Origin: Planctomycetota bacterium
GTDB lineage: Bacteria; Planctomycetota; UBA1135
NCBI GenBank assembly: GCA_024275135.1
Contig: JAJRZS010000018.1
Location: 89,826 to 153,825 of the forward strand
Reading direction: 5' to 3'
DNA: 64,000 nt
Shown: positions 1 to 64,000 of the stretch, in pieces
Numbering within the stretch: the stretch's first letter is position 1
Layout of the letters: each line of letters opens with the position of its first letter
The notes under the pieces: generated by a model
What the model was told of the DNA's origin: nothing
The model's database searches: none
The model's input: only the letters and a program-made list of their open reading frames with translations
Made by a program: the position numbers and the translations under genes

Positions 1-1495
1 CCTCACGCACATAGCGCGTCGGCTCTTCCTGTAAAATCCGCCTCCTTTTTCCTGCGGCTTGTGGGTCGAGCGTGGGCTGCAACAACCAGCCGCCATTGGC
101 AATGCTGGCCAAGGCCATGGCGTGGTCCAAGGGCGACACTTGAATCCCTTGACCATAGCCCATGTTGGGAATGGGGTAGGCCATGCCGTCAGGACTGCGC
201 TCGCGCAAAAATTCCTCGCCGGACGGTGCCTGATACCCAAGCCAAGTCAAAGCCAAGCCAGGAAGTTGAAACTTTTCCGCATGGTAGCCAAAGGCATCCA
301 GCATCGAAGCCATCCCCTCGCGGCCAATCGCGCGCGCAATTTGCGCAAAAACCACATTGGAGGAGTAGACAATGCCCTCGAAAGCTCGCATCGGTTCGTC
401 TGGAACCCCATCCGCGTTGTGAATCACATGTTTTTGCAAACGATGCGGCGGCAAGTAGCGTCCGTGGAAATTTTCAAAGCGCTGTTGGTAATCAATTGCC
501 CCACGATTTAAGGCATAAGCAGCCACCAAAGGCTTAAAGGTGCTGCCAGGGGCCATGAAATCCAGACCCGGGAACTTCCAACCTCGCAATTCCTCCGCCC
601 CGGTATAAGGGTTTTTGCCCACCTCCATGGACGCCAACGGGTTTTGCGGATCATAATCAGGCAAACCTTCCAAGCTCAGGATTTGCCCATTGTTGACATC
701 CACAACGATGGCAAAACAGGATTCCGCCGGGTGCTGCTCGAGCAAATCCACTAGTTGGGCCCGCGCAAAAGCGGAAAGCTCAGCATCCAAGGTGGTGCGC
801 ACCGACAGCCCAGGTTTCGGCGGTTCCATATCCAAAGCTGGGTTCACCCCATGCTTGCGACTGACCCCAATGGCGCGGCGAAAGCCATTGACTCCCTGCA
901 ACAGCGGCTCCAACCCCAATTCCAACCCCATACCTGCACGGCCGCCCTCATCTTCCCCGCGCGGATAACCAAGCAAGTGGCTGAGGACGGGACCGTTGGG
1001 GCAGACTCGACGAAACTCCTGGCGTAAAGAAAGCCCAGAACCTGGGATTTGCCGCAACAATTGGGCGATGGTCTCGCGCTGTGCCGGCGCCAGCCCGCGA
1101 CGCAACACCTGAGCCGCACTGGGGTTGGTGAGTACGGATTGCCAAAGCTTGGCGAAAGGCACCCCCACGCCTTCGGCTAAGGTTTCGATTTTCGCCCGCA
1201 ACTCCGCAGGCTGCAAACGACCGCTTTCGGCGGCTTGCACCAAACCACGGTCTTTGGGTAACAGCGGCAACACCAAGTCCCAGCTTTGCACATCCTCGGC
1301 CAGCACGCGGCCGTAGCGATCCAAAATGGCGCCACGAGGAGCCGGTAACACGGTGGTCCGGCGGACGAAGGAGCTGGCATCTTCTTGCGTCAGATGCCCT
1401 TGCAAGGAGAGTAAGCGCAGAAGCGAGGCAAAATACAAAACCCCAATGGGCGCTAAGGCCCAGAAGGGGCGAAATGCCTGGGGGGGACGACTCAC
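1..1495 (-). CDS. ftsI: Penicillin-binding protein, FtsI/PBP2-type transpeptidase (first ~498 codons; continues past left edge)
   Basis: Absent from ORF track because there is no stop in the window. Hand translation of the minus strand from GTG 1495 stays open to position 1. It shows TM segment FWALAPIGVLYFASLL, SxxK motif APGSTFKPL and SxN motif YSSN. GTGA start/stop overlap with the ftsL-like ORF; canonical dcw position. Confidence 0.85.
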   Translation of the reverse strand, partial: MSRPPQAFRPFWALAPIGVLYFASLLRLLSLQGHLTQEDASSFVRRTTVLPAPRGAILDRYGRVLAEDVQSWDLVLPLLPKDRGLVQAAESGRLQPAELRAKIETLAEGVGVPFAKLWQSVLTNPSAAQVLRRGLAPAQRETIAQLLRQIPGSGLSLRQEFRRVCPNGPVLSHLLGYPRGEDEGGRAGMGLELGLEPLLQGVNGFRRAIGVSRKHGVNPALDMEPPKPGLSVRTTLDAELSAFARAQLVDLLEQHPAESCFAIVVDVNNGQILSLEGLPDYDPQNPLASMEVGKNPYTGAEELRGWKFPGLDFMAPGSTFKPLVAAYALNRGAIDYQQRFENFHGRYLPPHRLQKHVIHNADGVPDEPMRAFEGIVYSSNVVFAQIARAIGREGMASMLDAFGYHAEKFQLPGLALTWLGYQAPSGEEFLRERSPDGMAYPIPNMGYGQGIQVSPLDHAMALASIANGGWLLQPTLDPQAAGKRRRILQEEPTRYVRE

Positions 1496-1740
1496 AGCTG
1501 AGGCAGATTAGCGATTTCGGCTTGGCTTTTCCTTCTTTCTATTTCGTGTTGTAAGTTGGCGGGGGAAGTGACCTCATGATAAAGACCATTGAGGTAGTCG
1601 ATGCGTTGCTGGCACCGCTGCTCGCAGCGCCAATAAACCTCAATCCGTCCCCTGGCCGCCAAAGTCTCGTTATGCAGACCCAGCCCCCCCAACAGTTCCA
1701 GTACCAAAGCCACCAGCAAAACGGCAATCCGCTCGCTCAC
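1492..1740 (-). CDS. ftsL: FtsL-like small bitopic division protein
   Basis: 82 aa with N-terminal TM helix (IAVLLVALVLELLGGLGL) followed by a short helical ectodomain. Lies between rsmH and ftsI with GTGA overlaps on both sides. Sequence itself is weakly diagnostic. Confidence 0.55.
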   Translation of the reverse strand: MSERIAVLLVALVLELLGGLGLHNETLAARGRIEVYWRCEQRCQQRIDYLNGLYHEVTSPANLQHEIERRKSQAEIANLPQL

Positions 1741-2690
1741 GCTTGGGCACCTCCTTCTTCCTGCACGCGCAAAATGGCCCGCAATCGCGCACTGCGCGCA
1801 CGCGGATTCGAGCGCAATTCACTTGCCGTCGCCACCAGCCCACGGGGAAAGAGGTTTTTGAATTCCCCACCGCGAACCTCATTGCGCAAAGCCACCTTGT
1901 TGGCTCGATCTTCCAGCGAATGAAAACTAATCACCGCCAGGCGCCCGCCAACGGCAAGCAAGGACGGAGCGACTTGCAAAAAGGCATCGATTTCGTCCAG
2001 CTCCCGGTTGACAGCAATGCGGATGGCCTGAAAGGTGCGGGTGGCTACATGGTGGCCGGACCGCCCGGATGGAATGGTGCGCGCTACTAAATCGGCAAGT
2101 TGGGAGGTGCGCAACAAAGGCCCAAACCGACGTTGCTTGACGATGGCGTTGGCAATGCGGCGAGCAAAGCGTTCTTCACCATAGACCCGCAACCAATATT
2201 CGATTTCGTCTTCACTGGCATCGGCCAACAACCGCGCCGCCGACGTCTTTTGCATGCTGCGGTCCATGCGCATATCCAACGGCCCATCCTGCTGGAAGCT
2301 AAAGCCGCGCTCGCGGTCGTCGATTTGGTCCGAGGACACACCGAAATCGGCGAGAATGCCGTCCACCTTTCCCTTTTGGACCGCTTCCACCAAACTGACG
2401 ACCGCAGAGAACGGTGCGTGGGCATAAGAAACCCGCGAGCCGAATTCAGCCAAGCGCACTTTGGCACGCTCTAGGGCCTGGGCATCGCGATCGATTGCGA
2501 GCAAACGGTTCTGCGGATGGGCGGCAAGGATTGCGTGGGCATGGCCGCCGCCGCCCACCGTGGCATCGACAAAAAATCCACCGCGCTGTGGCGCGAGAGC
2601 CTCCAACACCGCATCCATCAGCACGGGTTGATGACGGGACGGTTTCATCGGGTAAACGGGTTGTTCCAGGTGACGACAAACAAGGATCAC
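1737..2690 (-). CDS. rsmH: 16S rRNA (cytosine1402-N4)-methyltransferase RsmH/MraW
   Basis: Motifs HQPVLMDAVLEAL, DATVGGGGHA, DFGVSSDQID, SFHSLEDR. GTG 2690 overlaps the mraZ stop (GTGA); ATG 2648 is an alternative start. Confidence 0.95.
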   Translation of the reverse strand: MILVCRHLEQPVYPMKPSRHQPVLMDAVLEALAPQRGGFFVDATVGGGGHAHAILAAHPQNRLLAIDRDAQALERAKVRLAEFGSRVSYAHAPFSAVVSLVEAVQKGKVDGILADFGVSSDQIDDRERGFSFQQDGPLDMRMDRSMQKTSAARLLADASEDEIEYWLRVYGEERFARRIANAIVKQRRFGPLLRTSQLADLVARTIPSGRSGHHVATRTFQAIRIAVNRELDEIDAFLQVAPSLLAVGGRLAVISFHSLEDRANKVALRNEVRGGEFKNLFPRGLVATASELRSNPRARSARLRAILRVQEEGGAQA

Positions 2691-3220
2691 AGCTCCCCCT
2701 CCTCAGGTACGTAGTCCGGATTGCGAAGCTCGGCAGCTTCCGCTCCGTAATAGGTGTCGGCATCGGGGAAAGCCGTTTCTTGATAGATCTTGGCGTCCCA
2801 AATCTCGATGTAGCTTCCACAGCCGACGAGGATGGCTTCTTTGCCCAAGCAGATGCGGGCGCGCAAATCCTCAGGCAACAAAATGCGGTTTTGGGCGTCG
2901 ATTTTGATTTTGCGTGTATTGGCTCCCAAATAACGCCGCAATAAACGCGCTCCGCGTGCGGTGCGCTCCTTCGACAAGGCACTTTTGCGGAAGGCCTCGT
3001 ACCCCGACTCGGTGTGCAAATCCAAGCAACCTTCCGCCTTGTTCACCATCACCCGAAAATGGCCTTGGTCCGCCGGCTCGAGGATTTCTTCGAGAATGCG
3101 ACTCGGCACAAAGAGACGACCTTTGGAGTCGATTTTGTGCGGGTATTCGCCGTCGAAGTTGGGCATGGGAATTCGGGGTTGGGGAGGTGAACGGGAGATG
3201 GACTTGACCCCCACTTTCAT
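2687..3220 (-). CDS. mraZ: Transcriptional regulator MraZ
   Basis: Two MraZ half-domains (DSKGRLFVPSRI and DAQNRILLPEDLR). ATG 3220 is preceded by GGAGGA 8 nt upstream. The ORF is open to 3256, and ATG 3166 is also possible. Confidence 0.9.
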   Translation of the reverse strand: MKVGVKSISRSPPQPRIPMPNFDGEYPHKIDSKGRLFVPSRILEEILEPADQGHFRVMVNKAEGCLDLHTESGYEAFRKSALSKERTARGARLLRRYLGANTRKIKIDAQNRILLPEDLRARICLGKEAILVGCGSYIEIWDAKIYQETAFPDADTYYGAEAAELRNPDYVPEEGEL

Positions 3221-3270
3221 GTTCTTTTCCTCCGCTGTACTATCTTCCTCCTCCACCAGGATTTGGCAAG

Positions 3271-3294
3271 AAAAAACCCGAGGAAATCCTCGGG
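3271..3294 (-). terminator. Rho-independent terminator between zinc-ribbon ORF and mraZ
   Basis: Minus-strand RNA forms CCCGAGG-AUUU-CCUCGGG followed by UUUUUU, 47 nt after the stop at 3342. Confidence 0.6.
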
Positions 3295-3341
3295 TTGTTG
3301 AAATTTTCCAGAAAACCTGGCCTAAGCGGCTAAAAAAATGC

Positions 3342-3884
3342 CTAATTCGGCTCCGAGGCTTCCGCCTCGGGAAGCTTCAGGAGCTTATCCCAGTCTCCGT
3401 CTTGGGTGGGATCCAGCAATTGGGCCAAAACCCCCGTCAGTGCCTTGCGTCGCTGGCTCTCCAACTCACGACTTTCCACCACGAAACGGTTCTGAGAGCG
3501 AATTTTGCGCAACACCAGATACTCCTGACCACCGCGCATTTCTACCCGCTCCAGGCGCAGCTTGCGGTGGCGCACCAACAATAGAGCAAGCAAATAGCAA
3601 AGATCACGCCGCTCCTCACGCTGATCCTGGCTCAGGCTCTCCATCGCCGCCAACAACACATCGAAATCCACTCGCATGGCGCCCTTCTTTTCGCGGTGAA
3701 CCGTACGCCAATAGACCACATCGTTGCTGGCGTCGCGTTGGTCAAAACAGGCGCGGCAAGCATCGACGCGCTGCAACTGTTCTGCGTGAAAACGCAGCAA
3801 AGAATACACCTCCTCGCCTTCTTGGAAGCTACGGCTGCAATCACTGCAGGCTGCGTCACGTTTGGGGTAGGTCCAGGGGGTCAT
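3342..3884 (-). CDS. Hypothetical protein with paired CxxC (zinc-ribbon-like) N-terminus
   Basis: 180-aa ORF with CSDC...CRAC pairs in the first 50 aa. ATGA overlap with the upstream lipoprotein ORF. No family recognised. Confidence 0.6.
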   Translation of the reverse strand: MTPWTYPKRDAACSDCSRSFQEGEEVYSLLRFHAEQLQRVDACRACFDQRDASNDVVYWRTVHREKKGAMRVDFDVLLAAMESLSQDQREERRDLCYLLALLLVRHRKLRLERVEMRGGQEYLVLRKIRSQNRFVVESRELESQRRKALTGVLAQLLDPTQDGDWDKLLKLPEAEASEPN

Positions 3885-4357
3885 GATTCATCCAGGTGCA
3901 ACTGCACCAGTAAATGTTGCAAAAGGATACGCGCCCGCGGCATGTCGTCGGCCATCGCCTCCCATTGTGCCGCCCCAGAATCCAGGGTGTCGTCCTGGGT
4001 AAGGTTGCGCTGTTGAAGGACACGGGCTTTGACCAGCATGCTGCCATCTTCTTGCGATTCCACATGCAACAAGCCTTGCCAACGACGCCCCTTGTTGCGG
4101 AAGGGTTGCAACAAAATATCCCAACCGGAAGTTACCGTGCTGCGGCCATCGTCTCGGTCGCCGGGAGGAAAACCAGCCTGCACCAGCGCCCATTCGCAAG
4201 CATCCAGCACATCGCGCCGTGGTGGTGGGTTTTCAAGCACCCGCTCTGCCCATTGCCCCGTTTCGTCGGCTAGGGGCGCGTCCGCGCAGGATGGCAGAAC
4301 CAGCAACAAAGCCAACAACAAAAGAAGCGGCAAAGGACGGACGACACACAAAAGCAT
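3881..4357 (-). CDS. Hypothetical lipoprotein
   Basis: Signal peptide LPLLLLLALLLVLPSC with Cys; 158 aa; coupled to the downstream ORF. Confidence 0.55.
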   Translation of the reverse strand: MLLCVVRPLPLLLLLALLLVLPSCADAPLADETGQWAERVLENPPPRRDVLDACEWALVQAGFPPGDRDDGRSTVTSGWDILLQPFRNKGRRWQGLLHVESQEDGSMLVKARVLQQRNLTQDDTLDSGAAQWEAMADDMPRARILLQHLLVQLHLDES

Positions 4358-4399
4358 AGGCAGATTCTATCAGCCGCCGCAGTGAGGCACGAAACCCGC

Positions 4400-5740
4400 C
4401 TAAGCCTTCTTGGAGGGACTACGGTCGCGTTCCCGTAAAACCAAACGCAAGGGAGATTTCTGCAAGCCCAGGCGTCGGCGTAAATCATTGCCTATGGCGC
4501 GAATCGCCTCTTTTTCGAATAGGCGCTTGCGATTGACGAACAACAAGAAGGAGGGTGGATGCACCCCCAGTTGGGTGGCATAGAACACACGCGGTTTTTC
4601 CCCGCGACCGCGGAATCGCAAGTTGTCAAAACACTGCTTCACCAAACGATTGAGTTCCCCAGTGCCGACTCGCAGGCCACCTTCTTCATGCACGCTCAAC
4701 GCTTCTTTCAGCACCCGATCCAAGCCTTTCCGCGTTTTGTTGGAAATCATCACCACAGGTGCACCCTTAAGGTGCGGCAATTTGTGCTCCACCTGACTGC
4801 GAAAATCCTGAATGGACAACTCCGGAACCAAGTCCGCTTTGGTGCCGACCACCACCGTTGGCTTGAATCGATCCTTCATTGTACGTGCAAGCTCTTGGTC
4901 CATGCGGGCGATGGGCGCGGTCATATCCAAAAACAATAAAGCCAAATCGGAGCGGCGAATGGCTTGATCGGAGCGCGTCAGCGAGAAGTATTCAATCGCA
5001 CTATGAATTTTGCCTTTGCGGTGCACGCCGGCGGTGTCGACCAAAGTTAAAGGATGCCCCTGCCATTCCAAATTGATGTCCACAGCGTCGCGGGTAGTGC
5101 CAGCCAAATCACTGACAATCACACGCTCTTCCCCCAACAACGCATTGACAAAGGAAGATTTCCCAGTGTTGCGGCGTCCCAATACAGCCAAAGAAAGACG
5201 TTCTTGCAAACCATCCTCTTGCGCCGGCGGCAATAGGGTGGTGAGCCTTTCATACAAATCACCCAAGCCTTGCCCTTCTTGAGCAGAAATTCTCTGCGCT
5301 TCGCCAAAGCCCAAGGTGGTAAATTCTGCAGCTGCGATTTGCGCAGAATGGGTTTCGCATTTGTTCGCGACCAGCACCACCTCCACATTGCTGCGTCGCA
5401 AATAGCGTGCAACTTGCTCATCTAACAAAGTGAGTCCTTCGCGCGCGTCGACCATGAACAGCACCAGCGAAGCGGCGGTGATTCCAGTCAACACCTGATA
5501 CTCCACAGACGACGCCAGATCTTCGCGGTCGACAATGCCGATGCCACCAGTGTCCATCAAATCAAAGGCCAGCTCGTACTGCGGCAAATGCACCGGCAAC
5601 ACCAAGCGATCACGCGTGACGCCAGCAGTTGGCTCCACAATGGCGCGCCGATCCCCATACATGCGATTGAATAAGGAAGACTTGCCCACATTGGGGCGGC
5701 CAACAATGGCCAGCAAAGGTCGCTTTTGTGAATTTGCCAT
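4400..5740 (-). CDS. der: Ribosome-associated GTPase Der/EngA
   Basis: Tandem G domains (GRPNVGKSSLFN...DTGG and GRRNTGKSSFVN...DTAG) plus a KH-like C-terminus. Start trimmed to ATG 5740 (MANSQKRPLLAIVG), which overlaps the queE stop by 1 nt (TAATG). Confidence 0.95.
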   Translation of the reverse strand: MANSQKRPLLAIVGRPNVGKSSLFNRMYGDRRAIVEPTAGVTRDRLVLPVHLPQYELAFDLMDTGGIGIVDREDLASSVEYQVLTGITAASLVLFMVDAREGLTLLDEQVARYLRRSNVEVVLVANKCETHSAQIAAAEFTTLGFGEAQRISAQEGQGLGDLYERLTTLLPPAQEDGLQERLSLAVLGRRNTGKSSFVNALLGEERVIVSDLAGTTRDAVDINLEWQGHPLTLVDTAGVHRKGKIHSAIEYFSLTRSDQAIRRSDLALLFLDMTAPIARMDQELARTMKDRFKPTVVVGTKADLVPELSIQDFRSQVEHKLPHLKGAPVVMISNKTRKGLDRVLKEALSVHEEGGLRVGTGELNRLVKQCFDNLRFRGRGEKPRVFYATQLGVHPPSFLLFVNRKRLFEKEAIRAIGNDLRRRLGLQKSPLRLVLRERDRSPSKKA

Positions 5741-6495
5741 TAGCGAATGCCAAGCATGGGGTGGATTTGGGGAAGCACGCGCAAAGCACGATGATGGCGT
5801 TGAGCAACCAGACTGAGCTGCAACAAGGCCTCTGCAGAGGGTGGATTGGGCCCCACGCCGAAGGGGGTGACGGGTTGCAAGAAAACGGCGGCTTGCGGGC
5901 AATGTTGGTGCAACCAACGGACTGCTTGCTCGACCTCGGTGGTCGAGGTCTCCCCGTGGACGAGCAACTTCACCTGCAAGCGACACTCCGCTTCCTTCGC
6001 CGCCAACAAACAAGCTTGGGTTGCCAGTAGGGAAGCCCCTGCGCGCAAATCCTCGGCAAACTTCCAATCCATGGAACACAAATGGAGATGCGGTAGCAAG
6101 GCTTGCAGGACATCGACCTCAATGCCGGCGGTTTCCAGCAAAACCTGCCCCCCCCAAGTAGGCAACCAGGCGGCGAGGAAAGCGCTCTGCTGCACAGGCT
6201 CCCCGCCAGTGACCGCCAACATGACGTCGCCAGCTCGCAACTGGTAACTAGCTAAAACTTCGGTCAAAACCTGGTGGAGTTGACGAGCTGATAAAGGGTT
6301 GTCGAGCTGCCAGTGGCGACCGTTGGCATGCACCTCCAATTGAGGCCGAGTATGCCAAGAACGCGGAGTATCGCAATAGCTACAGCGCAAAGGACAGCCA
6401 CCCAGGCGCAAGAACAAATGCGGGCGCCCGACTTCGAGTCCTTCCCCCTGCAAGCTGAGAAAGACCTCGTCGATAAAGAGTTGGTCAGAACCCAT
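5740..6495 (-). CDS. queE: 7-carboxy-7-deazaguanine synthase (radical SAM) QueE
   Basis: EVFLSLQGEGLEVGRP and the CPLRCSYCDT radical-SAM cluster motif; ~250 aa. Confidence 0.85.
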   Translation of the reverse strand: MGSDQLFIDEVFLSLQGEGLEVGRPHLFLRLGGCPLRCSYCDTPRSWHTRPQLEVHANGRHWQLDNPLSARQLHQVLTEVLASYQLRAGDVMLAVTGGEPVQQSAFLAAWLPTWGGQVLLETAGIEVDVLQALLPHLHLCSMDWKFAEDLRAGASLLATQACLLAAKEAECRLQVKLLVHGETSTTEVEQAVRWLHQHCPQAAVFLQPVTPFGVGPNPPSAEALLQLSLVAQRHHRALRVLPQIHPMLGIR

Positions 6496-6545
6496 GACGG
6501 GAATGCGAACCCGGAACCCAGACGGTGCTGGGTATGGAAAGCGAA

Positions 6546-6860
6546 CTAGGCGCCTTCTCCGTCGTCGCCAGCTTCTGGCGCCGCTTCGAACACCTCACCC
6601 GCAGCTTCGGCGGCGCGTTGCGCAGCCTGAGCAGCTTCCATTTCCGCAATGGCGGCTTCACGCTCGGCAGCCGCAATCGCTTTCAACTGACGCTTCGTCA
6701 ACACGCGCATGCGGGTTTTTACTTTCGGCAGGCCCAAGGGGATAGCACCCTCCTCGAAGGCATCCGACTCCATCAGTTTCTCCACCCGCTCGCGCCGGGT
6801 GAAGACAGAGCGTTCGGTGATGATTCCGCTACCGAGGTTCAGAGACTTGTGGATGGACAT
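6546..6860 (-). CDS. Small basic protein-like ORF
   Basis: N-terminus MSIHKSLNLGSG..RSVFTRRERVEKL..GLPKVK resembles, from memory, the 'small basic protein' family of PVC-group bacteria. Ala/Glu-rich tail. Confidence 0.5.
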   Translation of the reverse strand: MSIHKSLNLGSGIITERSVFTRRERVEKLMESDAFEEGAIPLGLPKVKTRMRVLTKRQLKAIAAAEREAAIAEMEAAQAAQRAAEAAGEVFEAAPEAGDDGEGA

Positions 6861-6872
6861 GATGCAGACGCG

Positions 6873-7373
6873 TTATGGACTTTGGGGCCAGGCGTGGATG
6901 CTAGCCCCCGCAAAGGGTGTGGGCTGGCCGTCGAGAGACAGGGCCTGGATTTCTTGGAGCAAGGGCTCCAATTCGGAAGAGCTGGCGGCAGGCCCAACGA
7001 AGAGTTGCAGTTGCGGGCTCCCAGAAGGGTCTTCAACCTGCGCGAGCGCCACATCATAACCGCGTTTTTGCAAGGCGGTAGCCTCTTTCCGTGCTTGTTC
7101 CAGCCGCGAAGGTAGGTAAGTGCGAACCAAAATCCCGGACTTGGCTACAGCGGGATCCGGGGCGGAGGGCTCAGAACTGCCGCCAAAAAAGGCGCAGCCG
7201 CCCCAAGACAACAGAATCAGCAGGCAAAGCCCACCCAATATCGGCCATAGCTGTGGGGGCAAAGCCGGCAGCGAGCGTGCCGGAGAGACAGGCTTGGCCT
7301 GTGCGGAGGGAGGTTCTGCGCTGCGTTGATCTTGTTCGCGCAAAACATCCAAGAGATGCCGTTTTTTCGCCAT
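6873..7373 (-). CDS. Membrane-anchored protein with SPOR-like C-terminal domain
   Basis: Only the last 166 codons of the 353-aa ORF are credible (MAKKRHLL...). TM segment LWPILGGLCLLILLSWGG. C-terminal ILVRTY...ALQKRGYDV...LQLFVGP pattern resembles SPOR. Confidence 0.45.
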   Translation of the reverse strand: MAKKRHLLDVLREQDQRSAEPPSAQAKPVSPARSLPALPPQLWPILGGLCLLILLSWGGCAFFGGSSEPSAPDPAVAKSGILVRTYLPSRLEQARKEATALQKRGYDVALAQVEDPSGSPQLQLFVGPAASSSELEPLLQEIQALSLDGQPTPFAGASIHAWPQSP

Positions 7374-7374
7374 A

Positions 7375-8151
7375 ATGGGAGCCGAAGCGCTAAAGCCTAA
7401 CCGCATCGCGGAGGCTGAGCAATCCCCTCCAGCTGACCGCCCATTCTTCATGTCGTCATCCAAACCCTTAGCCCCCCACGCCCGGCTCGCCGCCGCCTGC
7501 TTATTGGAAGGATTGGTCGAAAGTGGGCTGGAAGCGGTAGCTTTTGCCGCCCAACCGGCCCCCACCCCAGCCCAAGCCCCCCTCCCCGCCGCCGACTTGG
7601 AAACTCGCATCGCGGCCTGCCGTGCCTGCGCTCTTGGCTCCAGTCGACAGTACCCGGTGCCGGGTGAAGGTAGTGGGCGCGCCCAACTGTTTTTCGTTGG
7701 CGAAGCCCCTGGAGCGGAAGAAGACCGCCAGGGACGCCCCTTTGTTGGTCCTGCGGGGCAGCTTTTGGACAAAATCATCGAAGGCGGCATGGGGTTGGCG
7801 CGCCAGGATGTGTTTATCGCCAACATTCTCAAATGCCGCCCTCCCGCCAATCGCGACCCTCTTCCCACCGAAGTCGCAGCCTGCACCCCCTTCCTGGAGG
7901 AGCAAATCGCCGCCCTCCAACCCAAACTCCTCATTGCCCTCGGTCGCCATGCTGCCCATCATCTGCTGCAGACCGAGGCCAGCCTCAGCAGCCTGCGTGG
8001 AGTCCTCCATAACCGCCCTCAGGGAGGCCCTAAGGTCCTTGTCACCTACCACCCTGCTTATTTGCTGCGAAATCCAGCGGCAAAGAGGGCTTGTTGGGAG
8101 GACATCCAGCTTGGAATGCAGTTTCTGGGCCTGCCCACCCCGCAGCGCTAA
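7375..8151 (+). CDS. Uracil-DNA glycosylase, family 4 (Fe-S type)
   Basis: CRACAL...GEGSGRAQLFFVGEAPGAEEDRQGRPFVGPAGQLLD signature. ATG 7450 is an alternative start. Confidence 0.85.
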   Translation: MGAEALKPNRIAEAEQSPPADRPFFMSSSKPLAPHARLAAACLLEGLVESGLEAVAFAAQPAPTPAQAPLPAADLETRIAACRACALGSSRQYPVPGEGSGRAQLFFVGEAPGAEEDRQGRPFVGPAGQLLDKIIEGGMGLARQDVFIANILKCRPPANRDPLPTEVAACTPFLEEQIAALQPKLLIALGRHAAHHLLQTEASLSSLRGVLHNRPQGGPKVLVTYHPAYLLRNPAAKRACWEDIQLGMQFLGLPTPQR

Positions 8152-8206
8152 GCTGGGGCGGAGGATTTGGAAACCGTCCTAATTTCCAGAACTAACAAGG
8201 TCTCCT

Positions 8207-8234
8207 TTGACGCGTAGCACCGCGCCGCCATAAT
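8207..8234 (+). promoter_or_regulatory. Candidate sigma70-type promoter for secretin 1
   Basis: TTGACG (8207-8212), 16-nt spacer, CATAAT (8229-8234), ~125 nt upstream of ATG 8359. Confidence 0.3.
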
Positions 8235-8358
8235 CTCTGGTCGGCCGCGACCTCGTCTACGCCGACCGGCTGGGCATTGGCCTAAGCCTCTACTTCCCCG
8301 CACCCTGCGAACGTCCCCCTCTGGGGTTGTCCCCGCTACCGCCTTCCCAATCAACTCG

Positions 8359-10920
8359 ATGCGTCACGACAGGAAGAATCTGTTGCTCCCTCTCCTGCTT
8401 CTCGGAGCTTGCTACAGCCCCGAGGCAGAGATTCACGATGGTGAATACGCCCTAACCGATAGCGCCCCGGCGCTGGTGGATCAGGAGCCCGAACTCACCC
8501 CATCTGCAGCCGCCGACGCCATCCAGGTGCGTCAGCAAAAGAATGCCCTTCTCGCCGAACAGTATGTTGCTTTGGGCAACGATGCTTTTGAGCGCGGCGA
8601 TTACGAAGGCGCAGCCATTCAATACGCAGAGGCCAATCGTCTCGATGCCACCAACGTCGAGGCACGCGACGGTTTACGGCGCTCCCAAGCCGCTATGTCG
8701 GGCAATGCCTATGACATCGATTCGGCGGAAAACGTGGTGCAAAATGAAGCCCTCAAACAAAGCGCGAATCGGATGCGCGTGGAGGGCTTGGTGCGGGACG
8801 GCGATCGCGCCATGGGTGCTGCGGATTACAGCACCGCCGTCGACAAATACACCATGGCTCTGCAGGCCCTCAGCTACAGCCCGAACATTGCCTATGGCGT
8901 CCTCGACACGGCCCTGGTGCAAGGCAAGCTTAACGAAGCGGTTGATGCTCGCAACTCCACGGAGGCTGCGGCTCGCCAAGCTGAAGCGCAAGCAGCAGCA
9001 GCGGAGGCTGCCGCCAAAGTCGCCGCCCAAGAGGCTTACAGCGCCAATCTCATTGCCACCTTCCTCAATGATGCCAACGAGCAGTTTATAGCTGGTTTTC
9101 CGGCCCAGGCGGTACAAACCTTGGATCAGCTCTTGCGCATCGATCCACGCAACGAAGAGGCTACGGCCCTGCGCGCGATTGCCTTGGAGGCCGCCAACCA
9201 AAATCGGCAACGCCAATCGGCCGAAGACTTCCGCGAGGGATGGCAGCGCACCTTCGAGGAGATGCGCACCATGGCTGCCCCTCCTATCGACAGCATTGAA
9301 TACGACCTCGACCACTGGGCCAAAATTGCCGACCGCGCGCCCTTGGATTTAGTCGAGCACGAGGCGGAAATGGATCCGGTCGAGGCCAGCATTCGCGCCG
9401 CCTTGGCTTCCACCCGCATCATCCCCAACTTCGATGATGCCCTCGAGGAAATCGTCCCCAACCTGCAAGCGTTCACCAAGGTCAACTTTGTGATTTCGCG
9501 CGCGGTGCGTGACGACATTGATGAAGATGTGAAAAACATTCGCATGACGTTCAAAAACGACATGCCGGTGGATCGCATCCTCAACATCATGGAGGATTTG
9601 ATGGGCGGCGAAGTTCGCTTTGTGGTCCGCAGTGGCGCCGTCTTTGTCGTCACCGCTGAAGAAGCCGATACCGAATCCGTCACCCGCCAATATGAGGTGC
9701 GCGACATCATTCGCCCGGTCAAAGATTTCCCCCTCGGCGATTTCAACTTGGTGCCCTCCGGTGGCATCGAAGCTAGCGACGAAGAGTTGCCAGAAACAGA
9801 AGCCACCATCCTCACTGAGGACGACCTCACACAAACCATTCAAGAGTCCATTGAGCCGGAATCCTGGGATGGCGAAGTGCACACCATCGCGGTGGAAAAC
9901 GGCACTTTGATTGTGCGCCATCGCCCCGAGGTCCAAGCCGAAGTCGCCCAGATGTTGGAAGATTTGCGTGTTCCCGCCAACATCATGGTGGACATCAAAG
10001 TACGCTTCTTACGCGTGGAAGACAGCTTCCTCGAAGATGTAGGCGTGGATTTCCGCGGCCTCGGTAACGACGCCACTTCCGGCGCTGCCGGCAAAGGTGA
10101 TTCCTTGGTGTTCGATGATTTCGGCGCCAACGCTGGCTCTCCTGGCGCCCCGGGCACGCTTGGCACCGGCAACGATAGTGGAGCCATCTTCCGTGAGGCC
10201 AACAACGACTTAACCATCCTCAGCCGTACCGAAAACCTCTACGACACGGCCCTGGGCGACAACGCCATCCTGACCAACTCCGGTGGTTTGGCCTTGCAAT
10301 ACACTTGGCTCGACGACACCCAGTTGGAAATGATTCTGCGCGCGGTGAAAAAATCCAAGCGTTCCGAGTTAGTGATCGAACCCAGCTTGATGGTTTACAA
10401 CACCGCCCGCGCCAACTTGGTGGTGGCGAACCAGGTCTCCTATGTCTCCGACTTCGACGTCGAGATTGCCTCTTCCGCTTCCATCGCCGACCCCATCGTG
10501 CAAGTGGCTAATGACGGGGTTTACTTGGATGTTCGTCCTGTGGTCACCGCCGACCGCCGTTTCGTCTGGATCGATGTGCGGCCCACAGTCGCCAACCTGT
10601 TACGCCCCATCCCTACTTTGCAAACCTCCTTGGGCGTTGGTTCTCCCGTCACTTTGATGTTGCCCCAACTCGAACTGCAGAAGGTGCGCACCCGCGTGAT
10701 TTTGCCCGATGGCGGCACACTGATGTTGGGCGGCATGAAGATCTTGACCGAGCAAGAAATGGAATCCGGCATTCCATTCCTTAACCGCATTCCGGTTCTG
10801 TCTTTCTTCTTCTCGCGCAAAGGCACCTTCGAGACTTACCAGAAGCTGGTCATTTTGCTCACCGCCAACATCATCCTTTTGGATGAGTTGGAGCCCGCAA
10901 AATTGCCCAGCGGCTTCTAG
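8359..10920 (+). CDS. Secretin (GspD/PilQ class) with lipobox and N-terminal TPR region
   Basis: Signal peptide ending LLLLGAC. TPR-like repeats (ALGNDAFERGDYEGAAIQYAEANRLDATNVEA). N0/Secretin_N-like modules (TLIVRHRPEVQAEVAQMLEDL). Secretin core VRFLRVEDSFLEDVGVDF...GGTLMLGGMK...IPFLNRIPVLSFFF. Confidence 0.9.
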   Translation: MRHDRKNLLLPLLLLGACYSPEAEIHDGEYALTDSAPALVDQEPELTPSAAADAIQVRQQKNALLAEQYVALGNDAFERGDYEGAAIQYAEANRLDATNVEARDGLRRSQAAMSGNAYDIDSAENVVQNEALKQSANRMRVEGLVRDGDRAMGAADYSTAVDKYTMALQALSYSPNIAYGVLDTALVQGKLNEAVDARNSTEAAARQAEAQAAAAEAAAKVAAQEAYSANLIATFLNDANEQFIAGFPAQAVQTLDQLLRIDPRNEEATALRAIALEAANQNRQRQSAEDFREGWQRTFEEMRTMAAPPIDSIEYDLDHWAKIADRAPLDLVEHEAEMDPVEASIRAALASTRIIPNFDDALEEIVPNLQAFTKVNFVISRAVRDDIDEDVKNIRMTFKNDMPVDRILNIMEDLMGGEVRFVVRSGAVFVVTAEEADTESVTRQYEVRDIIRPVKDFPLGDFNLVPSGGIEASDEELPETEATILTEDDLTQTIQESIEPESWDGEVHTIAVENGTLIVRHRPEVQAEVAQMLEDLRVPANIMVDIKVRFLRVEDSFLEDVGVDFRGLGNDATSGAAGKGDSLVFDDFGANAGSPGAPGTLGTGNDSGAIFREANNDLTILSRTENLYDTALGDNAILTNSGGLALQYTWLDDTQLEMILRAVKKSKRSELVIEPSLMVYNTARANLVVANQVSYVSDFDVEIASSASIADPIVQVANDGVYLDVRPVVTADRRFVWIDVRPTVANLLRPIPTLQTSLGVGSPVTLMLPQLELQKVRTRVILPDGGTLMLGGMKILTEQEMESGIPFLNRIPVLSFFFSRKGTFETYQKLVILLTANIILLDELEPAKLPSGF

Positions 10921-10934
10921 ACCGCGAAACCAGG

Positions 10935-10970
10935 CGGCCGGGAGCGCATAGACGTTCCCGGCCGTTTCTA
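10935..10970 (+). terminator. Hairpin after secretin 1 (weak terminator/attenuator)
   Basis: CGGCCGGGA / TCCCGGCCG 9-bp GC stem with a 12-nt loop, followed by TTTCT. Confidence 0.35.
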
Positions 10971-11010
10971 ATCCCACTCAGGCCTAGGGCCTGCACTTGA
11001 GAGAGAACGC

Positions 11011-11871
11011 ATGTTTGCACTCAGCTCCGGATTCCTACTCAGCATCCTTCTGCCCTTTCAAGGTGGAGGAGCCAGCCCTGTGGCGTTAAAAAACGCCGAG
11101 GCTGCGCGCGCCATCACCATCGAATTTGGCCTTGATTATTGGGCTGGCAAACTCATCGACCGCGCCCTTGCAGAGGCCAAAACCGCCGACGACAAATCGG
11201 AATTGTTGCTCGCGCGTTGCGATGTCTTGCGTCTAACAGCCAATCGTCGGGTGAACGACAAGGAACGCCTCCCCGCCTTGGGAAAAGCCGGTGAAGCCTA
11301 TGTGACCTTCCTCGACAGCAGTCCCGGCGCCGACCGCGTCACCAAAGCGCAAACCAATTTGGGGATTTTAGCCAACCAATATGGCTCCACCTTGGTGCGC
11401 ATGATTGAGAATGACGTCATTGGCAAGGAGCGCGAAGAAGCGGTGCAAACGGCGGAAACCATCTTCAAGCGGGCGCTCAAAGGCATGAATTCCATCATCG
11501 ACTGGTGGGAAGCTCTGCCAGATGACAACCCGCAAAAAAACCTCAACCAATTCACGGTTTACTATCCCACCGTCTTCAACCGTGCTTTGGTCTACTTGTA
11601 TTGGGCCCAACTTTACCCCGCCGGTTCGGTCGAGCGCAATCAACGTGCCAAGCAAGCTATCGCCTACCTGGAAGAGTTTGCCATCGGCGCGCCCTTCCTC
11701 CCTTCGCAGCGAGCTTATAAGGCTCTGGCTGATTGCTACCACGTCCTTGGTCAGCTCGAGGATGCCTACGACTATTACGACTATGTTTCTTCCAATGTCA
11801 AAGAGCTGTTAAGCCAAGAAACCGACCTTGATCCAGCCTTTGTCGAGCAACTTCACGACACCATCCAATAA
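11011..11871 (+). CDS. Helical-repeat (TPR-like) protein with signal peptide
   Basis: 286 aa with hydrophobic N-terminus and repeated helix-pair pattern. Same reading frame as the next ORF, separated by a single TAA. Confidence 0.6.
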   Translation: MFALSSGFLLSILLPFQGGGASPVALKNAEAARAITIEFGLDYWAGKLIDRALAEAKTADDKSELLLARCDVLRLTANRRVNDKERLPALGKAGEAYVTFLDSSPGADRVTKAQTNLGILANQYGSTLVRMIENDVIGKEREEAVQTAETIFKRALKGMNSIIDWWEALPDDNPQKNLNQFTVYYPTVFNRALVYLYWAQLYPAGSVERNQRAKQAIAYLEEFAIGAPFLPSQRAYKALADCYHVLGQLEDAYDYYDYVSSNVKELLSQETDLDPAFVEQLHDTIQ

Positions 11872-11892
11872 GCCAATTACGGATTGTTGAAG

Positions 11893-13854
11893 ATGCTCCG
11901 CGAATCGGGTCAGATTGCGAAGTTCTGGGAAACTTACGACGCCTTCATGCAGTGGGTCGACGAGGAACGGGTGGAATATTCCCGCAATGGTTATGAATTG
12001 TCTTTGGTTGTCGCCGAACAAATGGTGGATGAAAACCGCATTGCGGAAGCGATTGCGCTCGCAGATGAAGTGGCTACCGAAAATTCACGCAGCACCCTAC
12101 GTTTGCGCGCCAACTCGGTCATGGGCCGCGCCATCGCCTTAGCTCCGCCCGACGCGAAAATCCCGCTCGACATTCTCTACGGTTCTGCCGAGGGTGCTTA
12201 CTACCAGAAAGACTACCAGGCTGCCGTCGACGGTTTCCGCTTACTGCTACCCCGTCTTGCCGGCACCCAAGATGCCGATGAGTTTGGCGCCAAGGCCTAT
12301 TACTTCCTAGGTCTTTCTTGGTCGCGCTTGCATCACCCGATGCTGGCGGCCGTCACCCACCAGCTGGGTTATGAGGATTATCCCGACGACGAAACCTACG
12401 CCATTAAAAATGCCGAAAAATGGCAGACCTTGGCCGCTGGTTTTTTTAAGCGCGCCAACACCGATCGTGATTTGCAGGCTTTCAACGACGAGGCCATTGC
12501 CGCGGTAAGTGCCGTCGGCGGCGGCGGCGATGATTTGGAATGGAACCAGGCCAAAAGCCTGAACGATTTGGCCCGCCAAGCGGCTGGCAAACACCCCAAA
12601 GCCGCCCCTGGCTCGACCGAAGCCAAAGCGATTGTCCGCGCCTATCAACGGGCGGCCGATGCTTATGCCAAAGTCAAGGCCGAAAGCAGCAACTATGAAA
12701 AGGCCCTGGTTGCCCGCGCGATTTGCGTTTACGAAAGCATTCGCTTTGATCCAGCCGCAGCGGATCTAGCCCTGCAGTTGCTTCATGACTATTTGGATAC
12801 CTATGTTCCCGACCCGGCTCATGCCCCCAAAGATCCGCGGGAGAGAAAGATTCGACGGGAGAAGCAACCGGAAGCGGTGTTTTATCTAGGCCGCACCTAC
12901 CGAGAAGTAGCCAAGGGTGGAGACAGATCTGCCTGGGAGAAAGTGCTTTCCACTTACGACGGCATGCTCGACCGCTTTCCCGACCAAACCGAACTGGGCT
13001 ATGCTGCGATGAGCTACCGGGTCGAAGCTTTTGTGCGTTTGCAACGCATGGAAGAAGCGGAAGCAGAGTACCAGAACATGGTGGCCATTCCAGCAACCAA
13101 GAGTCGTCTCGCGATTGCCGCCTTCACTCTGTACAACGAGTATCGCTTGCGTACCGAGGCAGCCGAAGAACCGGCCGATGTTTTAGCCAACCGCACCAAG
13201 CAAGCGGAATATCTCTCGGCCTTCAATACCTACTCGAGCGTCAAGCGTTGGCCCAACTTACTTGGGGAAGCCGAACTGTGGGCTCAATTGGGGGCTTACG
13301 ACAAGGCCTCCGAGCTCTACCAAGGCATCCTCGATAAATTCAGCAAGGCTAAAGATTTCACGGATGCTTATGCTTTCAAAGTTCGGCTAGGGCTAGTGGA
13401 ATCGTTGTTGCAATTGCGCCGAATCGGCGAAGCGGTGCCTTTGGTTGATGAGCTGTACAAGCAACGGCCCAAAAACCTGCGTGTGCGTATTGCGGTGGTC
13501 AAAGTGAAGGCAGGTTTCTTGATTTGGGACGGCAAGCAAGTTTTGGAAGTTCCGGGTGAAGGCACCCCCGAAGCTCTCGATTTGGCTACCACCATGGCTG
13601 GGGAACTCATTCACGTCGCCGACTACGAAGCAAGCAAACAAGATCCTCCGCTCAACCACTATTACTACCCCCCCTGGTGGGAAGCCAAGCTAATGCAAGC
13701 CTATGTGCTATATCAGCGCGGCAAAACCAACCCAGCCGACCTTGGCAAACACAAAAAGTTGGTCGCGGGTTTGCAAAAGCAAGCACCCGACCTCGGCGAA
13801 GCTGTGGCGGGTTCTCGCATGTCCAAAAGCCTCCTCTGGCTCCTCAATCATTAA
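11893..13854 (+). CDS. Large TPR-repeat protein
   Basis: ~650 aa with many TPR-like units (e.g. YDKASELYQGILDKFSKAKDFTDAYAFKVRLGL). ATG 11893; ORF opens at TTG 11884. Confidence 0.7.
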   Translation: MLRESGQIAKFWETYDAFMQWVDEERVEYSRNGYELSLVVAEQMVDENRIAEAIALADEVATENSRSTLRLRANSVMGRAIALAPPDAKIPLDILYGSAEGAYYQKDYQAAVDGFRLLLPRLAGTQDADEFGAKAYYFLGLSWSRLHHPMLAAVTHQLGYEDYPDDETYAIKNAEKWQTLAAGFFKRANTDRDLQAFNDEAIAAVSAVGGGGDDLEWNQAKSLNDLARQAAGKHPKAAPGSTEAKAIVRAYQRAADAYAKVKAESSNYEKALVARAICVYESIRFDPAAADLALQLLHDYLDTYVPDPAHAPKDPRERKIRREKQPEAVFYLGRTYREVAKGGDRSAWEKVLSTYDGMLDRFPDQTELGYAAMSYRVEAFVRLQRMEEAEAEYQNMVAIPATKSRLAIAAFTLYNEYRLRTEAAEEPADVLANRTKQAEYLSAFNTYSSVKRWPNLLGEAELWAQLGAYDKASELYQGILDKFSKAKDFTDAYAFKVRLGLVESLLQLRRIGEAVPLVDELYKQRPKNLRVRIAVVKVKAGFLIWDGKQVLEVPGEGTPEALDLATTMAGELIHVADYEASKQDPPLNHYYYPPWWEAKLMQAYVLYQRGKTNPADLGKHKKLVAGLQKQAPDLGEAVAGSRMSKSLLWLLNH

Positions 13855-13857
13855 GCC

Positions 13858-14925
13858 ATGTTTTTGTCCTGCTCTCTGCTACTTCCCCTCCTCCTTCCTG
13901 CTGCTGCCCAAAGCCGTGTAGTGCAGGTAGACGGTAGTACTCTCTCCGGCAAACTCGTAGCCGCCACTTTAGAGCAAGTAACCCTGAAAAACGCCGACGG
14001 CAAAAGCCGCGAGCTGGCGGCTGGGGATGTGCTGCAGATTTACCCGGCACCTCTCACCGAGATGTTGCTCAAGGGGGAAGCCTTTCTCAAAGATTTGGAT
14101 TATCAAAATGCCAGCAGCGCCTTCGAGGCTGCGGGTAATGAGTCCGGAGATTTCTGGGTTGCTCCCTATGCTCTGCTGCGCCAAGCTGAAACCCTGCTCG
14201 CTTGGGCGCAGATGGATCGTGCCCGCGCCTCCGATGCCGCGCGTGCCTTCCGTTCCTGGATGGACGCCAATACGGACAGTTTTTGGATTCCGCGTGCAGA
14301 AATGGGTGCGGCGAAGGCCATGGCTATGGCCGGGGATGTGGATGGCGCCACCTCCCTCATGCAAAAGCTGGCCGATACCGCCTTTGAAAAGAACCTTGGC
14401 AAGCATGTGGAATTGCAGGTCAATTTGGTGCGGTGCGAGGCCTTCCTCATCGGTGGCCAAGCCGAGGTCGCGGAAGCTCGGTTGCGCGACTTGGTGGTCA
14501 AGCTTGGCAATGCGGTGCAAGATCCCAAAGCCCCGGAAGGCACCCGCAGCTTGATTCTCAACTTGTATTCCCAATCGCAAATCTTGCTTGGTGATGCCAT
14601 CCACAGCAAAGATGGCCCCCAAGCTGCCGCCCCTTACTGGCAAGGCTTGGCCAAAGACCGAACGGCCACTCCGAATGTGCGCGCTGCGGCCTGGATTGGC
14701 ATTGCAGAAGCTGCACGCGCTGCGGGCCACCCGCGTCAAGCGCAACTCCACCTGGCCAAAGTGGTCGCCACTTTGCCGGCCTCCGAGGAAGTCATGGCCC
14801 ACGCCCTCTACCTCCTAGGCGAGGTGTCCACCGAGTTAGGCGATACCCCAACGGCAGGTGATTTGTACCGCCGACGCCTGCTGGATCGCTACCCAAGTAC
14901 TTCCTGGGCGGCCAAGGCCCGCTGA
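13858..14925 (+). CDS. Secreted TPR-repeat protein
   Basis: Signal peptide LLLPLLLPAAAQS, small N-terminal beta-like domain, then TPR-like repeats. Starts 3 nt after the previous stop. Confidence 0.7.
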   Translation: MFLSCSLLLPLLLPAAAQSRVVQVDGSTLSGKLVAATLEQVTLKNADGKSRELAAGDVLQIYPAPLTEMLLKGEAFLKDLDYQNASSAFEAAGNESGDFWVAPYALLRQAETLLAWAQMDRARASDAARAFRSWMDANTDSFWIPRAEMGAAKAMAMAGDVDGATSLMQKLADTAFEKNLGKHVELQVNLVRCEAFLIGGQAEVAEARLRDLVVKLGNAVQDPKAPEGTRSLILNLYSQSQILLGDAIHSKDGPQAAAPYWQGLAKDRTATPNVRAAAWIGIAEAARAAGHPRQAQLHLAKVVATLPASEEVMAHALYLLGEVSTELGDTPTAGDLYRRRLLDRYPSTSWAAKAR

Positions 14926-15010
14926 TTCCACCCTACCCTTAGCCTCAATTGCTGCTAGAATCTCCCTCTTCCCGGTGAACCTACTCACCGAAACCCAACG
15001 CGTCAAAGAA

Positions 15011-15721
15011 ATGTCCCGATTCCGTTACTTCCCACCGGCCCTGACCGGTTTCCTCCTGCTCGTCGGCAATCTCCTCGCTCAGGAGGAAACGAAGGAAGGT
15101 GGCACCAACTTCCTTGATGCCATCGCCTCCGCCGGTGCCATTGGTTACCTCATCATTTTGATGTCCGTCGTCGCCATGGCCCTGATTATCGAACACTTCA
15201 TGACTTTGAAGCGGGAAAAACTGGCCCCGCCTGAAGTCATCGACGAAATCGAGGAGCTTTTCCAAGAAGGCAACTACCAGGAGGCCTTGGAAGCCTGCGA
15301 AGCCACTCCATGCTTCTTCAGTAACGTCACCGCCGCTGGCATCCGCAAGCTAGGCCATCCTTTCTCCACCATTGAGAAGGCCATTGAGGAGATGGAAGAC
15401 GAAGAAGGCGTCAAGCTTCAACAGAAAATTGGCTGGCTCTCCTTGATTTCTGGTATCGGCCCGATGATGGGATTGTTCGGAACGGTAACCGGTATGGTCG
15501 GTGCTTTCGCCACCATCGGTAATTCAGGAGCAGGCGGCGTAAACCCCGCCGACTTCGCGGCCGACATCTCTTTGGCGCTGATGACCACCGTGTTGGGGCT
15601 GACTGTGGCCATCCCCACCACCGCCTTCTATGCCTTCTTCCGTAACAAGGTTTCCCTGGTCACCATGGAAATCAGCGGCCTGGTGGAAGACATGTTCGAG
15701 CGTTTCCGCACTACCGAGTAA
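15011..15721 (+). CDS. exbB: MotA/TolQ/ExbB-family proton channel
   Basis: GIGPMMGLFGTVTGMVGAF...ISLALMTTVLGLTVAIPTTAFYAFFRNKV signature. Start trimmed to ATG 15011 (MSRFRYF). Confidence 0.9.
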   Translation: MSRFRYFPPALTGFLLLVGNLLAQEETKEGGTNFLDAIASAGAIGYLIILMSVVAMALIIEHFMTLKREKLAPPEVIDEIEELFQEGNYQEALEACEATPCFFSNVTAAGIRKLGHPFSTIEKAIEEMEDEEGVKLQQKIGWLSLISGIGPMMGLFGTVTGMVGAFATIGNSGAGGVNPADFAADISLALMTTVLGLTVAIPTTAFYAFFRNKVSLVTMEISGLVEDMFERFRTTE

Positions 15722-15788
15722 AGAATCTGCTGCTTTTGCGGGGGCTGGGTTACCACCCCCGCACTCCCTGCTAGCTTGAACAAACACC

Positions 15789-16415
15789 ATGGCCAGAAGA
15801 CGCGAAGCTGATACCGAAATCGAGATCGACATGACGCCGATGATCGACATGACCTTCCTGTTGATCATCTTTTTCATCATTGTGAATGACATGTCGAAGA
15901 AGGAGCTCGAGGAACTCAAGCTGCCCATTGCCATGGAGGCCGGTCATGATGAGCCGCCGAAGACCCGACCCATCCTCAATGTGCGATGGTTCCCTGCCGG
16001 TGGGGTTCCCAAAGCCGTTAAGAGTCAATACCAGGCCATGGGGATTGCCATCCCCGATAATCGCGAGTGGTCCGACATCGTATGGAAGGGTAATATCTTG
16101 TATTACCCCAACATGGACACGCAGGGTCGCACCGACCCCATCCGCAAAGGGCGTCCGGATTATTACTGGAAGTTGGCGCAAACCATGGAGATTCAGTGGG
16201 TGCCCTACTTCAAAACCAAGATGGACGACACCCTCCATATCGAGTTGCCTGATGACCCGGTGCTGATTCGCGCTGATCGCAACACCCCGTTCAAATACCT
16301 GCAAAAGATTATGGAGGTATGCACGCGGGACAAAATTAAGATTTGGAAGATTCAGCTTGCCGCTTCGGAAGACCCCGAGAAGGTTGCCGCGCGCGAGGCT
16401 GCAAAGAAAAAATAA
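15789..16415 (+). CDS. exbD: ExbD/TolR-family protein (long form, 208 aa)
   Basis: IDMTPMIDMTFLLIIFFII N-terminal signature. Periplasmic part is ~60 aa longer than usual. Confidence 0.85.
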   Translation: MARRREADTEIEIDMTPMIDMTFLLIIFFIIVNDMSKKELEELKLPIAMEAGHDEPPKTRPILNVRWFPAGGVPKAVKSQYQAMGIAIPDNREWSDIVWKGNILYYPNMDTQGRTDPIRKGRPDYYWKLAQTMEIQWVPYFKTKMDDTLHIELPDDPVLIRADRNTPFKYLQKIMEVCTRDKIKIWKIQLAASEDPEKVAAREAAKKK

Positions 16416-16426
16416 AGGAGGGAGTG

Positions 16427-16936
16427 ATGGCCAAGAAAAAGAAGAAATTCGAAGAGATCAAGCCCGACATGACGCCGATGATCGACGTCACCTTTCTGCT
16501 CTTGATCTTCTTTATCGTCACCCTCAAGTTCAAGGTCTTGGAAGGCCGTTTGGATGCAGCCTTGCCCAAAGACCGCGGCACCTCCACTTCCGAAGCCCCG
16601 GAAGTCGACAAGCTCGACATCTTGCTGATGGTGGCCGATCCAGGAGAGTTGGTCCAAGACAAAGATAATAAGCGGCTGAAGGTTTATGAAGGCCGTCGTA
16701 TCCGTGTCGAGATTGGTGCTCAGAAGTGGTACTACGATCCTTTCAACATCGAAGACACCTCCAACCCCATTCCCGCACTCACCAAGTTCCTCAAAACCTT
16801 CGACAAGGTTGAAACCCCAGTTTCCATTGATGCACGCAAGGGCATTGTTTATGGGGATGTGGTGGTCATTCTGGACGTGGTAGTGCGTGAAAAATTCGAG
16901 AAGGTGTCCTTCGCGGGCACTTTCGAACAAGACTAA
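16427..16936 (+). CDS. exbD: ExbD/TolR-family protein (second copy)
   Basis: PDMTPMIDVTFLLLIFFIV. ATG 16427 preceded by AAGGAGG. 21 nt identical to copy 1 across the signature. Confidence 0.85.
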   Translation: MAKKKKKFEEIKPDMTPMIDVTFLLLIFFIVTLKFKVLEGRLDAALPKDRGTSTSEAPEVDKLDILLMVADPGELVQDKDNKRLKVYEGRRIRVEIGAQKWYYDPFNIEDTSNPIPALTKFLKTFDKVETPVSIDARKGIVYGDVVVILDVVVREKFEKVSFAGTFEQD

Positions 16937-16956
16937 CATCAAACGGGCAGGTGGGG

Positions 16957-18537
16957 ATGCAACATCACCCTTCTCGGGATGGGCAAACGGCGGACCACGA
17001 GGAGTTGCGTGCTGCCTTGCACCAAGCGGCTGACACGGTTGCCGATTACTTAAGCAATCTCGGACAGCAGCCGATTTTCCCTGCCCATCCGCAGGCCCCA
17101 CATGGCGCTTTGCTACCCGAGCATGGCCGTGATTTGGCTTCGGTTTTCGAAGTCACTTCCTCCTGGGCCGTAGCCAATGCAGTCCATGTTGGGCATCCAG
17201 GTTATGTGGGTCATATGGATTCGGGAGTGAATCCGGCGGCCATTCTGGGTGATTTTCTAGCCTCTGCGCTCAACCAAAACTTGCTCGCCTTTGAACTAGC
17301 CCCCGGCGCCACTTTACTGGAGAAAAAGCTGCTCCAACTTTTCGCCGAGGAAGCGGGTTTGCCAGCCACCGCGGGCGGGGTATTGACCACCGGCGGCACC
17401 ACCGCCAACCTCACCGCCTTGTTGCTTGCACGCGATGCCAAACGCCCCTCCGCCACCCGCCGGGGTCTTGCAGACTCACCACCGCTTTGCGTCCTCGCCT
17501 CTGCGGATGTGCATTATTCCATTGCCAAAGCCTGTGCCGTTTTGGGGTTGGGCAGTGAACATGTGATTGCGGTGGCCACCACCGGCCCCGCCCGGCGCCT
17601 GGATCCCGCAGATTTACCCCGAGCCATGGACACCGCCCGCGCACGTGGCTTAGAACCTGCAGCCGTGGTCGCCACCGCCGGTACCACCAGTTGCGGAGCC
17701 ATCGACCCGCTAACCGCCATCGCCGATTTCTGCGCCGCCGAAAACTTGTGGCTCCATGTCGACGCAGCCCATGGCGGTGCCTTGCTACTCCACCGCCAAG
17801 AAAAACGGCGATTGCAAGGCATCCATCGCGCCGACTCCATTACCTTGGATCCTCACAAATGGCTCTATGCGCCCAAAAGTGCCGGCATCTTGTTGGTGCG
17901 CCACAGCCAACAATTAAAAACAGCCCATTACGCAGCCCCCTACCTCGACCGCTTCAGCGACCACGGCGAAGCCTTGCCCGTCAGCCAAGGCCGCCGCGCT
18001 TTGGACGGCAGCCGACGCTTCGACGCCCTGAAGGTCTGGATGCTACTGTGCCACTATGGGCGCTCCGGAATCGAGAGTCTGCTTTCTAGCCGTCTTCAAC
18101 TCTCCCAAGATCTCCACCAAGCCCTCCTTGACCACCCCTTCTTTGCCCCCTGCCACCAACCCGACCTCAACGTTCAGGTCTTTCAGCCGCGCGATTCCGC
18201 ACAAATTGCCCATATTGCCGCTGCACACCGCCGCTTAGAGGCGGGAGGCCGCTTTTGGTCCTCCTATACCCGCCTCGATGGCCAACCCTGCCATCGCATG
18301 GTCCTGCTCAATGCCACCACCCAAATGGCCGATTTGGAACAACTTTTGAGGCATTTGCAAGCGGCTCACCTAACCCCGGCCAACTCCACCCGGCTCCCGC
18401 CATATCTGTGCCCAAAAGGGCGTAGCGTGGCCTCACGGGGGCTGTTACATTCTTCCCCTAGCCATCGCCCCAAAGGCGGTCGCCAAGTGGCTTTGGGTGA
18501 CCAACCCAATTCCACCGCCCCAAGCTCGGATCCCTAG
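16957..18537 (+). CDS. Group II pyridoxal-phosphate-dependent decarboxylase
   Basis: GGTTANLTALLLAR and SITLDPHKWLYAPKSAGILLV (PLP-Lys). Low-complexity C-terminal tail. GTG 16951 is an alternative start. Confidence 0.85.
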   Translation: MQHHPSRDGQTADHEELRAALHQAADTVADYLSNLGQQPIFPAHPQAPHGALLPEHGRDLASVFEVTSSWAVANAVHVGHPGYVGHMDSGVNPAAILGDFLASALNQNLLAFELAPGATLLEKKLLQLFAEEAGLPATAGGVLTTGGTTANLTALLLARDAKRPSATRRGLADSPPLCVLASADVHYSIAKACAVLGLGSEHVIAVATTGPARRLDPADLPRAMDTARARGLEPAAVVATAGTTSCGAIDPLTAIADFCAAENLWLHVDAAHGGALLLHRQEKRRLQGIHRADSITLDPHKWLYAPKSAGILLVRHSQQLKTAHYAAPYLDRFSDHGEALPVSQGRRALDGSRRFDALKVWMLLCHYGRSGIESLLSSRLQLSQDLHQALLDHPFFAPCHQPDLNVQVFQPRDSAQIAHIAAAHRRLEAGGRFWSSYTRLDGQPCHRMVLLNATTQMADLEQLLRHLQAAHLTPANSTRLPPYLCPKGRSVASRGLLHSSPSHRPKGGRQVALGDQPNSTAPSSDP

Positions 18538-18545
18538 CTTTCCCC

Positions 18546-21179
18546 ATGAACAGAACCCTGAAATCGGCTTCTTGCCTAAGCCTATGCCTAGCCTTTTTGG
18601 TTTTGGGCTGTGCTTCTCCTGAGTCCTCCACTGACGAGGGCGAAGCTCTTTACTCCTCCACTCCCGAGCAACCCATGATGGATGCTGCCGCGGAGCAGAG
18701 CGATGCCGAAGTCTTAGCGCAAGGTATCCAACAAGACGCATTGCGCGATCAAAAAGTTGCGCTGTTAGTGCGTGAGCATGTCATGAGTGCGCGCATGGCC
18801 TATGCCGACGCACGCTTGCTCGAAGCGGAAAACGATTTGCTCGCAGCTTTAAAACTGGATCCCACGGCAAAAGATGCTCGTGCCTTGCTGGAGCAAGTGC
18901 AGGTGGCTTTGGGCAAAGCCAACGCCGACATCACCGGTTCTAGCGATGATGTGCGCGAACAAACCATGGCCCGTGCTGCTCGCCTCCGTGCTGATGCCGA
19001 AGCTAATTTGCAGGCCGGTCGCAACTACCTGATGGAAGGCAACTACGATGTCGCCATCGGCAAATTGCGTTTGGCTCGTAGCATTATCCAAGGTTCGGAT
19101 TTGCGCATTGATTGGGGCGGTATGGGTACTGAGGTCGAGAGCCTACTCAACCAAGCAGAAAATGAGCGTGAGATGGCGATGGCTGCCCAACGCGATGCCG
19201 CAGCTCGGGCCACCTTTGAGGCCTTGCAGGAAAAGCGTCAGCTGGAATTGGAGCGCCGGAACCTGCGCCTCGACGCCATGCTCGCTGACGCCATTCAGGC
19301 CTTTGACAACTACAAGTTTGATCAAAGCATCGGCCTTTGCGAAGACATCCTCCGCGAAGACCCCCTCAACGCCCGCGCACGCGAACTTATCACCACCGCG
19401 CAAAAAGCCCGCCACACCAACATCGAAGAATCTTGGGTGCAAAAGCGCAGCGAGCGCTATCAAAATTGGCTCACGGAAATTGAAGAAGCGCGGGTGTTGA
19501 GCACCGAAATCATGCAGATGCCCGATCCTGCGCATTGGAAGCGCATTTCCGACTTGCGAGAATCCTTCCGCGTCGCCAACGCCGATGATGAAGATTCCGA
19601 GCTCAACCTGGGCCTCATGCGCGACATCACCGAGCAGCGCATTCCAAGCCTAATTTTCGAAGGCGAAACTTCGCTGGAAACGGTTATCGACCAATTGCGC
19701 ACATTCACCAGCATCCCCTTCGTCGTCACTCCCGACGCCGTCGATGCTGTGGACAGTGAAGGCATCGAGTTCAACCTCAACATGACTCATGAGTTGAGCG
19801 TGGCCAACGCCCTCAACATCATCACTGAAGTTGCCGGTCCTGGAGTTACCTACACCTTCCGTCATGGGGTGGTCTACATCACCTCCACCGAGAAGGCCCA
19901 CAACAACTTGGTCTTGCGCCCCCACGAAATCCGCGACCTCACCGCCATGGTGGTCGATCACGCGGGGCCGAAGATTCAAGAAATTCGTCTTCCCGACGGC
20001 GAATACGACGATGAGGATGGCCCCCAGTTTGGTGGTCCGATTGGCGAAGCCGTTCCGCTCATGGATCCTGACAACCTCGTCACCCTAGTTCAGCAAGGAG
20101 TTGCCACGGGCACCTGGGAGAACGATGGGGTCAGCATTCAAGCCATGAACGGCCAGCTGTTTGTGCGTCAAACCCCAGAAGTCCACCAAGAAATCGAAGA
20201 CTTCCTTGCTGGATTCCGCCGCTACACCTCATCCATGGTCAATATTGAGGCCAAGTTCCTCACCATCACCAAGGATTACCTTCAAGAAATCGGTGTGGAT
20301 TGGCGCGGCAATGGCGGCAACTCCACAGCTTTGGATTTGGTCAATCTCGACGATGTCACTTCCGGCTTTGACGATAACGCCTCCTTGGCCCTCGACAATG
20401 ATGGTCCTGGCTTGCCCTCCGGCGCCGATTCCAATCCATCTGCCGGTGCCTACTTCAACGACTTCACAGATGGCGATTTGCGCGTGCGTACGGAAAACAT
20501 CCTCGGAGCTTATGGTGCTCGTTTAGGCACCACCGGTGGTCTGGCCATGCAACTCTCCTTCCTGGACGATTTGCAATACAGTTTGATTCTCAACGCGGTG
20601 GAGAAAAACCAGCATGCTCAGGAGCTCACCTCCACCATTTTGTCGGCGCAAAACACCCAACGCGCCTACGCCACGATGCTCAACCAAATCACCTATGTGC
20701 AGGATTTCGATGTGGAAGTCGCCTTGGCGTCCTTCATCGCCGATCCCATCATTGGTGTGATTTCGGACGGCATTGTGCTGGATGTGCGCCCCACCATTGC
20801 TCAGAACCGCAAATACATCACTTTGGAGCTACGCCCCACCGTCGCCACCATCGTGCAGCCCATTACCGAGTTCACCTCCTCCTTGGCGGCCCTCACCGTC
20901 CCCATCACCATCCAACTTCCCGAGTTGCAAATCTCCTCGGCGAATACCACGGTGGTGGTCCCCGATGGCGGTACGGTTGTCATTGGTGGCTTGAAGAAGC
21001 TGTTCAACATTGATCAGCGCGCGGAAATCCCTTTCCTCTCCGACATTCCCGTCCTCAGTTTGCTGTTCAAGACGGAGGGAGAGGCCGAGGAGAATAAGGA
21101 CGTCATCCTGATGATTCGCGCTACCATCATCGATGCCAACGAGATGCAAGACGCTCTCGACGCCAGCCTCGGCAACTAA
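18546..21179 (+). CDS. Secretin (paralogue of 8359-10920) with lipobox and N-terminal TPR region
   Basis: Signal peptide ending FLVLGC. TPR-like units (AGRNYLMEGNYDVAIGKLRLA; FDQSIGLCEDILREDPLNARA). QLFVRQTPEVHQEIEDFLAGF. Core AKFLTITKDYLQEIGVDW...GGTVVIGGLKK...IPFLSDIPVLSLLF. Confidence 0.9.
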   Translation: MNRTLKSASCLSLCLAFLVLGCASPESSTDEGEALYSSTPEQPMMDAAAEQSDAEVLAQGIQQDALRDQKVALLVREHVMSARMAYADARLLEAENDLLAALKLDPTAKDARALLEQVQVALGKANADITGSSDDVREQTMARAARLRADAEANLQAGRNYLMEGNYDVAIGKLRLARSIIQGSDLRIDWGGMGTEVESLLNQAENEREMAMAAQRDAAARATFEALQEKRQLELERRNLRLDAMLADAIQAFDNYKFDQSIGLCEDILREDPLNARARELITTAQKARHTNIEESWVQKRSERYQNWLTEIEEARVLSTEIMQMPDPAHWKRISDLRESFRVANADDEDSELNLGLMRDITEQRIPSLIFEGETSLETVIDQLRTFTSIPFVVTPDAVDAVDSEGIEFNLNMTHELSVANALNIITEVAGPGVTYTFRHGVVYITSTEKAHNNLVLRPHEIRDLTAMVVDHAGPKIQEIRLPDGEYDDEDGPQFGGPIGEAVPLMDPDNLVTLVQQGVATGTWENDGVSIQAMNGQLFVRQTPEVHQEIEDFLAGFRRYTSSMVNIEAKFLTITKDYLQEIGVDWRGNGGNSTALDLVNLDDVTSGFDDNASLALDNDGPGLPSGADSNPSAGAYFNDFTDGDLRVRTENILGAYGARLGTTGGLAMQLSFLDDLQYSLILNAVEKNQHAQELTSTILSAQNTQRAYATMLNQITYVQDFDVEVALASFIADPIIGVISDGIVLDVRPTIAQNRKYITLELRPTVATIVQPITEFTSSLAALTVPITIQLPELQISSANTTVVVPDGGTVVIGGLKKLFNIDQRAEIPFLSDIPVLSLLFKTEGEAEENKDVILMIRATIIDANEMQDALDASLGN

Positions 21180-21185
21180 CCCTTC

Positions 21186-21222
21186 ACCGCCTTCTTCCCA
21201 CCCGGGAGAGGGCGGTTTTTTT
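21186..21222 (+). terminator. Rho-independent terminator closing locus A
   Basis: ACCGCCTTCTTCC / GGGAGAGGGCGGT 13-bp stem (two G-U pairs), 5-nt loop, then TTTTTTT. Confidence 0.75.
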
Positions 21223-21955
21223 ATACCGACAGTCCGTAGTGCTCAGCCAACAAGTGGCGCAACTCGACAAAATCCTCCAGCACATGGGTGGGTGCCGTGT
21301 GTGGTGGAGTGCGCGAATGCTTGCCCGTACCTCGAATCCATACCGTACGTAAGCCAGCAGCGTTGGCCGGGTCGACATCGTGGAAAGGATGGTCGCCCAC
21401 ATGCATGACTTCAGCCGCTGGGACTCCGGCCACCTCAATGCAGCGGGTGTAAAGCATGGGGTTGGATTTGGCGATACCAACAGCATCGGTAATAAACAAC
21501 AGCTCGGGATCGATATAGCGGTCCACCCCAAGCCGCAATAGTTTCTCGATTTGCTTATGCACCAAACCAGCACTAATCACGCCCAACCGCAAATCGGTAG
21601 CCGCCAAAGCTTGCAATAACTCTTCGGCTGCTGGGCGGATGCGAAGCTCCTGCCATTTGGCATTGTGATAGGCAATCACCCCGGCCACCACAATTAAATC
21701 GCGGTTGCCGCCAGCAGTTGCCGCAGCTGGCAGACGCTTAAGCAGTCGGTTGTAGTGGTGATCATCATTGGAACCAAATTCAGCCACGATTTGGTTCAAC
21801 TCTTCGAGCACCAAAGCCGCATCCGCCTTCAAGCCATGAGCACACATGGCCTCGACCGCCTTGGCGCGCGCCTTTTGAACGAAATCCGAAGTGCCGAACA
21901 AGGTGTCATCAATATCCAAGAAGATGACTTTCAGCGGCGGAGGAGCAACAGTCAT
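21221..21955 (-). CDS. HAD-superfamily hydrolase
   Basis: VIFLDIDDTLF (DxDxT) and HVGDHPFHDV motifs. Confidence 0.8.
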   Translation of the reverse strand: MTVAPPPLKVIFLDIDDTLFGTSDFVQKARAKAVEAMCAHGLKADAALVLEELNQIVAEFGSNDDHHYNRLLKRLPAAATAGGNRDLIVVAGVIAYHNAKWQELRIRPAAEELLQALAATDLRLGVISAGLVHKQIEKLLRLGVDRYIDPELLFITDAVGIAKSNPMLYTRCIEVAGVPAAEVMHVGDHPFHDVDPANAAGLRTVWIRGTGKHSRTPPHTAPTHVLEDFVELRHLLAEHYGLSV

Positions 21956-23571
21956 GCTTTGGAGTGTACAGCCCGAGCCGCTGCTAGCAGACGCTTGGTA
22001 TAAGGATGTTCAGGCGCCTGCAAGATCTCACCGGCCTTCCCCTGCTCCACAATCAAGCCTTCACGCATCACCGCCACACGGTCGGCAAAATGGCGCACCG
22101 CATCCAAATCATGGGTGATAAACAAATAGGCCATGCCATGAAGACTCTGCAAATCCGTGAGCAACTCCAGAATTTGCTCTTGAATCGGCGCATCCAGCGC
22201 GGAAATGGCTTCATCGCAAATCACCAATTGAGGCTCGAGGGCGATGGCGCGGGCAATCGCCACACGCTGGCACTGACCACCACTGAGTTGGGCGGGAAAG
22301 GCATCGGCTTGGTCGGGGCCTAAGCCCACTTGCGCAAGGAGTGCCAGTGCCCGCTGGCGATGGTGTTTCCGCTGCTCCCGCTGATGCACCCGGAGCGGCT
22401 CGGCAACACTCTGCCAAGCGCGCATGCGTGGATTGAGAGCAGAGACAGGGTCTTGGGAAACCATGCCGACATGCCTTCTCAGCGGCCTTAGCTGGGCTTG
22501 GCTGAGGGACGACCAGTCCACCTCTCGCCCATCAGGCAAGCGCCACAAAATACCGCCCTCGGCAAAGGGCAACATCCTTAACAAGGCGCGTCCAAGCGTG
22601 GTCTTGCCACTGCCAGATTCCCCCACCAAGGCCAGGGTCTCCCCCGGGTAGATGGCCAAATCAACTCCCCGGACTGCAAGATGGGAGTCGCCCCCGGCTT
22701 GGCCTGGATAGCGCACTTTAAGGGCAAAGATCCGACAAAGAGGTTCGGCTGAAGCCGTTTCCTCTGCGATTTTCGGAGTTTGCGCCTGCAAAGCGGCCTG
22801 CACCAACTCCTGGGTATGCGGATGCTCGGGCCGACGAAACAAATTCTGTGGCGTGCCCCGCTCCACCAGTTTGCCCCCATACATCACCAGCACTTCTTGG
22901 CAAAAGGAGCGCACAAGCTGCAGGTCGTGACTAATCCACAACATGGCCAAGCCACGCTGTTGCCGCAGGCGCTCCAGCAAGGCCAATATCTGCTCCTGCA
23001 CCGTGACGTCCAAAGCCGTGGTTGGCTCATCGGCAACCAGAAGTTGTGGATTCCCGGCCAAAGCTGCAGCAATCAACACGCGCTGGCGCTGTCCGCCGCT
23101 CAATTGATGCGGATAACGACGCAGCATTTTCTCGGCGTCGGGGAGCTCCACTTCTCGTAACAACTCCAACACGCGCGCTTTGCGCTGGGCCCGACTCCAT
23201 TGCGGAAAGTGGGTACTCACCACTTCCTCCACTTGTCGCCCCACTCGCAGCACTGGGTTCAAGGCCGAAGCCGGATCCTGAAAAATATAGGCGACCTCAG
23301 CACCCCGCAAGGAACGCAACTGACGCTCGGAATAGGAACTGATTTCTTTGCCTTGCAGCCGAATGCTGCCTTCGCGGCGCCGTACCCCAAGCGGCAACAA
23401 ATTCATCAAAGCCAAGGCGGTTAGGGTTTTGCCGCTGCCCGAGGCGCCGACCAAAGCCACCGCACGCCCCGGCCACAAACGAAAGCTCACCTCCTCCACC
23501 AGAGGAAGATGAGGTGCGTCAGCTCGTTCCAGAGCCAAATCAGCAACCTCGAGCAGGGGGATTTCGTCCAC
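21952..23571 (-). CDS. Fused double-ATPase subunit of peptide ABC importer (YejF/GsiA-like)
   Basis: Two Walker A motifs ([16 protein letters not shown]) and two signatures ([16 protein letters not shown]) in one 539-aa chain. Confidence 0.9.
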
Positions 23572-23626
23572 CCTGCGATTATACGCTGCGTCCTCCCCTG
23601 ATTCCCCCTGGCCCTCCGGTTATCCT

Positions 23627-25168
23627 TTGAACGTGCCGCACTCCCCAGGCCAAAACCCACGCTTTCGAGTCGTCCTGCTGCTGCTCCTATGCCTAGGCTG
23701 CCAGCGGCAGGACGCGGCCGACTTGGTGGTGGCCAATGGCCCGGATGTGGAAAGCTTGGATCCTCAAATTGCCACCAGCACGGCCGCGGTGCGTTTGTTT
23801 GCCGCCATTTTCGAAGGCCTCACCCGCCTCGATCCCCGAGATTGTTCGCTGCTTCCTGGCCTCGCCGCGTCCTGGCAGAAAATGGATGCGGAAGGCCGCA
23901 GCTGGAGCTTCCGTTTGCGACCGCATTTGCGCTGGTCGGACGGCAGCCCCCTCAGCGTCGAAGATGTGCGTGCTTCCTGGCTGCGCTTAGCCAATCCGCA
24001 GACGGGAGCAACGTATGCGGCATGGATGCAAGGTGCCAGCATCCAGGTCCATGCACAGTCGGACACCATCGACATCACCTTCCCCCAACCCATGCCCATG
24101 TTCGATCGAATGTGCGCCTTTCCTGCGCTCGCGCCCATCCCTTCCTCTCTACGCCAAGCTCCACCGGGCACTGCCCCCAATCCCTTGCCCTGCAGCGGTC
24201 CCTACCAACTGCAAGAACGACGCCTTCGCCACCGCATTCGCGTGCGCAAGAATCCATTCTCCTATCGCCACAATGAGGTTCTCTGTTCCACCATTGATTT
24301 CCTCAGTGTCGAAGCCCAATACACTGCACTCAATCTATTCCTTAGCGGGGAGGTGCAATATGTGCCCAATGTTCCCGACTTGGCGGTGCCAGCGATTCGC
24401 CAACAACTGCCTGAATCCTTTACTCCGAATCCTCAGTTCGCCACCTACTTTATTCGTTTCCAAATCAAAGATAGCCCCTTTCAAGACCGCGACCTGCGCC
24501 TCGCATTCAGCCAAGCCATTCACCGCCAGGAACTCGCTGCCAGCGTCGGTGGCCTGCGTCCAGCCGCCAACACCTTGGTGCCGCCCTTGCTTGATTCCTA
24601 TCCTCCGGCAACCGCTCCCGCTTGGGATTTAGCGGCCGCCCAAGAAGCCCTCCAACGCTATCGCCAACACCATCCAGGCCCACTCCCTTATTTGGAATAC
24701 CTCTATCCATCTTCCGATTTTCACCGCGCCCTTGCCGAAGCTCTACAACAACAGTGGGCCAAATATTTGGGTGTTCCTGTGGCGATTGTCAATCAAGAGG
24801 CCAAATCCTTTTTTCCCGCGCAACGCGCATTGGATTACCAAATGAGCCACTCTAGCTGGGTGGGCGATTATTTGGATCCTTCCACCTTTCTCGATATTTT
24901 CCAAGCGCAAAGCGGTAACAATCGTACGGGTTTTGCCGATGAGCATTATGATGAATTGCTGCAATGGGCTGCTGCAAGTGGCGATTCGGTTATGCGCATG
25001 GAACTCTTGTCTGTTGCCGAAACCTATCTGTTAGAACAATCGATTCTTTGCCCCTTACTTTATGATGTCGACCAATCCCTCATCGCACCCAACATTCAGG
25101 GCTTCCACCGTAACGCCCAAGGCTATGTAGATTGGGCGCAACTAAACCCCGGAGTACAAGCCCCATGA
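23627..25168 (+). CDS. Peptide/nickel ABC substrate-binding protein (family 5)
   Basis: Signal peptide with Cys (LLLLLCLGC); ~510 aa; upstream of two Dpp/Opp-type permeases. TTG start is uncertain. Confidence 0.8.
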   Translation: MNVPHSPGQNPRFRVVLLLLLCLGCQRQDAADLVVANGPDVESLDPQIATSTAAVRLFAAIFEGLTRLDPRDCSLLPGLAASWQKMDAEGRSWSFRLRPHLRWSDGSPLSVEDVRASWLRLANPQTGATYAAWMQGASIQVHAQSDTIDITFPQPMPMFDRMCAFPALAPIPSSLRQAPPGTAPNPLPCSGPYQLQERRLRHRIRVRKNPFSYRHNEVLCSTIDFLSVEAQYTALNLFLSGEVQYVPNVPDLAVPAIRQQLPESFTPNPQFATYFIRFQIKDSPFQDRDLRLAFSQAIHRQELAASVGGLRPAANTLVPPLLDSYPPATAPAWDLAAAQEALQRYRQHHPGPLPYLEYLYPSSDFHRALAEALQQQWAKYLGVPVAIVNQEAKSFFPAQRALDYQMSHSSWVGDYLDPSTFLDIFQAQSGNNRTGFADEHYDELLQWAAASGDSVMRMELLSVAETYLLEQSILCPLLYDVDQSLIAPNIQGFHRNAQGYVDWAQLNPGVQAP

Positions 25169-26085
25169 AAAGACGTCTGGCGCTGCGTCTTTTAGCCTGG
25201 GTTGCTAGCATTATGTTGGTTCATGCGGCAGCCTTTTTTATGCTGCGTTCCACCCGCGGTGGCCCCTTCGATCAAAGCCGTGCGCTAGACCCCGTCGTCA
25301 TGCAGGCTTTGCAACAACGCTATGGCCTAGACGACCCTCCCGCCCTCCAATACCTTCATGCAGTCCAAGGTCTATTGCATGGAGATTTTGGTCCCTCTCT
25401 GCGCTACCGCGACACCCAAGTCTCCACACTCCTGGCGGAAGCCTTTCCCGTATCTTTGCTCCTCGGTAGCGGTGCCCTCCTCCTCGCCTTACTGTTTGGC
25501 ATTCCGGCTGGCCTCCATGTTGCCAGACGACGCCATCAAAACCGCCATTCCGCCCTCCCCTTGTGCGGCACCGTTTTTCTCTCTCTTCCCAATTTCGCCA
25601 TCGCCGCGGCCTTATTGGTTCTCTTTAGTTTTCACAGCTTTCACTTACCTCCTGCAGGCTGGGGTCAGCTGCGCTACCTGTTGTTGCCATGGCTGTCCCT
25701 CTCCATCCCCTTGGCTGCCCAAATCATGTTCTTGGTGCGTAGCCGAGCCGAAGAGGCTTATCAGAGTTTGGCCGTGCGTCAGGCCATGGCTGCTGGCCTC
25801 AGTCCCCGCCACATCCGTCGCCATTACATCCTGCGACCGAGTTTAAGCACCGTGTGCGCCTTTCTAGGCCCTGCAGCAGCCGCTGTTTTAACCGGCTCTT
25901 TAGTTATCGAGCAAATCTTTGCACTCCCCGGACTGGGCACCTTTTTCGTTCAAGCCGCTTTGGCCCGCGACTACACCTTGGCCCTCGGCGTGACCGTGGT
26001 TTACACCGCACTGCTTGGCTTCTGCACTTTGCTGGCGGACATCGCGACTTCCCTTCTGGATCCGAGAATGGAGGCTTTGTCATGA
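25165..26085 (+). CDS. Peptide ABC permease (DppB/OppB/YejB-like)
   Basis: ATGA overlap with the SBP stop; multi-TM; permease loop AVRQAMAAGLSPRHIRRHYILRPSL. Confidence 0.9.
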   Translation: MKRRLALRLLAWVASIMLVHAAAFFMLRSTRGGPFDQSRALDPVVMQALQQRYGLDDPPALQYLHAVQGLLHGDFGPSLRYRDTQVSTLLAEAFPVSLLLGSGALLLALLFGIPAGLHVARRRHQNRHSALPLCGTVFLSLPNFAIAAALLVLFSFHSFHLPPAGWGQLRYLLLPWLSLSIPLAAQIMFLVRSRAEEAYQSLAVRQAMAAGLSPRHIRRHYILRPSLSTVCAFLGPAAAAVLTGSLVIEQIFALPGLGTFFVQAALARDYTLALGVTVVYTALLGFCTLLADIATSLLDPRMEALS

Positions 26086-26915
26086 AATCTTGGCCTTCGC
26101 GTTGCGCTTGGGGTTTTCTACTGTTGCTGGCCGTACTCGCTTTCGCCGCCCCGTATTTGCCGATTGCGGATTACCGCGCGATGCACACAGATAGCCGTCT
26201 GCTTCCGCCGCAATGGATTCATGCCCCGTTTCTTGGCACCGATGCTCACGGCCGCGATCTGCTGGCACGCATGCTTTGGGGTTCGCGCATCTCCCTTGCC
26301 ATTGGCCTTTTTGGCTCCTGCATCGCCATGCTCCTTGGCGTCCCCTTTGGATTATGGGCAGGCTTTTCCGGCGGACGCTGGGATCGCTTGCTTATGCGCC
26401 TCGCCGACGCCTTAGAAAGTATCCCGATGGTGGTGTTTGTGCTGTTTTTGCTTTCCATTTTGCAGGAATACCGAGCAGAAATGGCCGCCCTGGGCTTTGG
26501 ACGACTGCATCTCTTTTATTTTGCGGTTGGGGTGTTGTTTTGGATTCCAACAGCACGCGTGGCACGGGCCGAGGCTTTACGTCTCAAATCGCAAGCCTTT
26601 GTACAAGCAGGCCTGGCCCAAGGCCTGTCGCAAACAAGTCTGATGCGCCGGCATCTCTTGCCCAACATGCTTCCCACCCTCAAAGTGATGTTGTTGCTAA
26701 CGGTTCCCCGGGTCATTTTGATGGAAGCCTTTTTGAGCTTCCTTGGCTTAGGCGTCGAGCCGCCGGCTGTATCCTGGGGTAGTCTCGCAAGTGAAGGGCT
26801 TGCCGCACTCAGCCCCTTAGTTCATGCACAGTGGTTGGTTTTTTTGCCCAGCGGCGCCATTGCTTGTACCTTGATCGCCCTGCAAGTGGCCGTACAAGAA
26901 AAACGCAAGCACTAA
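26082..26915 (+). CDS. Peptide ABC permease (DppC/OppC/YejE-like)
   Basis: ATGA overlap with the previous stop; loop FVQAGLAQGLSQTSLMRRHLLPNMLP. Confidence 0.9.
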   Translation: MKSWPSRCAWGFLLLLAVLAFAAPYLPIADYRAMHTDSRLLPPQWIHAPFLGTDAHGRDLLARMLWGSRISLAIGLFGSCIAMLLGVPFGLWAGFSGGRWDRLLMRLADALESIPMVVFVLFLLSILQEYRAEMAALGFGRLHLFYFAVGVLFWIPTARVARAEALRLKSQAFVQAGLAQGLSQTSLMRRHLLPNMLPTLKVMLLLTVPRVILMEAFLSFLGLGVEPPAVSWGSLASEGLAALSPLVHAQWLVFLPSGAIACTLIALQVAVQEKRKH

Positions 26916-27286
26916 GACTTCTTCGCGATGACATCAATTTCTACCCGCAGGTCACGCGGCAGCCGCTGCACTTCTACACAGGATCGCGCTGGTTGGTGGC
27001 CTTCCATAAACTCGCTGTACACCTCATTCATCTGCGCAAATTCATCCATGTCGGCCAGGTAAACCGTGGCTTTCACCACGTCTTGCAATGTGCAACCTGC
27101 TGCCGCAAGGATGGCCTTGAGGTTGGTAAAGGTTTGCCGAGTTTGCTTCACAATATCTTCCCCAGCGAGTTCATTTTGCGCAGTGAGCCCCACGCAACCA
27201 CTGCTAAAGACCCATCCATCCATTTCGATGGCCTGGCTATAGGGACCAATAGCTTGGGAAGCGTTTGCGGTATGAATGGTTTTCAT
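26912..27286 (-). CDS. ridA: RidA/YjgF-family reactive-intermediate deaminase
   Basis: AIGPYSQAI...VKATVYL.DM.DF..MNEVY...PARSCVEV..LP full-length match of family pattern; 124 aa. Confidence 0.9.
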   Translation of the reverse strand: MKTIHTANASQAIGPYSQAIEMDGWVFSSGCVGLTAQNELAGEDIVKQTRQTFTNLKAILAAAGCTLQDVVKATVYLADMDEFAQMNEVYSEFMEGHQPARSCVEVQRLPRDLRVEIDVIAKKS

Positions 27287-27780
27287 TGAGACGAGGTTTG
27301 GAATTTTTGTTGCAAGGATCGATGCACAGCGTTGGGCAAGAATTTCTCTAAAGCACCTCCGGCGGCATAGACTTCTTTAATCAAACGACTCGACAGGTAG
27401 GCATATTGCTCATTCGGCATCACAAACACGGTTTCTATTTCCGCCGCGAGCTGGCGATTGGTCATCGCCATCGGATATTCATATTCGAAATCGGTTACGG
27501 TACGCACACCGCGCAAAAGAATCTGGATGTCATGTTGGCGAGCCACATCCACCACCAATCCCTGCATGGCAATAACCTCAACAGGCAAAGCCTGCACTTC
27601 TTGTTGCAACAAAGCCAAGCGCTCGGCTGTGGAGAACAGGGGGGATTTGGCATCGTTATTGGCCACCGCAACCAACAAACTGCCGAACAAGGACACCCCG
27701 CGATGGATTAAATCCATATGTCCCAGAGTGACCGGATCGAAGGTCCCGGCATACAAGGCGCGCGGCGGAAGCTTTCCCAT
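27283..27780 (-). CDS. coaD: Phosphopantetheine adenylyltransferase
   Basis: LYAGTFDPVTLGHMDLI signature. Start trimmed to ATG 27780. ATGA overlap with ridA. Confidence 0.9.
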   Translation of the reverse strand: MGKLPPRALYAGTFDPVTLGHMDLIHRGVSLFGSLLVAVANNDAKSPLFSTAERLALLQQEVQALPVEVIAMQGLVVDVARQHDIQILLRGVRTVTDFEYEYPMAMTNRQLAAEIETVFVMPNEQYAYLSSRLIKEVYAAGGALEKFLPNAVHRSLQQKFQTSSQ

Positions 27781-27842
27781 GTCTGGATTGTAGAGTGCCG
27801 CTGGGCGGGGCCCAACGTCTACTCGGCGAAGACCTTTTGGCC

Positions 27843-29921
27843 ATGCCTGTGGAATCCCCGCCCCGCCGCCCACTCCAACATCCCTTGTTGCTTTGCGCAT
27901 GCCTCCATCTCCTGGTCTTAGGCAGCCTGCTTCATTACGGCCCCCCAGCTCGCGCCCTCGCTGATTTTGGCACCTACCTCGCCCTGGGTTGCGCCCTCCT
28001 CGCCTTCTTCAGCTGCTACTTCTCCTATCCTGCACTGCCTTTATTGCTCGCAGCGAGCTTTGGCCTGGCTCTACAACGCGCACCCCAGCCTCATACTGCG
28101 GCCCTGGTTGCACCACGCCCGGTTCGCTTGCTCGGCAGGTTGCGCGAATGGCATCCGCAAAACGAGCATAGCTGGGCCCTCTTCGACCAACTTCAAACCA
28201 TCAACGGGAAGCCTTTGGCACCCGGTTCCAGCTCCCTACTGGGGCTGGCTCATGCGTCCACCAGGCCACCCAGTTGCGGGGATTTGCTGGTTCTTGAAGG
28301 CAAGCTACGCCATGATGGCCGTTTTTTTCGCCTTGAAAATTTCCGTTGGCGCTTGCGCGAGCACCGGCGCCCGCCACCACTGCTTGCCTTGCGCAACCAC
28401 CTCCGCCAACGCTTACAACAAAGCCTCAACCCGCAGCAAGCGGGCCTAGCCGCAGCTCTTCTGCTGGGAGAGCGACGAGAGGTGTCGCCATGGCTACAAG
28501 AAACCTATCGACGCTTCGGCCTCGTTCACCTCCTTGCCGTCTCCGGCATGCATTTTTGGCTCTGGGATCAACTCCTCCGTCGTTTGCTACGCGGCCCCAG
28601 CGCCATGCTTCGGCTTCCCATTCTCGCTCTAGCAGCATGTTTGGCCGGGGCTTCCCCGCCAGTCATGCGTGCCTTTTGCGTGGTTTTGTTGCGCGATTTG
28701 GGCGCTTTGCAGGGCCGACGAATTCCTGGGCTTTCCCTGTGGTCCTGTGCCTGGTTAATGGAAGTCAGTTTGCTCCCTCCCACGGCTTTGGGCTTGGGCT
28801 ATGTCCTCTCCTATGCGGCCACTTTTTTTCTCATCGTCGGCGCGGCTCCTGCGCAAGCCTCTAATCTACGAAAAACCCTGCAAGCATCGACGGTGGCCTT
28901 CCTTGGCTCCATGCCTTTTTTGCATATGGTGCAGGGCACGCTCGAGCCCTGGAGTATTCCCCTTAGCCCCATCCTTGGCCTGCTCCTTCCGCTACGCCTC
29001 ACAGCCTCCGCACTCGCTTTGCTCCCCGCACTCGGACCATGGATGAATCCCGTTCTTTCCGCAGCATCTTGGCTGGAAGAGCGTTGTTTTCAAATTTTAG
29101 AGCATGTTCCTTGGAGCCCCTATTCCTGCCCCCAAAATTCCAGCCTATGCTATTTGGCGGCCGCGGTTTTGGCTCTTTGCCTCATTCGCCAATCGTCTTT
29201 GCCGAAAGTCTGGCGCCGAGGCGGATGGGTTGCCTTTGCCATCTTGCTGTGGGCACCCACTCCCTTGCACCCCGGCATCCTGGCTTTGCCGGTCGACCAT
29301 GGCCTCGGTGTTTTGGTGGTGGGCAACACACAAAGCTTGCTCTTTGATTTTGGCAGCAACAGAATTTCGAGCAAGGATTTGGTCGACCAGGTGCTTTATC
29401 CGCAACTCCTGCACCAACATTGGCCCGTTCCTCATTGGGCAATTCAAAGCCATCAAGATCACGACCATGTGCAAGGATTTCCGGCGCTAGAAAAACGAAC
29501 TTCCCTGCAATACCTTCGCACGCCAAGAGGCAGTCGCCAAAGCCTCTCTCTATTGCCGCCCTGGAAACTCGAGCTTTACGGCTGCCAGGGTGCTAAGCAG
29601 GGAGTGTCCAATGATGGTGGGCATGCCTTGGACCTTCGCCTGGGTTCTTTCCGCGCAGTTCTCTTAGGCGACCAGGCTGGCGCTTCCTTAGAAGACCTTG
29701 CGCGACGTCTTCCGCCAGGACCAATCCAAGTGTTATTGCTCCCGCATCATGGTCTAACCACCATCGGGCTCAGCACTTTGCTCCAACATCTCCAACCCAA
29801 ACGCGCCTGGATTAGTTGTGGCCCCGGAGATGTTCCTTTGCCGGCAGTGCCACTACTCGACTACTTCGGCATCCCTTGGCAATCTACCATGGATGGCGCC
29901 TTGCTCTGGCAGCCCAAATAA
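27843..29921 (+). CDS. comEC: DNA internalisation channel ComEC/Rec2 with C-terminal metallo-beta-lactamase domain
   Basis: Polytopic competence domain (FGLVHLLAVSGMHF) and SHQDHDHVQG metal motif. GTG 27795 is an alternative start. Confidence 0.85.
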   Translation: MPVESPPRRPLQHPLLLCACLHLLVLGSLLHYGPPARALADFGTYLALGCALLAFFSCYFSYPALPLLLAASFGLALQRAPQPHTAALVAPRPVRLLGRLREWHPQNEHSWALFDQLQTINGKPLAPGSSSLLGLAHASTRPPSCGDLLVLEGKLRHDGRFFRLENFRWRLREHRRPPPLLALRNHLRQRLQQSLNPQQAGLAAALLLGERREVSPWLQETYRRFGLVHLLAVSGMHFWLWDQLLRRLLRGPSAMLRLPILALAACLAGASPPVMRAFCVVLLRDLGALQGRRIPGLSLWSCAWLMEVSLLPPTALGLGYVLSYAATFFLIVGAAPAQASNLRKTLQASTVAFLGSMPFLHMVQGTLEPWSIPLSPILGLLLPLRLTASALALLPALGPWMNPVLSAASWLEERCFQILEHVPWSPYSCPQNSSLCYLAAAVLALCLIRQSSLPKVWRRGGWVAFAILLWAPTPLHPGILALPVDHGLGVLVVGNTQSLLFDFGSNRISSKDLVDQVLYPQLLHQHWPVPHWAIQSHQDHDHVQGFPALEKRTSLQYLRTPRGSRQSLSLLPPWKLELYGCQGAKQGVSNDGGHALDLRLGSFRAVLLGDQAGASLEDLARRLPPGPIQVLLLPHHGLTTIGLSTLLQHLQPKRAWISCGPGDVPLPAVPLLDYFGIPWQSTMDGALLWQPK

Positions 29922-29955
29922 TCTGTGTGCCCTTAGCCTGAATCCCGTCTACTAG

Positions 29956-31554
29956 GTGATGGAAAAACCCATCCTTGGAGCCACCCTTTTCGGCAGCCAC
30001 GCCCACCTTATCCGTGTGGAAACGCGCACTGGGCGTGGATTATCCCGAGTAATCTTGGTCGGCATGCCGGATGCCGTGGCGCGGGAAGCCCGAGAACGCC
30101 TGCCTTCCGCTTTGCAAAAGCATCAATTCCCGTTTCCCAAAGGCAAGGTTTTGTTCAACTTAGTTCCCGCCCAGTTGCCAAAATGCGGGCTGCCCTTTGA
30201 TTTGGCTCTGGCTATTTCCCTACTGGTCGAAGAGAAGCTCTGTCCGCCACCTCCCTCCCTCACCTTGTTCCTTGCTGAATTGGATTTACAAGGGCGCTTG
30301 GGCCCGCCGGCCAGAGGCACCTTGCTCGCTGCCTTGGCTGCGGTGCAAGGGTCCTGTACCCAACTCATCACCGCCCCAGCGGCGGCGCAAGAAGCCAGCC
30401 TCGCACCGGGAATCCAAGCCTATGGATTGGTGGATTTGGGCGAAGTCGTCCAGTTCTTGCGCAAGCCACAAAACTATGCCCCACAAACTCCGTTATCCCC
30501 AAGCCACCTGCAAAGCTCCGCCCTGCGTCTCGATGATCTACGTGGCCAAAAACATGCACGCAAAGCCGCCATCCTCGCCATCGCCGGTCGCCACTCGCTG
30601 TGGATGCAAGGCCCTCCAGGCACAGGCAAAAGCATGCTGGCGCGCCGGTTAAGCCATTTGCTTCCAGATTTAAGTGCGCAACAGGCCCTGGAAGTGGCCC
30701 AAATCGAAGCACTCCTCGGCCCTCTATCCGCCCTTAGTTTGCGCCCGCCTTTCCGCGCCCCCCATACCAGCGCCTCGGCCCAAGCCCTCCTTGGCGGTGG
30801 CAACCCCTTGCGCCCTGGAGAAATCGCCAGAGCGCATGCCGGAATTTTATTTTTGGATGAAATGCCGGAATTCACTCGCCCTGTCCTGGAAGGATTACGC
30901 CAGCCACTGGAAGAAAAGGAGGTGCGGCTGCAGAGGGCCCGAGCTTGGGCCACTTATCCAGCGGATGTGCAACTCATTGCCACCAGCAATCCCTGTCCTT
31001 GCGGTTTCGCCACCCACCCCAAAATCCCTTGCACCTGCACCCCAGCCAAACTGCAAACTTACTACCAACGCATCAGCGGACCATTGCGCGATCGTTTTGA
31101 TCTTTTTGTCGAAATGAGTCCAAGCACTGCAGAAGAATTGGAAGGGCCACCATCGCCTCCCCACGACGAAGAAGTGGTGCAAAGATTGCAAAAAACCCGC
31201 CAATTTCAAAATCAACAAAAGCTGCAGAGAGGATTTGGGCAAAGTACGAGTGCAAGTTTGGAGCAAATCCAACATTGCGGTTTGGAGAGCCAAGCCGCAG
31301 GTGTTTTGCGTCAAGCCGTAGCTAAGCTCCCCCTCAGCGGGCGAGGAGTTTTGCGATGTTTACGCGTTGCCCGCACCGCTGCAGACTACGATTTGAGTGT
31401 ACAAATCCGCGCCCAAGATATGCATCTCGCGCTTAGTTTTCGCCCGCTTCCGGTTGCGAAATCCACCACAGCGCCATCCCATTTTCCTCTGCGCGTTTTT
31501 CCCCGCCGAACTGAACAAAAAGCTGCGCACTCGCCTGGTGGCTCACCAAACTAA
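29956..31554 (+). CDS. comM: Mg-chelatase-like AAA+ protein ComM/YifB
   Basis: GPPGTGKSMLARRL Walker A, ILFLDEMPEF Walker B, Cys cluster NPCPCGF. Unusually long tail after ALSFR. Confidence 0.9.
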   Translation: MMEKPILGATLFGSHAHLIRVETRTGRGLSRVILVGMPDAVAREARERLPSALQKHQFPFPKGKVLFNLVPAQLPKCGLPFDLALAISLLVEEKLCPPPPSLTLFLAELDLQGRLGPPARGTLLAALAAVQGSCTQLITAPAAAQEASLAPGIQAYGLVDLGEVVQFLRKPQNYAPQTPLSPSHLQSSALRLDDLRGQKHARKAAILAIAGRHSLWMQGPPGTGKSMLARRLSHLLPDLSAQQALEVAQIEALLGPLSALSLRPPFRAPHTSASAQALLGGGNPLRPGEIARAHAGILFLDEMPEFTRPVLEGLRQPLEEKEVRLQRARAWATYPADVQLIATSNPCPCGFATHPKIPCTCTPAKLQTYYQRISGPLRDRFDLFVEMSPSTAEELEGPPSPPHDEEVVQRLQKTRQFQNQQKLQRGFGQSTSASLEQIQHCGLESQAAGVLRQAVAKLPLSGRGVLRCLRVARTAADYDLSVQIRAQDMHLALSFRPLPVAKSTTAPSHFPLRVFPRRTEQKAAHSPGGSPN

Positions 31555-33148
31555 CCACCGCCAGAGGCCGAGGAGCAATCGTCGCCAAGATAAAGCGCAA
31601 AGCCTGAGCGGGATCATAAGGCTCGGTTTTTTGCTGCGCCTTCTGCGGCCAGCGTCGTTCTTCCCAAACGGCAAAGCTGGCATCCAATCGTGGCCGTAAA
31701 TCCGCCAGGGCACTGTTGTGGATTTGGGGATTGTCCACAAACAAGGCGTGATGCAAAGCCGGAGCCAATTGATGCCCTTGAGCTCCCAATCCACCACCAC
31801 GGGCTCCAGGATGCCAGGGGTGAAACAGCAAAACGGCCTCCTCGGGCAAATCATTTTCCACAGTCGCCAGCTGAAGCGGCCAACTCTGCTGCTGGGCTTC
31901 TGTACTGGTAGCCAAGCGCCCATCCGCGACATGATCCAACACCCGATGCTCTCCCCCATCCCAATGCGCATAGGCTTGCAAACTGTAGAAAAAACTTGGA
32001 ATGCAAAGAGCCGCCAAAACCACTAGCAGTAATTTGCCCCAAAGGTTTTTCCAACAACTGGCCAAAACCACGCCACAGGGCAGAGACAAAAAGATGCCCG
32101 CCATGCGCGGAAATTTATATTCGTTGTTCCAGGGCAGAGAAAGAAAAGAAAACAGTGCGGCCAAACCAACAGCGAAGGCCAGTGGGCGGCGTGCAGCAGG
32201 GGCAAGTTTGGGCCAGGCAAGAAGACCACCCAACCACAAAAGCAGCAATGGGCCGAGGAGATTTGCCCAAGCACCATCTCCTGCGTAAGGGAAATGTCCA
32301 ACCAGGTCGCCACCGCTTTCGGCCGTTGGACGCAACAAGGGCAACAAGAATGGCACACTCAAGGCCAAGGCCAGGAAGGCCGCCAGCAACAAGGACCCAA
32401 GATTCTCCAGGCTCTGCCGCCAGTGGCCTAATTTTTGTGCGGCAACCAAGAGAGCAACCCAAGCACCGACTAGAGGATTGATGGCAAGGGTTGCGCCAGC
32501 CAAAATCCCACATCGCAAAATTTCTTTTCGGCGAGAACCGAGATTGTCGGCAAGAGCAAAAAGAGCAAAGGGCAAAGACAGAGCAAACGAGGAAACGTTA
32601 AAAAATTTTGGCAAGAAGGCTTGCAGCCGCGCATCCCACTGGAAGGAAGAAAATGGATGTGTCCAGTCCAACAACACAAGCAGTGGCATCGCACCGTCGG
32701 CAAGGGGAGGTCCAGAATGGCCCCACCACCAGCCCATGGCGTTGAAGCCAAAAACCATGGCGACAAAAGCGGCGCGACGAGCAGCAAAGCCAAGGTGAAG
32801 GCGGCGGCCCAAGGCATCTAACGCCGGCCCCATCAACAAAGCGGCAAACATATTGAGCACGGCAAAGCCCCAAAGCGGCCCCATGCCCAAGCGGCCCAGC
32901 AGAACCCCCAAGGTGGGATAAAGCGTGTAATAGTGCAATGGAACATTAGCGTGGTACGGGTTTTCTGGCAGCAACCCGTCGCGCAAAACGGCCTCACCCA
33001 AGGTGGTATGCAAATACCCGTGATAAGAAGTGCGGACGGCATCGCCACCCATGGTGACCACCACCATCACCACCAAGGCCAAGCAGGCACCCTCCAACCA
33101 GGGTGCCACCCGCACCGAAAAAGACGATGTGGAACTTAAGGCTTCCAT
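31433..33148 (-). CDS. Polytopic membrane protein (possibly GT-C-like transferase; speculative)
   Basis: More than 10 predicted TM segments plus a soluble C-terminus. Start trimmed to ATG 33148, 9 nt after the sulfatase-like stop. No diagnostic motif recognised. Confidence 0.55.
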   Translation of the reverse strand: MEALSSTSSFSVRVAPWLEGACLALVVMVVVTMGGDAVRTSYHGYLHTTLGEAVLRDGLLPENPYHANVPLHYYTLYPTLGVLLGRLGMGPLWGFAVLNMFAALLMGPALDALGRRLHLGFAARRAAFVAMVFGFNAMGWWWGHSGPPLADGAMPLLVLLDWTHPFSSFQWDARLQAFLPKFFNVSSFALSLPFALFALADNLGSRRKEILRCGILAGATLAINPLVGAWVALLVAAQKLGHWRQSLENLGSLLLAAFLALALSVPFLLPLLRPTAESGGDLVGHFPYAGDGAWANLLGPLLLLWLGGLLAWPKLAPAARRPLAFAVGLAALFSFLSLPWNNEYKFPRMAGIFLSLPCGVVLASCWKNLWGKLLLVVLAALCIPSFFYSLQAYAHWDGGEHRVLDHVADGRLATSTEAQQQSWPLQLATVENDLPEEAVLLFHPWHPGARGGGLGAQGHQLAPALHHALFVDNPQIHNSALADLRPRLDASFAVWEERRWPQKAQQKTEPYDPAQALRFILATIAPRPLAVVSLVSHQASAQLFVQFGGEKRAEENGMALWWISQPEAGEN

Positions 33149-34584
33149 TGACTTCCCCGCCAAGGCGCCCAAGGGTTTTCTTCGGTAACATCCGTGGCAT
33201 AACCAATCGCACCGATAGTTTCCAACTCTTGCGAGCTCATTGGGTTTTTCTCCGTGCCGAAGGGTGGCTTTAGATTCTGGTACCACTGATGAAGGGCATC
33301 CAGCATGCGTTTGGTTTCCTCCGGGTACTGCTTCGACACATCATGCAGTTCCAAAGGATCTTGTTGACGGTCAAACAAAGCAACCACTGGATAAGAATAG
33401 ACAGCATCTTTGGGTGGTTCCAACGGGCCACGAGCATTGTCTGCCGGATTATGGACCAGGGTCCAACGCGCATCACGAATACTGTAATACTGCAGGTTGT
33501 AGGCAGAAACAAAGTATTTGCGCTGGGGAAGTTTGCCAAACAAGACCATGGGCAAAACATCTTGTAAAGCGATATCCGCGGACTCTCGACGTCCAGGCTG
33601 CCAACCGGCGCCCAATAAAATTAACGGCGGATGCGTGACGCCCGAATACAAGCTTTTTGCATGCATGAAGTAACCATTCCGATCCCCAAGTTCCTCACCG
33701 TGGTCCGAGAGAAAAACCACCACGGCGTTATCCAACAAAGCACCGCGCCCCGCTTGCCGGTAAGCAGCATCTAAACCCGACAACAATTCCATGACGTAAT
33801 CGTTGGCAGTGAGGATTTCTTCGTCATACAAAGCTTTGAGTTGTTCGTGGGTAGCCGCATCCAGCGAGGAAGGGTTGCGATGGATGGCAAAAAGGATTTC
33901 TTTGGAAGCATCCACCCCGGCTGGCGAAGAAAAGCGGCCGCGGTGCTGGGGTGCCGGAGCATAGGGCTGATGCGGCGCCATGAAATGTCCCCATAAAAAC
34001 AAACGTTGCCCTTTTGCAATATCCTCGGCAGCACGCTGCACCAAATCCGCAGGGCCAGCGGCTTCTTCGGCTTTGCGATGCACTGCCGTGGTGGCGAAGC
34101 CGCGCTGCAAGCCACTGCCCTTGCGCAGGATAAAATTGGACACCGAGGAATGGCCGCGCCAACCGCGCCGCGCCAATTCCATGGCGAAGGTTGGGGCTGC
34201 AAGGCGGGTGAGGTTGTTCATCGCACCATGTTCTGCCGGCACCATACCGGTCCACAGACTGCTGAACGAAGGCATCGTCATGCCAGCAGGCGCCCACATA
34301 TGCTCAAACAAAGTGCCATGCCGTGCCAGCCAGGATAGCGACCAAGTTTGCTCTGGATTCCCGCCTGTGGCCCGGAAGCTACCATAAAAAGGTAAGCGGT
34401 CGGCGCGCAAAGTATCAATCGCCACCACAATGAGATCGCGATGGTTTCCGTCCTGCAATAGACCAGGAGGTACTTCGAAGCGAATGGTCTCGTTGGAGGT
34501 GTTGGTTGGGGGGGCGGTGGAACCACCACAGGACTGCAAAGCAATCAGACCCACCCAACCCAGAAGTAGCCGCGGCCGCATCAT
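33136..34584 (-). CDS. Sulfatase-like hydrolase/transferase (alkaline-phosphatase superfamily)
   Basis: VVAIDTLRADRL, nucleophile segment MTMPSFSSLWTG (Thr, not Cys/Ser-x-P-x-R), FLSDHGEELGD. Signal peptide ending in Cys. Confidence 0.8.
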   Translation of the reverse strand: MMRPRLLLGWVGLIALQSCGGSTAPPTNTSNETIRFEVPPGLLQDGNHRDLIVVAIDTLRADRLPFYGSFRATGGNPEQTWSLSWLARHGTLFEHMWAPAGMTMPSFSSLWTGMVPAEHGAMNNLTRLAAPTFAMELARRGWRGHSSVSNFILRKGSGLQRGFATTAVHRKAEEAAGPADLVQRAAEDIAKGQRLFLWGHFMAPHQPYAPAPQHRGRFSSPAGVDASKEILFAIHRNPSSLDAATHEQLKALYDEEILTANDYVMELLSGLDAAYRQAGRGALLDNAVVVFLSDHGEELGDRNGYFMHAKSLYSGVTHPPLILLGAGWQPGRRESADIALQDVLPMVLFGKLPQRKYFVSAYNLQYYSIRDARWTLVHNPADNARGPLEPPKDAVYSYPVVALFDRQQDPLELHDVSKQYPEETKRMLDALHQWYQNLKPPFGTEKNPMSSQELETIGAIGYATDVTEENPWAPWRGSQWKP

Positions 34585-34609
34585 GCCAGCAGTATACGCG
34601 GAGCAGGAG

Positions 34610-36133
34610 TTAGGGCTCTACCCAGCTGGGCAATTGGCCGAGATCGAACCCCCAACGCGGGGCCACCCAATACAAACTGAATAAGGTCACCAATACCGTC
34701 GTGAGCAAATTCAGCACCAAGCCAGAACGCGCCATATCGATCATGCGCAAGCGCCCGCTGGAAAAAAGAATGGCATTGGGAGGTGTGGCTACCGGCAACA
34801 TGAAAGCACAAGAAACGGCAAAGCAAAGCGGAATCGCCAAGGCCATCGGATGCAGGCCAGCCGCCACGCTAGCACTCAACAAAATCGGCAACAAAATATT
34901 AATGGTGGCCGTGTTCGAGGTGATTTCCGTCAGGAAAGTTACCGCAAAGACCACGCAAAAAACCGTTGCCCACAGCGGAAGCATGGTGAGCTTCTGCCCC
35001 ATGGCTGCTCCTACCGCAGCGCTGAGACCACTGGCTTCAAAACCACTGGCCAAAGCAAAACCACCACCCAACAACAACAAAACACCCCAAGGAATGGCCG
35101 TGCAATCTTCCCAATCAAGCAAAGCCCCACTGCGCTTGGCATGTCCCGGAACGGAAAAAAGCAAAACCACTCCAAACAAAGCCACGGTGGAATCTTTCAA
35201 GGTTGCGGCAACTGCAGGAGGCAGCAAACTCGACCACCCTGGAATCGCCCAATTGCCAAAATCCACGCCCTGCCTGGTCATCCACAAGAGTGCCACCAAG
35301 GAGAAAATGGCCAAGACGCGACTTTGTTCGGGGCTGCGTGGGGCTTGCCCCGCACGTTGGCGCAAAAACCGATCCAAACCATCCATCTTCAACCTATCAA
35401 GGCGTCCTGTAATTCGACACAAACACAACCAGGCCAGAAGCAAAAATACGAGCACAAAGGGCAAGGCTCCAAAAAACCAACGACCAAAGGAAATTTCCGG
35501 AGCAGCAGGAAAACGCTCGGCCACCATTCCCAACAGCACACTGTTCGGGGCGGTGCCGATTGGGGTGGCAACACCACCTATGGAGCAAGCATATGCCACG
35601 CCGAGAAGCAAAGGAGCGTTCAGTCTTTTTTGCTCCTCGGCTGAGCATTGCTGCAGCAAGGAAACTGCCACGGGCATCATCAGCAAAGCGGTAGAGGTAT
35701 TGCTGATAAACATACTTAGGCCTGCAGCCACGGCCATAAAGCCCAGCACGACCCGTCGGGGGCGGGTGCCAAAAAGTCGCAAGGCCCGCACGGCAAAACG
35801 GTGATGAAGTTCATAACGCTCCAAGGCTAAGGCCAAAATAAATCCACCCAAAAAGAGCAGCAAGATATCTTTGAAATACCAAGGTGCGACCACCCGGGCA
35901 TCAACCACACCTAGAACTGGAAACAGAAAGGCCGGCATTAAGGAAGCAATGGGCAGGGGCAAAGCCTCAAAAAGCCAGCAATAAGCGGTAAAGACCGCTA
36001 TAGCCGCCGTGGCGCGGGCCTCGTATTCCAAACCGTTCACCCAAGGTAGAAAGGGTACCACCAGCGCCATCGTCAACCCGGGGAGGAGACGCTGGAGGGG
36101 ACGACGGGAGGGCGGGGAGTGGGTTTCCGGCAT
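34610..36133 (-). CDS. DASS/SLC13-family anion:Na+ symporter
   Basis: Two hairpin SNT motifs (FISNTSTALLMMP and EITSNTATINILLP); ~500 aa; polytopic. Confidence 0.85.
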   Translation of the reverse strand: MPETHSPPSRRPLQRLLPGLTMALVVPFLPWVNGLEYEARATAAIAVFTAYCWLFEALPLPIASLMPAFLFPVLGVVDARVVAPWYFKDILLLFLGGFILALALERYELHHRFAVRALRLFGTRPRRVVLGFMAVAAGLSMFISNTSTALLMMPVAVSLLQQCSAEEQKRLNAPLLLGVAYACSIGGVATPIGTAPNSVLLGMVAERFPAAPEISFGRWFFGALPFVLVFLLLAWLCLCRITGRLDRLKMDGLDRFLRQRAGQAPRSPEQSRVLAIFSLVALLWMTRQGVDFGNWAIPGWSSLLPPAVAATLKDSTVALFGVVLLFSVPGHAKRSGALLDWEDCTAIPWGVLLLLGGGFALASGFEASGLSAAVGAAMGQKLTMLPLWATVFCVVFAVTFLTEITSNTATINILLPILLSASVAAGLHPMALAIPLCFAVSCAFMLPVATPPNAILFSSGRLRMIDMARSGLVLNLLTTVLVTLFSLYWVAPRWGFDLGQLPSWVEP

Positions 36134-36159
36134 AGGGACTCTGGCACAATGGACGCAGG

Positions 36160-36189
36160 GACGCCATCCTATGCTGTCCCACTGGCGTC
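36160..36189. promoter_or_regulatory. Inverted repeat in divergent promoter region
   Basis: GACGCCA (36160-36166) and TGGCGTC (36183-36189), ending 10 nt upstream of ATG 36199. Confidence 0.2.
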
Positions 36190-36198
36190 TGCAGCCCC

Positions 36199-37116
36199 AT
36201 GTCCTGGTTCGATTCCCTTACCGCCGCTTGCATCCCCCTCGTCCCCAAAGCCGTGATGCGCCGCTTCAGCGGCCGTTATATCGCTGGCGAAGAACGTGAG
36301 GATGCCCTTCGTCGTGGCCGCGAGCTGGCCTCGGCGGGCTATCGAATTACTTACGACCAACTCGGTGAAGCGGTGCAAACCCCCCAAGAAGTGGATGCGG
36401 CAGTGGCCGAAGATTTGCAGCTTCTTGCCGACCTGGTCCAACAAAACCTGGAACGCAATATCTCGGTCAAACCCACGCAAATGGGGTTGAACCTGGGTGA
36501 AGATCTTTGTGTTCAGGCGATGACCTCGATTTTGAAAGAGGCCAAACAACAAAAGGCCTTTGTCCGTTTCGAAATGGAAGAATCGGAAACGGTCGACGCC
36601 AGCCTGCGCGTATTCTCGCAACTGCGGGCAAAATATGGAGACACGGTTGGCATGGTGTTACAAGCCATGTTGCGCCGCTCGGGAGACGACGTCGAGCAAT
36701 TACTCGCCGAAAACACCCCTCTCAACGTGCGCCTGGTCAAAGGCATTTATGTAGAGCCAGCCGCCATTGCTTATCAAGACGCGCAAGAAATCCGACAATC
36801 CTATCTACGCATCATGCAGCGATTGCTCGCAGGAGGTGCTTTTGTTGCTGTTGCTAGCCACGACGAAATTCTCATCGACGCTCTTCAAAAACTTATTCAA
36901 GACAATCCCACTTACGCTTCCCAGTGCGAAGTCCAAATGCTTTTGGGTGTTCGCGAAGAACTTCGACAAAAAGTCAAAGCCAGTGGCATGCCGGTACGGG
37001 TCTATGTCCCCTACGGCCCGGCTTGGCATAAATACGTGGTGCGCCGCTTGAAGAAAAATCCCAAACTTGCACGCTATGCCTTATTGGGCATGTTCGGCAA
37101 ACAGGAGAAATTCTAG
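36199..37116 (+). CDS. Proline dehydrogenase-family flavoenzyme
   Basis: VRLVKGIYVEP and QMLLGVREEL patterns typical of monofunctional ProDH; 305 aa. Confidence 0.75.
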   Translation: MSWFDSLTAACIPLVPKAVMRRFSGRYIAGEEREDALRRGRELASAGYRITYDQLGEAVQTPQEVDAAVAEDLQLLADLVQQNLERNISVKPTQMGLNLGEDLCVQAMTSILKEAKQQKAFVRFEMEESETVDASLRVFSQLRAKYGDTVGMVLQAMLRRSGDDVEQLLAENTPLNVRLVKGIYVEPAAIAYQDAQEIRQSYLRIMQRLLAGGAFVAVASHDEILIDALQKLIQDNPTYASQCEVQMLLGVREELRQKVKASGMPVRVYVPYGPAWHKYVVRRLKKNPKLARYALLGMFGKQEKF

Positions 37117-38096
37117 GCGTCCAAGCCTTGCTCGCGGAATCCCTTAAGCAGGCCTTGCCGCACCAATTCCACTGCCTTTGTCAGAGAAACGCCTTCCTCG
37201 AAGGTCACTCCAGCAGCACGCGCATGTCCGCCGCCACCAAGCTGTGCAGCCACTAGATTGACATCCAAATGGTGTTTGCTACGTAAGCTAAGTTTGACCA
37301 AGCCACTGCGCTCGGAAAGCAAGGCAACCGCCTCCACGCGAGCAACTCCCCGCAATAAATCTAAGACTTCATCCGTGTCTTCCAAGCGTCCCCCCACTTC
37401 TTGCAATCGATCTTGGGGTACCCAACAAAGAGCGATGCGTCCATCCGCCAAATATTCCAAATTCTCTAAGGCCACGCGGATGCCTAAGGGCCGTTCGGGT
37501 TCTGCTTGCTGGTAGACCAAATCGTAAATTCGCTCCGTGTTCACCCCGTGGCTGACTAGGCGAGCAGCAGCCTGCCAAGCTGCCGCATCGGCATTCGAGT
37601 ATTTCAGCCATCCCGTATCCGTCATCAATGCAACGAAGGCAGCCTCGTAGGCAGCAAGCGGCAGAGATTTCACCCCGAGGAGGTCCGCCATTTTCAAGGC
37701 CAGCAAACCACTTGCCGCTGCGCTGACATCATGAAACAAAGCCGTCCAGCCATGGTCTTTAGCAATCGGGTGGTGATCCAAAACCACACGCAGCACATCC
37801 TTTTGCGCAACAAGTTCTCCCATCGCACCAAGCCGGCTTAACTGATTGCAATCGCAAACCACCAACAACTCATAATTGGGCAAAGAACCAGAAAATATAG
37901 TCCAGGGCGTATGCTCCTGCAAAAAGCCATAACGGCCGTCGGGAGCATTCGGCAATATTACCTGCACCTCTTTGCCCAAGGCCTGTAGAGCATGATAGAG
38001 CACGCTAATCGCTCCCAAGCAATCTCCATCGGCGCGCAAATGACCCGACAATAAAATCCGCTGTTGCATTTGGAGGAGTTGAAGCGCGTCCTGCAT
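37113..38096 (-). CDS. DHH/DHHA1 phosphoesterase (NrnA-like)
   Basis: GHLRADGDCLGA, VVLDHH, GGGHARAAG motifs. Confidence 0.85.
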   Translation of the reverse strand: MQDALQLLQMQQRILLSGHLRADGDCLGAISVLYHALQALGKEVQVILPNAPDGRYGFLQEHTPWTIFSGSLPNYELLVVCDCNQLSRLGAMGELVAQKDVLRVVLDHHPIAKDHGWTALFHDVSAAASGLLALKMADLLGVKSLPLAAYEAAFVALMTDTGWLKYSNADAAAWQAAARLVSHGVNTERIYDLVYQQAEPERPLGIRVALENLEYLADGRIALCWVPQDRLQEVGGRLEDTDEVLDLLRGVARVEAVALLSERSGLVKLSLRSKHHLDVNLVAAQLGGGGHARAAGVTFEEGVSLTKAVELVRQGLLKGFREQGLDA

Positions 38097-38132
38097 GCCC
38101 GAATCTTAGCGTTCACAGCCTATCGAACGGCT

Positions 38133-39314
38133 CTAGAACTCAGTGATTTCCAGGCGCATGGAGTCCCCGCTGCACAAAAAGGCACAAAGATCCTTGGCAT
38201 CGCTCATCAACGCAGGGGCCAAATTCAATAGACGCAGAAACCGGGCTCGCTTGCCCAAATCCAAGGCACCTAAATCTCCTCTGTGCAGAGCCTGGGCACC
38301 TGTTTGTGTCAGCGCTTGCCACCAGGCTTGGGGCCCCGGCTCCGGCACCATTTGCCAAGCAAGAGCAACTTCGCGCAAAGGATTTAATTGGCGATTGGAA
38401 GCGCGAGAATCGCATCCCAGGGCTGGCAAGGGAAGGTTAGCCGCTAAAAACTGGGGTTGCGGACGTTCAAAAAATTGGTGAGTGCCGGGACAAAAAACCA
38501 TTTGGACCCCAGATTCCTGTAAACATTGCAGTTCCTCTTTGGATAAATCGCCACCGTGAATGGCAAGGGTTCCTCTCCTCAACCCACCCATCTCCGCCAA
38601 CCAAGCCACCGGAGATGGCCAACGCTGCTTTGGCAACTCACGCCCCCGCTTTTGCAACAGCTCGGCCATCGGTCCGGAGCCTTCCGCCAAAAGTTGGCGT
38701 TCTTCTGGATGCTCGCCAAGATGAATAGAAACCAGACCAAAGGTCTTGAACAAATAGAACACCTCCTGCGCCACGGCGGGGTGGACAGAATAAGGCGCAT
38801 GAAGGGCCACCCCTCCTCGGGCAACCGCTTGCGCAAGCGGGTAATAAGTGAGATCTTGCAGGCCGGGAGCAAAAACCTCCAGCAAGGATAAAACCTCCGG
38901 CAGGTGGCTCACCGCTGGCAACTCAAAACTTTCAACATCCACATGGCATGCTGCCAAACCACAACCAAAACGCGCCATTTCAGCCAAGGACAAAGCCGCA
39001 CTTGCTTGTGCATCCAAGCGATTTTCAGTTTCTCTCCAGGCCAGAAGTTTTTCCACCCAGGCACAAAACCCTCCCCCTCGCCATTCCTCACTTGGAGCAT
39101 CAAAACTTTCCAAGTGGGCATGAGCGAAAACCGGAGCTGCGGCCCAGCATTCCCCAGGGAAACACTCTATTGAGAGCCCTGGAGGCACATCCTCCGGCTT
39201 GCAAAATCCGCAAATTAAACCCGCCTTGTCCACCAAAACGACGATGCGCTCTTGTAAGACAAAAGCATCCGGCAAGAGCGCATCCGGCAACAGGGCACGC
39301 TGAGCCCAGGTCAC
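38133..39314 (-). CDS. Amidohydrolase-superfamily deaminase/chlorohydrolase-like enzyme
   Basis: FAHAHLE (HxH), HLGEHPEE, LGCDSRASN metal-ligand pattern. Confidence 0.7.
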   Translation of the reverse strand: MTWAQRALLPDALLPDAFVLQERIVVLVDKAGLICGFCKPEDVPPGLSIECFPGECWAAAPVFAHAHLESFDAPSEEWRGGGFCAWVEKLLAWRETENRLDAQASAALSLAEMARFGCGLAACHVDVESFELPAVSHLPEVLSLLEVFAPGLQDLTYYPLAQAVARGGVALHAPYSVHPAVAQEVFYLFKTFGLVSIHLGEHPEERQLLAEGSGPMAELLQKRGRELPKQRWPSPVAWLAEMGGLRRGTLAIHGGDLSKEELQCLQESGVQMVFCPGTHQFFERPQPQFLAANLPLPALGCDSRASNRQLNPLREVALAWQMVPEPGPQAWWQALTQTGAQALHRGDLGALDLGKRARFLRLLNLAPALMSDAKDLCAFLCSGDSMRLEITEF

Positions 39315-39317
39315 AAT

Positions 39318-42300
39318 CTAATCGCCCAAGTAATCGAAACTTACACGAGTAACCCGAAAATAGCCGCCAGCAACGCCACCAATCAAGGTGTTGATTTGGT
39401 CTTGGTCGAACACCAACATGTAACGTACACCACGCAAAATGGTCGCGTTGATTTCCGTCAAACCATCGCTGACTCCCTTGACGCTAGGAATAATCCAATT
39501 GGTTTGCGAAAGCACATTGGGCACAGCTTGCGATGATTCTCCAACTGCTAGCCAACCACCTTGGAAGGCAATCCAAATGGGCGTAGCATCGGGGTCGGTA
39601 GGGTTGGTGTTGGAGAAGCTGAGCGTTTGGACGGCACCATCAAAATATTCGACATCAATCTGCCAACCCGTAATTTCCAAATTTTGAATGTTGGCTGGCG
39701 GTTCATACCAACGGGAACGCACACCGCTGGCATTGCCGTTGAATTGGGTGCCGTCAGAAGCAATCACATCGCCGAGGACTCCGGGTAGGGAGACGGAAAT
39801 CGTACCGACGTTGGGTTGCCCAGCAAATCCAATCGGAGCCAAATCCACTGCCGTGTCGGGCACGACAAAGCCCTGCAACAGAGAAAGGGATTCGCTGCCG
39901 GTGCCCGTATCGAAACGAACCAGGCCTCCTCCACCATCACCACCATGGTTGCCTGCCGAACCAAGACCGCCCGGGCCGCCCTTTACGGAAATTGCATCTA
40001 AGCCAGCTTGGACCAAGCTACCGGCTTGCAACAAAGCAGCGCCGCCGGAGCCTCCTCCACCACCAGCATCCCCTGGAGGGCCAAAGTTAATGGCATCGGG
40101 GGTAGAGAATGGGATGGAAATCATGAACTCGCTGTCACCACCGCGACCGCCATCGAGAAGAACAGAACCATTTACCGAGAGTCGAGAACCTGCATGGAGC
40201 TGCAAGGCACCGCCGCCAGCGCCGCCACCAGCACCAGGACAGTTACGGAAGGTACCAACCTCACCGTCCACGCCGCTAAAGCGATTTTCAATGGATCCAT
40301 ATTCCGACATGCCAGCCCCGCCGCCACCAGAACCACCTAACAATAAGCCGGCTTCGGGATCCAAAGTTTCAATGCCAGCAACGGGAACGTAACGTCCGCC
40401 ATCGGCGTCAGGCAAAGAAGCACTCGGGCCCAAACGCACATCCCACATGTAGTAGTCACCGCCAAGGCCATCCCCGTTAAACTCCACAACATTGTTTGCT
40501 GGGTCTGCAAGCGGCTCCAGGTTTGGGGCAAGAGGTTGGCCCAAGGGGTCGGTTGCTGTGGGGTCGAAGTGGGTGCCGCGACCACCGTCGGTCCAATAAC
40601 CGCCACCGCCACCACCGCGCGCGCGATGAATCGCAAAATCGCCAAATGCCGTAGGTACGCCAGCGCTAAAAGCGGTCGGATGGGTACGCATTTTGACCCC
40701 ATTCAAGAAATTGGAATCCGTGACGGCATCGCTGGTCGGTGGCCAACACCAAGAACCCATACCCGAACCATTATCTTGGTCTACATGCAGGTTATTTGGG
40801 TCGCCAGAGAGGGGCAACCCCGCTGGAGCAACCCCGCCTACACCCTCTGCGTTGGAACCACAAAACTCACTGCCACGAATTTCTTGACGAAAGCGAGCGG
40901 GATTGGGATTACCTGCCCCACTTAGCGCTCCCTGCCAGTTCACCAGCAGAGAGTTTAAATAACCAGTGTTGTCGAATCGAACGTTGTTGTAGTACCAAGC
41001 TTGCCCGCCGACACCACCAGAGCCAGAGCCCAGGCTACCAATTCCAGGAGCGCCACCAAGGGCATTGGCATCGACGCCGTTAGCATCGGTAATGCGGCCG
41101 AAATCGGCTTCGAGGAAAGTGGAGCCTCCAAAACTAGCCTCGTTATCCCACTCTCCGGTATAAAACACTTTACCGCGATGGGTTGGTGCATCCTCACCAC
41201 TCAAATCCATCACCCCATCGATTTGCAAGCTGCCTTGGGCGAAAATCCGCAATGGATTGCTACCCACAGCTTCGATGCGGACTGCAGCAGGTACCAGCAC
41301 ATCGCTGAAGGGGAAGACTCCGCCTTGCACCAGCACCGTCTCGCCCAAAATACTGGAGTTCAGCGCAGGATGGGAATCCGTATCGAAAACGAACAAGCTT
41401 GCCGTGGGCTCAAAATGCCCCAGAATGCCAGAACCACCGCCATGGTGCTTGCCAGTCAGCGGGTCTTGCCCACTGTCTAAAGCACCGGCTACCGCTGACC
41501 ACAAACCCGCGGTACTGCCGGAGTCATCCTCTTTGGCATTGTCGAGAAAATCTTCGGTGAGAGAACCGGTGGACGAAGCAATGGCTGGCAATTGCAAAAT
41601 CCGCGTGCCCGCATTGGAGAGCACATTGCCGACGAGGTCGGCGATTTGTTGAGACAAGCTCACCCGCAGAACCCTGGTTCCACCATTATCACCTGGAAAC
41701 GGAATATCCGGCACAAAGGTCACCACGGTTTGTAGCGCATCTCGGTCCACCACTGCGGTGAACACTCCGGGGAAGTTGAGCTCCTTACCCGTGGCCGAAT
41801 CAAAAGTGCTAATCGAAATGAGAGCACTTTGCCCCGTATCGGGGTTGGCCAACAACAAAGTTTGCATCACATCGCCAAAGGTAAGCACAATATTGAAATT
41901 GCGCGTGGCGGGAATCGTTTGCTCATCAGGAGAGATGGAGAGCAAGGAGGGCGGGCCAGGAACCAAGTCGGTTGGGTCGACAATGGTGATATCGCCGGTG
42001 ATAAAGGTTTGATTCAGCCGTCCGGAGGTTGCGGCCACAGCATTGGCGCTAGCGTCGTCAAGAACCTGGATGCGATAGGTGGAGCCGGTTAAAAACCCAT
42101 ACTGAATACCAGAATTGGTTTCAATGAGACTGGGGCGAAAAATCACCACATTGCCGCTCACCAGGAAGCTTCCAGTAGGGGTGATGCCGGTAGCCTTATC
42201 CACAATGGAGATAGAAGAAAAGTTCACCGTGGTCGGATCCACCTTATCATTGAAGGTGAAGCTGATGTCCATGTTGGCTGGGTGCGAATTGGTGGCAAAG

Positions 42301-42440
42301 GAGCTACCGTTACAGCCCAGAGAACAGACAGACATGCCGAATTCCTGGATTTTGGCACCAGTTTTCGAAGAAGTGCCACAAGCCGCCAATGCACTGAGCA
42401 AGAAAGCGGTGGCAAGAATTTTGCTTGGGGAAGGAAGCAT
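39318..42440 (-). CDS. Giant lipoprotein, Ig-like N-terminus plus Gly-rich beta-helix-like core (paralogue of 49462-53082)
   Basis: Start trimmed to ATG 42440 (MLPSPSKILATAFLLSALAAC). Big_5-type module MDISFTFNDKVDPTTVNFSSISIV. Gly runs with GGALQLHAGSRLSVNGSVLLDGGRGG-type repeats. Confidence 0.8.
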   Translation of the reverse strand: MLPSPSKILATAFLLSALAACGTSSKTGAKIQEFGMSVCSLGCNGSSFATNSHPANMDISFTFNDKVDPTTVNFSSISIVDKATGITPTGSFLVSGNVVIFRPSLIETNSGIQYGFLTGSTYRIQVLDDASANAVAATSGRLNQTFITGDITIVDPTDLVPGPPSLLSISPDEQTIPATRNFNIVLTFGDVMQTLLLANPDTGQSALISISTFDSATGKELNFPGVFTAVVDRDALQTVVTFVPDIPFPGDNGGTRVLRVSLSQQIADLVGNVLSNAGTRILQLPAIASSTGSLTEDFLDNAKEDDSGSTAGLWSAVAGALDSGQDPLTGKHHGGGSGILGHFEPTASLFVFDTDSHPALNSSILGETVLVQGGVFPFSDVLVPAAVRIEAVGSNPLRIFAQGSLQIDGVMDLSGEDAPTHRGKVFYTGEWDNEASFGGSTFLEADFGRITDANGVDANALGGAPGIGSLGSGSGGVGGQAWYYNNVRFDNTGYLNSLLVNWQGALSGAGNPNPARFRQEIRGSEFCGSNAEGVGGVAPAGLPLSGDPNNLHVDQDNGSGMGSWCWPPTSDAVTDSNFLNGVKMRTHPTAFSAGVPTAFGDFAIHRARGGGGGGYWTDGGRGTHFDPTATDPLGQPLAPNLEPLADPANNVVEFNGDGLGGDYYMWDVRLGPSASLPDADGGRYVPVAGIETLDPEAGLLLGGSGGGGAGMSEYGSIENRFSGVDGEVGTFRNCPGAGGGAGGGALQLHAGSRLSVNGSVLLDGGRGGDSEFMISIPFSTPDAINFGPPGDAGGGGGSGGAALLQAGSLVQAGLDAISVKGGPGGLGSAGNHGGDGGGGLVRFDTGTGSESLSLLQGFVVPDTAVDLAPIGFAGQPNVGTISVSLPGVLGDVIASDGTQFNGNASGVRSRWYEPPANIQNLEITGWQIDVEYFDGAVQTLSFSNTNPTDPDATPIWIAFQGGWLAVGESSQAVPNVLSQTNWIIPSVKGVSDGLTEINATILRGVRYMLVFDQDQINTLIGGVAGGYFRVTRVSFDYLGD

Positions 42441-42525
42441 CTTCACAATGACCCGGTCGAAGGAACCAAGACCTCCACGCGAAGGTGCGCGGAGAATGCG
42501 GTCGGCAAAGTTTAGCAGAAACACC

Positions 42526-43482
42526 ATGGACTCACAGACGAACCAACAGCCGGACGCACGGACCCACAAGAGGGCCTCCTTCCTAGTGCACATTCTGTGC
42601 CAACTAGGTCTTTTTGGGCTTTTTTCTCTGTTTTTCGGCACTTCTTCGGGATGCACCCGATCTGCCGACAACTCCACCTACTTCGGCCCGGAAGCGCGCC
42701 AATTGGCCGCTCAATTCCCCACCCCAGAAGCGGCAAAAGAAAGCCTTTTAGTGCGTGCACGCACGGCGGCTGTGCGCCTCCACACAGACGCAACGGCTGA
42801 GGAACTCCCCCATCTTCGCCAGGAACTGGAGATATCGGTGCGTGCCTTGGGCACCATCGAGAACGCAGCCGAGTTTCCGTGGGCAGATTGGATCGAAGAA
42901 AGCCGATTCACTCTTCCCGAATTGGCGGAGCAACAGCTGCTTGCGGCAACGCATCTGCTCCCTGCTGAGGAATCGCTTGCCCTGTGCACCAGCTGCGATT
43001 TCCGCGAGATGCCAGCAAAAATTCGAATCGTGGCCCATCAAACATTTTGGCAACTGGAGCCGAATTTTGCCTATGCACGCGGACGCATCCTACTCTTTCG
43101 GGAATCGACCCGCGCGCGGGATTTGCTTCGCCCCATGTATGTGGAAAAGGTATTGCTCCCCTGCAACCACCCCTTGGTGGAAGAACTCTTACTTGATATC
43201 GCCACCGAGGATTCCATGTCTCCCCGTGCCCGCAATTTGGCCGTGCGCGCTCTGGGTGACCGCAAATCCAAAGATGCCCCCCCCATCCTCGAAAGTCTTT
43301 GGGATACCGAAGCCACGAATTTCTTGGTTCGTAAAGAGGCCCTTCTCGTCATCCTCAAACTGGACCCGGAGCGTGGTCATCACATTCTGCTCGACAAAAT
43401 GCCGTCGCGCGAGATTGAACCTGGCACTTGGCAATTCATGAAAATCCTACGTCAACAGGAAGGCTTGCCTGTACCCGAATGA
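42526..43482 (+). CDS. HEAT-repeat protein with signal peptide/Cys
   Basis: Start trimmed to ATG 42526 (LGLFGLFSLFFGTSSGC). C-terminal HEAT-like units PRARNLAVRALGDRKSKDAPPILESL...VRKEALLVILKL. Confidence 0.6.
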   Translation: MDSQTNQQPDARTHKRASFLVHILCQLGLFGLFSLFFGTSSGCTRSADNSTYFGPEARQLAAQFPTPEAAKESLLVRARTAAVRLHTDATAEELPHLRQELEISVRALGTIENAAEFPWADWIEESRFTLPELAEQQLLAATHLLPAEESLALCTSCDFREMPAKIRIVAHQTFWQLEPNFAYARGRILLFRESTRARDLLRPMYVEKVLLPCNHPLVEELLLDIATEDSMSPRARNLAVRALGDRKSKDAPPILESLWDTEATNFLVRKEALLVILKLDPERGHHILLDKMPSREIEPGTWQFMKILRQQEGLPVPE

Positions 43483-44258
43483 ATTTTCCACTTTTCGACA
43501 GTCACTGCCACCTAACTTGGGAGGAAGAAAAGCATTCCGTAGCCGACACTATTCAGCGTGCTCAGGCCCAGGGAGTGCAAAGATTTCTTTGCGTTGCCAT
43601 CGACCTTGCCAGCGCGCAGCGATGCGCCGCAATTGCCTCCCAACACCAAGGGGTGTTTGCCAGCATCGGCATCCATCCCAATGATGTCGGTGCAGCTGCA
43701 GAGCTTCCCCAACTTCTCTCCCAGCTACAGGAACAGGCGACGGATTCTTCTTTTGTTGCGATTGGAGAAACCGGTCTTGACTTTTTCCGCGACTCGTCGC
43801 AACCCGAAACGCAAATTCAATCCTTGAAAATGCATTTGGAACTGGCCGCAAAGCTGGACTTGCCCATCATTCTGCACTGTCGGTCAGCAATCCAAACACT
43901 GCTGCCAATTCTTCAAGATTTCGGCGCCAAGAGCAAAGGCGTCATGCATTGTTACTCCGAAGGTCCCGAACATATCGAAGCCTTGCTGGAACTTGGACTC
44001 CATATCAGTTTTGCTGGAAATCTAAGTTACCCCAAATCAGAAGCCCTTCGCCAAGCCAGTCGTTTGGTTCCCCTTGATCGCATCTTGGTGGAAACGGATG
44101 CACCTTTCCTTGCCCCCCAAGCCATGCGCGGCAAGCGCAATGAGCCAAGTTTTCTGCCTCACACTCTCGAATGTCTGGCTGAGTCGATGGGGCTCGAAGC
44201 GCAAAGAGTGGCTGCCGCCACCTACAAGAATGCGTGTAAACTGTTCAAGGTAAGCTAG
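43479..44258 (+). CDS. tatD: TatD-family metal-dependent DNase/hydrolase
   Basis: FDSHCHL, AIGETGLDF, ILHCR, VMHCYSEG, LVETDAPFL. ATGA overlap with the HEAT gene stop. Confidence 0.9.
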   Translation: MNFPLFDSHCHLTWEEEKHSVADTIQRAQAQGVQRFLCVAIDLASAQRCAAIASQHQGVFASIGIHPNDVGAAAELPQLLSQLQEQATDSSFVAIGETGLDFFRDSSQPETQIQSLKMHLELAAKLDLPIILHCRSAIQTLLPILQDFGAKSKGVMHCYSEGPEHIEALLELGLHISFAGNLSYPKSEALRQASRLVPLDRILVETDAPFLAPQAMRGKRNEPSFLPHTLECLAESMGLEAQRVAAATYKNACKLFKVS

Positions 44259-44815
44259 TCGGCGGCAACCAAGGATAGTCCCACGTCTTCCGGCGCGAGG
44301 CTGCCTGGAGTATCCACCCAAGATGCCGAAACAGCCGTGGCAAAAACTTGTTGAGTGGAAAAATCAACCCAATAGGTTTGCAGCCCAGAATACTCCCGCA
44401 AGTTCGGCCACGCCCAACAACCGACGACACGTCCATCCTGGTCATGGCCTGCGCGGAATCGATAGCCCGCGCGATGCCCAATGCCCACTCCGTCAAAAAT
44501 CATCTTCGGACGAAAATCAAAAGGCGGTGTGCGTAAAGAAAAAGAACCTGAGGCAGGATTGGGAACGGACTCGGCGAGGGAACGAATTTCGACAAAACTG
44601 CCTTGCTCACGTTTCCACAATTGCTCGGCAGAGGCCATCATGCGTAAATAGGCCACAGCATGGGCTTCGTTTTGGTTTTTCCGTGCTTGCAAGGCCTTCG
44701 GCAATAACCACATAGAGGCTGAAGTGAGCACGGCGATGAAGACAAGCAACTCGGGAAGAGTAAACCCCACCCGCGCCCGGCTCGACACCAGGGTTTTGGT
44801 GAAAGAGACCATCAT
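44255..44815 (-). CDS. Type IV pilin-like protein / pseudopilin
   Basis: Prepilin leader MMVSFTKTLVSSRARVG then FTLPELLVFIAVL (Glu at +5). Start overlaps the EF-G-like stop (TAATG). Confidence 0.8.
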   Translation of the reverse strand: MMVSFTKTLVSSRARVGFTLPELLVFIAVLTSASMWLLPKALQARKNQNEAHAVAYLRMMASAEQLWKREQGSFVEIRSLAESVPNPASGSFSLRTPPFDFRPKMIFDGVGIGHRAGYRFRAGHDQDGRVVGCWAWPNLREYSGLQTYWVDFSTQQVFATAVSASWVDTPGSLAPEDVGLSLVAAD

Positions 44816-46797
44816 TAACTTTGCACCACCTCTTCTCCTTGTGCCGCCATGATGTCGGCCTGGAGATGGGAGGGCACTTCCGCGTAACGCGCCTGTTCCA
44901 TGCGAAAATGTCCTTCGCCATGCGTCATCGCACGCAATTGGGTAGCGTAGGTTTGCAGCTCAGCAAGTGGCACTTCTGCTTGGATGGTTTGGAAATCGCC
45001 CGAGGCTTCCATGCCAAGGATTTGCCCGCGACGGGAATTCAAATCACCACTCACATCGCCGAAGTAACGGGAAGGCACGGTGATGTCCACCTTCATAATG
45101 GGTTCCAATAAAATGGGATTGGCTTTGGTAAAACCATCCACCAAGGCACGCGCACCCGCCGCACGGAAGGAATGCTCATCGGAGTCGACCGCATGGAATT
45201 TGCCGTCATAAAGCTCCACCTTGAGATCAACAACATGGGAACCAGCGATGATTCCTTTCATCATTTGCTCTTCAATTCCCTTCTCCACTGCCGGGATGAA
45301 CTGGCGTGGAATCGCACCTCCCACCACCTTGTCCAAAAATTCGTAACCGGAACCACGTTCGGCTGGAATTAGGCGAATGTAACACTCGGCAAACTGTCCT
45401 TTGCCACCGGTTTGTTTTTTATGGCGATGATGCCCCTCGGACGGGGTGGTGATCGTTTCTTTATAGGCGATGCGGGGCAAGCGAGTATCAACCTCCACAC
45501 CCCGGTTTTGCAAACGAGACAACAAAGCCTTCAGGTGCAACTCACTCAAACCCTCGACAATGGTTTCATGGGTGACTTCATCGTAATGAACCTTAAAACA
45601 AGGATCTTCCCGCTCCAGCTTGTGTAACTCTTGCCCAATCTTTTGTTCGGCAGAACGGTCCTTAGGCACGATGGCATAGGCGGTGTATGGGGTTGGCAAA
45701 GGGAATTGATGGAAATGCCCTTCGCCCGAACTCACGAGAACATCCCCCACACATAAATCTTCGATACGAGAGACGGCAACGATATCCCCTGGCTCTGCCT
45801 TCGACACGCCTTCCAATTTTTCCCCAAAAATCGTCGACAGCCCATTCATTTTGACCTGCTTACCTTCATGAGGATCAATAAGAGGATCACCAGACTTCAA
45901 GGTTCCCTGCAGAATCCGCAGATAGGAAATCTGCCCTAGGTGTTTATCCGTTAGCACCTTCCATACCCGCGCCACGGTACGCTCATCTGCACCTCCACTT
46001 TCGATATTGTCACTGTGCATGGCCGCTAATTGCATGGCCGCATCCGGAAAGTCACGCACCATAAAGTCACCGAACTCCTGCACACCGATACCACGAACAG
46101 GATCCACACAGAACAAAGGAGCAAAGGTTCCTTTCGCCATGGCTACGGGGAAGGCGGCCTCAAGTTCTTGGTGGGAAATATCCCCTTCTTCCAGATATTT
46201 TTCCATCAAGGAATCATTGGCCTCCACCACAGCATCCACTAGATGTTCGCGATGCTCACCCCCTTCCTGTTCGACAACATGAACTTCGGAAAAAGCATCA
46301 CCCGTGCCGTTGGCCAAAGTGAAGGGCACCACCCGCTGGCCAAAAACCTCGCGGATATTGTCGATGACCACATCCAATTCAAGGTTATCGCTATCCAAAC
46401 GGGTCACCACAACCGCGCGGGCCAAGCCAAGAACTCCGGCTTTTTCCCACAGATGAAGAGCGTGAAAAGGAACACCGGTTTCTTTGGCCGGAACCACCAC
46501 CACCGCCGTGCCGGCGGCTCCCATTGAGGTAATGGCATCGGCAACAAAATCTGGGTAACCCGGGGTATCAATCAGATTGAGTTTGCCATGGGGTGCCTCC
46601 AAATGCACCACCGCAGCTGAAAGGCTATGCCGTTTTTCCTTTTCCTCAGGCAAGAAATCACACAGAGTGGTGCCATCTTCCACCGTACCAATGCGGTCTA
46701 AGGCTCCAAAATGATGGGCAATCTTCTCTACCAATGTAGTTTTCCCGGCATCGGAGGAGCCCAGGAAAGTGATGTTGTGGATGTCGGTAGCAGACAT
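44815..46797 (-). CDS. EF-G-family translational GTPase paralogue with altered G motifs
   Basis: Five-domain EF-G pattern (SDAGKTT; RHKKQTGGKGQFAECYIRLIP; DGKFHAVDSDEHSFRAA). Differs from canonical in DTPGYPDF (not DTPGHVDF) and TRLD (not NKxD). ATG 46797; ORF opens at TTG 46830. Confidence 0.9.
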   Translation of the reverse strand: MSATDIHNITFLGSSDAGKTTLVEKIAHHFGALDRIGTVEDGTTLCDFLPEEKEKRHSLSAAVVHLEAPHGKLNLIDTPGYPDFVADAITSMGAAGTAVVVVPAKETGVPFHALHLWEKAGVLGLARAVVVTRLDSDNLELDVVIDNIREVFGQRVVPFTLANGTGDAFSEVHVVEQEGGEHREHLVDAVVEANDSLMEKYLEEGDISHQELEAAFPVAMAKGTFAPLFCVDPVRGIGVQEFGDFMVRDFPDAAMQLAAMHSDNIESGGADERTVARVWKVLTDKHLGQISYLRILQGTLKSGDPLIDPHEGKQVKMNGLSTIFGEKLEGVSKAEPGDIVAVSRIEDLCVGDVLVSSGEGHFHQFPLPTPYTAYAIVPKDRSAEQKIGQELHKLEREDPCFKVHYDEVTHETIVEGLSELHLKALLSRLQNRGVEVDTRLPRIAYKETITTPSEGHHRHKKQTGGKGQFAECYIRLIPAERGSGYEFLDKVVGGAIPRQFIPAVEKGIEEQMMKGIIAGSHVVDLKVELYDGKFHAVDSDEHSFRAAGARALVDGFTKANPILLEPIMKVDITVPSRYFGDVSGDLNSRRGQILGMEASGDFQTIQAEVPLAELQTYATQLRAMTHGEGHFRMEQARYAEVPSHLQADIMAAQGEEVVQS

Positions 46798-46820
46798 GGG
46801 GTGTGCTTGCGTGGGATGGG

Positions 46821-46858
46821 GAAAAAACAAGGCACCGAGTGGGTGTCCACTCGATGCC
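46821..46858 (-). terminator. Strong rho-independent terminator/attenuator after OmpA-like gene
   Basis: Minus-strand RNA forms GGCAUCGAGUGG-ACAC-CCACUCGGUGCC (11 WC + 1 G-U) followed by UUGUUUUUUC. The plus-strand version would carry a C-A mismatch and has no U-run. Confidence 0.7.
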
Positions 46859-46880
46859 TAAAAGCCTAGCAAATCTTTGC

Positions 46881-47567
46881 TTAGGGAAGCACCAGGATTT
46901 CCACCCTTCGGTTGCGGGCTTTGCCTTCTTTGGTGCTGTTGTCGTCTTTCGGCGACCATTCGCCATGGCCAGCAACACGGATGAACTGGGAGTCGATTCC
47001 TTTCTCGGAAATGAGGTAATCGGCAACGGAAAGAGCGCGATTGACCGAGAGTTCTAGGTTGCTCTTCCAGCCCGATTTTTTTGGCTGGTCGGAATCGGTG
47101 TGGCCCTCAATCCAGAAGGTTTTGCCCTCGTAATCCGATTTCAGGATATCCGCCACCATGTCCATGGTTTTCTTGCCCTGTTTATTGAGGTCGGCCTTGC
47201 CGGAGCCAAAGGTGAGGTTGGAATCCACGCCGAGCACAATGAATCCACCGCGCGATTCCACGCTGACATCAGAACCAAGACGCGCTTGCAAATCAGCAAC
47301 TTCTGCATTTTGCTGTTGCAAGGCAGCTTCCCGAGCCGCCAAGCGATCCTGAATTTCTGCATTGCGCTGCTGCTCAAAGCTCAACTGGTCGGTGAGCGCA
47401 GCGTTTTCTGCACGGATGCGATCGCGCTCCATGCGCAGCTTGTCGGAATCGGCCTTGTAGGCTGCCAGTTGTTGGTCTTGGTCCTCAAGCATCTGGCGAT
47501 GCAAGTTGCTTTGGCAGGCCGGAGCCACCAAGGCGATGAGGGCGATGAGAAGAGTGGATTGCTTCAT
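46881..47567 (-). CDS. OmpA-C-like peptidoglycan-binding protein with coiled-coil spacer
   Basis: Signal peptide ending in Cys (LVAPAC), ~90-aa heptad-like Gln/Ala/Arg region, then OmpA core GHTDSD...NLELSVNRALSVADYL...NRRVEILV. Confidence 0.85.
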   Translation of the reverse strand: MKQSTLLIALIALVAPACQSNLHRQMLEDQDQQLAAYKADSDKLRMERDRIRAENAALTDQLSFEQQRNAEIQDRLAAREAALQQQNAEVADLQARLGSDVSVESRGGFIVLGVDSNLTFGSGKADLNKQGKKTMDMVADILKSDYEGKTFWIEGHTDSDQPKKSGWKSNLELSVNRALSVADYLISEKGIDSQFIRVAGHGEWSPKDDNSTKEGKARNRRVEILVLP

Positions 47568-47589
47568 GAGGATGCGCTTTGGGAGGAAC

Positions 47590-48591
47590 CTAGCCGTTTA
47601 AGAAGTGGGGCCAGGTTTGAAGGAAGAACTGATGGACGGTGGCGGGAGCCATCAGTGTGAGGATGGTCCCGAGAATCAGCGGCGGGCCAAACGGAATCGT
47701 CCGTCCTGCCTGCCAGCCGACATAAGCGGACCCATGCACATAGGTATGGGCTTTGCCTTGGGTGCGGCGACGGTGGCGAACCACCAAAATCATCCGCACG
47801 ACATTGACCACACCGAGCAATGCGCCCGCAAAGACGCCAACCGCGAGAGTCCACAAAGAACCCTCTAGGCCGAGGAAGGCGCCGACAGCGGCGAGGTACT
47901 TGACATCACCGAAGCCCAACGCTTCCTGCCTAAGAAGATAGGAAAAAAGGCGACCAATTCCAAACAGGAACCCGAAAGAAATCAAAGAACTAAGGATTCC
48001 TGAAATCAGGGCGAGCTGGGAAGGCGGCATTTCCGGGCTGAGTCCAAACCAGGAGGCACCCAGGGGCATTTGCTCCAAGCCTGGCCACAAATGGAAGGCA
48101 GGTACCAGATAGGCCGCGAGCAAGCCAAAGGGGATGCCGCCCAGAGTGATGCCGTCGGGCAGAATGAAATGGCGAAAATCCACAGCCGCGGCAATCCACA
48201 GCCCGCAGAGGGCGACAAAAGCGAGCACAAGCGCCAGAGCGCCCCCCCCCTGACTCAAGTCGGCTAACCAACTATGTCCCGCCAGCCAAAATAAGAGAGC
48301 TAAGCCAATTTCATGCACCAAATAACCAGGGCCAAAGGCGGCGTGGCAATCTCGGCAGCGACCGCGCAGCAGCAAATAGCCAAGTATAGGTAAATTATCA
48401 TGCCAGCGAATGGTGGCATGGCAGCAGGGACAGTGGGAGCGCGCAGGACGGGCAATGCTCATCCCCTCGCGCGGAATGCGGAAAACGGCAGCAGACGCAA
48501 AGGAGCCGGCCATAGCCCCGCTGAGGACCAGGAAAAAGGAATAGAGCCCAGGACTCTCCTGCTGCAGGACCTCCAACCAACTCATTGCCAT
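47590..48591 (-). CDS. pilD: Prepilin peptidase (A24 family, PilD/GspO)
   Basis: N-terminal Cys box CPCCHATIRWHDNLPILGYLLLRGRCRDC and FGDVKYLAAVGAFLG active-site Asp region. Start at ATG 48591, or TTG 48621. Confidence 0.85.
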   Translation of the reverse strand: MAMSWLEVLQQESPGLYSFFLVLSGAMAGSFASAAVFRIPREGMSIARPARSHCPCCHATIRWHDNLPILGYLLLRGRCRDCHAAFGPGYLVHEIGLALLFWLAGHSWLADLSQGGGALALVLAFVALCGLWIAAAVDFRHFILPDGITLGGIPFGLLAAYLVPAFHLWPGLEQMPLGASWFGLSPEMPPSQLALISGILSSLISFGFLFGIGRLFSYLLRQEALGFGDVKYLAAVGAFLGLEGSLWTLAVGVFAGALLGVVNVVRMILVVRHRRRTQGKAHTYVHGSAYVGWQAGRTIPFGPPLILGTILTLMAPATVHQFFLQTWPHFLNG

Positions 48592-48627
48592 GATTGTGGC
48601 CTGGCCTCCGATAGAATCCAAGCGCCT

Positions 48628-49455
48628 TTAGGAATCGTCGGCGCTTTGCGGACGCGGCACACATCGTAGGATGCGATCGCTCCCGGGCAGTGGCCATCCC
48701 CCCAGGCCCTCCAAGCCTGCGGGCAATTCCAAAATACCCCAAGCCTGCGGCTGCAAAAGGTGCACTTCAATTTCGGCAAAATCGTAGCGGTTGGCAACCA
48801 AGTGCATCGGAACCGCAATGGTTTTGGCCTGTCCGCGCGGCCGCCACTGGGCCTGCGCGGACAAACTCCGTGGATCCAAGCCACGGGTAAAACGCAGCCG
48901 GAGGGGGGTATCCGCAGAAAAGACGAAGGGATCTTGCAACGAGGCCCGCTGCAAGCGTAAATCCGACGACTCCACGCCAAGCCCACTCAAGGCACTCGAC
49001 GCTTGGGCATCTAAGGTATGAAACCGAAGCATCAGGTCCTGCGCCAGGACATGACCATCCGCGGAACGTAGAGCTCGCAGCCAAGGCAAGCCGAAAAGAT
49101 GAATCGCGTAATTTTGCTGGGGCAGCAAACTGCCATCGCTGAGGTCGGGTGACAAAGGCAAACGCGGCTCCAGATAGAGCCAACGTCCAACCACACTGCT
49201 GTGGATGCCAGCAACAACCCGCCCCCCCTCATCCAATAATTCCACAGAGCTGGCGCGAAAGGGTTGTGCCAAGGGCTGCGCAAACTCCACTCTCAGAATC
49301 TGGTCCAAAGCCACTGCAGTGCCGTCGTCTCCCGTCCACGACAACACCTCCAGCGCCAACGGCTCTGGGTGCGGGCTGCAAGCGGTTAGGACAACAACAA
49401 CCCCTGCTCCGCGGCACAACGACCAAAGAGCAGGGGTTGGGAAAAAACTCAACAA
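48628..49455 (-). CDS. Small lipoprotein with Big_5/SbsA-like Ig module
   Basis: VVVVLTAC lipobox; VALDQILRVEFAQPLAQPFRASSVELLDEGGRVV module. TTG start 6 nt after the upstream stop. Confidence 0.6.
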   Translation of the reverse strand: MLSFFPTPALWSLCRGAGVVVVLTACSPHPEPLALEVLSWTGDDGTAVALDQILRVEFAQPLAQPFRASSVELLDEGGRVVAGIHSSVVGRWLYLEPRLPLSPDLSDGSLLPQQNYAIHLFGLPWLRALRSADGHVLAQDLMLRFHTLDAQASSALSGLGVESSDLRLQRASLQDPFVFSADTPLRLRFTRGLDPRSLSAQAQWRPRGQAKTIAVPMHLVANRYDFAEIEVHLLQPQAWGILELPAGLEGLGGWPLPGSDRILRCVPRPQSADDS

Positions 49456-49461
49456 ATCGTC

Positions 49462-52400
49462 TTACCAAGCAATGGGTAGCTTGATGTATTCCAAAGAGGG
49501 ACGTTCTTTATCCACAGTTGGGCCAGCATTCAAGGCATCAATGTTGAAGGTTACCCGGTAGCGAATGAAGCGCATGCCCTTGAGATCCGCCAAGGTGGTG
49601 ACCCCATCCCCCGTCCATGGTGTGGTGGCTGCCAAGTCGGGAATGTTCGAGCCAGGGGAAGTTTCTTCGGTGCCTTGGAACTGAATGCGCACGCTAGCGG
49701 AAATGGGCAAACGATCCTTGGTATCGGTGGTGGTGATGCGGAAGAACTTCGCCTGCACAGCCCAGTTCAGAGAGGCCAACAGAGCCATGGGACCATCCGA
49801 CACACGCGTCGATAACACCAAAGTTTCAGGCGCTGCGGTGTATACAGCATCCACGATTTCAAAACTTGCTGGGGTTAGCTGGGTGGTGTCGGGAACCACG
49901 TCGTAGCCAATTAACAAACGCGGATTGCGCAGGAAGTCGGCGACAAAGGAGGCAGAGGGGTTGGTGATAGTGACCGTGTAGTTTTGGAAGGAAGCAGTTC
50001 CGGCACCTCCATCGGAGCCGACCACCGCGCCGGGAGTGACCAAGTTGGCGCTCGTGTTCACCAGTCCGGTGAGCGGATCAATGCCGGCAAAGCTCAAGGC
50101 AGGATCGGCGTAATCAGGGAATGGGCCAACCCCATTGGCCGGATTGCGCAATTCAGCCAGCCCCGTATCAATCCACTTGCTCTGGAACTGCGACTCGGGG
50201 GAATACATCGGCACCAGGGTGAACGGAGTTGGGATGGCATAGACCCCGAGCACTTCATCCTGGCGATCGGAGATGACCGGATTGGTCAAATCCTGGGCCG
50301 TGATGTACTGCTTGAAAGCCGCATCCACATTGGGGTGGTAGGTGATATCGGTTAGCGGGTTCGGCACATGGATTTGGATTAATCCACTCGCACCGGCACC
50401 GCCGCGGCCAGTCATGTAGGTGCTATTGCCATCGTAACCAACGCCATTCGAACCTTCTGCCCCAGTGAGGTTATCAGCATTGCTTTCATTGAAGCCACCA
50501 TTCGAAGTGCCTGCTGCAAACCGGCTTCCCGCCCATCCCCGGCGACCGCCAATGGCCTGAATCAGGTGGGCTGGAGTGATGCTGTCGAAGAAGGTGGCCG
50601 GGATACCCGGATCTCCAGGCAAGCCAACGTCAATCAAACTCAAGTTGAGGCCCGAAGCGGAATGCAACACGATATGTCCGCCGGAGCCACCGCCGGAGCC
50701 GGAAACCTGCGAAGTGGACCCCCACAGGGTGCCTTCTGCTGTGGACTCGCCCCCATTGCCGGAACCGCCATTGGCTTTCAAGATGGCAGCCGGTCCCAAA
50801 GTAATCGGCCCCAAGGCCAGGATTTGGACTTGACCACCACCGCCGCCGCCAGGAGCACCCCGGAAGTAGCGAGCGGTGAAACCATAGGGGAAATTTTGGT
50901 CGGGGAAGTGGTCGCCAAGGATGTCTTGTTGATCATTGCCGTCAACGTCAAGCAAACGGAACAAGGTTTGCAAGTCACCGCTGGCTCCCCCTCCGGAGCC
51001 GGCAGACGGCGCCAACAACTCACCCGTAATCAACACAGGTTCGGTTCCTGGAGTACCATCCCAGTAGTAGCGTTGTCCCCAGAAGTTATTGCTTGGATCA
51101 GCATCCTGGAAGATGGGTGCGCCGCCAACGCCACCATCAGGGCCAATGGTGGGGCTACCGAAAGCATAATCAATGCCGGAAACACTGGTTTGCGGCGGAT
51201 CAAAGGTAATGTCCGGCTCTTCTCCGTTACTCAATTGGGGCAAGATATCCGGACTTTGATCTTCAAAGCCATGCACGCCGTGGGGATCTTGGCGCGCTTG
51301 ATCGCTGGCAGGAACATCGTTGCCCAGGCTGCTACCGCGCAAACCGTCTTCAGCACCCATAAAGGTAGTGTTGGGATCCAAAGTACCATTGAAAATGGTG
51401 TGACGATCAACACGCAAATCGGGGCCTGAGTTTTCGAAGGTGCCCGGGTTTTCTAGCAAGCTCCAACGATCCCAGAAAATGGCGTCGGTACGACCCTCCG
51501 AAAAACCGCCGCCACCGCCACCGCCAGCAAGCAGGAAATCCGAGGAAACAAGAGTAGGACTCAAAGCTGGATTGCGGTCTTGTTGGTAGCCCCCTTCTCC
51601 GCCTTCTCCGCCTGCATGCAGCAAGCCAAAAGGACCGTCACCATTTTCGCCACGAGGCGTGTAGTCGTCAGTGACCCAAGAAGCATCGCCGCCATCTCCA
51701 CCGCCACAAGCACCAGAAGCGCCTGGAACCATAATTTCGGGATGGAAGGCGCCGCCGTCAGGTTGCGTTGCGTTGAAGCCGCTCGCATCCAAGGTGCCCA
51801 AAAGAATGGCCTCGCCGGACACATAGACGATAAACGGGTTGCTGCCGGTAGCACGTAAAGTTGCCCCGGCTTCAATGGTGAAGTCGTGGACGTTCAAAAC
51901 TCCATGGTCGACAGTGAAGACTTTGCCATTGCCGTCCGTGACCTGCACCACATCCGTGGTGTCGATAGCCAAAACCCCTTGCGCTGTGGTCACCACAAAG
52001 TTTTGGTCCACCCCCACTGGAGTGCCCGGGAAGGGGAAACCTGCGGTGACCAAATCCGGAGTGACAATGGCCGAAGGCTGTGGCAGGTCGGCCTCAAAGT
52101 CGATGTTGTTCGGAGTGCCGAAATCATCGCGAAATTCATCGTAAGTGACATCGGCTTCGGTAAAGGTGGGCCCACTGGCGTAAAAGGAACTCAAGGTAGG
52201 CAGGGTGACTGGCGCCGACACGATTTTACTGGTGTTGGAATTGCCACCAATGTCTTCAAAATCGGGGGTGAGCACCACGCGAATGTCTCTTCCCGGAATC
52301 AAAATGCCACTAACGACAAAATGCAGAACAGCCCCGTCGCCACAATTGCTCACCACTTGCCAATTGCCAGCAATGATATTGCCGGAACTTGGAAAGACCC

Positions 52401-53082
52401 CACCTGGGTTGGAATACTGCACATACAAGCGATCGGGCTGCAAGTTGGCCGGATCCGGATTAATGGACTGGTTGAAGCCCAACACCAAGATGGTGGCATC
52501 CTGGGACATCAGGCCCAAGGCGTTAGGCACTTGCAGAGATTGCAGCATCGGCGGCCCAACAATGGTGTCGGCAAACAAAACATCGCCAATGGCCGGGGTG
52601 CGGAAAGTGCGGGTTAGGCCAACCGAAAGTTGATGCCCTGCAACATCACGCAATACGCTTGAGCCTCCAGATCCTTGGGTTGGCAAAACCAACTCGTAGT
52701 TCAAGCTTCCCGGCACAAAGCCACCGTTGGTGTTGCTGGCATTGGTGGGACAAGCCGGATTGAATTGGATGCCGAAGTTGGCATTGCCATCCGCGTCGGC
52801 AATCAGTTCAAAAGTTCCGGTCACCGGGTTGCCCGAATTGCTGGGATCGGTGGGGCGCAAAATGACAGAGCCGAAACTTACCGAGTTGGGATCTACCGCA
52901 TTGTTAAAGAAAATCTTGATGGGTCGGTTCAAAAACCAACTATCACCATCGCTCACATTGGTGGTTTGAACTTTAAAGGCACCGATGGCTGGGGCTGAGG
53001 CTTTACAGCCAACCAAGACTGGCACCACCAAGGCACTCAACAGCACCAAACTGCGCGACAAAGGGAATCGGGATGGAGTCAT
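49462..53082 (-). CDS. Giant lipoprotein (1206 aa), Ig-like N-terminus plus Gly-rich beta-helix-like core
   Basis: MTPSRFPLSRSLVLLSALVVPVLVGC. RPIKIFFNNAVDPNSVSFGSVILRP module. GGGGGG runs with GGHIVLHSASGLNLSLI-type strands. Start overlaps the upstream stop by 1 nt. Confidence 0.85.
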   Translation of the reverse strand: MTPSRFPLSRSLVLLSALVVPVLVGCKASAPAIGAFKVQTTNVSDGDSWFLNRPIKIFFNNAVDPNSVSFGSVILRPTDPSNSGNPVTGTFELIADADGNANFGIQFNPACPTNASNTNGGFVPGSLNYELVLPTQGSGGSSVLRDVAGHQLSVGLTRTFRTPAIGDVLFADTIVGPPMLQSLQVPNALGLMSQDATILVLGFNQSINPDPANLQPDRLYVQYSNPGGVFPSSGNIIAGNWQVVSNCGDGAVLHFVVSGILIPGRDIRVVLTPDFEDIGGNSNTSKIVSAPVTLPTLSSFYASGPTFTEADVTYDEFRDDFGTPNNIDFEADLPQPSAIVTPDLVTAGFPFPGTPVGVDQNFVVTTAQGVLAIDTTDVVQVTDGNGKVFTVDHGVLNVHDFTIEAGATLRATGSNPFIVYVSGEAILLGTLDASGFNATQPDGGAFHPEIMVPGASGACGGGDGGDASWVTDDYTPRGENGDGPFGLLHAGGEGGEGGYQQDRNPALSPTLVSSDFLLAGGGGGGGFSEGRTDAIFWDRWSLLENPGTFENSGPDLRVDRHTIFNGTLDPNTTFMGAEDGLRGSSLGNDVPASDQARQDPHGVHGFEDQSPDILPQLSNGEEPDITFDPPQTSVSGIDYAFGSPTIGPDGGVGGAPIFQDADPSNNFWGQRYYWDGTPGTEPVLITGELLAPSAGSGGGASGDLQTLFRLLDVDGNDQQDILGDHFPDQNFPYGFTARYFRGAPGGGGGGQVQILALGPITLGPAAILKANGGSGNGGESTAEGTLWGSTSQVSGSGGGSGGHIVLHSASGLNLSLIDVGLPGDPGIPATFFDSITPAHLIQAIGGRRGWAGSRFAAGTSNGGFNESNADNLTGAEGSNGVGYDGNSTYMTGRGGAGASGLIQIHVPNPLTDITYHPNVDAAFKQYITAQDLTNPVISDRQDEVLGVYAIPTPFTLVPMYSPESQFQSKWIDTGLAELRNPANGVGPFPDYADPALSFAGIDPLTGLVNTSANLVTPGAVVGSDGGAGTASFQNYTVTITNPSASFVADFLRNPRLLIGYDVVPDTTQLTPASFEIVDAVYTAAPETLVLSTRVSDGPMALLASLNWAVQAKFFRITTTDTKDRLPISASVRIQFQGTEETSPGSNIPDLAATTPWTGDGVTTLADLKGMRFIRYRVTFNIDALNAGPTVDKERPSLEYIKLPIAW

Positions 53083-56000
53083 CAGTTTGTAGTGTAGGCG
53101 AAGCCGAAGGCGTCAAGTTCCGCTAGGAGGTCTTGTTGGATGTTGGAGACGAAGGTGAAGCGGAGTTGGAAGTATTGGCGTCCGTCATTCACCAGGTCGG
53201 CAGGATCGGAGTACCAATCGGATGGGGTGGAAAGGATAGCGCAGCCGTCGTAATCCGCGTAGGCGTCAAAATCAGTACTGGCATCGTTTAGAGGTGTTGA
53301 TGAAAAGCAGCCAGAGACATTGATGGAATCGACCGAGCGGAACTGAACCTCCACCGAAGTACCAGGATTGGCTTGTACCGCAGTCGGCTCAATGGTGAGG
53401 CTCGACATGGAAGCTAAAGTGCCTCCCAAGTCAAACCAGTGGGTGTAAACCTTGCTGACCTTGGTGACAAAATCCACCTGCCCCCAATACAGTTCGGGGC
53501 CAAAACCTTTGGTGCCCGTCCCGGTAATTGTGTTGTAGCCTCCATTCGGATTGGTGCCTTCCGGCGGCAAATCCGGACGCACCAAATGCCATTGGCCACC
53601 GCCATCCCGGCCACCCGAGGAGAACACACGGAAAGCAGGAACATTGGAGGAGCCAACCATGATTTGCACCTGGAAACCGTTGAAGCCAAATTCGTTGCCA
53701 CGGGGATAGGCGCGGAAATGCATCAACAAGGGCAAGGCAATACTTGGATAATAGCCTTTCTCGTAGGTTGGTGGTGCATCGTTGACCACCCTTGGAGGCA
53801 CGCCCCAACCAGCGGCATCGGAGGAGCTGGGGTTTCCTCCTACTAAGGTACCTCCATTAGGCACAGGGAAATCCGTGTCCCGCCAAGTGTAGGTAGTGGT
53901 GAAATCGGGCCATGGGTACATGGTGACTCCACCGGAAGTGGTAAAGCGATTGACCCCCGAAATTTCGTAAGTGGTGTCAAACATGATGACTTCATCCAAA
54001 TCCTTATACAACACTGGATCTTGACCGAAGCCGTAGATGTTGTCATCAAATTTGTTGGAAGTTAGACGTTTTAGGCCGGAGTTGTAATACTGAGGATAGC
54101 CAGTGGATTGGTTAATAAAATCATCGGGGAAGCGGTTGGAGTGCGCCAAGGCCAAAGAGTAGCGATCAAAGGTATCGTCAAACACCACCCCATCAAAGGG
54201 GGACCAGTTCAAACCTTCCACATCCAAGTTGAACTCGCTGATGCTGGATAAACCAAAACCTAAGTGGTGATAACCATACACCGTCATCAATACCGAGCCA
54301 GCTGGTGCTAACGGCGTCATCACCCCAGAGGCAAATTTCAATCGTTGGCCCACATATTGGTTGGTTTGGTCCGCCTGGCGGGAAAAGCGCGTAATGGCGC
54401 GGCCGCGCAAAACGCCGTCACCCACAATCGGGCCAAGTTGTCCGCCATATTCGGGAGCCTGGTCGTTATCTTCATCCACCCCGTTGCCACGCAAGGCGAA
54501 GTATTTGTCGACAGGAGCCGTTCCTGCTACAGAAAATTGTTCGGTTTGGCTGGAGTGGCCAGCAACAAATCCGGTGAAATCCACGACATTGCCCGCCAAG
54601 TCCAAGATTCCCGTATTGCCATCACGCAAGGCGAGTGAAATTTGCATGCTGGGTTCATTAAAGGCATTGGTAATGCCAGCGACCGGAGCCAAGGTGAAGG
54701 TTTGCGCGTCCCCGGAAGCTTGAATGGGGCCGAACATAATACGACCAGGGCCCCCACCCGAGCCAAAGCCAGGCAAACGATCGATGTAATCAGGAACGGT
54801 TTCCCCACCGACCTTATTCCATTCATCGTTATTGTCACCAGCGCCGATGGTTCCCGATGCCAACACCATCGAATCCAAAGACCGCACGGTGGTGGTGTCC
54901 ATGGGTTCACTGAAGCGAACCGAAATCGTGGCGTAAGGATCCACCCCTTGAGCGGGGTAGGTGGTTGGCGCCGGAGTGATGGTGAGGAAACAAAGCTGAA
55001 GGTCGGAATCCGCCACCGTGTAGCGAGTGGTGAGGTTACCCGACAAGTTGGCACTGCCTCCGGGCAAGGTGCCGGACAACAGAACGCCCTGCACCGAATA
55101 GGCCGCGCTATTTGAAGCGTCAACAACCGAAGTGATTTGAACCAGGGCATCGCCAATTTCGAACACATCCCCCTCTTTGGGAGAAATGCCTCGGCAGTTC
55201 ACAGCATCGATGGAATACACCATGTTGCGTTGTTGACCAGCGGCCGTCACCGTGGCGATGGTGACATTCTGCGTGACAATCAAAGATGGCTTTGCCGTAT
55301 CCACCAAGAAGCCATTAAAAACATCCTGCTTGTTGCCTGTGCGCACGGCGCGAATGGAGACAGGATCGAGGCCAGCAAACTCATGGGGCTCGACAATGGA
55401 CGTGCCTGCAGCGTTCCTGGTGACGTCAAAAGTATGCGTGCCCTGTTTGTTAGTGAGCAGCATCGTTTGATTGATGAACGGATTGATTTTGGTAGGAATC
55501 CGAATCTTAAGATTGGGTGTGGCCTGGTCGATGGATTCGGGAAAACCAATTCCGTTTTGGGGAAGCCCCAAAGCTTGCGAATCAGCCTTGGAAATGGTGG
55601 GATCCAAAATCACAACACCCTTGGGCTGCCCATCCTGACCGATCCCCTCTTTCACCACATAACGCACCTCCAAGGAAACAAAGCTCTCACTAGTGGTGCC
55701 AACCAAAACTTGAATAGTCTGGCGATCCACGGTGGATGGATCCAGAAATTCTGAGAACTCCAGACGAATGGCACCATTGCGAGCAACCTTGGTGAAGGGG
55801 CCCGGGTCATCAAAGCTCTTCGCTTGCAATGAGGCCAAACCAGAGCGGGCATCGGCCAAGGCGGTATCGAATTGCGGGGTCCCCTGCGCGGCCAAAATTT
55901 TCAATATTTCGGTTTGCGTGATGGGGTTTTGACTGAGTTCATAAGACAAACCATCACTGCGCACGTCCTCGCGGATAATGACGTCTTGTTCTACCAACAC

Positions 56001-56192
56001 ACCATTGATATCAAAAACATCCACTAGGCGCCCCCATTGCATGTTCTCCAAGAACAATGTGGATTTGCCCGACCCCGGTCCTGTACCCAGACCTTGCTCT
56101 AACCCAGGACCAGTAGCCTTACAGCCCACCAGAGCGAAAGCAACAACAGCCGAAAGGAGCAGATGGAAGGAGGAAAATGAGGATTGTTTCAT
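53082..56192 (-). CDS. Giant lipoprotein (~1036 aa), family 2
   Basis: MKQSSFSSFHLLLSAVVAFALVGC. Modules AIRLEFSEFLDPSTVDRQTIQV and ATISVRFSEPMDTTTVRSLDSMVL. Collinear with 56195-59311. ATG 56192 lies 2 nt after the upstream stop. Confidence 0.85.
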   Translation of the reverse strand: MKQSSFSSFHLLLSAVVAFALVGCKATGPGLEQGLGTGPGSGKSTLFLENMQWGRLVDVFDINGVLVEQDVIIREDVRSDGLSYELSQNPITQTEILKILAAQGTPQFDTALADARSGLASLQAKSFDDPGPFTKVARNGAIRLEFSEFLDPSTVDRQTIQVLVGTTSESFVSLEVRYVVKEGIGQDGQPKGVVILDPTISKADSQALGLPQNGIGFPESIDQATPNLKIRIPTKINPFINQTMLLTNKQGTHTFDVTRNAAGTSIVEPHEFAGLDPVSIRAVRTGNKQDVFNGFLVDTAKPSLIVTQNVTIATVTAAGQQRNMVYSIDAVNCRGISPKEGDVFEIGDALVQITSVVDASNSAAYSVQGVLLSGTLPGGSANLSGNLTTRYTVADSDLQLCFLTITPAPTTYPAQGVDPYATISVRFSEPMDTTTVRSLDSMVLASGTIGAGDNNDEWNKVGGETVPDYIDRLPGFGSGGGPGRIMFGPIQASGDAQTFTLAPVAGITNAFNEPSMQISLALRDGNTGILDLAGNVVDFTGFVAGHSSQTEQFSVAGTAPVDKYFALRGNGVDEDNDQAPEYGGQLGPIVGDGVLRGRAITRFSRQADQTNQYVGQRLKFASGVMTPLAPAGSVLMTVYGYHHLGFGLSSISEFNLDVEGLNWSPFDGVVFDDTFDRYSLALAHSNRFPDDFINQSTGYPQYYNSGLKRLTSNKFDDNIYGFGQDPVLYKDLDEVIMFDTTYEISGVNRFTTSGGVTMYPWPDFTTTYTWRDTDFPVPNGGTLVGGNPSSSDAAGWGVPPRVVNDAPPTYEKGYYPSIALPLLMHFRAYPRGNEFGFNGFQVQIMVGSSNVPAFRVFSSGGRDGGGQWHLVRPDLPPEGTNPNGGYNTITGTGTKGFGPELYWGQVDFVTKVSKVYTHWFDLGGTLASMSSLTIEPTAVQANPGTSVEVQFRSVDSINVSGCFSSTPLNDASTDFDAYADYDGCAILSTPSDWYSDPADLVNDGRQYFQLRFTFVSNIQQDLLAELDAFGFAYTTN

Positions 56193-56194
56193 GC

Positions 56195-59100
56195 TTAGTT
56201 CTTCCAAACAATGCCCAGGCCGTCCAATTCAGGACGCAAGCCCAAGTCGGGATTGGCCAGGAAGGTCACCCGCACTTGGAAGTAGCGGAATCCTTGTCCT
56301 TCCAAGGTGGTGATGTCGGTGGTCCATGGAGTTGGGGTACTGACGGTGCCAATACCATTGCTGTCTCCGTAGGCATCAAACGGGGTATCCGCAGCGGTCA
56401 ATGGGGATGGGTTCACACTGGGATCTCCAAAGTGGCTCACCGATGCCGTTGCTCGGTACTCCACGACAATGGACGTGCCTACTGGCTGGTTTGCGTTATC
56501 CGGTTCCAAAACCACGCCACGAATATCGCCCGTGTTTAGAACGGTGCCCATGTCGAACCAGTGGCTGTAAATGCGCGACACATCCACCGCGAAATCGGCT
56601 TGCGCCCAATAGATGAGGTCGTCGCCTTGTGTTGGGGTGGGCGCTCCCCCTGGCAGGTAACCACCGGTTGGGATGGTGCCACCGGCAGCGGGGTTGTCCG
56701 GCTGAATAAGGTGCCACAGGCCAGAGCCATCTTGGCCACCAGAAGACCAGATGCGGTAGTTCACTAGGATGTTGCCCACAGGTAGCATCTTCGTGACCGA
56801 AAAGCTATTCAAGCCCAGGCTCTCACTCTGCGGATAGGTGCGGAAGCGAGCCAACAGTGGTAATCCAACTGACGGCACCAATTCCGGCCCCCACTGCAAC
56901 AATGCGCCGGTATCCACCTGGTACTGCAAATTGGGCGAACCCTGGGAACCAGCAGCGCCACCCAGATAGCCCTGGGGAATGGTGGTATCTCGCCAGACAT
57001 AGTTGGTGGTGAAATCCGGCCAAGGCATGAAGGGAGTGCCATTGCTGGTGAACAATTCGATGGCGTTTGCGGTGTAAGAATTGCGGAACACCTCGACCTC
57101 ATCCACCCCGGAGCTACCATCGGCCGTGAATCCCAAAATGTTGTCGTCGAAAGCGGTGGTGACTAAGCCTGAATTGGGAAACACCGTGGCGCCAGTCAAA
57201 GGATCCAAATATTCGTCTGGGAGGTAAAGAGATGTGGCAAAGGAAAGCGAAATCTCGTTGAAGGTCTCGTCGAAAACCACACCAGCATTGGGCGCCCAAT
57301 TGAAACCCTCGACGGTCATGTTGTATTCGGTGATATCGGGGTAGCCAAACCCAAACTCCTGAGGACGATAAAGATGCATCACCACCGCACCGGCCGGATT
57401 TAATGGTTCGTTGACCGGAGGATTGCTAAAACGATTCGACATCGCCTGGCTGGAAGAATCCGCTGCCCGCGAGAATCGGGTCGGCAAGCGCCCTGATAAG
57501 GAGCTACCTAAAACACTGACTTGTCCAGACCATTCGGCCTGCGAATCTCCGTCTTCATCCAAGGAGGAGCCAAAGAGCCCAAAGTATTTCACGTTTTGAT
57601 CAGCGGTGTTTAATGGATCGTGAAATACCGAAATTTGCATGTTTTGATCGTTGTTCCCCGCGACAAACCCCGTGAGATTGAGGGGGTTGCCCGACAGATC
57701 GTGAATGCCGTCTATGCCCCCACGTAAGGCCACCACATATTGCTCGAAGGCATCGGTGGGATCGGGGTCAATCCAGCCGGACACTGGTGACAAAGTGAAG
57801 CGGCGACTGCCGTCGGTGTTTTCGATGGTGCCAAATAAAATACGACCACCGAATTCAGACAGCGCATCGGCTCCATTGAGAACGGGGCGGTAATCATAGC
57901 CACGTTGACGATCGATAAAGTCGCCCACCGTTTCCGCGGTTTCCACCTGGCGAAACCAGGCAGCCTCGATTTCCTTGCTGGTGGAAGGAGCCGCCGCATC
58001 ATCCGGAGACGCAATCACGAAAGTGCTCATCGAGCGCACGGAATTGGTGTCGATGGGTTCATCAAAACGAATGGACACGGTGGCGTGCTCATCAATGTTG
58101 CCCACCGGCATGGCACCAAACGGGGGTGGTTGGATTTCCAAATAACAAGCCTGCACCAAAGCGTCTTGTGGCGTGTAGCGGGTGGTGTAGCGAGCGGGAA
58201 CGGCGGTTGCTCCAAGCACGAGGAGCGGGTCGGTAGTTTCGATAACCGCGCGCACCGAGTAGTTGTTTGGATCAGCACTGTTGATGACATCCGTCACCAT
58301 CAAAATGCCGGTTCCAACCTCAAAAACATCGCCGACTTTCGGAGCCAAAGGTTTGCAATTGGCAGCATCAATGGTGTAGAGAAAATCAATTACCGAGGCG
58401 CTCAATGCGGTAATGGTGTTAATAGTTGCAGCCTGCACGCCCAAGAGGTTGGGACGGCTGTTATCCAACAAGAAACCGTTGAATGCGTCCAGGCTATTGC
58501 CGGTGCGAGCGGCGCGCACCAACACGCGGGAAAAGCCATTGGACTCGAAAGGCTCCGTTTGCGGGTCTTTCACCGACGGATAATGCTTTCCATCCAAACT
58601 GGTCAAGACGCGAGGCTGTCCTAGCAGCGGATCGGGTTCGGTTGGGATTTTGATGGCCAAGTTCGCACTTACACCATCTGCGGACTCGGGAAAGCCAATC
58701 GCATTTTGCGGAACCGCTTCATTGGCGGCCTCCAGCGCGGAAACCGTGGTGTCGAAGTAAACGTAGCCTTTGCCGGCAACAGGATCATTCTTCACCAAAT
58801 AACGACCAGTAAACGAAAGTAAGGGTGGGTTGCCAGTGAAGACTTGAATGGTGGTGAAGTCCACGGTGGCTGGATCCACTTGTTCAGAAAAAGCCAAGCG
58901 CAAAGTGGCGTTCCGCGCCACTTCGGTGAAGGGCGGCGCGGACTGGATGCTTTTATCAATCACATGCTCCAAGTTGGATTTGGCCGTTGCCAGCAAGGAG
59001 AGAAAATTTGGGGTACCCGCATCTTGCAGAATCGTGAGGGTTTCCTTTTGGCTGACCGGGTTGGTGTCGATTTGGAAATTCACCCCATCCGACTCCAGCA

Positions 59101-59311
59101 GATGGCTAATCAGCACATCGCTTTCGTACAGCACGCCATTGCGATCGCGCACATCCACTAAGCGCCCCCAATCCACGCTCTCCAAAAACAAACCAAGCGA
59201 GGATTGGTTATTGCTGTCGAGGCCTCCTGGGCCGGAAGCAGAGAGGCAGCCCCCGGCGAGGAGGGCGGCAAGGGCAAGGCCGAGAGCGGCAAAGCGTGCA
59301 AGGATGTTCAT
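56195..59311 (-). CDS. Giant lipoprotein (~1038 aa), family 2
   Basis: MNILARFAALGLALAALLAGGC. Modules ATLRLAFSEQVDPATVDFTTIQV and ATVSIRFDEPIDTNSVRSMSTFVI. Shares PWPDFTT, WSSGGQDG and SHWFD blocks with 53082-56192. Confidence 0.85.
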   Translation of the reverse strand: MNILARFAALGLALAALLAGGCLSASGPGGLDSNNQSSLGLFLESVDWGRLVDVRDRNGVLYESDVLISHLLESDGVNFQIDTNPVSQKETLTILQDAGTPNFLSLLATAKSNLEHVIDKSIQSAPPFTEVARNATLRLAFSEQVDPATVDFTTIQVFTGNPPLLSFTGRYLVKNDPVAGKGYVYFDTTVSALEAANEAVPQNAIGFPESADGVSANLAIKIPTEPDPLLGQPRVLTSLDGKHYPSVKDPQTEPFESNGFSRVLVRAARTGNSLDAFNGFLLDNSRPNLLGVQAATINTITALSASVIDFLYTIDAANCKPLAPKVGDVFEVGTGILMVTDVINSADPNNYSVRAVIETTDPLLVLGATAVPARYTTRYTPQDALVQACYLEIQPPPFGAMPVGNIDEHATVSIRFDEPIDTNSVRSMSTFVIASPDDAAAPSTSKEIEAAWFRQVETAETVGDFIDRQRGYDYRPVLNGADALSEFGGRILFGTIENTDGSRRFTLSPVSGWIDPDPTDAFEQYVVALRGGIDGIHDLSGNPLNLTGFVAGNNDQNMQISVFHDPLNTADQNVKYFGLFGSSLDEDGDSQAEWSGQVSVLGSSLSGRLPTRFSRAADSSSQAMSNRFSNPPVNEPLNPAGAVVMHLYRPQEFGFGYPDITEYNMTVEGFNWAPNAGVVFDETFNEISLSFATSLYLPDEYLDPLTGATVFPNSGLVTTAFDDNILGFTADGSSGVDEVEVFRNSYTANAIELFTSNGTPFMPWPDFTTNYVWRDTTIPQGYLGGAAGSQGSPNLQYQVDTGALLQWGPELVPSVGLPLLARFRTYPQSESLGLNSFSVTKMLPVGNILVNYRIWSSGGQDGSGLWHLIQPDNPAAGGTIPTGGYLPGGAPTPTQGDDLIYWAQADFAVDVSRIYSHWFDMGTVLNTGDIRGVVLEPDNANQPVGTSIVVEYRATASVSHFGDPSVNPSPLTAADTPFDAYGDSNGIGTVSTPTPWTTDITTLEGQGFRYFQVRVTFLANPDLGLRPELDGLGIVWKN

Positions 59312-59444
59312 CCTGGAGAGGTGGGTCACGGTTTCCATGTGGATTGGGGACGTACGGTTGCGCTGCACCGAGGGCCCTATCGTAGAAACTTCAGGCCAAG
59401 TCCGCTGTATCTATACGAGCAATTCCCATACCAATCCCAGAAAT

Positions 59445-59469
59445 GCCCCTCAGAGGCTCTAGCAGGGGC
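59445..59469 (-). terminator. Weak hairpin after pyrB-like gene
   Basis: GCCCCU / AGGGGC 6-bp stem with a 13-nt loop, followed by AUUUCU on the minus strand. Confidence 0.25.
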
Positions 59470-59525
59470 AGGAGCGCCCAGAGCGTGCGTTTTTGCACAC
59501 CCCACGCCCACTCCTCCCATTCCTC

Positions 59526-60848
59526 CTAGCCACCCCATTGATAACCCGCCCGCTCGGCGTCTTGCCGACTCAGGAAAGGTTGCAAATTCTCGGGGCGAAT
59601 ACGGTGGGCCGCGGCCGAAGACAAGGCGTGGACCTTGTTTGTGGACCGACAACCTGCGTACTCCACCTGCAGCAAGGTGTCGCAAAAGGCACAGAGAAAG
59701 CTGCGTCGCTTGCTCCCAATCAGCCGCCAGGGGGCACTCAACCCCTCCTCATGGCTTACACAGTTGGCGTTGGGACAGGGGCCAAGGCGGTGATCCGCAT
59801 TTCCCGTGGGTACCGGAGTGAGGGGTGGAAGTGGCCAACGGTCTTGGCGCAACATCGCTAAAAAAACGGCTTGGCGCACCACCGGCCCCAACCTGGCCTG
59901 CTCGAAGTAGCAGGCACGGGGGTCGTCGTCGATGCTCGGCGGCAACTCCGCCAACCGCGGCAAGGGGTGCAGCAGTTTGCAAGTGGCCAACAAGGGGTTT
60001 TGCAGTTGGGCTGGAGTGATTCCGGGGTAGGAGCCCTGGCCGATATCAGCGCCTCGCTCCACCTGCATGCGGGTGAGATAGAGCGCATCCAACTTGTCGA
60101 CCTCCGGCACATCTTCCAAAAACAGCGATTTTTGCACCAGCCCTTTGGGTTCAAGGATGCGCGCTTCTTGATTGCCCGTCCAATCACCAAACAAGGGGTG
60201 CTTGCCCCAGCGCAAACGATAGTCGAAGCGATCCAGCAAACGACGCTCGAAACTGGCCTCCCAATCCAAGCCCTGCCCCGGCAAAAGCACAATCCGTACC
60301 TGCAACATGGCCAAGGCCCAAACCAAAGAACGTGCGGTTCGACCATGACGCAAATCCCCCATGACCCCCAGCGTGCGCCCGGCAAAATCTCCCCAAGCGC
60401 GATGCAAGGTGTACAAATCCAACAAGGTTTGGGTGGGGTGGCCAAGGCGGCCGTCTCCGCCGTTGACAATAGGTACATCGGTAGCTTGGCTGGCAAGGCG
60501 GGAAGCCCCGTCGCGCGCATGGCGGAGCACGAGCAAATCGGCATAGCCTCCAATCACTTTGGCCATATCCGCCAAACTTTCCCCCTTGGCATTGCTGGAT
60601 GATTTTGCATCGGCCACCGTCAGCACGGAAGCTCCCAGCCGATGGGCAGCAGCTTCAAAGGAAAGGCGAGTGCGGGTGGAAGGCTCGGCAAAAACGGTGG
60701 CAATCATCACTCCACGCAAGGCAACTTCAAAATCGCTTGGCCGCGCCGCAAGCTCTTCTACACGCTGAAAAAACGCCTGTAAAAACGAAGGGTTCAGGGC
60801 TTCCGAAGAATGCAGGCCCTCCATCACCGGCAACAGACGCATTGCCAT
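59526..60848 (-). CDS. pyrB: Aspartate carbamoyltransferase catalytic chain fused to a PyrI-type zinc domain
   Basis: FAEPSTRTRLSFE, HPTQTLLD, HPLPR catalytic motifs. C-terminal CPNANCVSHEE...LCAFCD matches the PyrI Zn-domain pattern CPNxNCIxxxE...CxYC. Confidence 0.85.
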   Translation of the reverse strand: MAMRLLPVMEGLHSSEALNPSFLQAFFQRVEELAARPSDFEVALRGVMIATVFAEPSTRTRLSFEAAAHRLGASVLTVADAKSSSNAKGESLADMAKVIGGYADLLVLRHARDGASRLASQATDVPIVNGGDGRLGHPTQTLLDLYTLHRAWGDFAGRTLGVMGDLRHGRTARSLVWALAMLQVRIVLLPGQGLDWEASFERRLLDRFDYRLRWGKHPLFGDWTGNQEARILEPKGLVQKSLFLEDVPEVDKLDALYLTRMQVERGADIGQGSYPGITPAQLQNPLLATCKLLHPLPRLAELPPSIDDDPRACYFEQARLGPVVRQAVFLAMLRQDRWPLPPLTPVPTGNADHRLGPCPNANCVSHEEGLSAPWRLIGSKRRSFLCAFCDTLLQVEYAGCRSTNKVHALSSAAAHRIRPENLQPFLSRQDAERAGYQWGG

Positions 60849-60889
60849 AGGATACCATCGCTTCGAACTTCTTGCCTATCGGCCGCAAC

Positions 60890-61216
60890 TCAATTCACCC
60901 GATAAGCGAAGCCAAAAGCGTCAAGCTCTGCCAGTAGCTCTTGTTGGATGTTGGAAACGAAGGTGAAGCGCAGTTGAAAATACCGGCGTCCGTCTTGCAC
61001 CAATTCAGCTGGATCGGAATACCAATCAGACGGGGTAGAAAGGATGCCGCAGCCACGGTAATCCGCATAGGCATCAAAATTGGTGCTGGCATCGTTTAAG
61101 GGGGTGGACGAAACGCATCCAGACACGCTGATGGAATCGACCGAACGGAACTGAACTTCCACCGAAGTCCCGGGATTGGATTGCGCCAAAGAGGGCTCGA
61201 TGGTGAGACTGGACAT
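60890..61216 (-). pseudogene. Orphan copy of the C-terminal ~108-aa module of giant lipoprotein 53082-56192 (remnant or stand-alone domain ORF)
   Basis: Gap-free hand alignment to codons encoded by 53082-53408 gives 93/108 aa identical. No signal peptide, no upstream homology beyond ~61240, no SD. Confidence 0.6.
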
Positions 61217-61234
61217 GAAAGCCAAGTTGCCGAT

Positions 61235-62269
61235 CTAGTCGAGCAAGCAGCGAAGCGCCAAGTTTTGCTGCTCGCCAATGGGAATCAGCCCATGCCTAGG
61301 TGGTGGAGGTCCAAGGCGCTGGAGAAAAACCTCCTCCACCTTCTTTGTCCAAGCCAGCCCCTGGTTTATATCTCCCACCAAATCGGGCTCCAGCTGAAAC
61401 TGCTTGGGCTCCCAGGCCATCCCCTCCTCGGCATGCTGCACCAGCACCAAATCCCAGGGCCGCCTTTGCTCCATTTGCGCCAACAGCAAGGAAGATGGGG
61501 CAACACGCGCATCCAATACCCAAATCACCGCCCACGCCTGCTCCAGCTCGCGCTGCGTCATGGCCATGGCCGCTAGTTCCAACTCATCGCTTGTCCGTTC
61601 CAGCCCGGCGCTATCGACGAAACGAATAAGGAAGGCATCTTCTCCTTGCCCCACCAACAATTCGGCTTCGACCATATCCCGCGTGGTTCCTGCCTGCTCA
61701 TGCACGGTAGCCAAGGCCGCATGATTCCACAGGTTGAACAGCGAGGATTTTCCCGCATTGGGCGGCCCGGCCAACAGCACCCGTGGCGGGTTCAACACCA
61801 ACTGCCCCCAAGTTTGCCACTGCAGCATTTCCTCCACCGCAAGCCGACGTTGGGCTCGGGGCAGAGCTCGAAGCGAGGTCAATTTTTTGGCAAAAGCCTC
61901 TTCCTGATGGGCGGCAAACAAACGCAAGGCCAGGGGGGAACTAGCCTTCCACAAAGCTGTGGGGTCGGCATCGTTGTCCATGTCCAACTCCCTCCAACCA
62001 CGCTTTTGCAAAAAAGAGCGAAAGGCGGCGGCCACACCAAAGCCACCATGCAGATGGCACTCCACAACTTCCTTTGCCGACTCCGGGGCGGGGTGCCGGC
62101 GCCACAACAAGCCCTGGTCAAAGCGAAAGGCACGTCGGCAAAGACCAAACTCACCGGCGGCAGACGGCAGCTCCTCGGCAAAAAGGGCGCGCAGCTGGGT
62201 CAAGCTCCCCTCCAATTGCCAAATCGACAAAGCACTCGTCCCAGGCGCGGACAAACGGCGGAATTTCAT
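61235..62269 (-). CDS. MnmE-like GTPase, divergent and C-terminally short
   Basis: MnmE-like N-domain (LSAPGTSALSIWQLEG, ECHLHGG), G1 GPPNAGKSSLFN, G2 AGTTRD, G3 DSAG. No NKxD and no C-terminal CIGK region. ATGA overlap with the coaX stop. Confidence 0.6.
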   Translation of the reverse strand: MKFRRLSAPGTSALSIWQLEGSLTQLRALFAEELPSAAGEFGLCRRAFRFDQGLLWRRHPAPESAKEVVECHLHGGFGVAAAFRSFLQKRGWRELDMDNDADPTALWKASSPLALRLFAAHQEEAFAKKLTSLRALPRAQRRLAVEEMLQWQTWGQLVLNPPRVLLAGPPNAGKSSLFNLWNHAALATVHEQAGTTRDMVEAELLVGQGEDAFLIRFVDSAGLERTSDELELAAMAMTQRELEQAWAVIWVLDARVAPSSLLLAQMEQRRPWDLVLVQHAEEGMAWEPKQFQLEPDLVGDINQGLAWTKKVEEVFLQRLGPPPPRHGLIPIGEQQNLALRCLLD

Positions 62270-62982
62270 TCTGCTTGAACGCGTGCCATGCGGTGGAGTG
62301 CATGCAAAACCAAATGATCGTGCCTTCGCCAACCGGGCAAATAAGCCTCCAAGTGGTGGGCATCACCCCCACTCAAAATCAAAGAAGCAGGCCCAAGCGC
62401 AGACAAAAAATCCTGAGCCAAGGCGGCCACAGCATAAGCCAAGGCGCGCTTGGTACCGGCAGTGACCGCGGCTGCGGTATGCGTTGGGATGCCCACGCTT
62501 GCCTCTTCTTCCGCCATTGCCAAATGCGGACAAGCCGTGGCCAAAGCTTTTTCTTGCAAACCCAAGCCTGCACCAATCGCACCACCATGGAAGCGCCCCT
62601 CGGCGTCCATGGCATCCACCGTAAACGCCGTGCCACAATCCGCCACCACCACCGCCCCAGCACAGAGTTGCCACGCCTCATAGCTGGCAAGGATGCGATC
62701 AATGCCGGTGCCTGTACTCAACACCTGCACAGCGGTGGGCACCGCCGCAAGCTCCACTTGCCAATTGGGAGGCAACAGCGAATGGATTGATGACCATCCC
62801 TGCGCCGAGCTGCATGCCAGCAGGACTCTTGCCGAGGGAAAGCGAAGCGCAAACTTACGCAGCCGATCTTGCTCCGCAGCCTCACGCCAAGCAAAGTTCT
62901 GCACGGGCTCCAACGACGGCGTAGCCAGTTTCAACCCCCAATTGCCGAGGTCGGCAACAAAATCAAACGGGGATGCGGTCAT
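62266..62982 (-). CDS. coaX: Type III pantothenate kinase
   Basis: ADLGNWGLKLA, VVVADCGTAFTVDAMDAEGRFHGGAIGAGL, TAAAVTAG patterns. Confidence 0.85.
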   Translation of the reverse strand: MTASPFDFVADLGNWGLKLATPSLEPVQNFAWREAAEQDRLRKFALRFPSARVLLACSSAQGWSSIHSLLPPNWQVELAAVPTAVQVLSTGTGIDRILASYEAWQLCAGAVVVADCGTAFTVDAMDAEGRFHGGAIGAGLGLQEKALATACPHLAMAEEEASVGIPTHTAAAVTAGTKRALAYAVAALAQDFLSALGPASLILSGGDAHHLEAYLPGWRRHDHLVLHALHRMARVQAE

Positions 62983-63966
62983 TTAGCGCGGCAGGCGGAA
63001 AGTGAGTTGCCGCACCCCCCCAAGCCGTTCGACTTTGACCCTTAAGGTGTCGGTGTCCATCTCGCGCAGGGAAGCGAAGAGTTGATCGCGGTCGACCGTC
63101 GGCTCTCCATTCACCTCGAGCACTATGTCGTCAGCGCGCAAGCCTAAACGGGCAAAAACACTACCTTCCGGAATCCTACGGATGCGCAAACCGCGCACCT
63201 CTTTGGACAGAGGGTCGCGCACCAAACGCAAAGGCACTGCAGACAAAATTTCTTCCTGCGACATCTCCTGAATCTGGGCGACATCTTGTTGGCCCACGGC
63301 ATAAACCCCCGGCTCGATTTCTTGGGTGGTCTGCGGGGTGGGGATTTTCACCCCACCATGGGAGCGTCCTTGGGGATCGATGGGGCGCGAGGAAGATAGA
63401 GCACTGGCAAAGACTTGGCTGCTATCAACCTCAAAGGAAAACGCATGCACCTGCAGCACTTCGCCACTATCCAACACCTTAATCTGCACTTCCCCAGGTT
63501 TCACCGCCAGGAGCTGCAAATCCAAGCCCGCTTTGGTTGCGAGTTGAAACTTTTGCCCAACCGTCAGTAAATCACCAGCGATGACTTGATCGGTGGAGCG
63601 TTCACCGCGCCCTTGAATCCAAGCCGCCGTCGGTGCCTGAATCCACGGCACCTCAATATCTTCCGGGGCAATGCGTGGTTTGGGTTTTTGCACATCGCTG
63701 GTTTCCACCACGGGCGGCGGTGGAACATAGCCAGTGATGTTCAAATCTTGCAGCACCTTGTAGCGTTCATAGGGCAATAGATGCCCACCGAGACGCGCAC
63801 TCTCAATGGCGCCAAAGGTGGATTCCAATTGCGCCATCGACAGCTTGCGTACCAAGCTATCTTGATGCTGGACGAAGTCGTACATTTTCCAACCAAAGCC
63901 TCCTAAGGTTGATAGGCCGACTAGGACCAGCACTAGGCGCAGCAACTTTTCGTTCACGTAGGCCAT
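62983..63966 (-). CDS. GspC-like bitopic protein with C-terminal PDZ domain
   Basis: N-terminal TM (LLRLVLVLVGLSTLGGFGW). C-terminal PDZ GLRIRRIPEGSVFARLGLRADDIVLEVNGEPTVD...LRVKVERLG. Directly abuts the coaX start. Confidence 0.55.
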   Translation of the reverse strand: MAYVNEKLLRLVLVLVGLSTLGGFGWKMYDFVQHQDSLVRKLSMAQLESTFGAIESARLGGHLLPYERYKVLQDLNITGYVPPPPVVETSDVQKPKPRIAPEDIEVPWIQAPTAAWIQGRGERSTDQVIAGDLLTVGQKFQLATKAGLDLQLLAVKPGEVQIKVLDSGEVLQVHAFSFEVDSSQVFASALSSSRPIDPQGRSHGGVKIPTPQTTQEIEPGVYAVGQQDVAQIQEMSQEEILSAVPLRLVRDPLSKEVRGLRIRRIPEGSVFARLGLRADDIVLEVNGEPTVDRDQLFASLREMDTDTLRVKVERLGGVRQLTFRLPR

Positions 63967-64000
63967 CTTATCCCTCTTCCCTCCGGATTGCGACGCCCTC

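Follow-up and report, generated by a model that had tools for sequence, protein, structure and literature searches.

The Saltatorellus clade, a deep-branching group of shape-shifting Planctomycetota, carries a fixed block of genes in which two paralogous lipoprotein secretins bracket a Tol/Exb-type motor and two exported TPR proteins. Each of these parts has a predicted location in the cell envelope, and their adjacency is conserved. We suggest, at a probability of roughly 0.45, that together they would form one PMF-driven trans-envelope machine, specific to this clade, with the secretin pair at its outer-membrane end. The window, which is the whole stretch of DNA analysed, comprises 64,000 nt from a Planctomycetota bacterium (GCA_024275135.1, contig JAJRZS010000018.1, positions 89,826-153,825 of the forward strand), and all coordinates follow its numbering. 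The features of the block are as follows.

8207-8234, + strand: promoter-like site upstream of secretin 1, TTGACG-16-CATAAT; a consensus match only (10/12)
8359-10920, + strand: secretin 1, 853 aa (Pfam Secretin, 83 bits; AF2 model; Foldseek)
10932-10967, + strand: GC-rich hairpin 3' of secretin 1, 15-bp stem followed by UUUCU (RNAfold, -28.7 kcal/mol)
11011-13854, + strand: big945, exported TPR superhelix of ~945 aa, one gene with an in-frame TAA at 11869-11871 (tblastn, relatives, AF2)
13858-14925, + strand: TPR355, exported TPR protein of 355 aa (weak Pfam TPR; same position in relatives)
15011-15721, + strand: ExbB/TolQ-type proton-channel subunit, 236 aa (Pfam MotA_ExbB, PF01618, 85 bits; transmembrane segments)
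15789-16415, + strand: ExbD/TolR-like subunit 1 (ExbD1), 208 aa (Pfam ExbD, PF02472, on residues 8-64 only; one transmembrane segment)
16427-16936, + strand: ExbD/TolR-like subunit 2 (ExbD2), 169 aa (Pfam ExbD, 61.5 bits, profile positions 4-124 of 128)
16957-18537, + strand: group II PLP-dependent decarboxylase (Pfam Pyridoxal_deC, 203 bits)
18546-21179, + strand: secretin 2, 877 aa (Pfam Secretin, 81 bits; paralogue of secretin 1)
21186-21222, + strand: intrinsic-terminator-like hairpin of 13 bp (8 GC pairs) with a T7 run, closing the block (-23.4 kcal/mol)

ORF calling bore out the nine same-strand ORFs of the preliminary description (8359-21179), as well as their spacers of 90, 21, 3, 85, 67, 11, 20 and 8 nt. 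Profile-HMM annotation with Pfam supports a secretin, an ExbB, two ExbDs, a decarboxylase and weak TPR matches, with Secretin assigned to ORF1 and ORF9 (83 and 81 bits), MotA_ExbB to ORF5 (85 bits), ExbD to ORF6 and ORF7, and weak TPR to ORFs 1, 3 and 4. The close spacing, together with a single promoter-like site and a single strong terminator, makes it most likely that the block is a single operon, although promoter-like sites of this kind number 2 in the region as against 5.1 expected by chance. The 13-bp hairpin and T-run described at the end of the block were found again. The hairpin after secretin 1, which had been called the weaker of the two, in fact has a strong stem (15 bp, -28.7 kcal/mol), though its U-tract is poor; it is possibly an attenuator or an RNA-stabilising element, and apart from it the block contains no internal terminators.

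Both secretins belong to the Secretin superfamily, with PF00263 scores of 83.3 and 80.8 bits against a gathering cut-off of 27.5. The AF2 model of secretin 1 comprises a TPR-like helical region (residues ~48-304), an N0-like domain (~340-446), a second N-domain (~487-554) and the secretin domain (~640-840), the alpha/beta N-domains at 340-446 and 487-554 being modelled at a pLDDT of about 80-89. Foldseek matches this model to PilQ, BfpB, InvG, PulD/GspD and pIV with E-values of 6e-12 to 1e-6, and the alignments to full secretins span 550-630 columns, thus taking in the N-domains that characterize the superfamily. Secretin 2 aligns colinearly with secretin 1 over its full length at about 29-31% identity, with the same lipobox-TPR-N-domain-secretin layout, and the full secretin domain is kept in both paralogues. 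Their designation as liposecretins holds as well, for each has a lipobox Cys (C18 and C22) that shows no variation when the two paralogues are aligned. N-terminal lipidation is known from self-piloting liposecretins such as HxcQ, and a TPR module from the pilotins PilF, PilW and Tgl. The secretin fold with N-domains is shared with T2SS GspD, T4P PilQ/MshL, PVC-type Amuc_1098, T3SS SctC and pIV, but the block secretins are fused to a 250-residue TPR domain and fall below all named cut-offs, their best scores against the GspD, PilQ, MshL, Amuc_1098 and SctC equivalogs being 47-108 bits where the NCBIfam cut-offs are 238-750. They define a divergent family of TPR-fused liposecretins, and this stands even if the coupling to the motor should prove wrong.

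The ExbB protein keeps the TM2 and TM3 motifs of TolQ/ExbB, its 'GLFGTVTG' aligns to 'GLFGTVWG' of TolQ, and it matches solved TolQ (9e-8) and solved ExbB (3.5e-7) about equally. PF02472 scores 54 and 61 bits for the two ExbDs, both of which keep the transmembrane Asp; in alignments of orthologues the transmembrane region 'DMTPMIDM' is conserved in ExbD1, the periplasmic part of which is divergent, and 'DMTPMIDV' is conserved in ExbD2. The true starts of ExbB (15011) and ExbD2 (16427) agree with the spacers given earlier, and these three proteins alone have transmembrane segments in the block. The decarboxylase is closest to diaminobutyrate decarboxylase (NCBIfam DABA decarboxylase, 250 bits, cut-off 900). 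Its place in the nine-gene block of the window is real, but it is not a member of the core, being found in 12 of the 45 informative loci, with fragments only in locus L010; it is a variable passenger that comes and goes while the core order remains unbroken.

Three TPR proteins had been counted in the preliminary description, and exported TPR genes are indeed present, but they are two in number, since ORF2 (11011-11871) and ORF3 (11893-13854) lie in the same frame with one TAA (11869-11871) between them and are halves of one split gene. A single tblastn HSP runs across this TAA, and every relative has one gene of 930-1020 aa at the same position, with Glu (GAA) where the window has TAA; the copy in the window is either truncated or mis-assembled. 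The structure that AF2 predicts for a homologue with 71% identity is all-alpha, with a pLDDT of 87.9 and disordered N-terminal residues 1-18. The big945 family amounts to 231 clusters among 1.84 billion proteins, and wherever the surroundings can be read its members lie inside this gene cluster, between secretin and motor; four loci from the edge of the family keep to this order up to the point where each contig ends. Both the corrected annotation and the status of this 945-aa TPR protein family as a marker of the clade stand whether or not the secretins and motor are coupled. TPR355 scores 51 bits against NCBIfam tol_pal_ybgF (cut-off 90.1), with the TPR part alone aligning, and matches the TPR of PorW/SprE faintly (E 0.006). 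Its N-terminal ~70 residues look beta-rich by eye, and its TPR region is C-terminal. The N-termini of big945 and TPR355 orthologues read as cleavable signal peptides, so that ExbB, ExbD1 and ExbD2 would be the only inner-membrane parts of the machine, and neither a transmembrane anchor nor a His-bearing transmembrane helix was seen in the orthologue sequences of the two TPR proteins.

The core order of secretin-1, 945-aa TPR superhelix, 355-aa TPR protein, ExbB/TolQ, ExbD, ExbD and secretin-2 was found in 80 species-level genome loci and 8 metagenome loci, all from one clade, and holds down to 37% secretin-1 identity. Linkage in relatives, on which the preliminary description had made its proposal depend, is borne out: in the 45 loci with enough flank to judge, ExbB/ExbD follow secretin-1 in 44 and secretin-2 is present in 43. 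In the most distant lineage sampled, for which a single locus (L086) reaches far enough, a sulfatase takes the position of secretin-2. Two flanking genes that are not functional partners, UDG and HAD, are likewise syntenic across the clade, so that conservation of order counts for less than it might seem to.

Characterised secretins are the outer-membrane end of ATP-driven T2SS, T3SS, type IV pili and filamentous-phage export, and we know of none that works other than with an ATPase-driven system. The secretin pair of the block departs from these in that the two paralogues bracket a PMF motor and the block lacks ATPase, platform and pilin. As first described, no Walker-A ATPase is encoded (Walker A in 0 of the nine ORFs), and secretion ATPases (GspE/PilB), platform proteins (GspF/PilC) and pilins are absent both from the block and from the annotated flanks of relatives. 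An unlikely alternative is that two independent systems lie side by side in a gene order that is generally frozen, the secretins serving a T2SS- or pilus-like apparatus encoded elsewhere and TPR-ExbB-ExbD-ExbD being a separate Tol-like or PVC-type motor. The synteny of UDG and HAD accords with this alternative, as does the occurrence of a TPR-TolQ-TolR-TolR module without secretins in other PVC bacteria (PMC12204202), and the window encodes, 23-27 kb from the block, both a prepilin peptidase and a protein resembling prepilins. Three extra genes precede secretin-1 in 19 of 52 loci, and their topology as judged by eye (a cytoplasmic domain with a transmembrane segment, then a transmembrane protein, then a transmembrane segment with an FN3-like domain) resembles a PilM/N/O/P or GspL/M/C platform; under this alternative they would be an alignment complex. 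The upstream gene of L086 has a faint PilM_2 match (E 0.025), and those of L079 and L086 begin like PilM by eye, the former without a Pfam match. Nevertheless, comparison of the trio with solved PilM/N/O/P and GspL/M/C structures detected no relation in sequence, and the trio is missing from the window and from the relatives closest to it, in which the rest is intact. Cultured relatives possess type IV pilus genes in a separate canonical cluster that includes a dedicated PilQ (bioRxiv 10.1101/817700, Table S2/S3), and the block secretins are thus not simply the pilus secretin. An ATPase/platform operon elsewhere, in strict co-occurrence with these secretins, had been named at the outset as a finding that would undo the proposal; for a plain pilus this falls away with the separate PilQ, whereas, given the platform-like topology of the three extra genes, an ATPase-driven partner may be encoded elsewhere. 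The bracketing of the motor in 43 of the 45 loci, the short spacers, the absence of any internal terminator but the U-tract-poor hairpin, and the 945-aa marker that stands between secretin and motor in every readable locus also speak against two systems.

If the parts do form a single machine, its inner-membrane portion would be a Tol/Exb-type proton channel, presumably a pentamer, holding the heteromeric ExbD/TolR-like pair; the two Sec-exported TPR proteins, the ~945-aa superhelix and TPR355, would act in the periplasm as scaffold and adaptor; and the two lipoprotein secretins, each with an N-terminal TPR and N0-like domain, would occupy the outer membrane. Proton flow would drive the ExbD1/ExbD2 stalk, which in a block with no TonB- or TolA-type anchored transducer would engage the TPR scaffold directly; the secretin N-domains would receive the work, by which the outer-membrane channels might be gated, assembled or moved. 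Sec/Tat-exported or external macromolecules could in this way traverse the outer membrane with no ATPase dedicated to the task. Physical contact among the parts, energy coupling, substrate and direction are what we infer in this scheme, and coupling of the secretins to the motor is suggested by gene order inside one clade. That the block represents a new class of secretin machine, a 'TonB-less' PMF-gated conduit peculiar to the Saltatorellus clade, energised by the Tol/Exb-type motor in place of a cytoplasmic ATPase and pseudopilus and working through soluble TPR scaffolds for macromolecule uptake or export, or for the shape-shifting and surface locomotion of the clade, is a further step that we consider doubtful.

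The Ton system offers homologues of ExbB and ExbD with the conserved transmembrane Asp, and the idea of a PMF motor that opens an outer-membrane gate. The fold of secretin N0 domains is also that of the signalling domain in TonB-dependent receptors. The block differs in having two ExbDs, no TonB and no nearby receptor, and its equivalog scores are far below cut-off. No protein with the N-terminal transmembrane helix, S-x3-H motif, Pro-rich linker and C-terminal domain of TonB was found in the block, and the original statement that none is encoded there is sustained by a Pro content of at most 6 per 40 residues, the confinement of transmembrane helices to ExbB and the ExbDs, and spacers too short to hold one. 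Nor does an ordinary TonB system emerge in relatives, the Pfam-annotated flanks of which (+/-10 kb, n=7) hold neither tonB nor a TonB-dependent receptor; likewise, no annotated ORF in the 64-kb window encodes a receptor (Plug + TonB_dep_Rec).

With Tol-Pal the block shares a TolQ/TolR-like motor, a CpoB-like TPR protein and, in part of the clade, nearby division genes. It would be conceivable, though quite improbable, that the motor and TPR proteins tether and pull the outer membrane as the cell divides, buds or changes shape, with the secretins mainly as outer-membrane anchors and not as transport channels. The score of ExbB against TolQ is at least equal to that against ExbB, the best named match of TPR355 is the CpoB/YbgF TPR, and CpoB is thought to have been ancestrally an outer-membrane TPR lipoprotein (PMC12204202). 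The mraZ-mraW-ftsI-murE genes lie about 5 kb from the block in the window and close relatives, MreB-like and ParA/MipZ-like genes adjoin it in an 8-Mb genome, and cells of the clade are known to remodel their peptidoglycan and their shape constantly. Distant relatives, however, do not keep the block close to the division cluster, the block has secretins in place of TolA, TolB and Pal, and the TolQ/TolR equivalog scores are far below cut-off (tolQ 68.6 bits against 221; tolR 26.5 and 35.7 against 127.3); moreover, the retention of full secretin domains in both paralogues argues for channel function. An OmpA-family lipoprotein is encoded 26 kb from the block, at 46881-47567.

A parallel in gene order comes from PVC bacteria (Planctomycetota-Verrucomicrobiota-Chlamydiota), in which a gene encoding a TPR protein, another that is tolQ-like, and a heterologous pair of tolR-like genes occur with vWA force transducers and without secretins (Mol Biol Evol 2025, PMC12204202). 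The phylum group and the succession of TPR, TolQ-like and two unlike TolR-like genes (13858-16936 here) are common to both, and by analogy with this standalone module the motor part of the block may be a self-contained unit. The block differs in that secretins stand on either side of its motor and the 945-aa TPR protein comes before it, and in that neither vWA nor an SHLS/His transmembrane transducer occurs in it or in the annotated flanks; TolA is also missing from the block and the annotated flanks of relatives. Type IX secretion shares the concept of a PMF motor with a TPR lipoprotein (PorW/SprE) and a large channel (SprA) but no dedicated ATPase, although the motor and channel of the block have no homology to GldLM or SprA, and neither gld nor spr genes turned up in the cultured members of the clade (bioRxiv 10.1101/817700). 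PADLOC, which covers anti-phage defence systems such as Zorya, returned nothing beyond a PLP-fold match for the decarboxylase, and PHROGs, covering filamentous phage, returned the pIV-type secretin domain only.

The likeness to the AglR/AglQ/AglS motor drawn in the preliminary description holds at the level of composition, namely one TolQ-like and two different TolR-like chains with exported TPR proteins. The core complex of the Myxococcus Agl-Glt system combines AglR and AglQ/AglS with two exported TPR proteins, GltD and GltE, a TPR lipoprotein, GltC, and the TonB-like anchored GltG, and Agl-Glt and Nfs resemble the block in their clustered genes, one TolQ/ExbB-like and two different TolR/ExbD-like chains, two signal-peptide TPR proteins (one very large) and an outer-membrane TPR lipoprotein (PMC3169522). 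From this parts list it might be supposed, with very little probability in our estimation, that the block encodes a surface-motility machine in which the motor moves TPR and outer-membrane parts against the substratum and so contributes to amoeba-like locomotion. The cluster is clade-wide, and the locomotion of cultured members is not explained by flagella or twitching, the Flavobacterium gld genes being the only gliding genes sought, and not found. The block nevertheless has no GltG/GltJ-type TonB-like anchored protein (no membrane-anchored Pro-rich protein at all), adhesin or cytoplasmic track component, it has secretins rather than OmpA-like or autotransporter barrels, and it belongs to another phylum; the Agl-Glt authors themselves deem that core complex insufficient for motility (PMC3169522). 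Most loci derive from MAGs of planktonic marine or lake bacteria.

The earlier statement that no characterised system has this composition still stands, in that no described system is known to combine a secretin pair with a Tol/Exb motor, two periplasmic scaffold proteins and no ATPase. To our knowledge, every characterised motor of the Tol/Exb type relies on a transducer that is anchored (TonB, TolA, GltG) or on its own long B-subunit. A single machine made of a secretin pair and a transducer-less motor would, if real, join two families not known to cooperate, and would provide a defined candidate for powering outer-membrane work in bacteria whose cell biology is very unusual. Experiments on the system are feasible, since the clade has members in culture, among them Saltatorellus ferox Poly30 and Engelhardtia mirabilis Pla133, as well as Rohdeia mirabilis Pla163, in which, as in the 8-Mb genome, the locus is present.

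Nine open reading frames (ORFs), all on the forward strand, are present in the block at 8359-21179, and with biologically sensible ORF starts the spacers between them come to 90, 21, 3, 85, 67, 11, 20 and 8 nt, exactly as in the preliminary description. Profile-HMM annotation against Pfam bore out the assignment of secretins, ExbB, two ExbDs and a decarboxylase made there, with Secretin matched in ORF1 (secretin-1, 83 bits) and ORF9 (secretin-2, 81 bits), MotA_ExbB in ORF5 (85 bits), ExbD in ORF6 (ExbD1, N-terminal part only) and ORF7 (ExbD2, full length), and Pyridoxal_deC in ORF8 (203 bits). Pfam TPR signals are weak in ORF1, ORF3 and ORF4 (the protein termed TPR355), and ORF2 has no Pfam match. 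Signal peptides aside, TM-like segments are limited to ExbB, ExbD1 and ExbD2, and a motif scan of the nine ORFs found neither a Walker A motif nor a Pro-rich stretch, so that the block does appear, as first proposed, to contain no Walker-A ATPase and no TonB-like Pro-rich ORF. Three elements of potential regulatory interest were located.

8207-8234: promoter-like site
10932-10967: 15-bp hairpin directly 3' of secretin-1, -28.7 kcal/mol, with a poor U-tract
21186-21222: 13-bp hairpin with T-run, closing the block

The closing hairpin is as originally reported, whereas that following secretin-1, which had been called weaker, in fact has a strong stem; it might make the expression level of secretin-1 differ from that of the other operon genes. 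The flanks are housekeeping in character, with mraZ/mraW, a Der GTPase, a radical-SAM protein and UDG upstream, and a HAD hydrolase and an Opp-type ABC system downstream. The base composition of the block is ordinary for the window. A phage or defence origin was considered and rejected.

The TPR complement of the block had been put at three proteins, but there are two. ORF2 and ORF3 share one frame and are separated solely by a TAA at 11869-11871, a 948-aa protein of a relative spans this codon in a single tblastn segment, and in all relatives examined a single gene of 930-1020 aa occupies this place. The TAA aligns with a Glu of the nearest relatives and conservation is good on both sides, which points to a GAA-to-TAA change, the result either of a nonsense mutation of recent date or of an error in the assembly. 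The NCBI annotation treats the part downstream of the TAA as a separate 653-aa protein; if the codon is real, this part of the split gene would be without a signal peptide. For a homologue 71% identical to the intact 945-aa protein, the AF2 model (pLDDT 87.9) is an all-alpha TPR-like superhelix with a disordered N-terminal segment of 18 residues, and a fold search against solved structures returned generic TPR scaffolds only (TM 0.15-0.27). A match to the Campylobacter flagellar periplasmic scaffold (9hmf_K) was set aside as analogy, not evidence of homology. A profile search found only 231 clusters of this family among 1.84 billion representative proteins, nearly all of 930-1020 aa; four loci from its far edge have the same arrangement as far as their contigs extend, and the sole long contig among them has the full gene order. 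It follows that the 945-aa protein marks the cluster specifically.

The locus is a real, clade-wide and uncharacterised operon. Homologues of secretin-1 belong to uncultured Planctomycetota throughout. When species were scanned at one genome each, with aligned sequences of both secretins as the query, 472 relatives were found, and the best 80 of these 472 loci, all inside the clade, were mapped, including that of Rohdeia mirabilis Pla163, which is in culture and belongs to the 'Saltatorellus' clade (bioRxiv 10.1101/817700). With all cluster proteins mapped onto these best 80 loci, gene order is kept down to 37% secretin-1 identity: UDG, three extra genes (the trio) in some, secretin-1, the 945-aa protein and TPR355, followed by ExbB, ExbD, ExbD, a third ExbD in a few, the decarboxylase in some, secretin-2 and HAD. 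Linkage across related genomes is near-constant, with ExbB/ExbD in 44 and secretin-2 in 43 of the 45 loci that have at least 9.5 kb beyond secretin-1. All of the at least 120 matches listed in an ExbB search are at least 54% identical, and an ExbB of 57% identity on an 8-Mb genome lies inside the same cluster. Departures from the common plan are two. At related locus L051 an insertion of 8-9 kb (12400-21300) separates secretin-1 from the 945-aa gene; within it lie a pair of 545-aa paralogues on the minus strand, and one of these ORFs has a faint match to squalene-hopene-cyclase repeats. Of the lineages sampled, the most distant (loci L079, L081 and L086) has three ExbDs; in L086 a sulfatase takes the place of secretin-2 (19860-21683), and the L079 and L081 contigs end before that point. 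Bins labelled 'Myxococcota bacterium' (L043) and 'Candidatus Paceibacteria bacterium' (L058) also carry this cluster, flanked as in Planctomycetota MAGs, and these labels likely reflect mis-binning or mislabelling.

The decarboxylase, a group II PLP type (16957-18537) closest to diaminobutyrate decarboxylase and well under its cut-off, is present in the window as described, but is not a core part of the block. It lies between ExbD2 and secretin-2 in 12 of the 45 informative loci, all 12 within a sub-clade with at least 48% secretin-1 identity, and at related locus L010 it is reduced to fragments (18788-19128); it is a passenger.

UDG (window 7375-8151) is 5' of the cluster in 50 of the 52 loci with enough flank, and the HAD hydrolase (window 21221-21955) is almost always 3' of it, although inverted in the distant half of the clade. 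Since these genes are syntenic over the same range, the region is generally stable in the clade and gene order weighs less; the conserved order is suggestive of functional linkage, not proof of it. This stability lends something to the reading that two independent systems stand side by side, which we regard as rather unlikely. The annotated flanks of seven relatives contain no TonB, TonB-dependent receptor or vWA protein, leaving exbBD there without the neighbours of an ordinary TonB system. Summed over the readings that assume it, joint action of the eight core genes has a somewhat better than even chance.

The preliminary description had called both secretins liposecretins, and both do start with lipoprotein signals (LLGAC and VLGC), whose lipobox Cys does not vary when both paralogues from several genomes are aligned. 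Secretin-2 and secretin-1 are paralogous over their full length, about 29-31% identical. The secretin-1 model is confident over residues 48-304 (helical and TPR-like), 340-446 (an N0-like domain) and 487-554 (another N-domain). Foldseek matched this model to PilQ, BfpB, InvG, PulD/GspD and pIV; by sequence, solved secretins match the secretin domain only, at E about 1e-9 or weaker, and in NCBIfam both proteins fall far under the cut-offs of GspD, PilQ, MshL, Amuc_1098, SctC and HofQ.

An ATPase-driven partner for these secretins has as its main argument the platform-like trio found directly 5' of secretin-1, together with a PilM-like upstream gene in the most distant lineage. The trio (about 366, 194 and 307 aa) occurs in the 48-60% identity sub-clade and some others, and is missing from the window and its closest relatives. 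It lies between UDG and secretin-1 in many relatives, three related loci among them.

L001, 7230-9838: trio
L003, 7265-9878: trio
L005, 5124-7617: trio

Judged by eye, gene 1 encodes a cytoplasmic domain with a TM helix and then a small periplasmic part behind it, gene 2 a TM helix at its start, and gene 3 an FN3-like domain in addition to a TM helix and a Pro-rich stretch, a topology that recalls GspL/M/C or PilM-N/O/P. Searches of Pfam and PDB and hhalign comparisons found no sequence or profile link to either set: the trio has no Pfam match, and its profiles (A2-A4) gave nothing among PDB sequences beyond the FN3-like stretch (E 0.003). The gene 5' of secretin-1 in the most distant lineage (L079 6361-9643; L086 6483-9747) begins PilM-like by eye; with two copies tested against Pfam, PilM_2 is matched at E 0.025 in L086 and not in L079, and the L086 gene has no match in PDB. 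By hhalign against the L079/L086 genes, trio gene 3 has a weak link (E 0.0018), and genes 1 and 2 show none. Against an ATPase-driven partner, cultured clade members own a separate pilus cluster with PilM, PilO, their own PilQ and PilB/PilT (10.1101/817700 Table S2/S3), and no secretion ATPase is found in the annotated flanks of the seven relatives. An identity of the present proteins as pilus secretins was rejected for the cultured relatives, where PilQ is separate (10.1101/817700).

The motor proteins fall far under the TolQ/TolR and ExbB/ExbD equivalog cut-offs of NCBIfam, and in alignments to solved structures ExbB fits the TM2 and TM3 motifs of TolQ about as well as those of ExbB. The 'DMTPMID' TM region, Asp included, is conserved in ExbD1 and ExbD2 alike, and the periplasmic part of ExbD1 is divergent. 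In TPR355 a signal peptide is followed by some 70 N-terminal residues that look beta-rich by eye, and then by TPR repeats. Orthologue comparison indicates an ordinary cleavable signal peptide at the start of both TPR proteins, and a TM anchor or His-bearing helix there in neither; the block is therefore without a TonB-, TolA- or GltG-type transducer.

With a probability of about 0.45, the reading we favour is that a PMF motor acts through TPR scaffolds on the liposecretins. A TolQ/ExbB-type channel with an ExbD1/ExbD2 heterodimer would turn proton flow into mechanical work, the soluble TPR scaffolds would relay this work to the two liposecretins at their TPR/N0 domains, and the relayed work might gate or drive the channels of the outer membrane with no ATPase involved. 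What is observed is the set of parts and its conserved order; contacts, energy coupling, substrate and direction we infer. The locus is classed with PMF-motor/TPR trans-envelope complexes, with the secretin pair as a new outer-membrane partner, and would potentially represent a new class if coupling were demonstrated.

Among described systems the closest parts list is that of the Myxococcus Agl-Glt 'core complex', which combines AglR/Q/S with two exported TPR proteins (GltD and GltE), a TPR lipoprotein (GltC) and TonB-like GltG (PMC3169522). The likeness to AglR/AglQ/AglS pointed out earlier, one ExbB-like and two unlike ExbD-like chains, thus stands, but the locus is without GltG and its outer-membrane parts are secretins; a motility device of this type we hold to be highly improbable. 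[quoted passage not shown] Type IX secretion offers a conceptual parallel only. A search of one paper library, including Saltatorellus-clade papers, found no description of this locus or of a secretin-ExbBD-TPR system there, and gave no counterexample to the view that no characterised system has this composition.

An envelope tether resembling Tol-Pal would find some encouragement in TPR355, whose best named match, under cut-off, is the CpoB/YbgF TPR; the locus fails membership of both Ton and Tol-Pal on their defining partners, and we judge such a tether improbable. The neighbouring genes of interest are as follows.

27795-31554 (+): ComEC-type competence channel, then ComM-like Mg-chelatase-family ATPase
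39318-42677 (-): 1119-aa protein with Big_5
44255-44815 (-): 186-aa protein with prepilin-type N-terminus RVGFTLPELLV
46881-47567 (-): OmpA-family (Pal-like) lipoprotein
47590-48621 (-): prepilin peptidase
48628-59368 (-): three large tandem lipoproteins and one of 275 aa

The prepilin-like protein, the OmpA-family lipoprotein and the prepilin peptidase all lie inside 4.5 kb, and the first and last of these indicate that the genome can process pilins, at a distance of 23-27 kb from the locus. Immediately upstream of the peptidase stand three lipoproteins of 1041-1206 aa, paralogues in tandem, and one of 275 aa; Big_5 is faint in the 1041- and 1057-aa proteins, Pfam gives nothing for that of 1206 aa, and a fourth protein further on (1119 aa) has Big_5. 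The ComEC-type/ComM-like pair is about 6.6 kb downstream of secretin-2, with an ABC transporter between. In the window and close relatives mraZ-mraW-ftsI-murE lie about 5 kb from the cluster, and in an 8-Mb genome (locus L087, 15604-18326) MreB/actin-like and ParA/MipZ-like genes adjoin it. From these neighbours, a link of the cluster to division or shape is possible.

Follow-up and report, generated by a model that had tools for sequence, protein, structure and literature searches.

Within the window, the whole 64-kb stretch of DNA that was analysed, a gene encoding a 660 aa paralogue of elongation factor G (EF-G) is found amongst genes for type IV pilus and surface proteins, all of which are marked on the minus strand (Table 1). 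It is referred to here as EF-G2. The ATG at 46797 was taken as its start codon, rather than the TTG upstream at 46830, because the close homologues are likewise 660 aa long and share the N terminus MSA.D. At the other end, as had been predicted from the sequence alone, the stop codon overlaps the start of a gene for a pilin-like protein: the TAA (44815-44817) shares its final A with the ATG (44813-44815) of a 186 aa ORF. This ORF begins with MMVSFTKTLVSSRARVG followed by FTLPELLV, which constitutes a class III (prepilin) signal, and the residues G17-F18-x-L20-x-E22-L23 are invariant in four orthologues. None of the matches of the pilin-like proteins to the Pfam family N_methyl reaches the cutoff, all being weak (E 0.053 to 0.00045); in a single-sequence AF2 model, of low confidence (pLDDT 46), four strands come after a long N-terminal helix.

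Table 1. Features of the EF-G2 locus, in window coordinates
Feature	Coordinates	Strand	Description	Evidence
Fourth giant lipoprotein	39318..42677	-	1119 aa; same kind as the tandem giants; Gly 15%	
Type IV pilin-like protein	44255..44815	-	186 aa; class III signal peptide	Conserved residues
Stop/start overlap	44813..44817	-	TAATG; EF-G2 stop and pilin-like start	Sequence
EF-G2	44815..46797	-	660 aa; EFG II/EF-G2-family elongation factor G paralogue	Translation, Pfam, NCBIfam, AF2
G4	46393..46404	-	TRLD, residues 132-135 (NKMD in EF-G)	Alignment; Asp135 invariant
Switch II/G3	46546..46569	-	DTPGYPDF, residues 77-84 (DTPGHVDF in EF-G)	Alignment
Switch I/G2	46618..46635	-	KRHSLS, residues 55-60 (equivalent to RGITIT)	Alignment to T. 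thermophilus EF-G
G1/P-loop	46738..46761	-	GSSDAGKT, residues 13-20 (AHIDAGKT in EF-G)	Alignment
Terminator-like hairpin	46830..46859	-	Between OmpA-like and EF-G2 genes	Terminator scan
OmpA/MotB-like lipoprotein	46881..47567	-	228 aa; peptidoglycan-binding	Pfam OmpA 1.5e-19
Prepilin peptidase PilD	47590..48621	-	Peptidase A24	Pfam A24_N_bact 1.1e-22, Peptidase_A24 1.2e-11
Putative lipoprotein	48628..49455	-	275 aa; no Pfam family; conserved in cluster	Homologues
Three tandem giant lipoproteins	49462..59368	-	Paralogous	Pfam, lipobox Cys, homologues
Giant lipoprotein	49462-53082	-	1206 aa	
Giant lipoprotein	53082-56207	-	1041 aa	
Giant lipoprotein	56195-59368	-	1057 aa	

Immediately upstream of EF-G2 is the gene for an OmpA-like protein (ompA), which has the lipobox LVAPAC and an N-terminal half predicted to be coiled-coil, preceded by pilD. 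The two are separated from EF-G2 by a terminator-like hairpin with a 13 bp stem containing 8 GC pairs, a loop of 4 and then TGTTTTTT, which was the top-scoring site of its kind in the region 43400-49600. Similar hairpins lie directly past the ompA stop codon in the loci L001, L003, L004 and L008. When the ompA-EFG intergenic regions of four loci were aligned, no conserved sequence motif was found, the position of the hairpin being all that they had in common. A scan for sigma-70 promoters upstream of EF-G2, using a consensus that may not apply to Planctomycetes, found none, and a scan of 44000-48000 against Rfam at E<=1 returned no RNA family, hence no known leader or riboswitch precedes EF-G2. 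Because this strong hairpin intervenes, EF-G2 is probably carried on a transcript separate from that of pilD and ompA; the ORF overlap argues for coupling to the pilin-like gene alone.

Further upstream, the putative lipoprotein preceding pilD has homologues in the same position in L001, L003 and L004, and is weakly similar to proteins of around 600 aa in L005, L008 and L009. It follows three tandem giant paralogues, all with a lipobox Cys, of which only the 1041 and 1057 aa proteins have matches, both weak, to Big_5; homologues are found upstream of pilD in L001-L006, L008 and L009. The fourth giant lies beyond a convergent HEAT-repeat/TatD gene pair, in a position that is the same in L001, L003 and L004. 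The original prediction had raised the possibility that the elongation factor is dedicated to the translation of these 'Gly-rich giants'. No support was found for this idea, which we rejected: the giants are paralogous lipoproteins with a glycine content of 13.4%, 10.8% and 8.9% in the tandem set and 15% at most, and the tandem genes lie upstream of the terminator-like hairpin.

Motif equivalences were set by alignment to Thermus thermophilus EF-G. The sequences of switch I, switch II and G4 in the translated protein are exactly those originally described. In the P-loop, Gly13 replaces Ala and Ser-Ser replaces His-Ile, whilst Asp16 is retained; Gly13 and Leu22 are both EFG II-type states (Margus 2011, Table 1). 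Ser58 of switch I stands where the Mg-coordinating Thr would be, and KRHSL fits the published xxHSL and rxhSl variants of the EFG II consensus, xxxSx. In switch II the catalytic His is replaced by Tyr81 (codon TAC, 46555-46557). These substitutions are not sequencing noise, since amongst the best 120 database homologues Tyr occupies the His position in 104 of the 118 that can be scored (the N terminus being absent from the other two) and Thr is first in G4 in 116 of 117. The remaining 14 homologues have His. Across 18 clade members with 40-78% identity, G18, K19, D77, P79, G80, T132 and D135 are all invariant, and with them the P-loop G..GK, DxPG and the Asp of G4, as are the domain IV loops HKKQxGGxGQ and GxxHxVDS. 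The description of G4 as degenerate hence does not hold, because the Asp that specifies guanine is invariant.

Nor are the motifs special to this protein. Amongst the matches listed for EFG II proteins of about 60 other genomes, the His position is occupied by Y (the commonest), F, E, D, S, L, M, A or G, whereas the canonical EF-Gs listed in the same contig profile search all have DTPGHVDF and NKMD. The same deviations are found in T. thermophilus EF-G-2, Mycobacterium smegmatis EF-G2 and EFG II proteins of many phyla; the replacement of His by Tyr, a T-K/R-x-D G4 and a relaxed switch I are thus the ordinary published signature of EFG II/EF-G2. In its motifs the gene offers no novelty, the missing catalytic His of EFG II being already documented. 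Within the planctomycete clade, however, the P-loop Asp that most EFG II proteins have lost is kept, and members of one subclade have both His and, in switch I, Thr, whether regained or never lost, so GTPase competence may differ between clade members.

All five EF-G domains are detected by Pfam (GTP_EFTU, EF-G_D2, EFG_III, EFG_IV and EFG_C), as anticipated, and together with the AF2 model this gives the full EF-G architecture of a G domain with G' followed by domains II-V. The protein is without a membrane or secretion signal. It passes the cutoffs of the NCBIfam models NF009381 (PRK12740.1-5; 716 bits, cutoff 583) and NF009891 (610, cutoff 597), and falls below those of the lineage-specific EF-G2 equivalog NF009377 (504, cutoff 890) and the Bacteroides equivalog NF058620 (443, cutoff 1000). 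The residues G13, L22, S58, V278, R344 and E384 are EFG II-diagnostic states, of which G13, L22, S58 and R344 agree with EFG II of other phyla and set the protein apart from 15 canonical EF-Gs; the type I diagnostics of Margus 2011 are Gly rather than Ala at the start of the P-loop, Leu rather than Thr after GKTT, Ser rather than Thr in G2, and Lys or Arg rather than Gly in domain II. Characteristic of EFG II, too, is the relaxation of switch I from RGITI to xxxSx with G1, G3 (DxPG) and the G4 Asp kept. In a tree of 99 sequences, built by a distance method (neighbour-joining) only, the protein is placed inside EFG II, grouping with planctomycete and gamma- and betaproteobacterial EFG II (100/100 bootstrap), and the EFG I bipartition is recovered with equal support (100/100). 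When the PDB was searched with the G domain, 9k0z (M. smegmatis EF-G2), 7uvp (Bacteroides thetaiotaomicron EF-G2) and 1wdt (T. thermophilus EF-G-2) outscored every canonical EF-G. The AF2 model (pLDDT 88) has 1WDT as its best PDB match (TM 0.85, 35% identity), and TM scores of 0.86-0.90 to ribosome-bound EF-G and EF-G2 structures. The prediction of an EF-G paralogue distinct from the canonical factor is thereby upheld on motifs, NF009381 score, phylogeny and structural match, and the gene belongs, as an unexceptional member, to EF-G2 (EFG II), a family of second-copy elongation factors that is already known. Proteins of this clade are annotated publicly as 'elongation factor G', which is misleading; they should be labelled EF-G2/EFG II.

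That annotation, the complete five-domain architecture and the conserved domain IV loops are what might be expected of the main canonical translocase, fusA. It is nevertheless very improbable that the gene is fusA: AHIDAGKT, RGITI, DTPGH and NKMD are all missing from the protein, its score against the TIGR00484 equivalog is 490.6 where the cutoff is 659.4, and the gene is not in a str operon, with no rpsL, rpsG or tuf amongst the window ORFs scanned against Pfam and no second EF-G ORF within the 64 kb. Across 305 surveyed genomes, those with a lone EF-G invariably had one of EFG I type, and Planctomycetes use spdEFG1 plus spdEFG2; another EF-G is presumably encoded elsewhere in this genome. 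A ribosomal protection protein like Tet(M) or Tet(O) was also considered, there being weak family-level similarity to the tet_protect models, but scores of 277 bits for NF012153 (cutoff 775) and 176 for NF033148 (cutoff 1100), with those for Tet-specific models far lower, effectively refute this reading. TetM and TetO structures in the PDB score about 150 bits, as against 368-412 for EF-G and EF-G-2, and Tet proteins keep DTPGH. Both candidates were rejected on these scores and motifs.

The original prediction held that the protein binds GTP but is impaired in its hydrolysis. In favour of this, the GTP-binding residues are retained whilst the catalytic apparatus, comprising the His, the P-loop His-Ile and the switch I Ile, has been replaced. 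Tyr by itself is no proof of a dead GTPase, however, because it accompanies GTP hydrolysis in Thermus EF-G-2 but the lack of it in mycobacterial EF-G2. The suggestion of a non-translational role is disfavoured, since no variation is seen within the clade in the tip loops with which domain IV reaches into the ribosomal A site. EF-G2 is most likely an elongation factor that binds GTP and the ribosome and serves as an alternative or under stress. It would still bind GTP and associate with the ribosome, domain IV occupying the A site, but would have lost canonical hydrolysis triggered by the sarcin-ricin loop along with the catalytic residues, the switch I Ile being part of the 'hydrophobic gate'; any ribosome-stimulated GTPase activity would probably be weak. 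Such a factor could be a slow translocase that draws on the binding of GTP and not on its hydrolysis, which has been reported for Bacteroides EF-G2, or one retaining hydrolysis, for which Thermus EF-G-2 offers a parallel. Alternatively, it might act under stress by keeping ribosomes in the post-translocation state, a role suggested for mycobacterial EF-G2.

The neighbourhood, originally described as unusual, is both unusual and conserved. A prepilin peptidase gene and an OmpA-like gene are found immediately upstream of EF-G2 in 10 of 12 sampled loci of the Planctomycetota clade, and in one of 62 other EF-G/EFG II loci (Fisher p about 1e-9, ignoring kinship). Downstream, pilT-pilB-pilC-pilins follow in five loci (L005, L006, L008, L009 and L092), placing EF-G2 between the two groups, within a cluster of pilus genes. 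The overlap with a pilin-like ORF likewise recurs in other genomes, being present in all four loci of the window's subclade in differing forms: ATGA in L003, an ATG 10 nt before the end of EF-G2 in L001 and a TTG 22 nt before it in L004. A literature search for any link of EF-G or EF-G2 to pilus genes found nothing relevant, and the pilus-gene neighbourhood in this one planctomycete lineage appears to be the sole unreported feature of the gene.

This association has limits. In the deep branches, represented by Scalindua (L007) and Phycisphaerae (L063), histidine-biosynthesis genes lie between ompA and EF-G2 and no pilus motor genes follow; hisH, hisA/F, a hexapeptide transferase and RecJ are found inside or beside the block. 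There are no pilus genes near EF-G2 in the clade members L090 and L091, and the linkage has been lost from paralogues in Pirellulales, Planctomycetaceae and Phycisphaerales (L010, L023, L036 and L051). The interposed genes and the lost linkages would fit a neutral, inherited gene order without functional or regulatory meaning around a generic EFG II protein. We consider this unlikely, however, as the pilD-ompA-EFG adjacency persists down to about 40% protein identity through repeated rearrangement of both flanks, and the stop/start overlap is maintained in the window's subclade even though the pilin-like proteins are only about 30% identical.

The same persistence, the position between pilD-ompA and the motor genes, the conserved overlap, the absence of the linkage from 61 of the 62 loci elsewhere and the silence of the literature could instead be taken to mean that a Planctomycetota-specific EFG II branch, marked at the sequence level, it would seem, by a T-K/R/H-x-D G4 and a switch II with mostly Tyr, became a dedicated functional partner of the type IV pilus and giant-lipoprotein surface system. 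Such a partner might act on the pilus motor or on PilD as a GTP switch, might specialise in translating pilins and other proteins of the cluster, or might couple ribosome state or pilin synthesis to pilus biogenesis. The conserved place among pilus genes could indeed mean more than co-regulation, but recruitment of this kind is doubtful. Most loci have a terminator-like hairpin after the OmpA-like gene, which makes EF-G2 probably a separate transcript; with histidine genes interposed and no motor genes following in L007 and L063, the block looks like an old synteny of mixed functions; L090 and L091 are without nearby pilus genes; and the ribosome-contacting loops of domain IV are invariant, the protein has no signal for the membrane or secretion, and the giants are merely 9-15% Gly. 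A mechanistic link of EF-G2 to the pilus is unproven, because of the hairpin and the interposed histidine genes.

As a whole, the locus is probably best explained by an EFG II paralogue that serves as an alternative, condition-specific elongation factor and whose expression is tied to the pilus and surface apparatus. EF-G2 has long been inherited beside pilD and the OmpA-like gene in this planctomycete lineage, and in the window forms an overlapping two-gene unit with the pilin-like gene. On the simplest reading, its expression would accompany that of the apparatus, for example under nutrient limitation or in an attached lifestyle, without EF-G2 itself being a pilus component.

To our knowledge, EFG II members have been studied only in Thermus, Mycobacterium and Bacteroides, with differing results. 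The planctomycete clade offers a natural experiment, in which proteins with Tyr and proteins with His share one genomic setting, conserved beside pilD and pilus motor genes. Should the linkage reflect co-regulation, it would indicate the physiological state that prompts these organisms to change from one elongation factor to another; should it reflect direct partnership, it would give translational GTPases a role of a new kind, with the first paralogue dedicated to an envelope system, and EFG II a concrete biological context. The family is widespread, and its role was called unknown in a 2015 survey of translational GTPases (Atkinson 2015).

Comparison with known systems places the protein closest to the characterised EFG II members. 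With canonical EF-G (EFG I, the fusA of the str operon) it shares domain architecture, the domain IV tip loops and the G' subdomain, and the highest full-length PDB scores (412 bits) are to canonical EF-G, owing to domains II-V; the four canonical G-domain motifs, in contrast, are all altered. The spdEFG1/spdEFG2 pair of spirochaetes, planctomycetes and deltaproteobacteria, to which mitochondrial EF-G1 and EF-G2 correspond, occurs in the same phylum and is the expected housekeeping EF-G pair in Planctomycetes. Identity with the recycling-only spdEFG2/mitochondrial EF-G2 was rejected, as mtEF-G2/RRF2mt (7l20) scores 194 bits and mtEF-G1 282, against 412 for EF-G and 368 for T. thermophilus EF-G-2; mtEF-G2 retains the catalytic His where the window protein has Tyr, and the spdEFG-type KDG insertion in switch I is absent.

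B. thetaiotaomicron EF-G2 (fusA2; PDB 7UVP/8DMF; NF058620) is likewise of EFG II type and without the catalytic His, and is the second-best G-domain match, with a structural TM of 0.89 to the AF2 model, but has DCPGS and NQLD in place of DTPGY and TRLD. It has been described as a slow translocase, and is induced 238-fold by carbon limitation and needed for gut colonisation. The best G-domain match in the PDB (119 bits) is M. smegmatis EF-G2 (9K0Z/9K10), which also has DTPGY (Tyr98 replacing His88), Thr first in G4 (TKLD, Thr148 for Asn) and a non-conserved switch I and G5; it differs in its GPSGGGKT P-loop, which lacks the Asp, in its length of 709 aa and in belonging to another EFG II sub-group. 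Experimentally it has no ribosome-dependent GTPase, and it is proposed to trap post-translocation ribosomes under stress. T. thermophilus EF-G-2 (PDB 1WDT/2DY1) lacks the P-loop Asp kept in the window protein (GSSDAGKT), and no pilus-gene context has been described for its gene. It too has five domains, in 665 aa, with DAPGY in switch II and TKLD in G4, and shares the Gly that opens the P-loop and the Leu following GKTT. It aligns with the window protein from end to end, gives the AF2 model its best structural match, and, despite its DAPGY motif, hydrolyses GTP and supports poly(Phe) synthesis.

The original prediction that the window encodes an EF-G paralogue is upheld by its placement in the EF-G2 subfamily (EFG II). 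All five EF-G domain families were found by domain search, and the protein scores 716 bits against NF009381, an NCBIfam EF-G subfamily model with a cutoff of 583, while falling under the cutoff of the canonical EF-G equivalog TIGR00484. When the PDB was searched with the G domain only, the best matches were all EF-G2-type, above every canonical EF-G; they included the proteins of Mycobacterium smegmatis (9K0Z; DTPGYADF, TKLD), B. thetaiotaomicron (7UVP; DCPGSDDF) and T. thermophilus (EF-G-2, 1WDT; DAPGYGDF, TKLD). Set against 15 canonical EF-Gs and 62 EFG II proteins of other phyla, all among the matches listed in one genome scan, the window protein sided with EFG II at the diagnostic residues G13, L22, R35, S58, V278, R344 and E384, which include those classed as type I by Margus et al. 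(2011). A neighbour-joining (NJ) tree, a distance method, placed it within EFG II, with the canonical proteins (EFG I) split off at 100/100 bootstrap. The AlphaFold model (pLDDT 88) had 1WDT as its top structural match, and superposition on structures of EF-G and EF-G2 bound to the ribosome gave TM values of 0.86-0.90. EFG II proteins of gamma- and betaproteobacteria (loci L011, L015, L016, L021, L022 and L037) grouped with those of planctomycetes at 100% NJ bootstrap and have the xxHSL-type switch I in common with them, suggesting an old transfer between the two; none of these six proteobacterial loci has pilus genes near the EFG II gene.

Features of the window by position
Feature	Coordinates	Strand	Remark
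Secretin-family gene	8359-10920	+	853 aa
MotA/ExbB-ExbD-ExbD set	14858-16936		with TPR protein; flanked by the two secretin-family genes
Secretin-family gene	18546-21179	+	877 aa
ComEC-like gene	27795-29921
Fourth giant	39318-42677
Pilin-like gene	44255-44815	-	186 aa
EF-G2 ORF	44815-46797	-	660 aa by translation
Terminator-like hairpin	46830-46859
Three giants	49462-59368	-
Aspartate/ornithine carbamoyltransferase	59526-60848	-	440 aa
ORF beyond the carbamoyltransferase gene	60893-61234	-	114 aa

Translation and alignment with T. thermophilus EF-G recovered every unusual motif described in the original prediction, along with the stop/start overlap, at the coordinates given there. G1 reads GSSDAGKT rather than AHIDAGKT, switch I E-KRHSL rather than E-RGITI, switch II DTPGYPDF rather than DTPGHVDF and G4 TRLD rather than NKMD. 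The anomalies flagged are real, but the protein's place in a known family already accounts for them. Relaxed EFG II switch I sequences (xxxSx, xxHSL-type variants) were already published in 2011, and a 2026 preprint describes M. smegmatis EF-G2 as having Tyr98 for His88, Thr148 for Asn in G4, and non-conserved G2 and G5 motifs, and reports that H88Y in EF-G1 nearly abolishes ribosome-dependent GTPase activity. Among the matches listed from around 60 genomes of many phyla, the His position of EFG II is occupied by Y (commonest), F, E, D, S, L, M, A or G, whilst every canonical EF-G listed from the same sample has DTPGHVDF/NKMD. Of the window protein's 120 nearest homologues, 104 have Tyr and 14 have His in switch II, two being truncated; hence the replacement is clade-wide but not absolute. 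The first residue of G4 is Thr in 116/117 homologues.

The His-bearing proteins include a DTPGHPDF subclade of pilus-linked EFG II (homologues P0081, P0083, P0084, P0089-92, P0094, P0096, P0099, P0101, P0102 and P0108; for example at L009 10001-12034), in which the residue has been either restored or retained. These tend to have Thr for Ser in switch I, usually with THLD in G4, and share the same pilD-ompA...pilT-pilB-pilC setting, providing a natural Tyr/His comparison.

Following the direction of transcription (minus strand, descending coordinates), three giants, paralogous lipoproteins of around 1000-1200 aa, precede genes for a 275-aa lipoprotein, a prepilin peptidase and an OmpA-like lipoprotein; beyond a hairpin lie the EF-G2 gene and, overlapping it, the pilin-like gene, then convergent TatD and HEAT-repeat genes and the fourth giant. 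The same order surrounds homologues of 67, 60 and 58% identity. Around homologues of 42-48% identity, one of which retains DTPGH, pilD-ompA-EFG is kept, followed by pilT-like, pilB-like, pilC, TPR and N-methyl pilin genes; the scanned ORFs of the window yielded no pilB, pilT or pilC, though these relatives carry all three beside the EF-G2 gene. HMMs made from the proteins of the cluster placed both pilD and ompA upstream, in the same orientation, at 10/12 sampled loci of the clade, the Planctomycetota group of EFG II holding the window protein, against 1/62 assessable EFG II/EF-G loci of other lineages among the matches listed (Fisher p ~1e-9, a statistic that ignores shared ancestry). NJ bootstrap support is 84% for the core linked group, but only 27% for its union with the Scalindua branch. 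Two members of the clade have no pilus genes near the EF-G2 gene. In Ca. Scalindua the order is pilD-ompA-GATase-EFG (L007 7554-12046), with a hisH-like gene between the OmpA-like and EF-G2 genes, and in a Phycisphaerae MAG of the sister group it is pilD-ompA-hisH-hisA/F-EFG (L063 3041-8357); from these interposed genes, the block is best described as old mixed-function synteny. Both the his genes in these deep branches and the two unlinked members count against a direct role of the EF-G2 protein in the pilus system, which we regard as improbable.

The terminator-like hairpin also weighs against such a role. Situated after the OmpA-like stop and ahead of the EF-G2 start, with a 13-bp stem and then a T run, it is the top element of this kind in the region, and comparable hairpins lie 3' of the OmpA-like gene in L001, L003, L004 and L008; neither an Rfam family nor a conserved leader sequence was found in the region. 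Hence the EF-G2 gene is probably transcribed separately from pilD-ompA. At its 3' end, the last base of the stop TAA (44815-44817) forms part of the ATG of the pilin-like ORF, the product of which begins with a prepilin-type signal (...RVG/FTLPELLV). This overlap recurs in 4/4 loci of the window subclade (TAATG, ATGA, -10 and -22), and the prepilin motif G-F-x-L-x-E-L is invariant despite the pilin-like proteins being only ~30% identical, which supports the predicted translational coupling in a conserved bicistronic unit. The 3' ends of the pilin-like gene and the TatD-family gene (+, ending at 44258) have 4 bases in common, leaving no space for a terminator between the two.

The giants all have lipoboxes, three of the four have weak Big_5 matches, and homologues accompany pilD in most related loci (L001-L009); all four giants belong to one paralogous family, and may serve as adhesins associated with the pilus or the cell surface. 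The proposal that EF-G2 is a translation factor dedicated to these supposedly Gly-rich proteins finds no support, given their glycine content of 8.9-15%, their lipoboxes and their position upstream of the hairpin. The 114-aa ORF shares 85% identity with the last 113 residues (929-1041) of the giant encoded at 53082-56207, and looks like a duplicated C-terminal remnant. The neighbouring carbamoyltransferase has a C-terminus matching PyrI_C, the metal-binding domain of the ATCase regulatory chain, and may be a catalytic-regulatory fusion.

Amongst clade members at 40-78% identity, the nucleotide-binding core (G18, K19, D77, P79, G80, T132, D135) and the domain IV tip loops HKKQxGGxGQ and GxxHxVDS are invariant, which argues for selection both on the binding of GTP and on engagement of the A site, and so for a ribosomal function; conservation of these ribosome-contacting loops again disfavours a direct pilus role. 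The best-supported reading is of an EFG II-type alternative elongation factor, the expression of which, in this lineage, would be linked to that of a locus for a pilus or surface structure. No prior report of an EF-G2-pilus neighbourhood or pilin-gene overlap was found in the literature searched, and published surveys lead to the expectation of a split spdEFG1/spdEFG2 pair in Planctomycetes; the conserved neighbourhood and overlap offer a modest lead into EFG II biology.

As to the original prediction of impaired hydrolysis, other residues stand in place of the catalytic His, the P-loop His-Ile and the switch I Ile, so canonical hydrolysis triggered by the sarcin-ricin loop is unlikely. Tyr at the His position is not by itself decisive, as the EF-G-2 of Thermus is able to hydrolyse GTP and to sustain poly(Phe) synthesis. 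The mycobacterial EF-G2 binds nucleotide without ribosome-dependent GTPase activity, and has been proposed to trap post-translocation ribosomes under stress; the Bacteroides EF-G2, induced 238-fold under carbon limitation, is described as a slow translocase.
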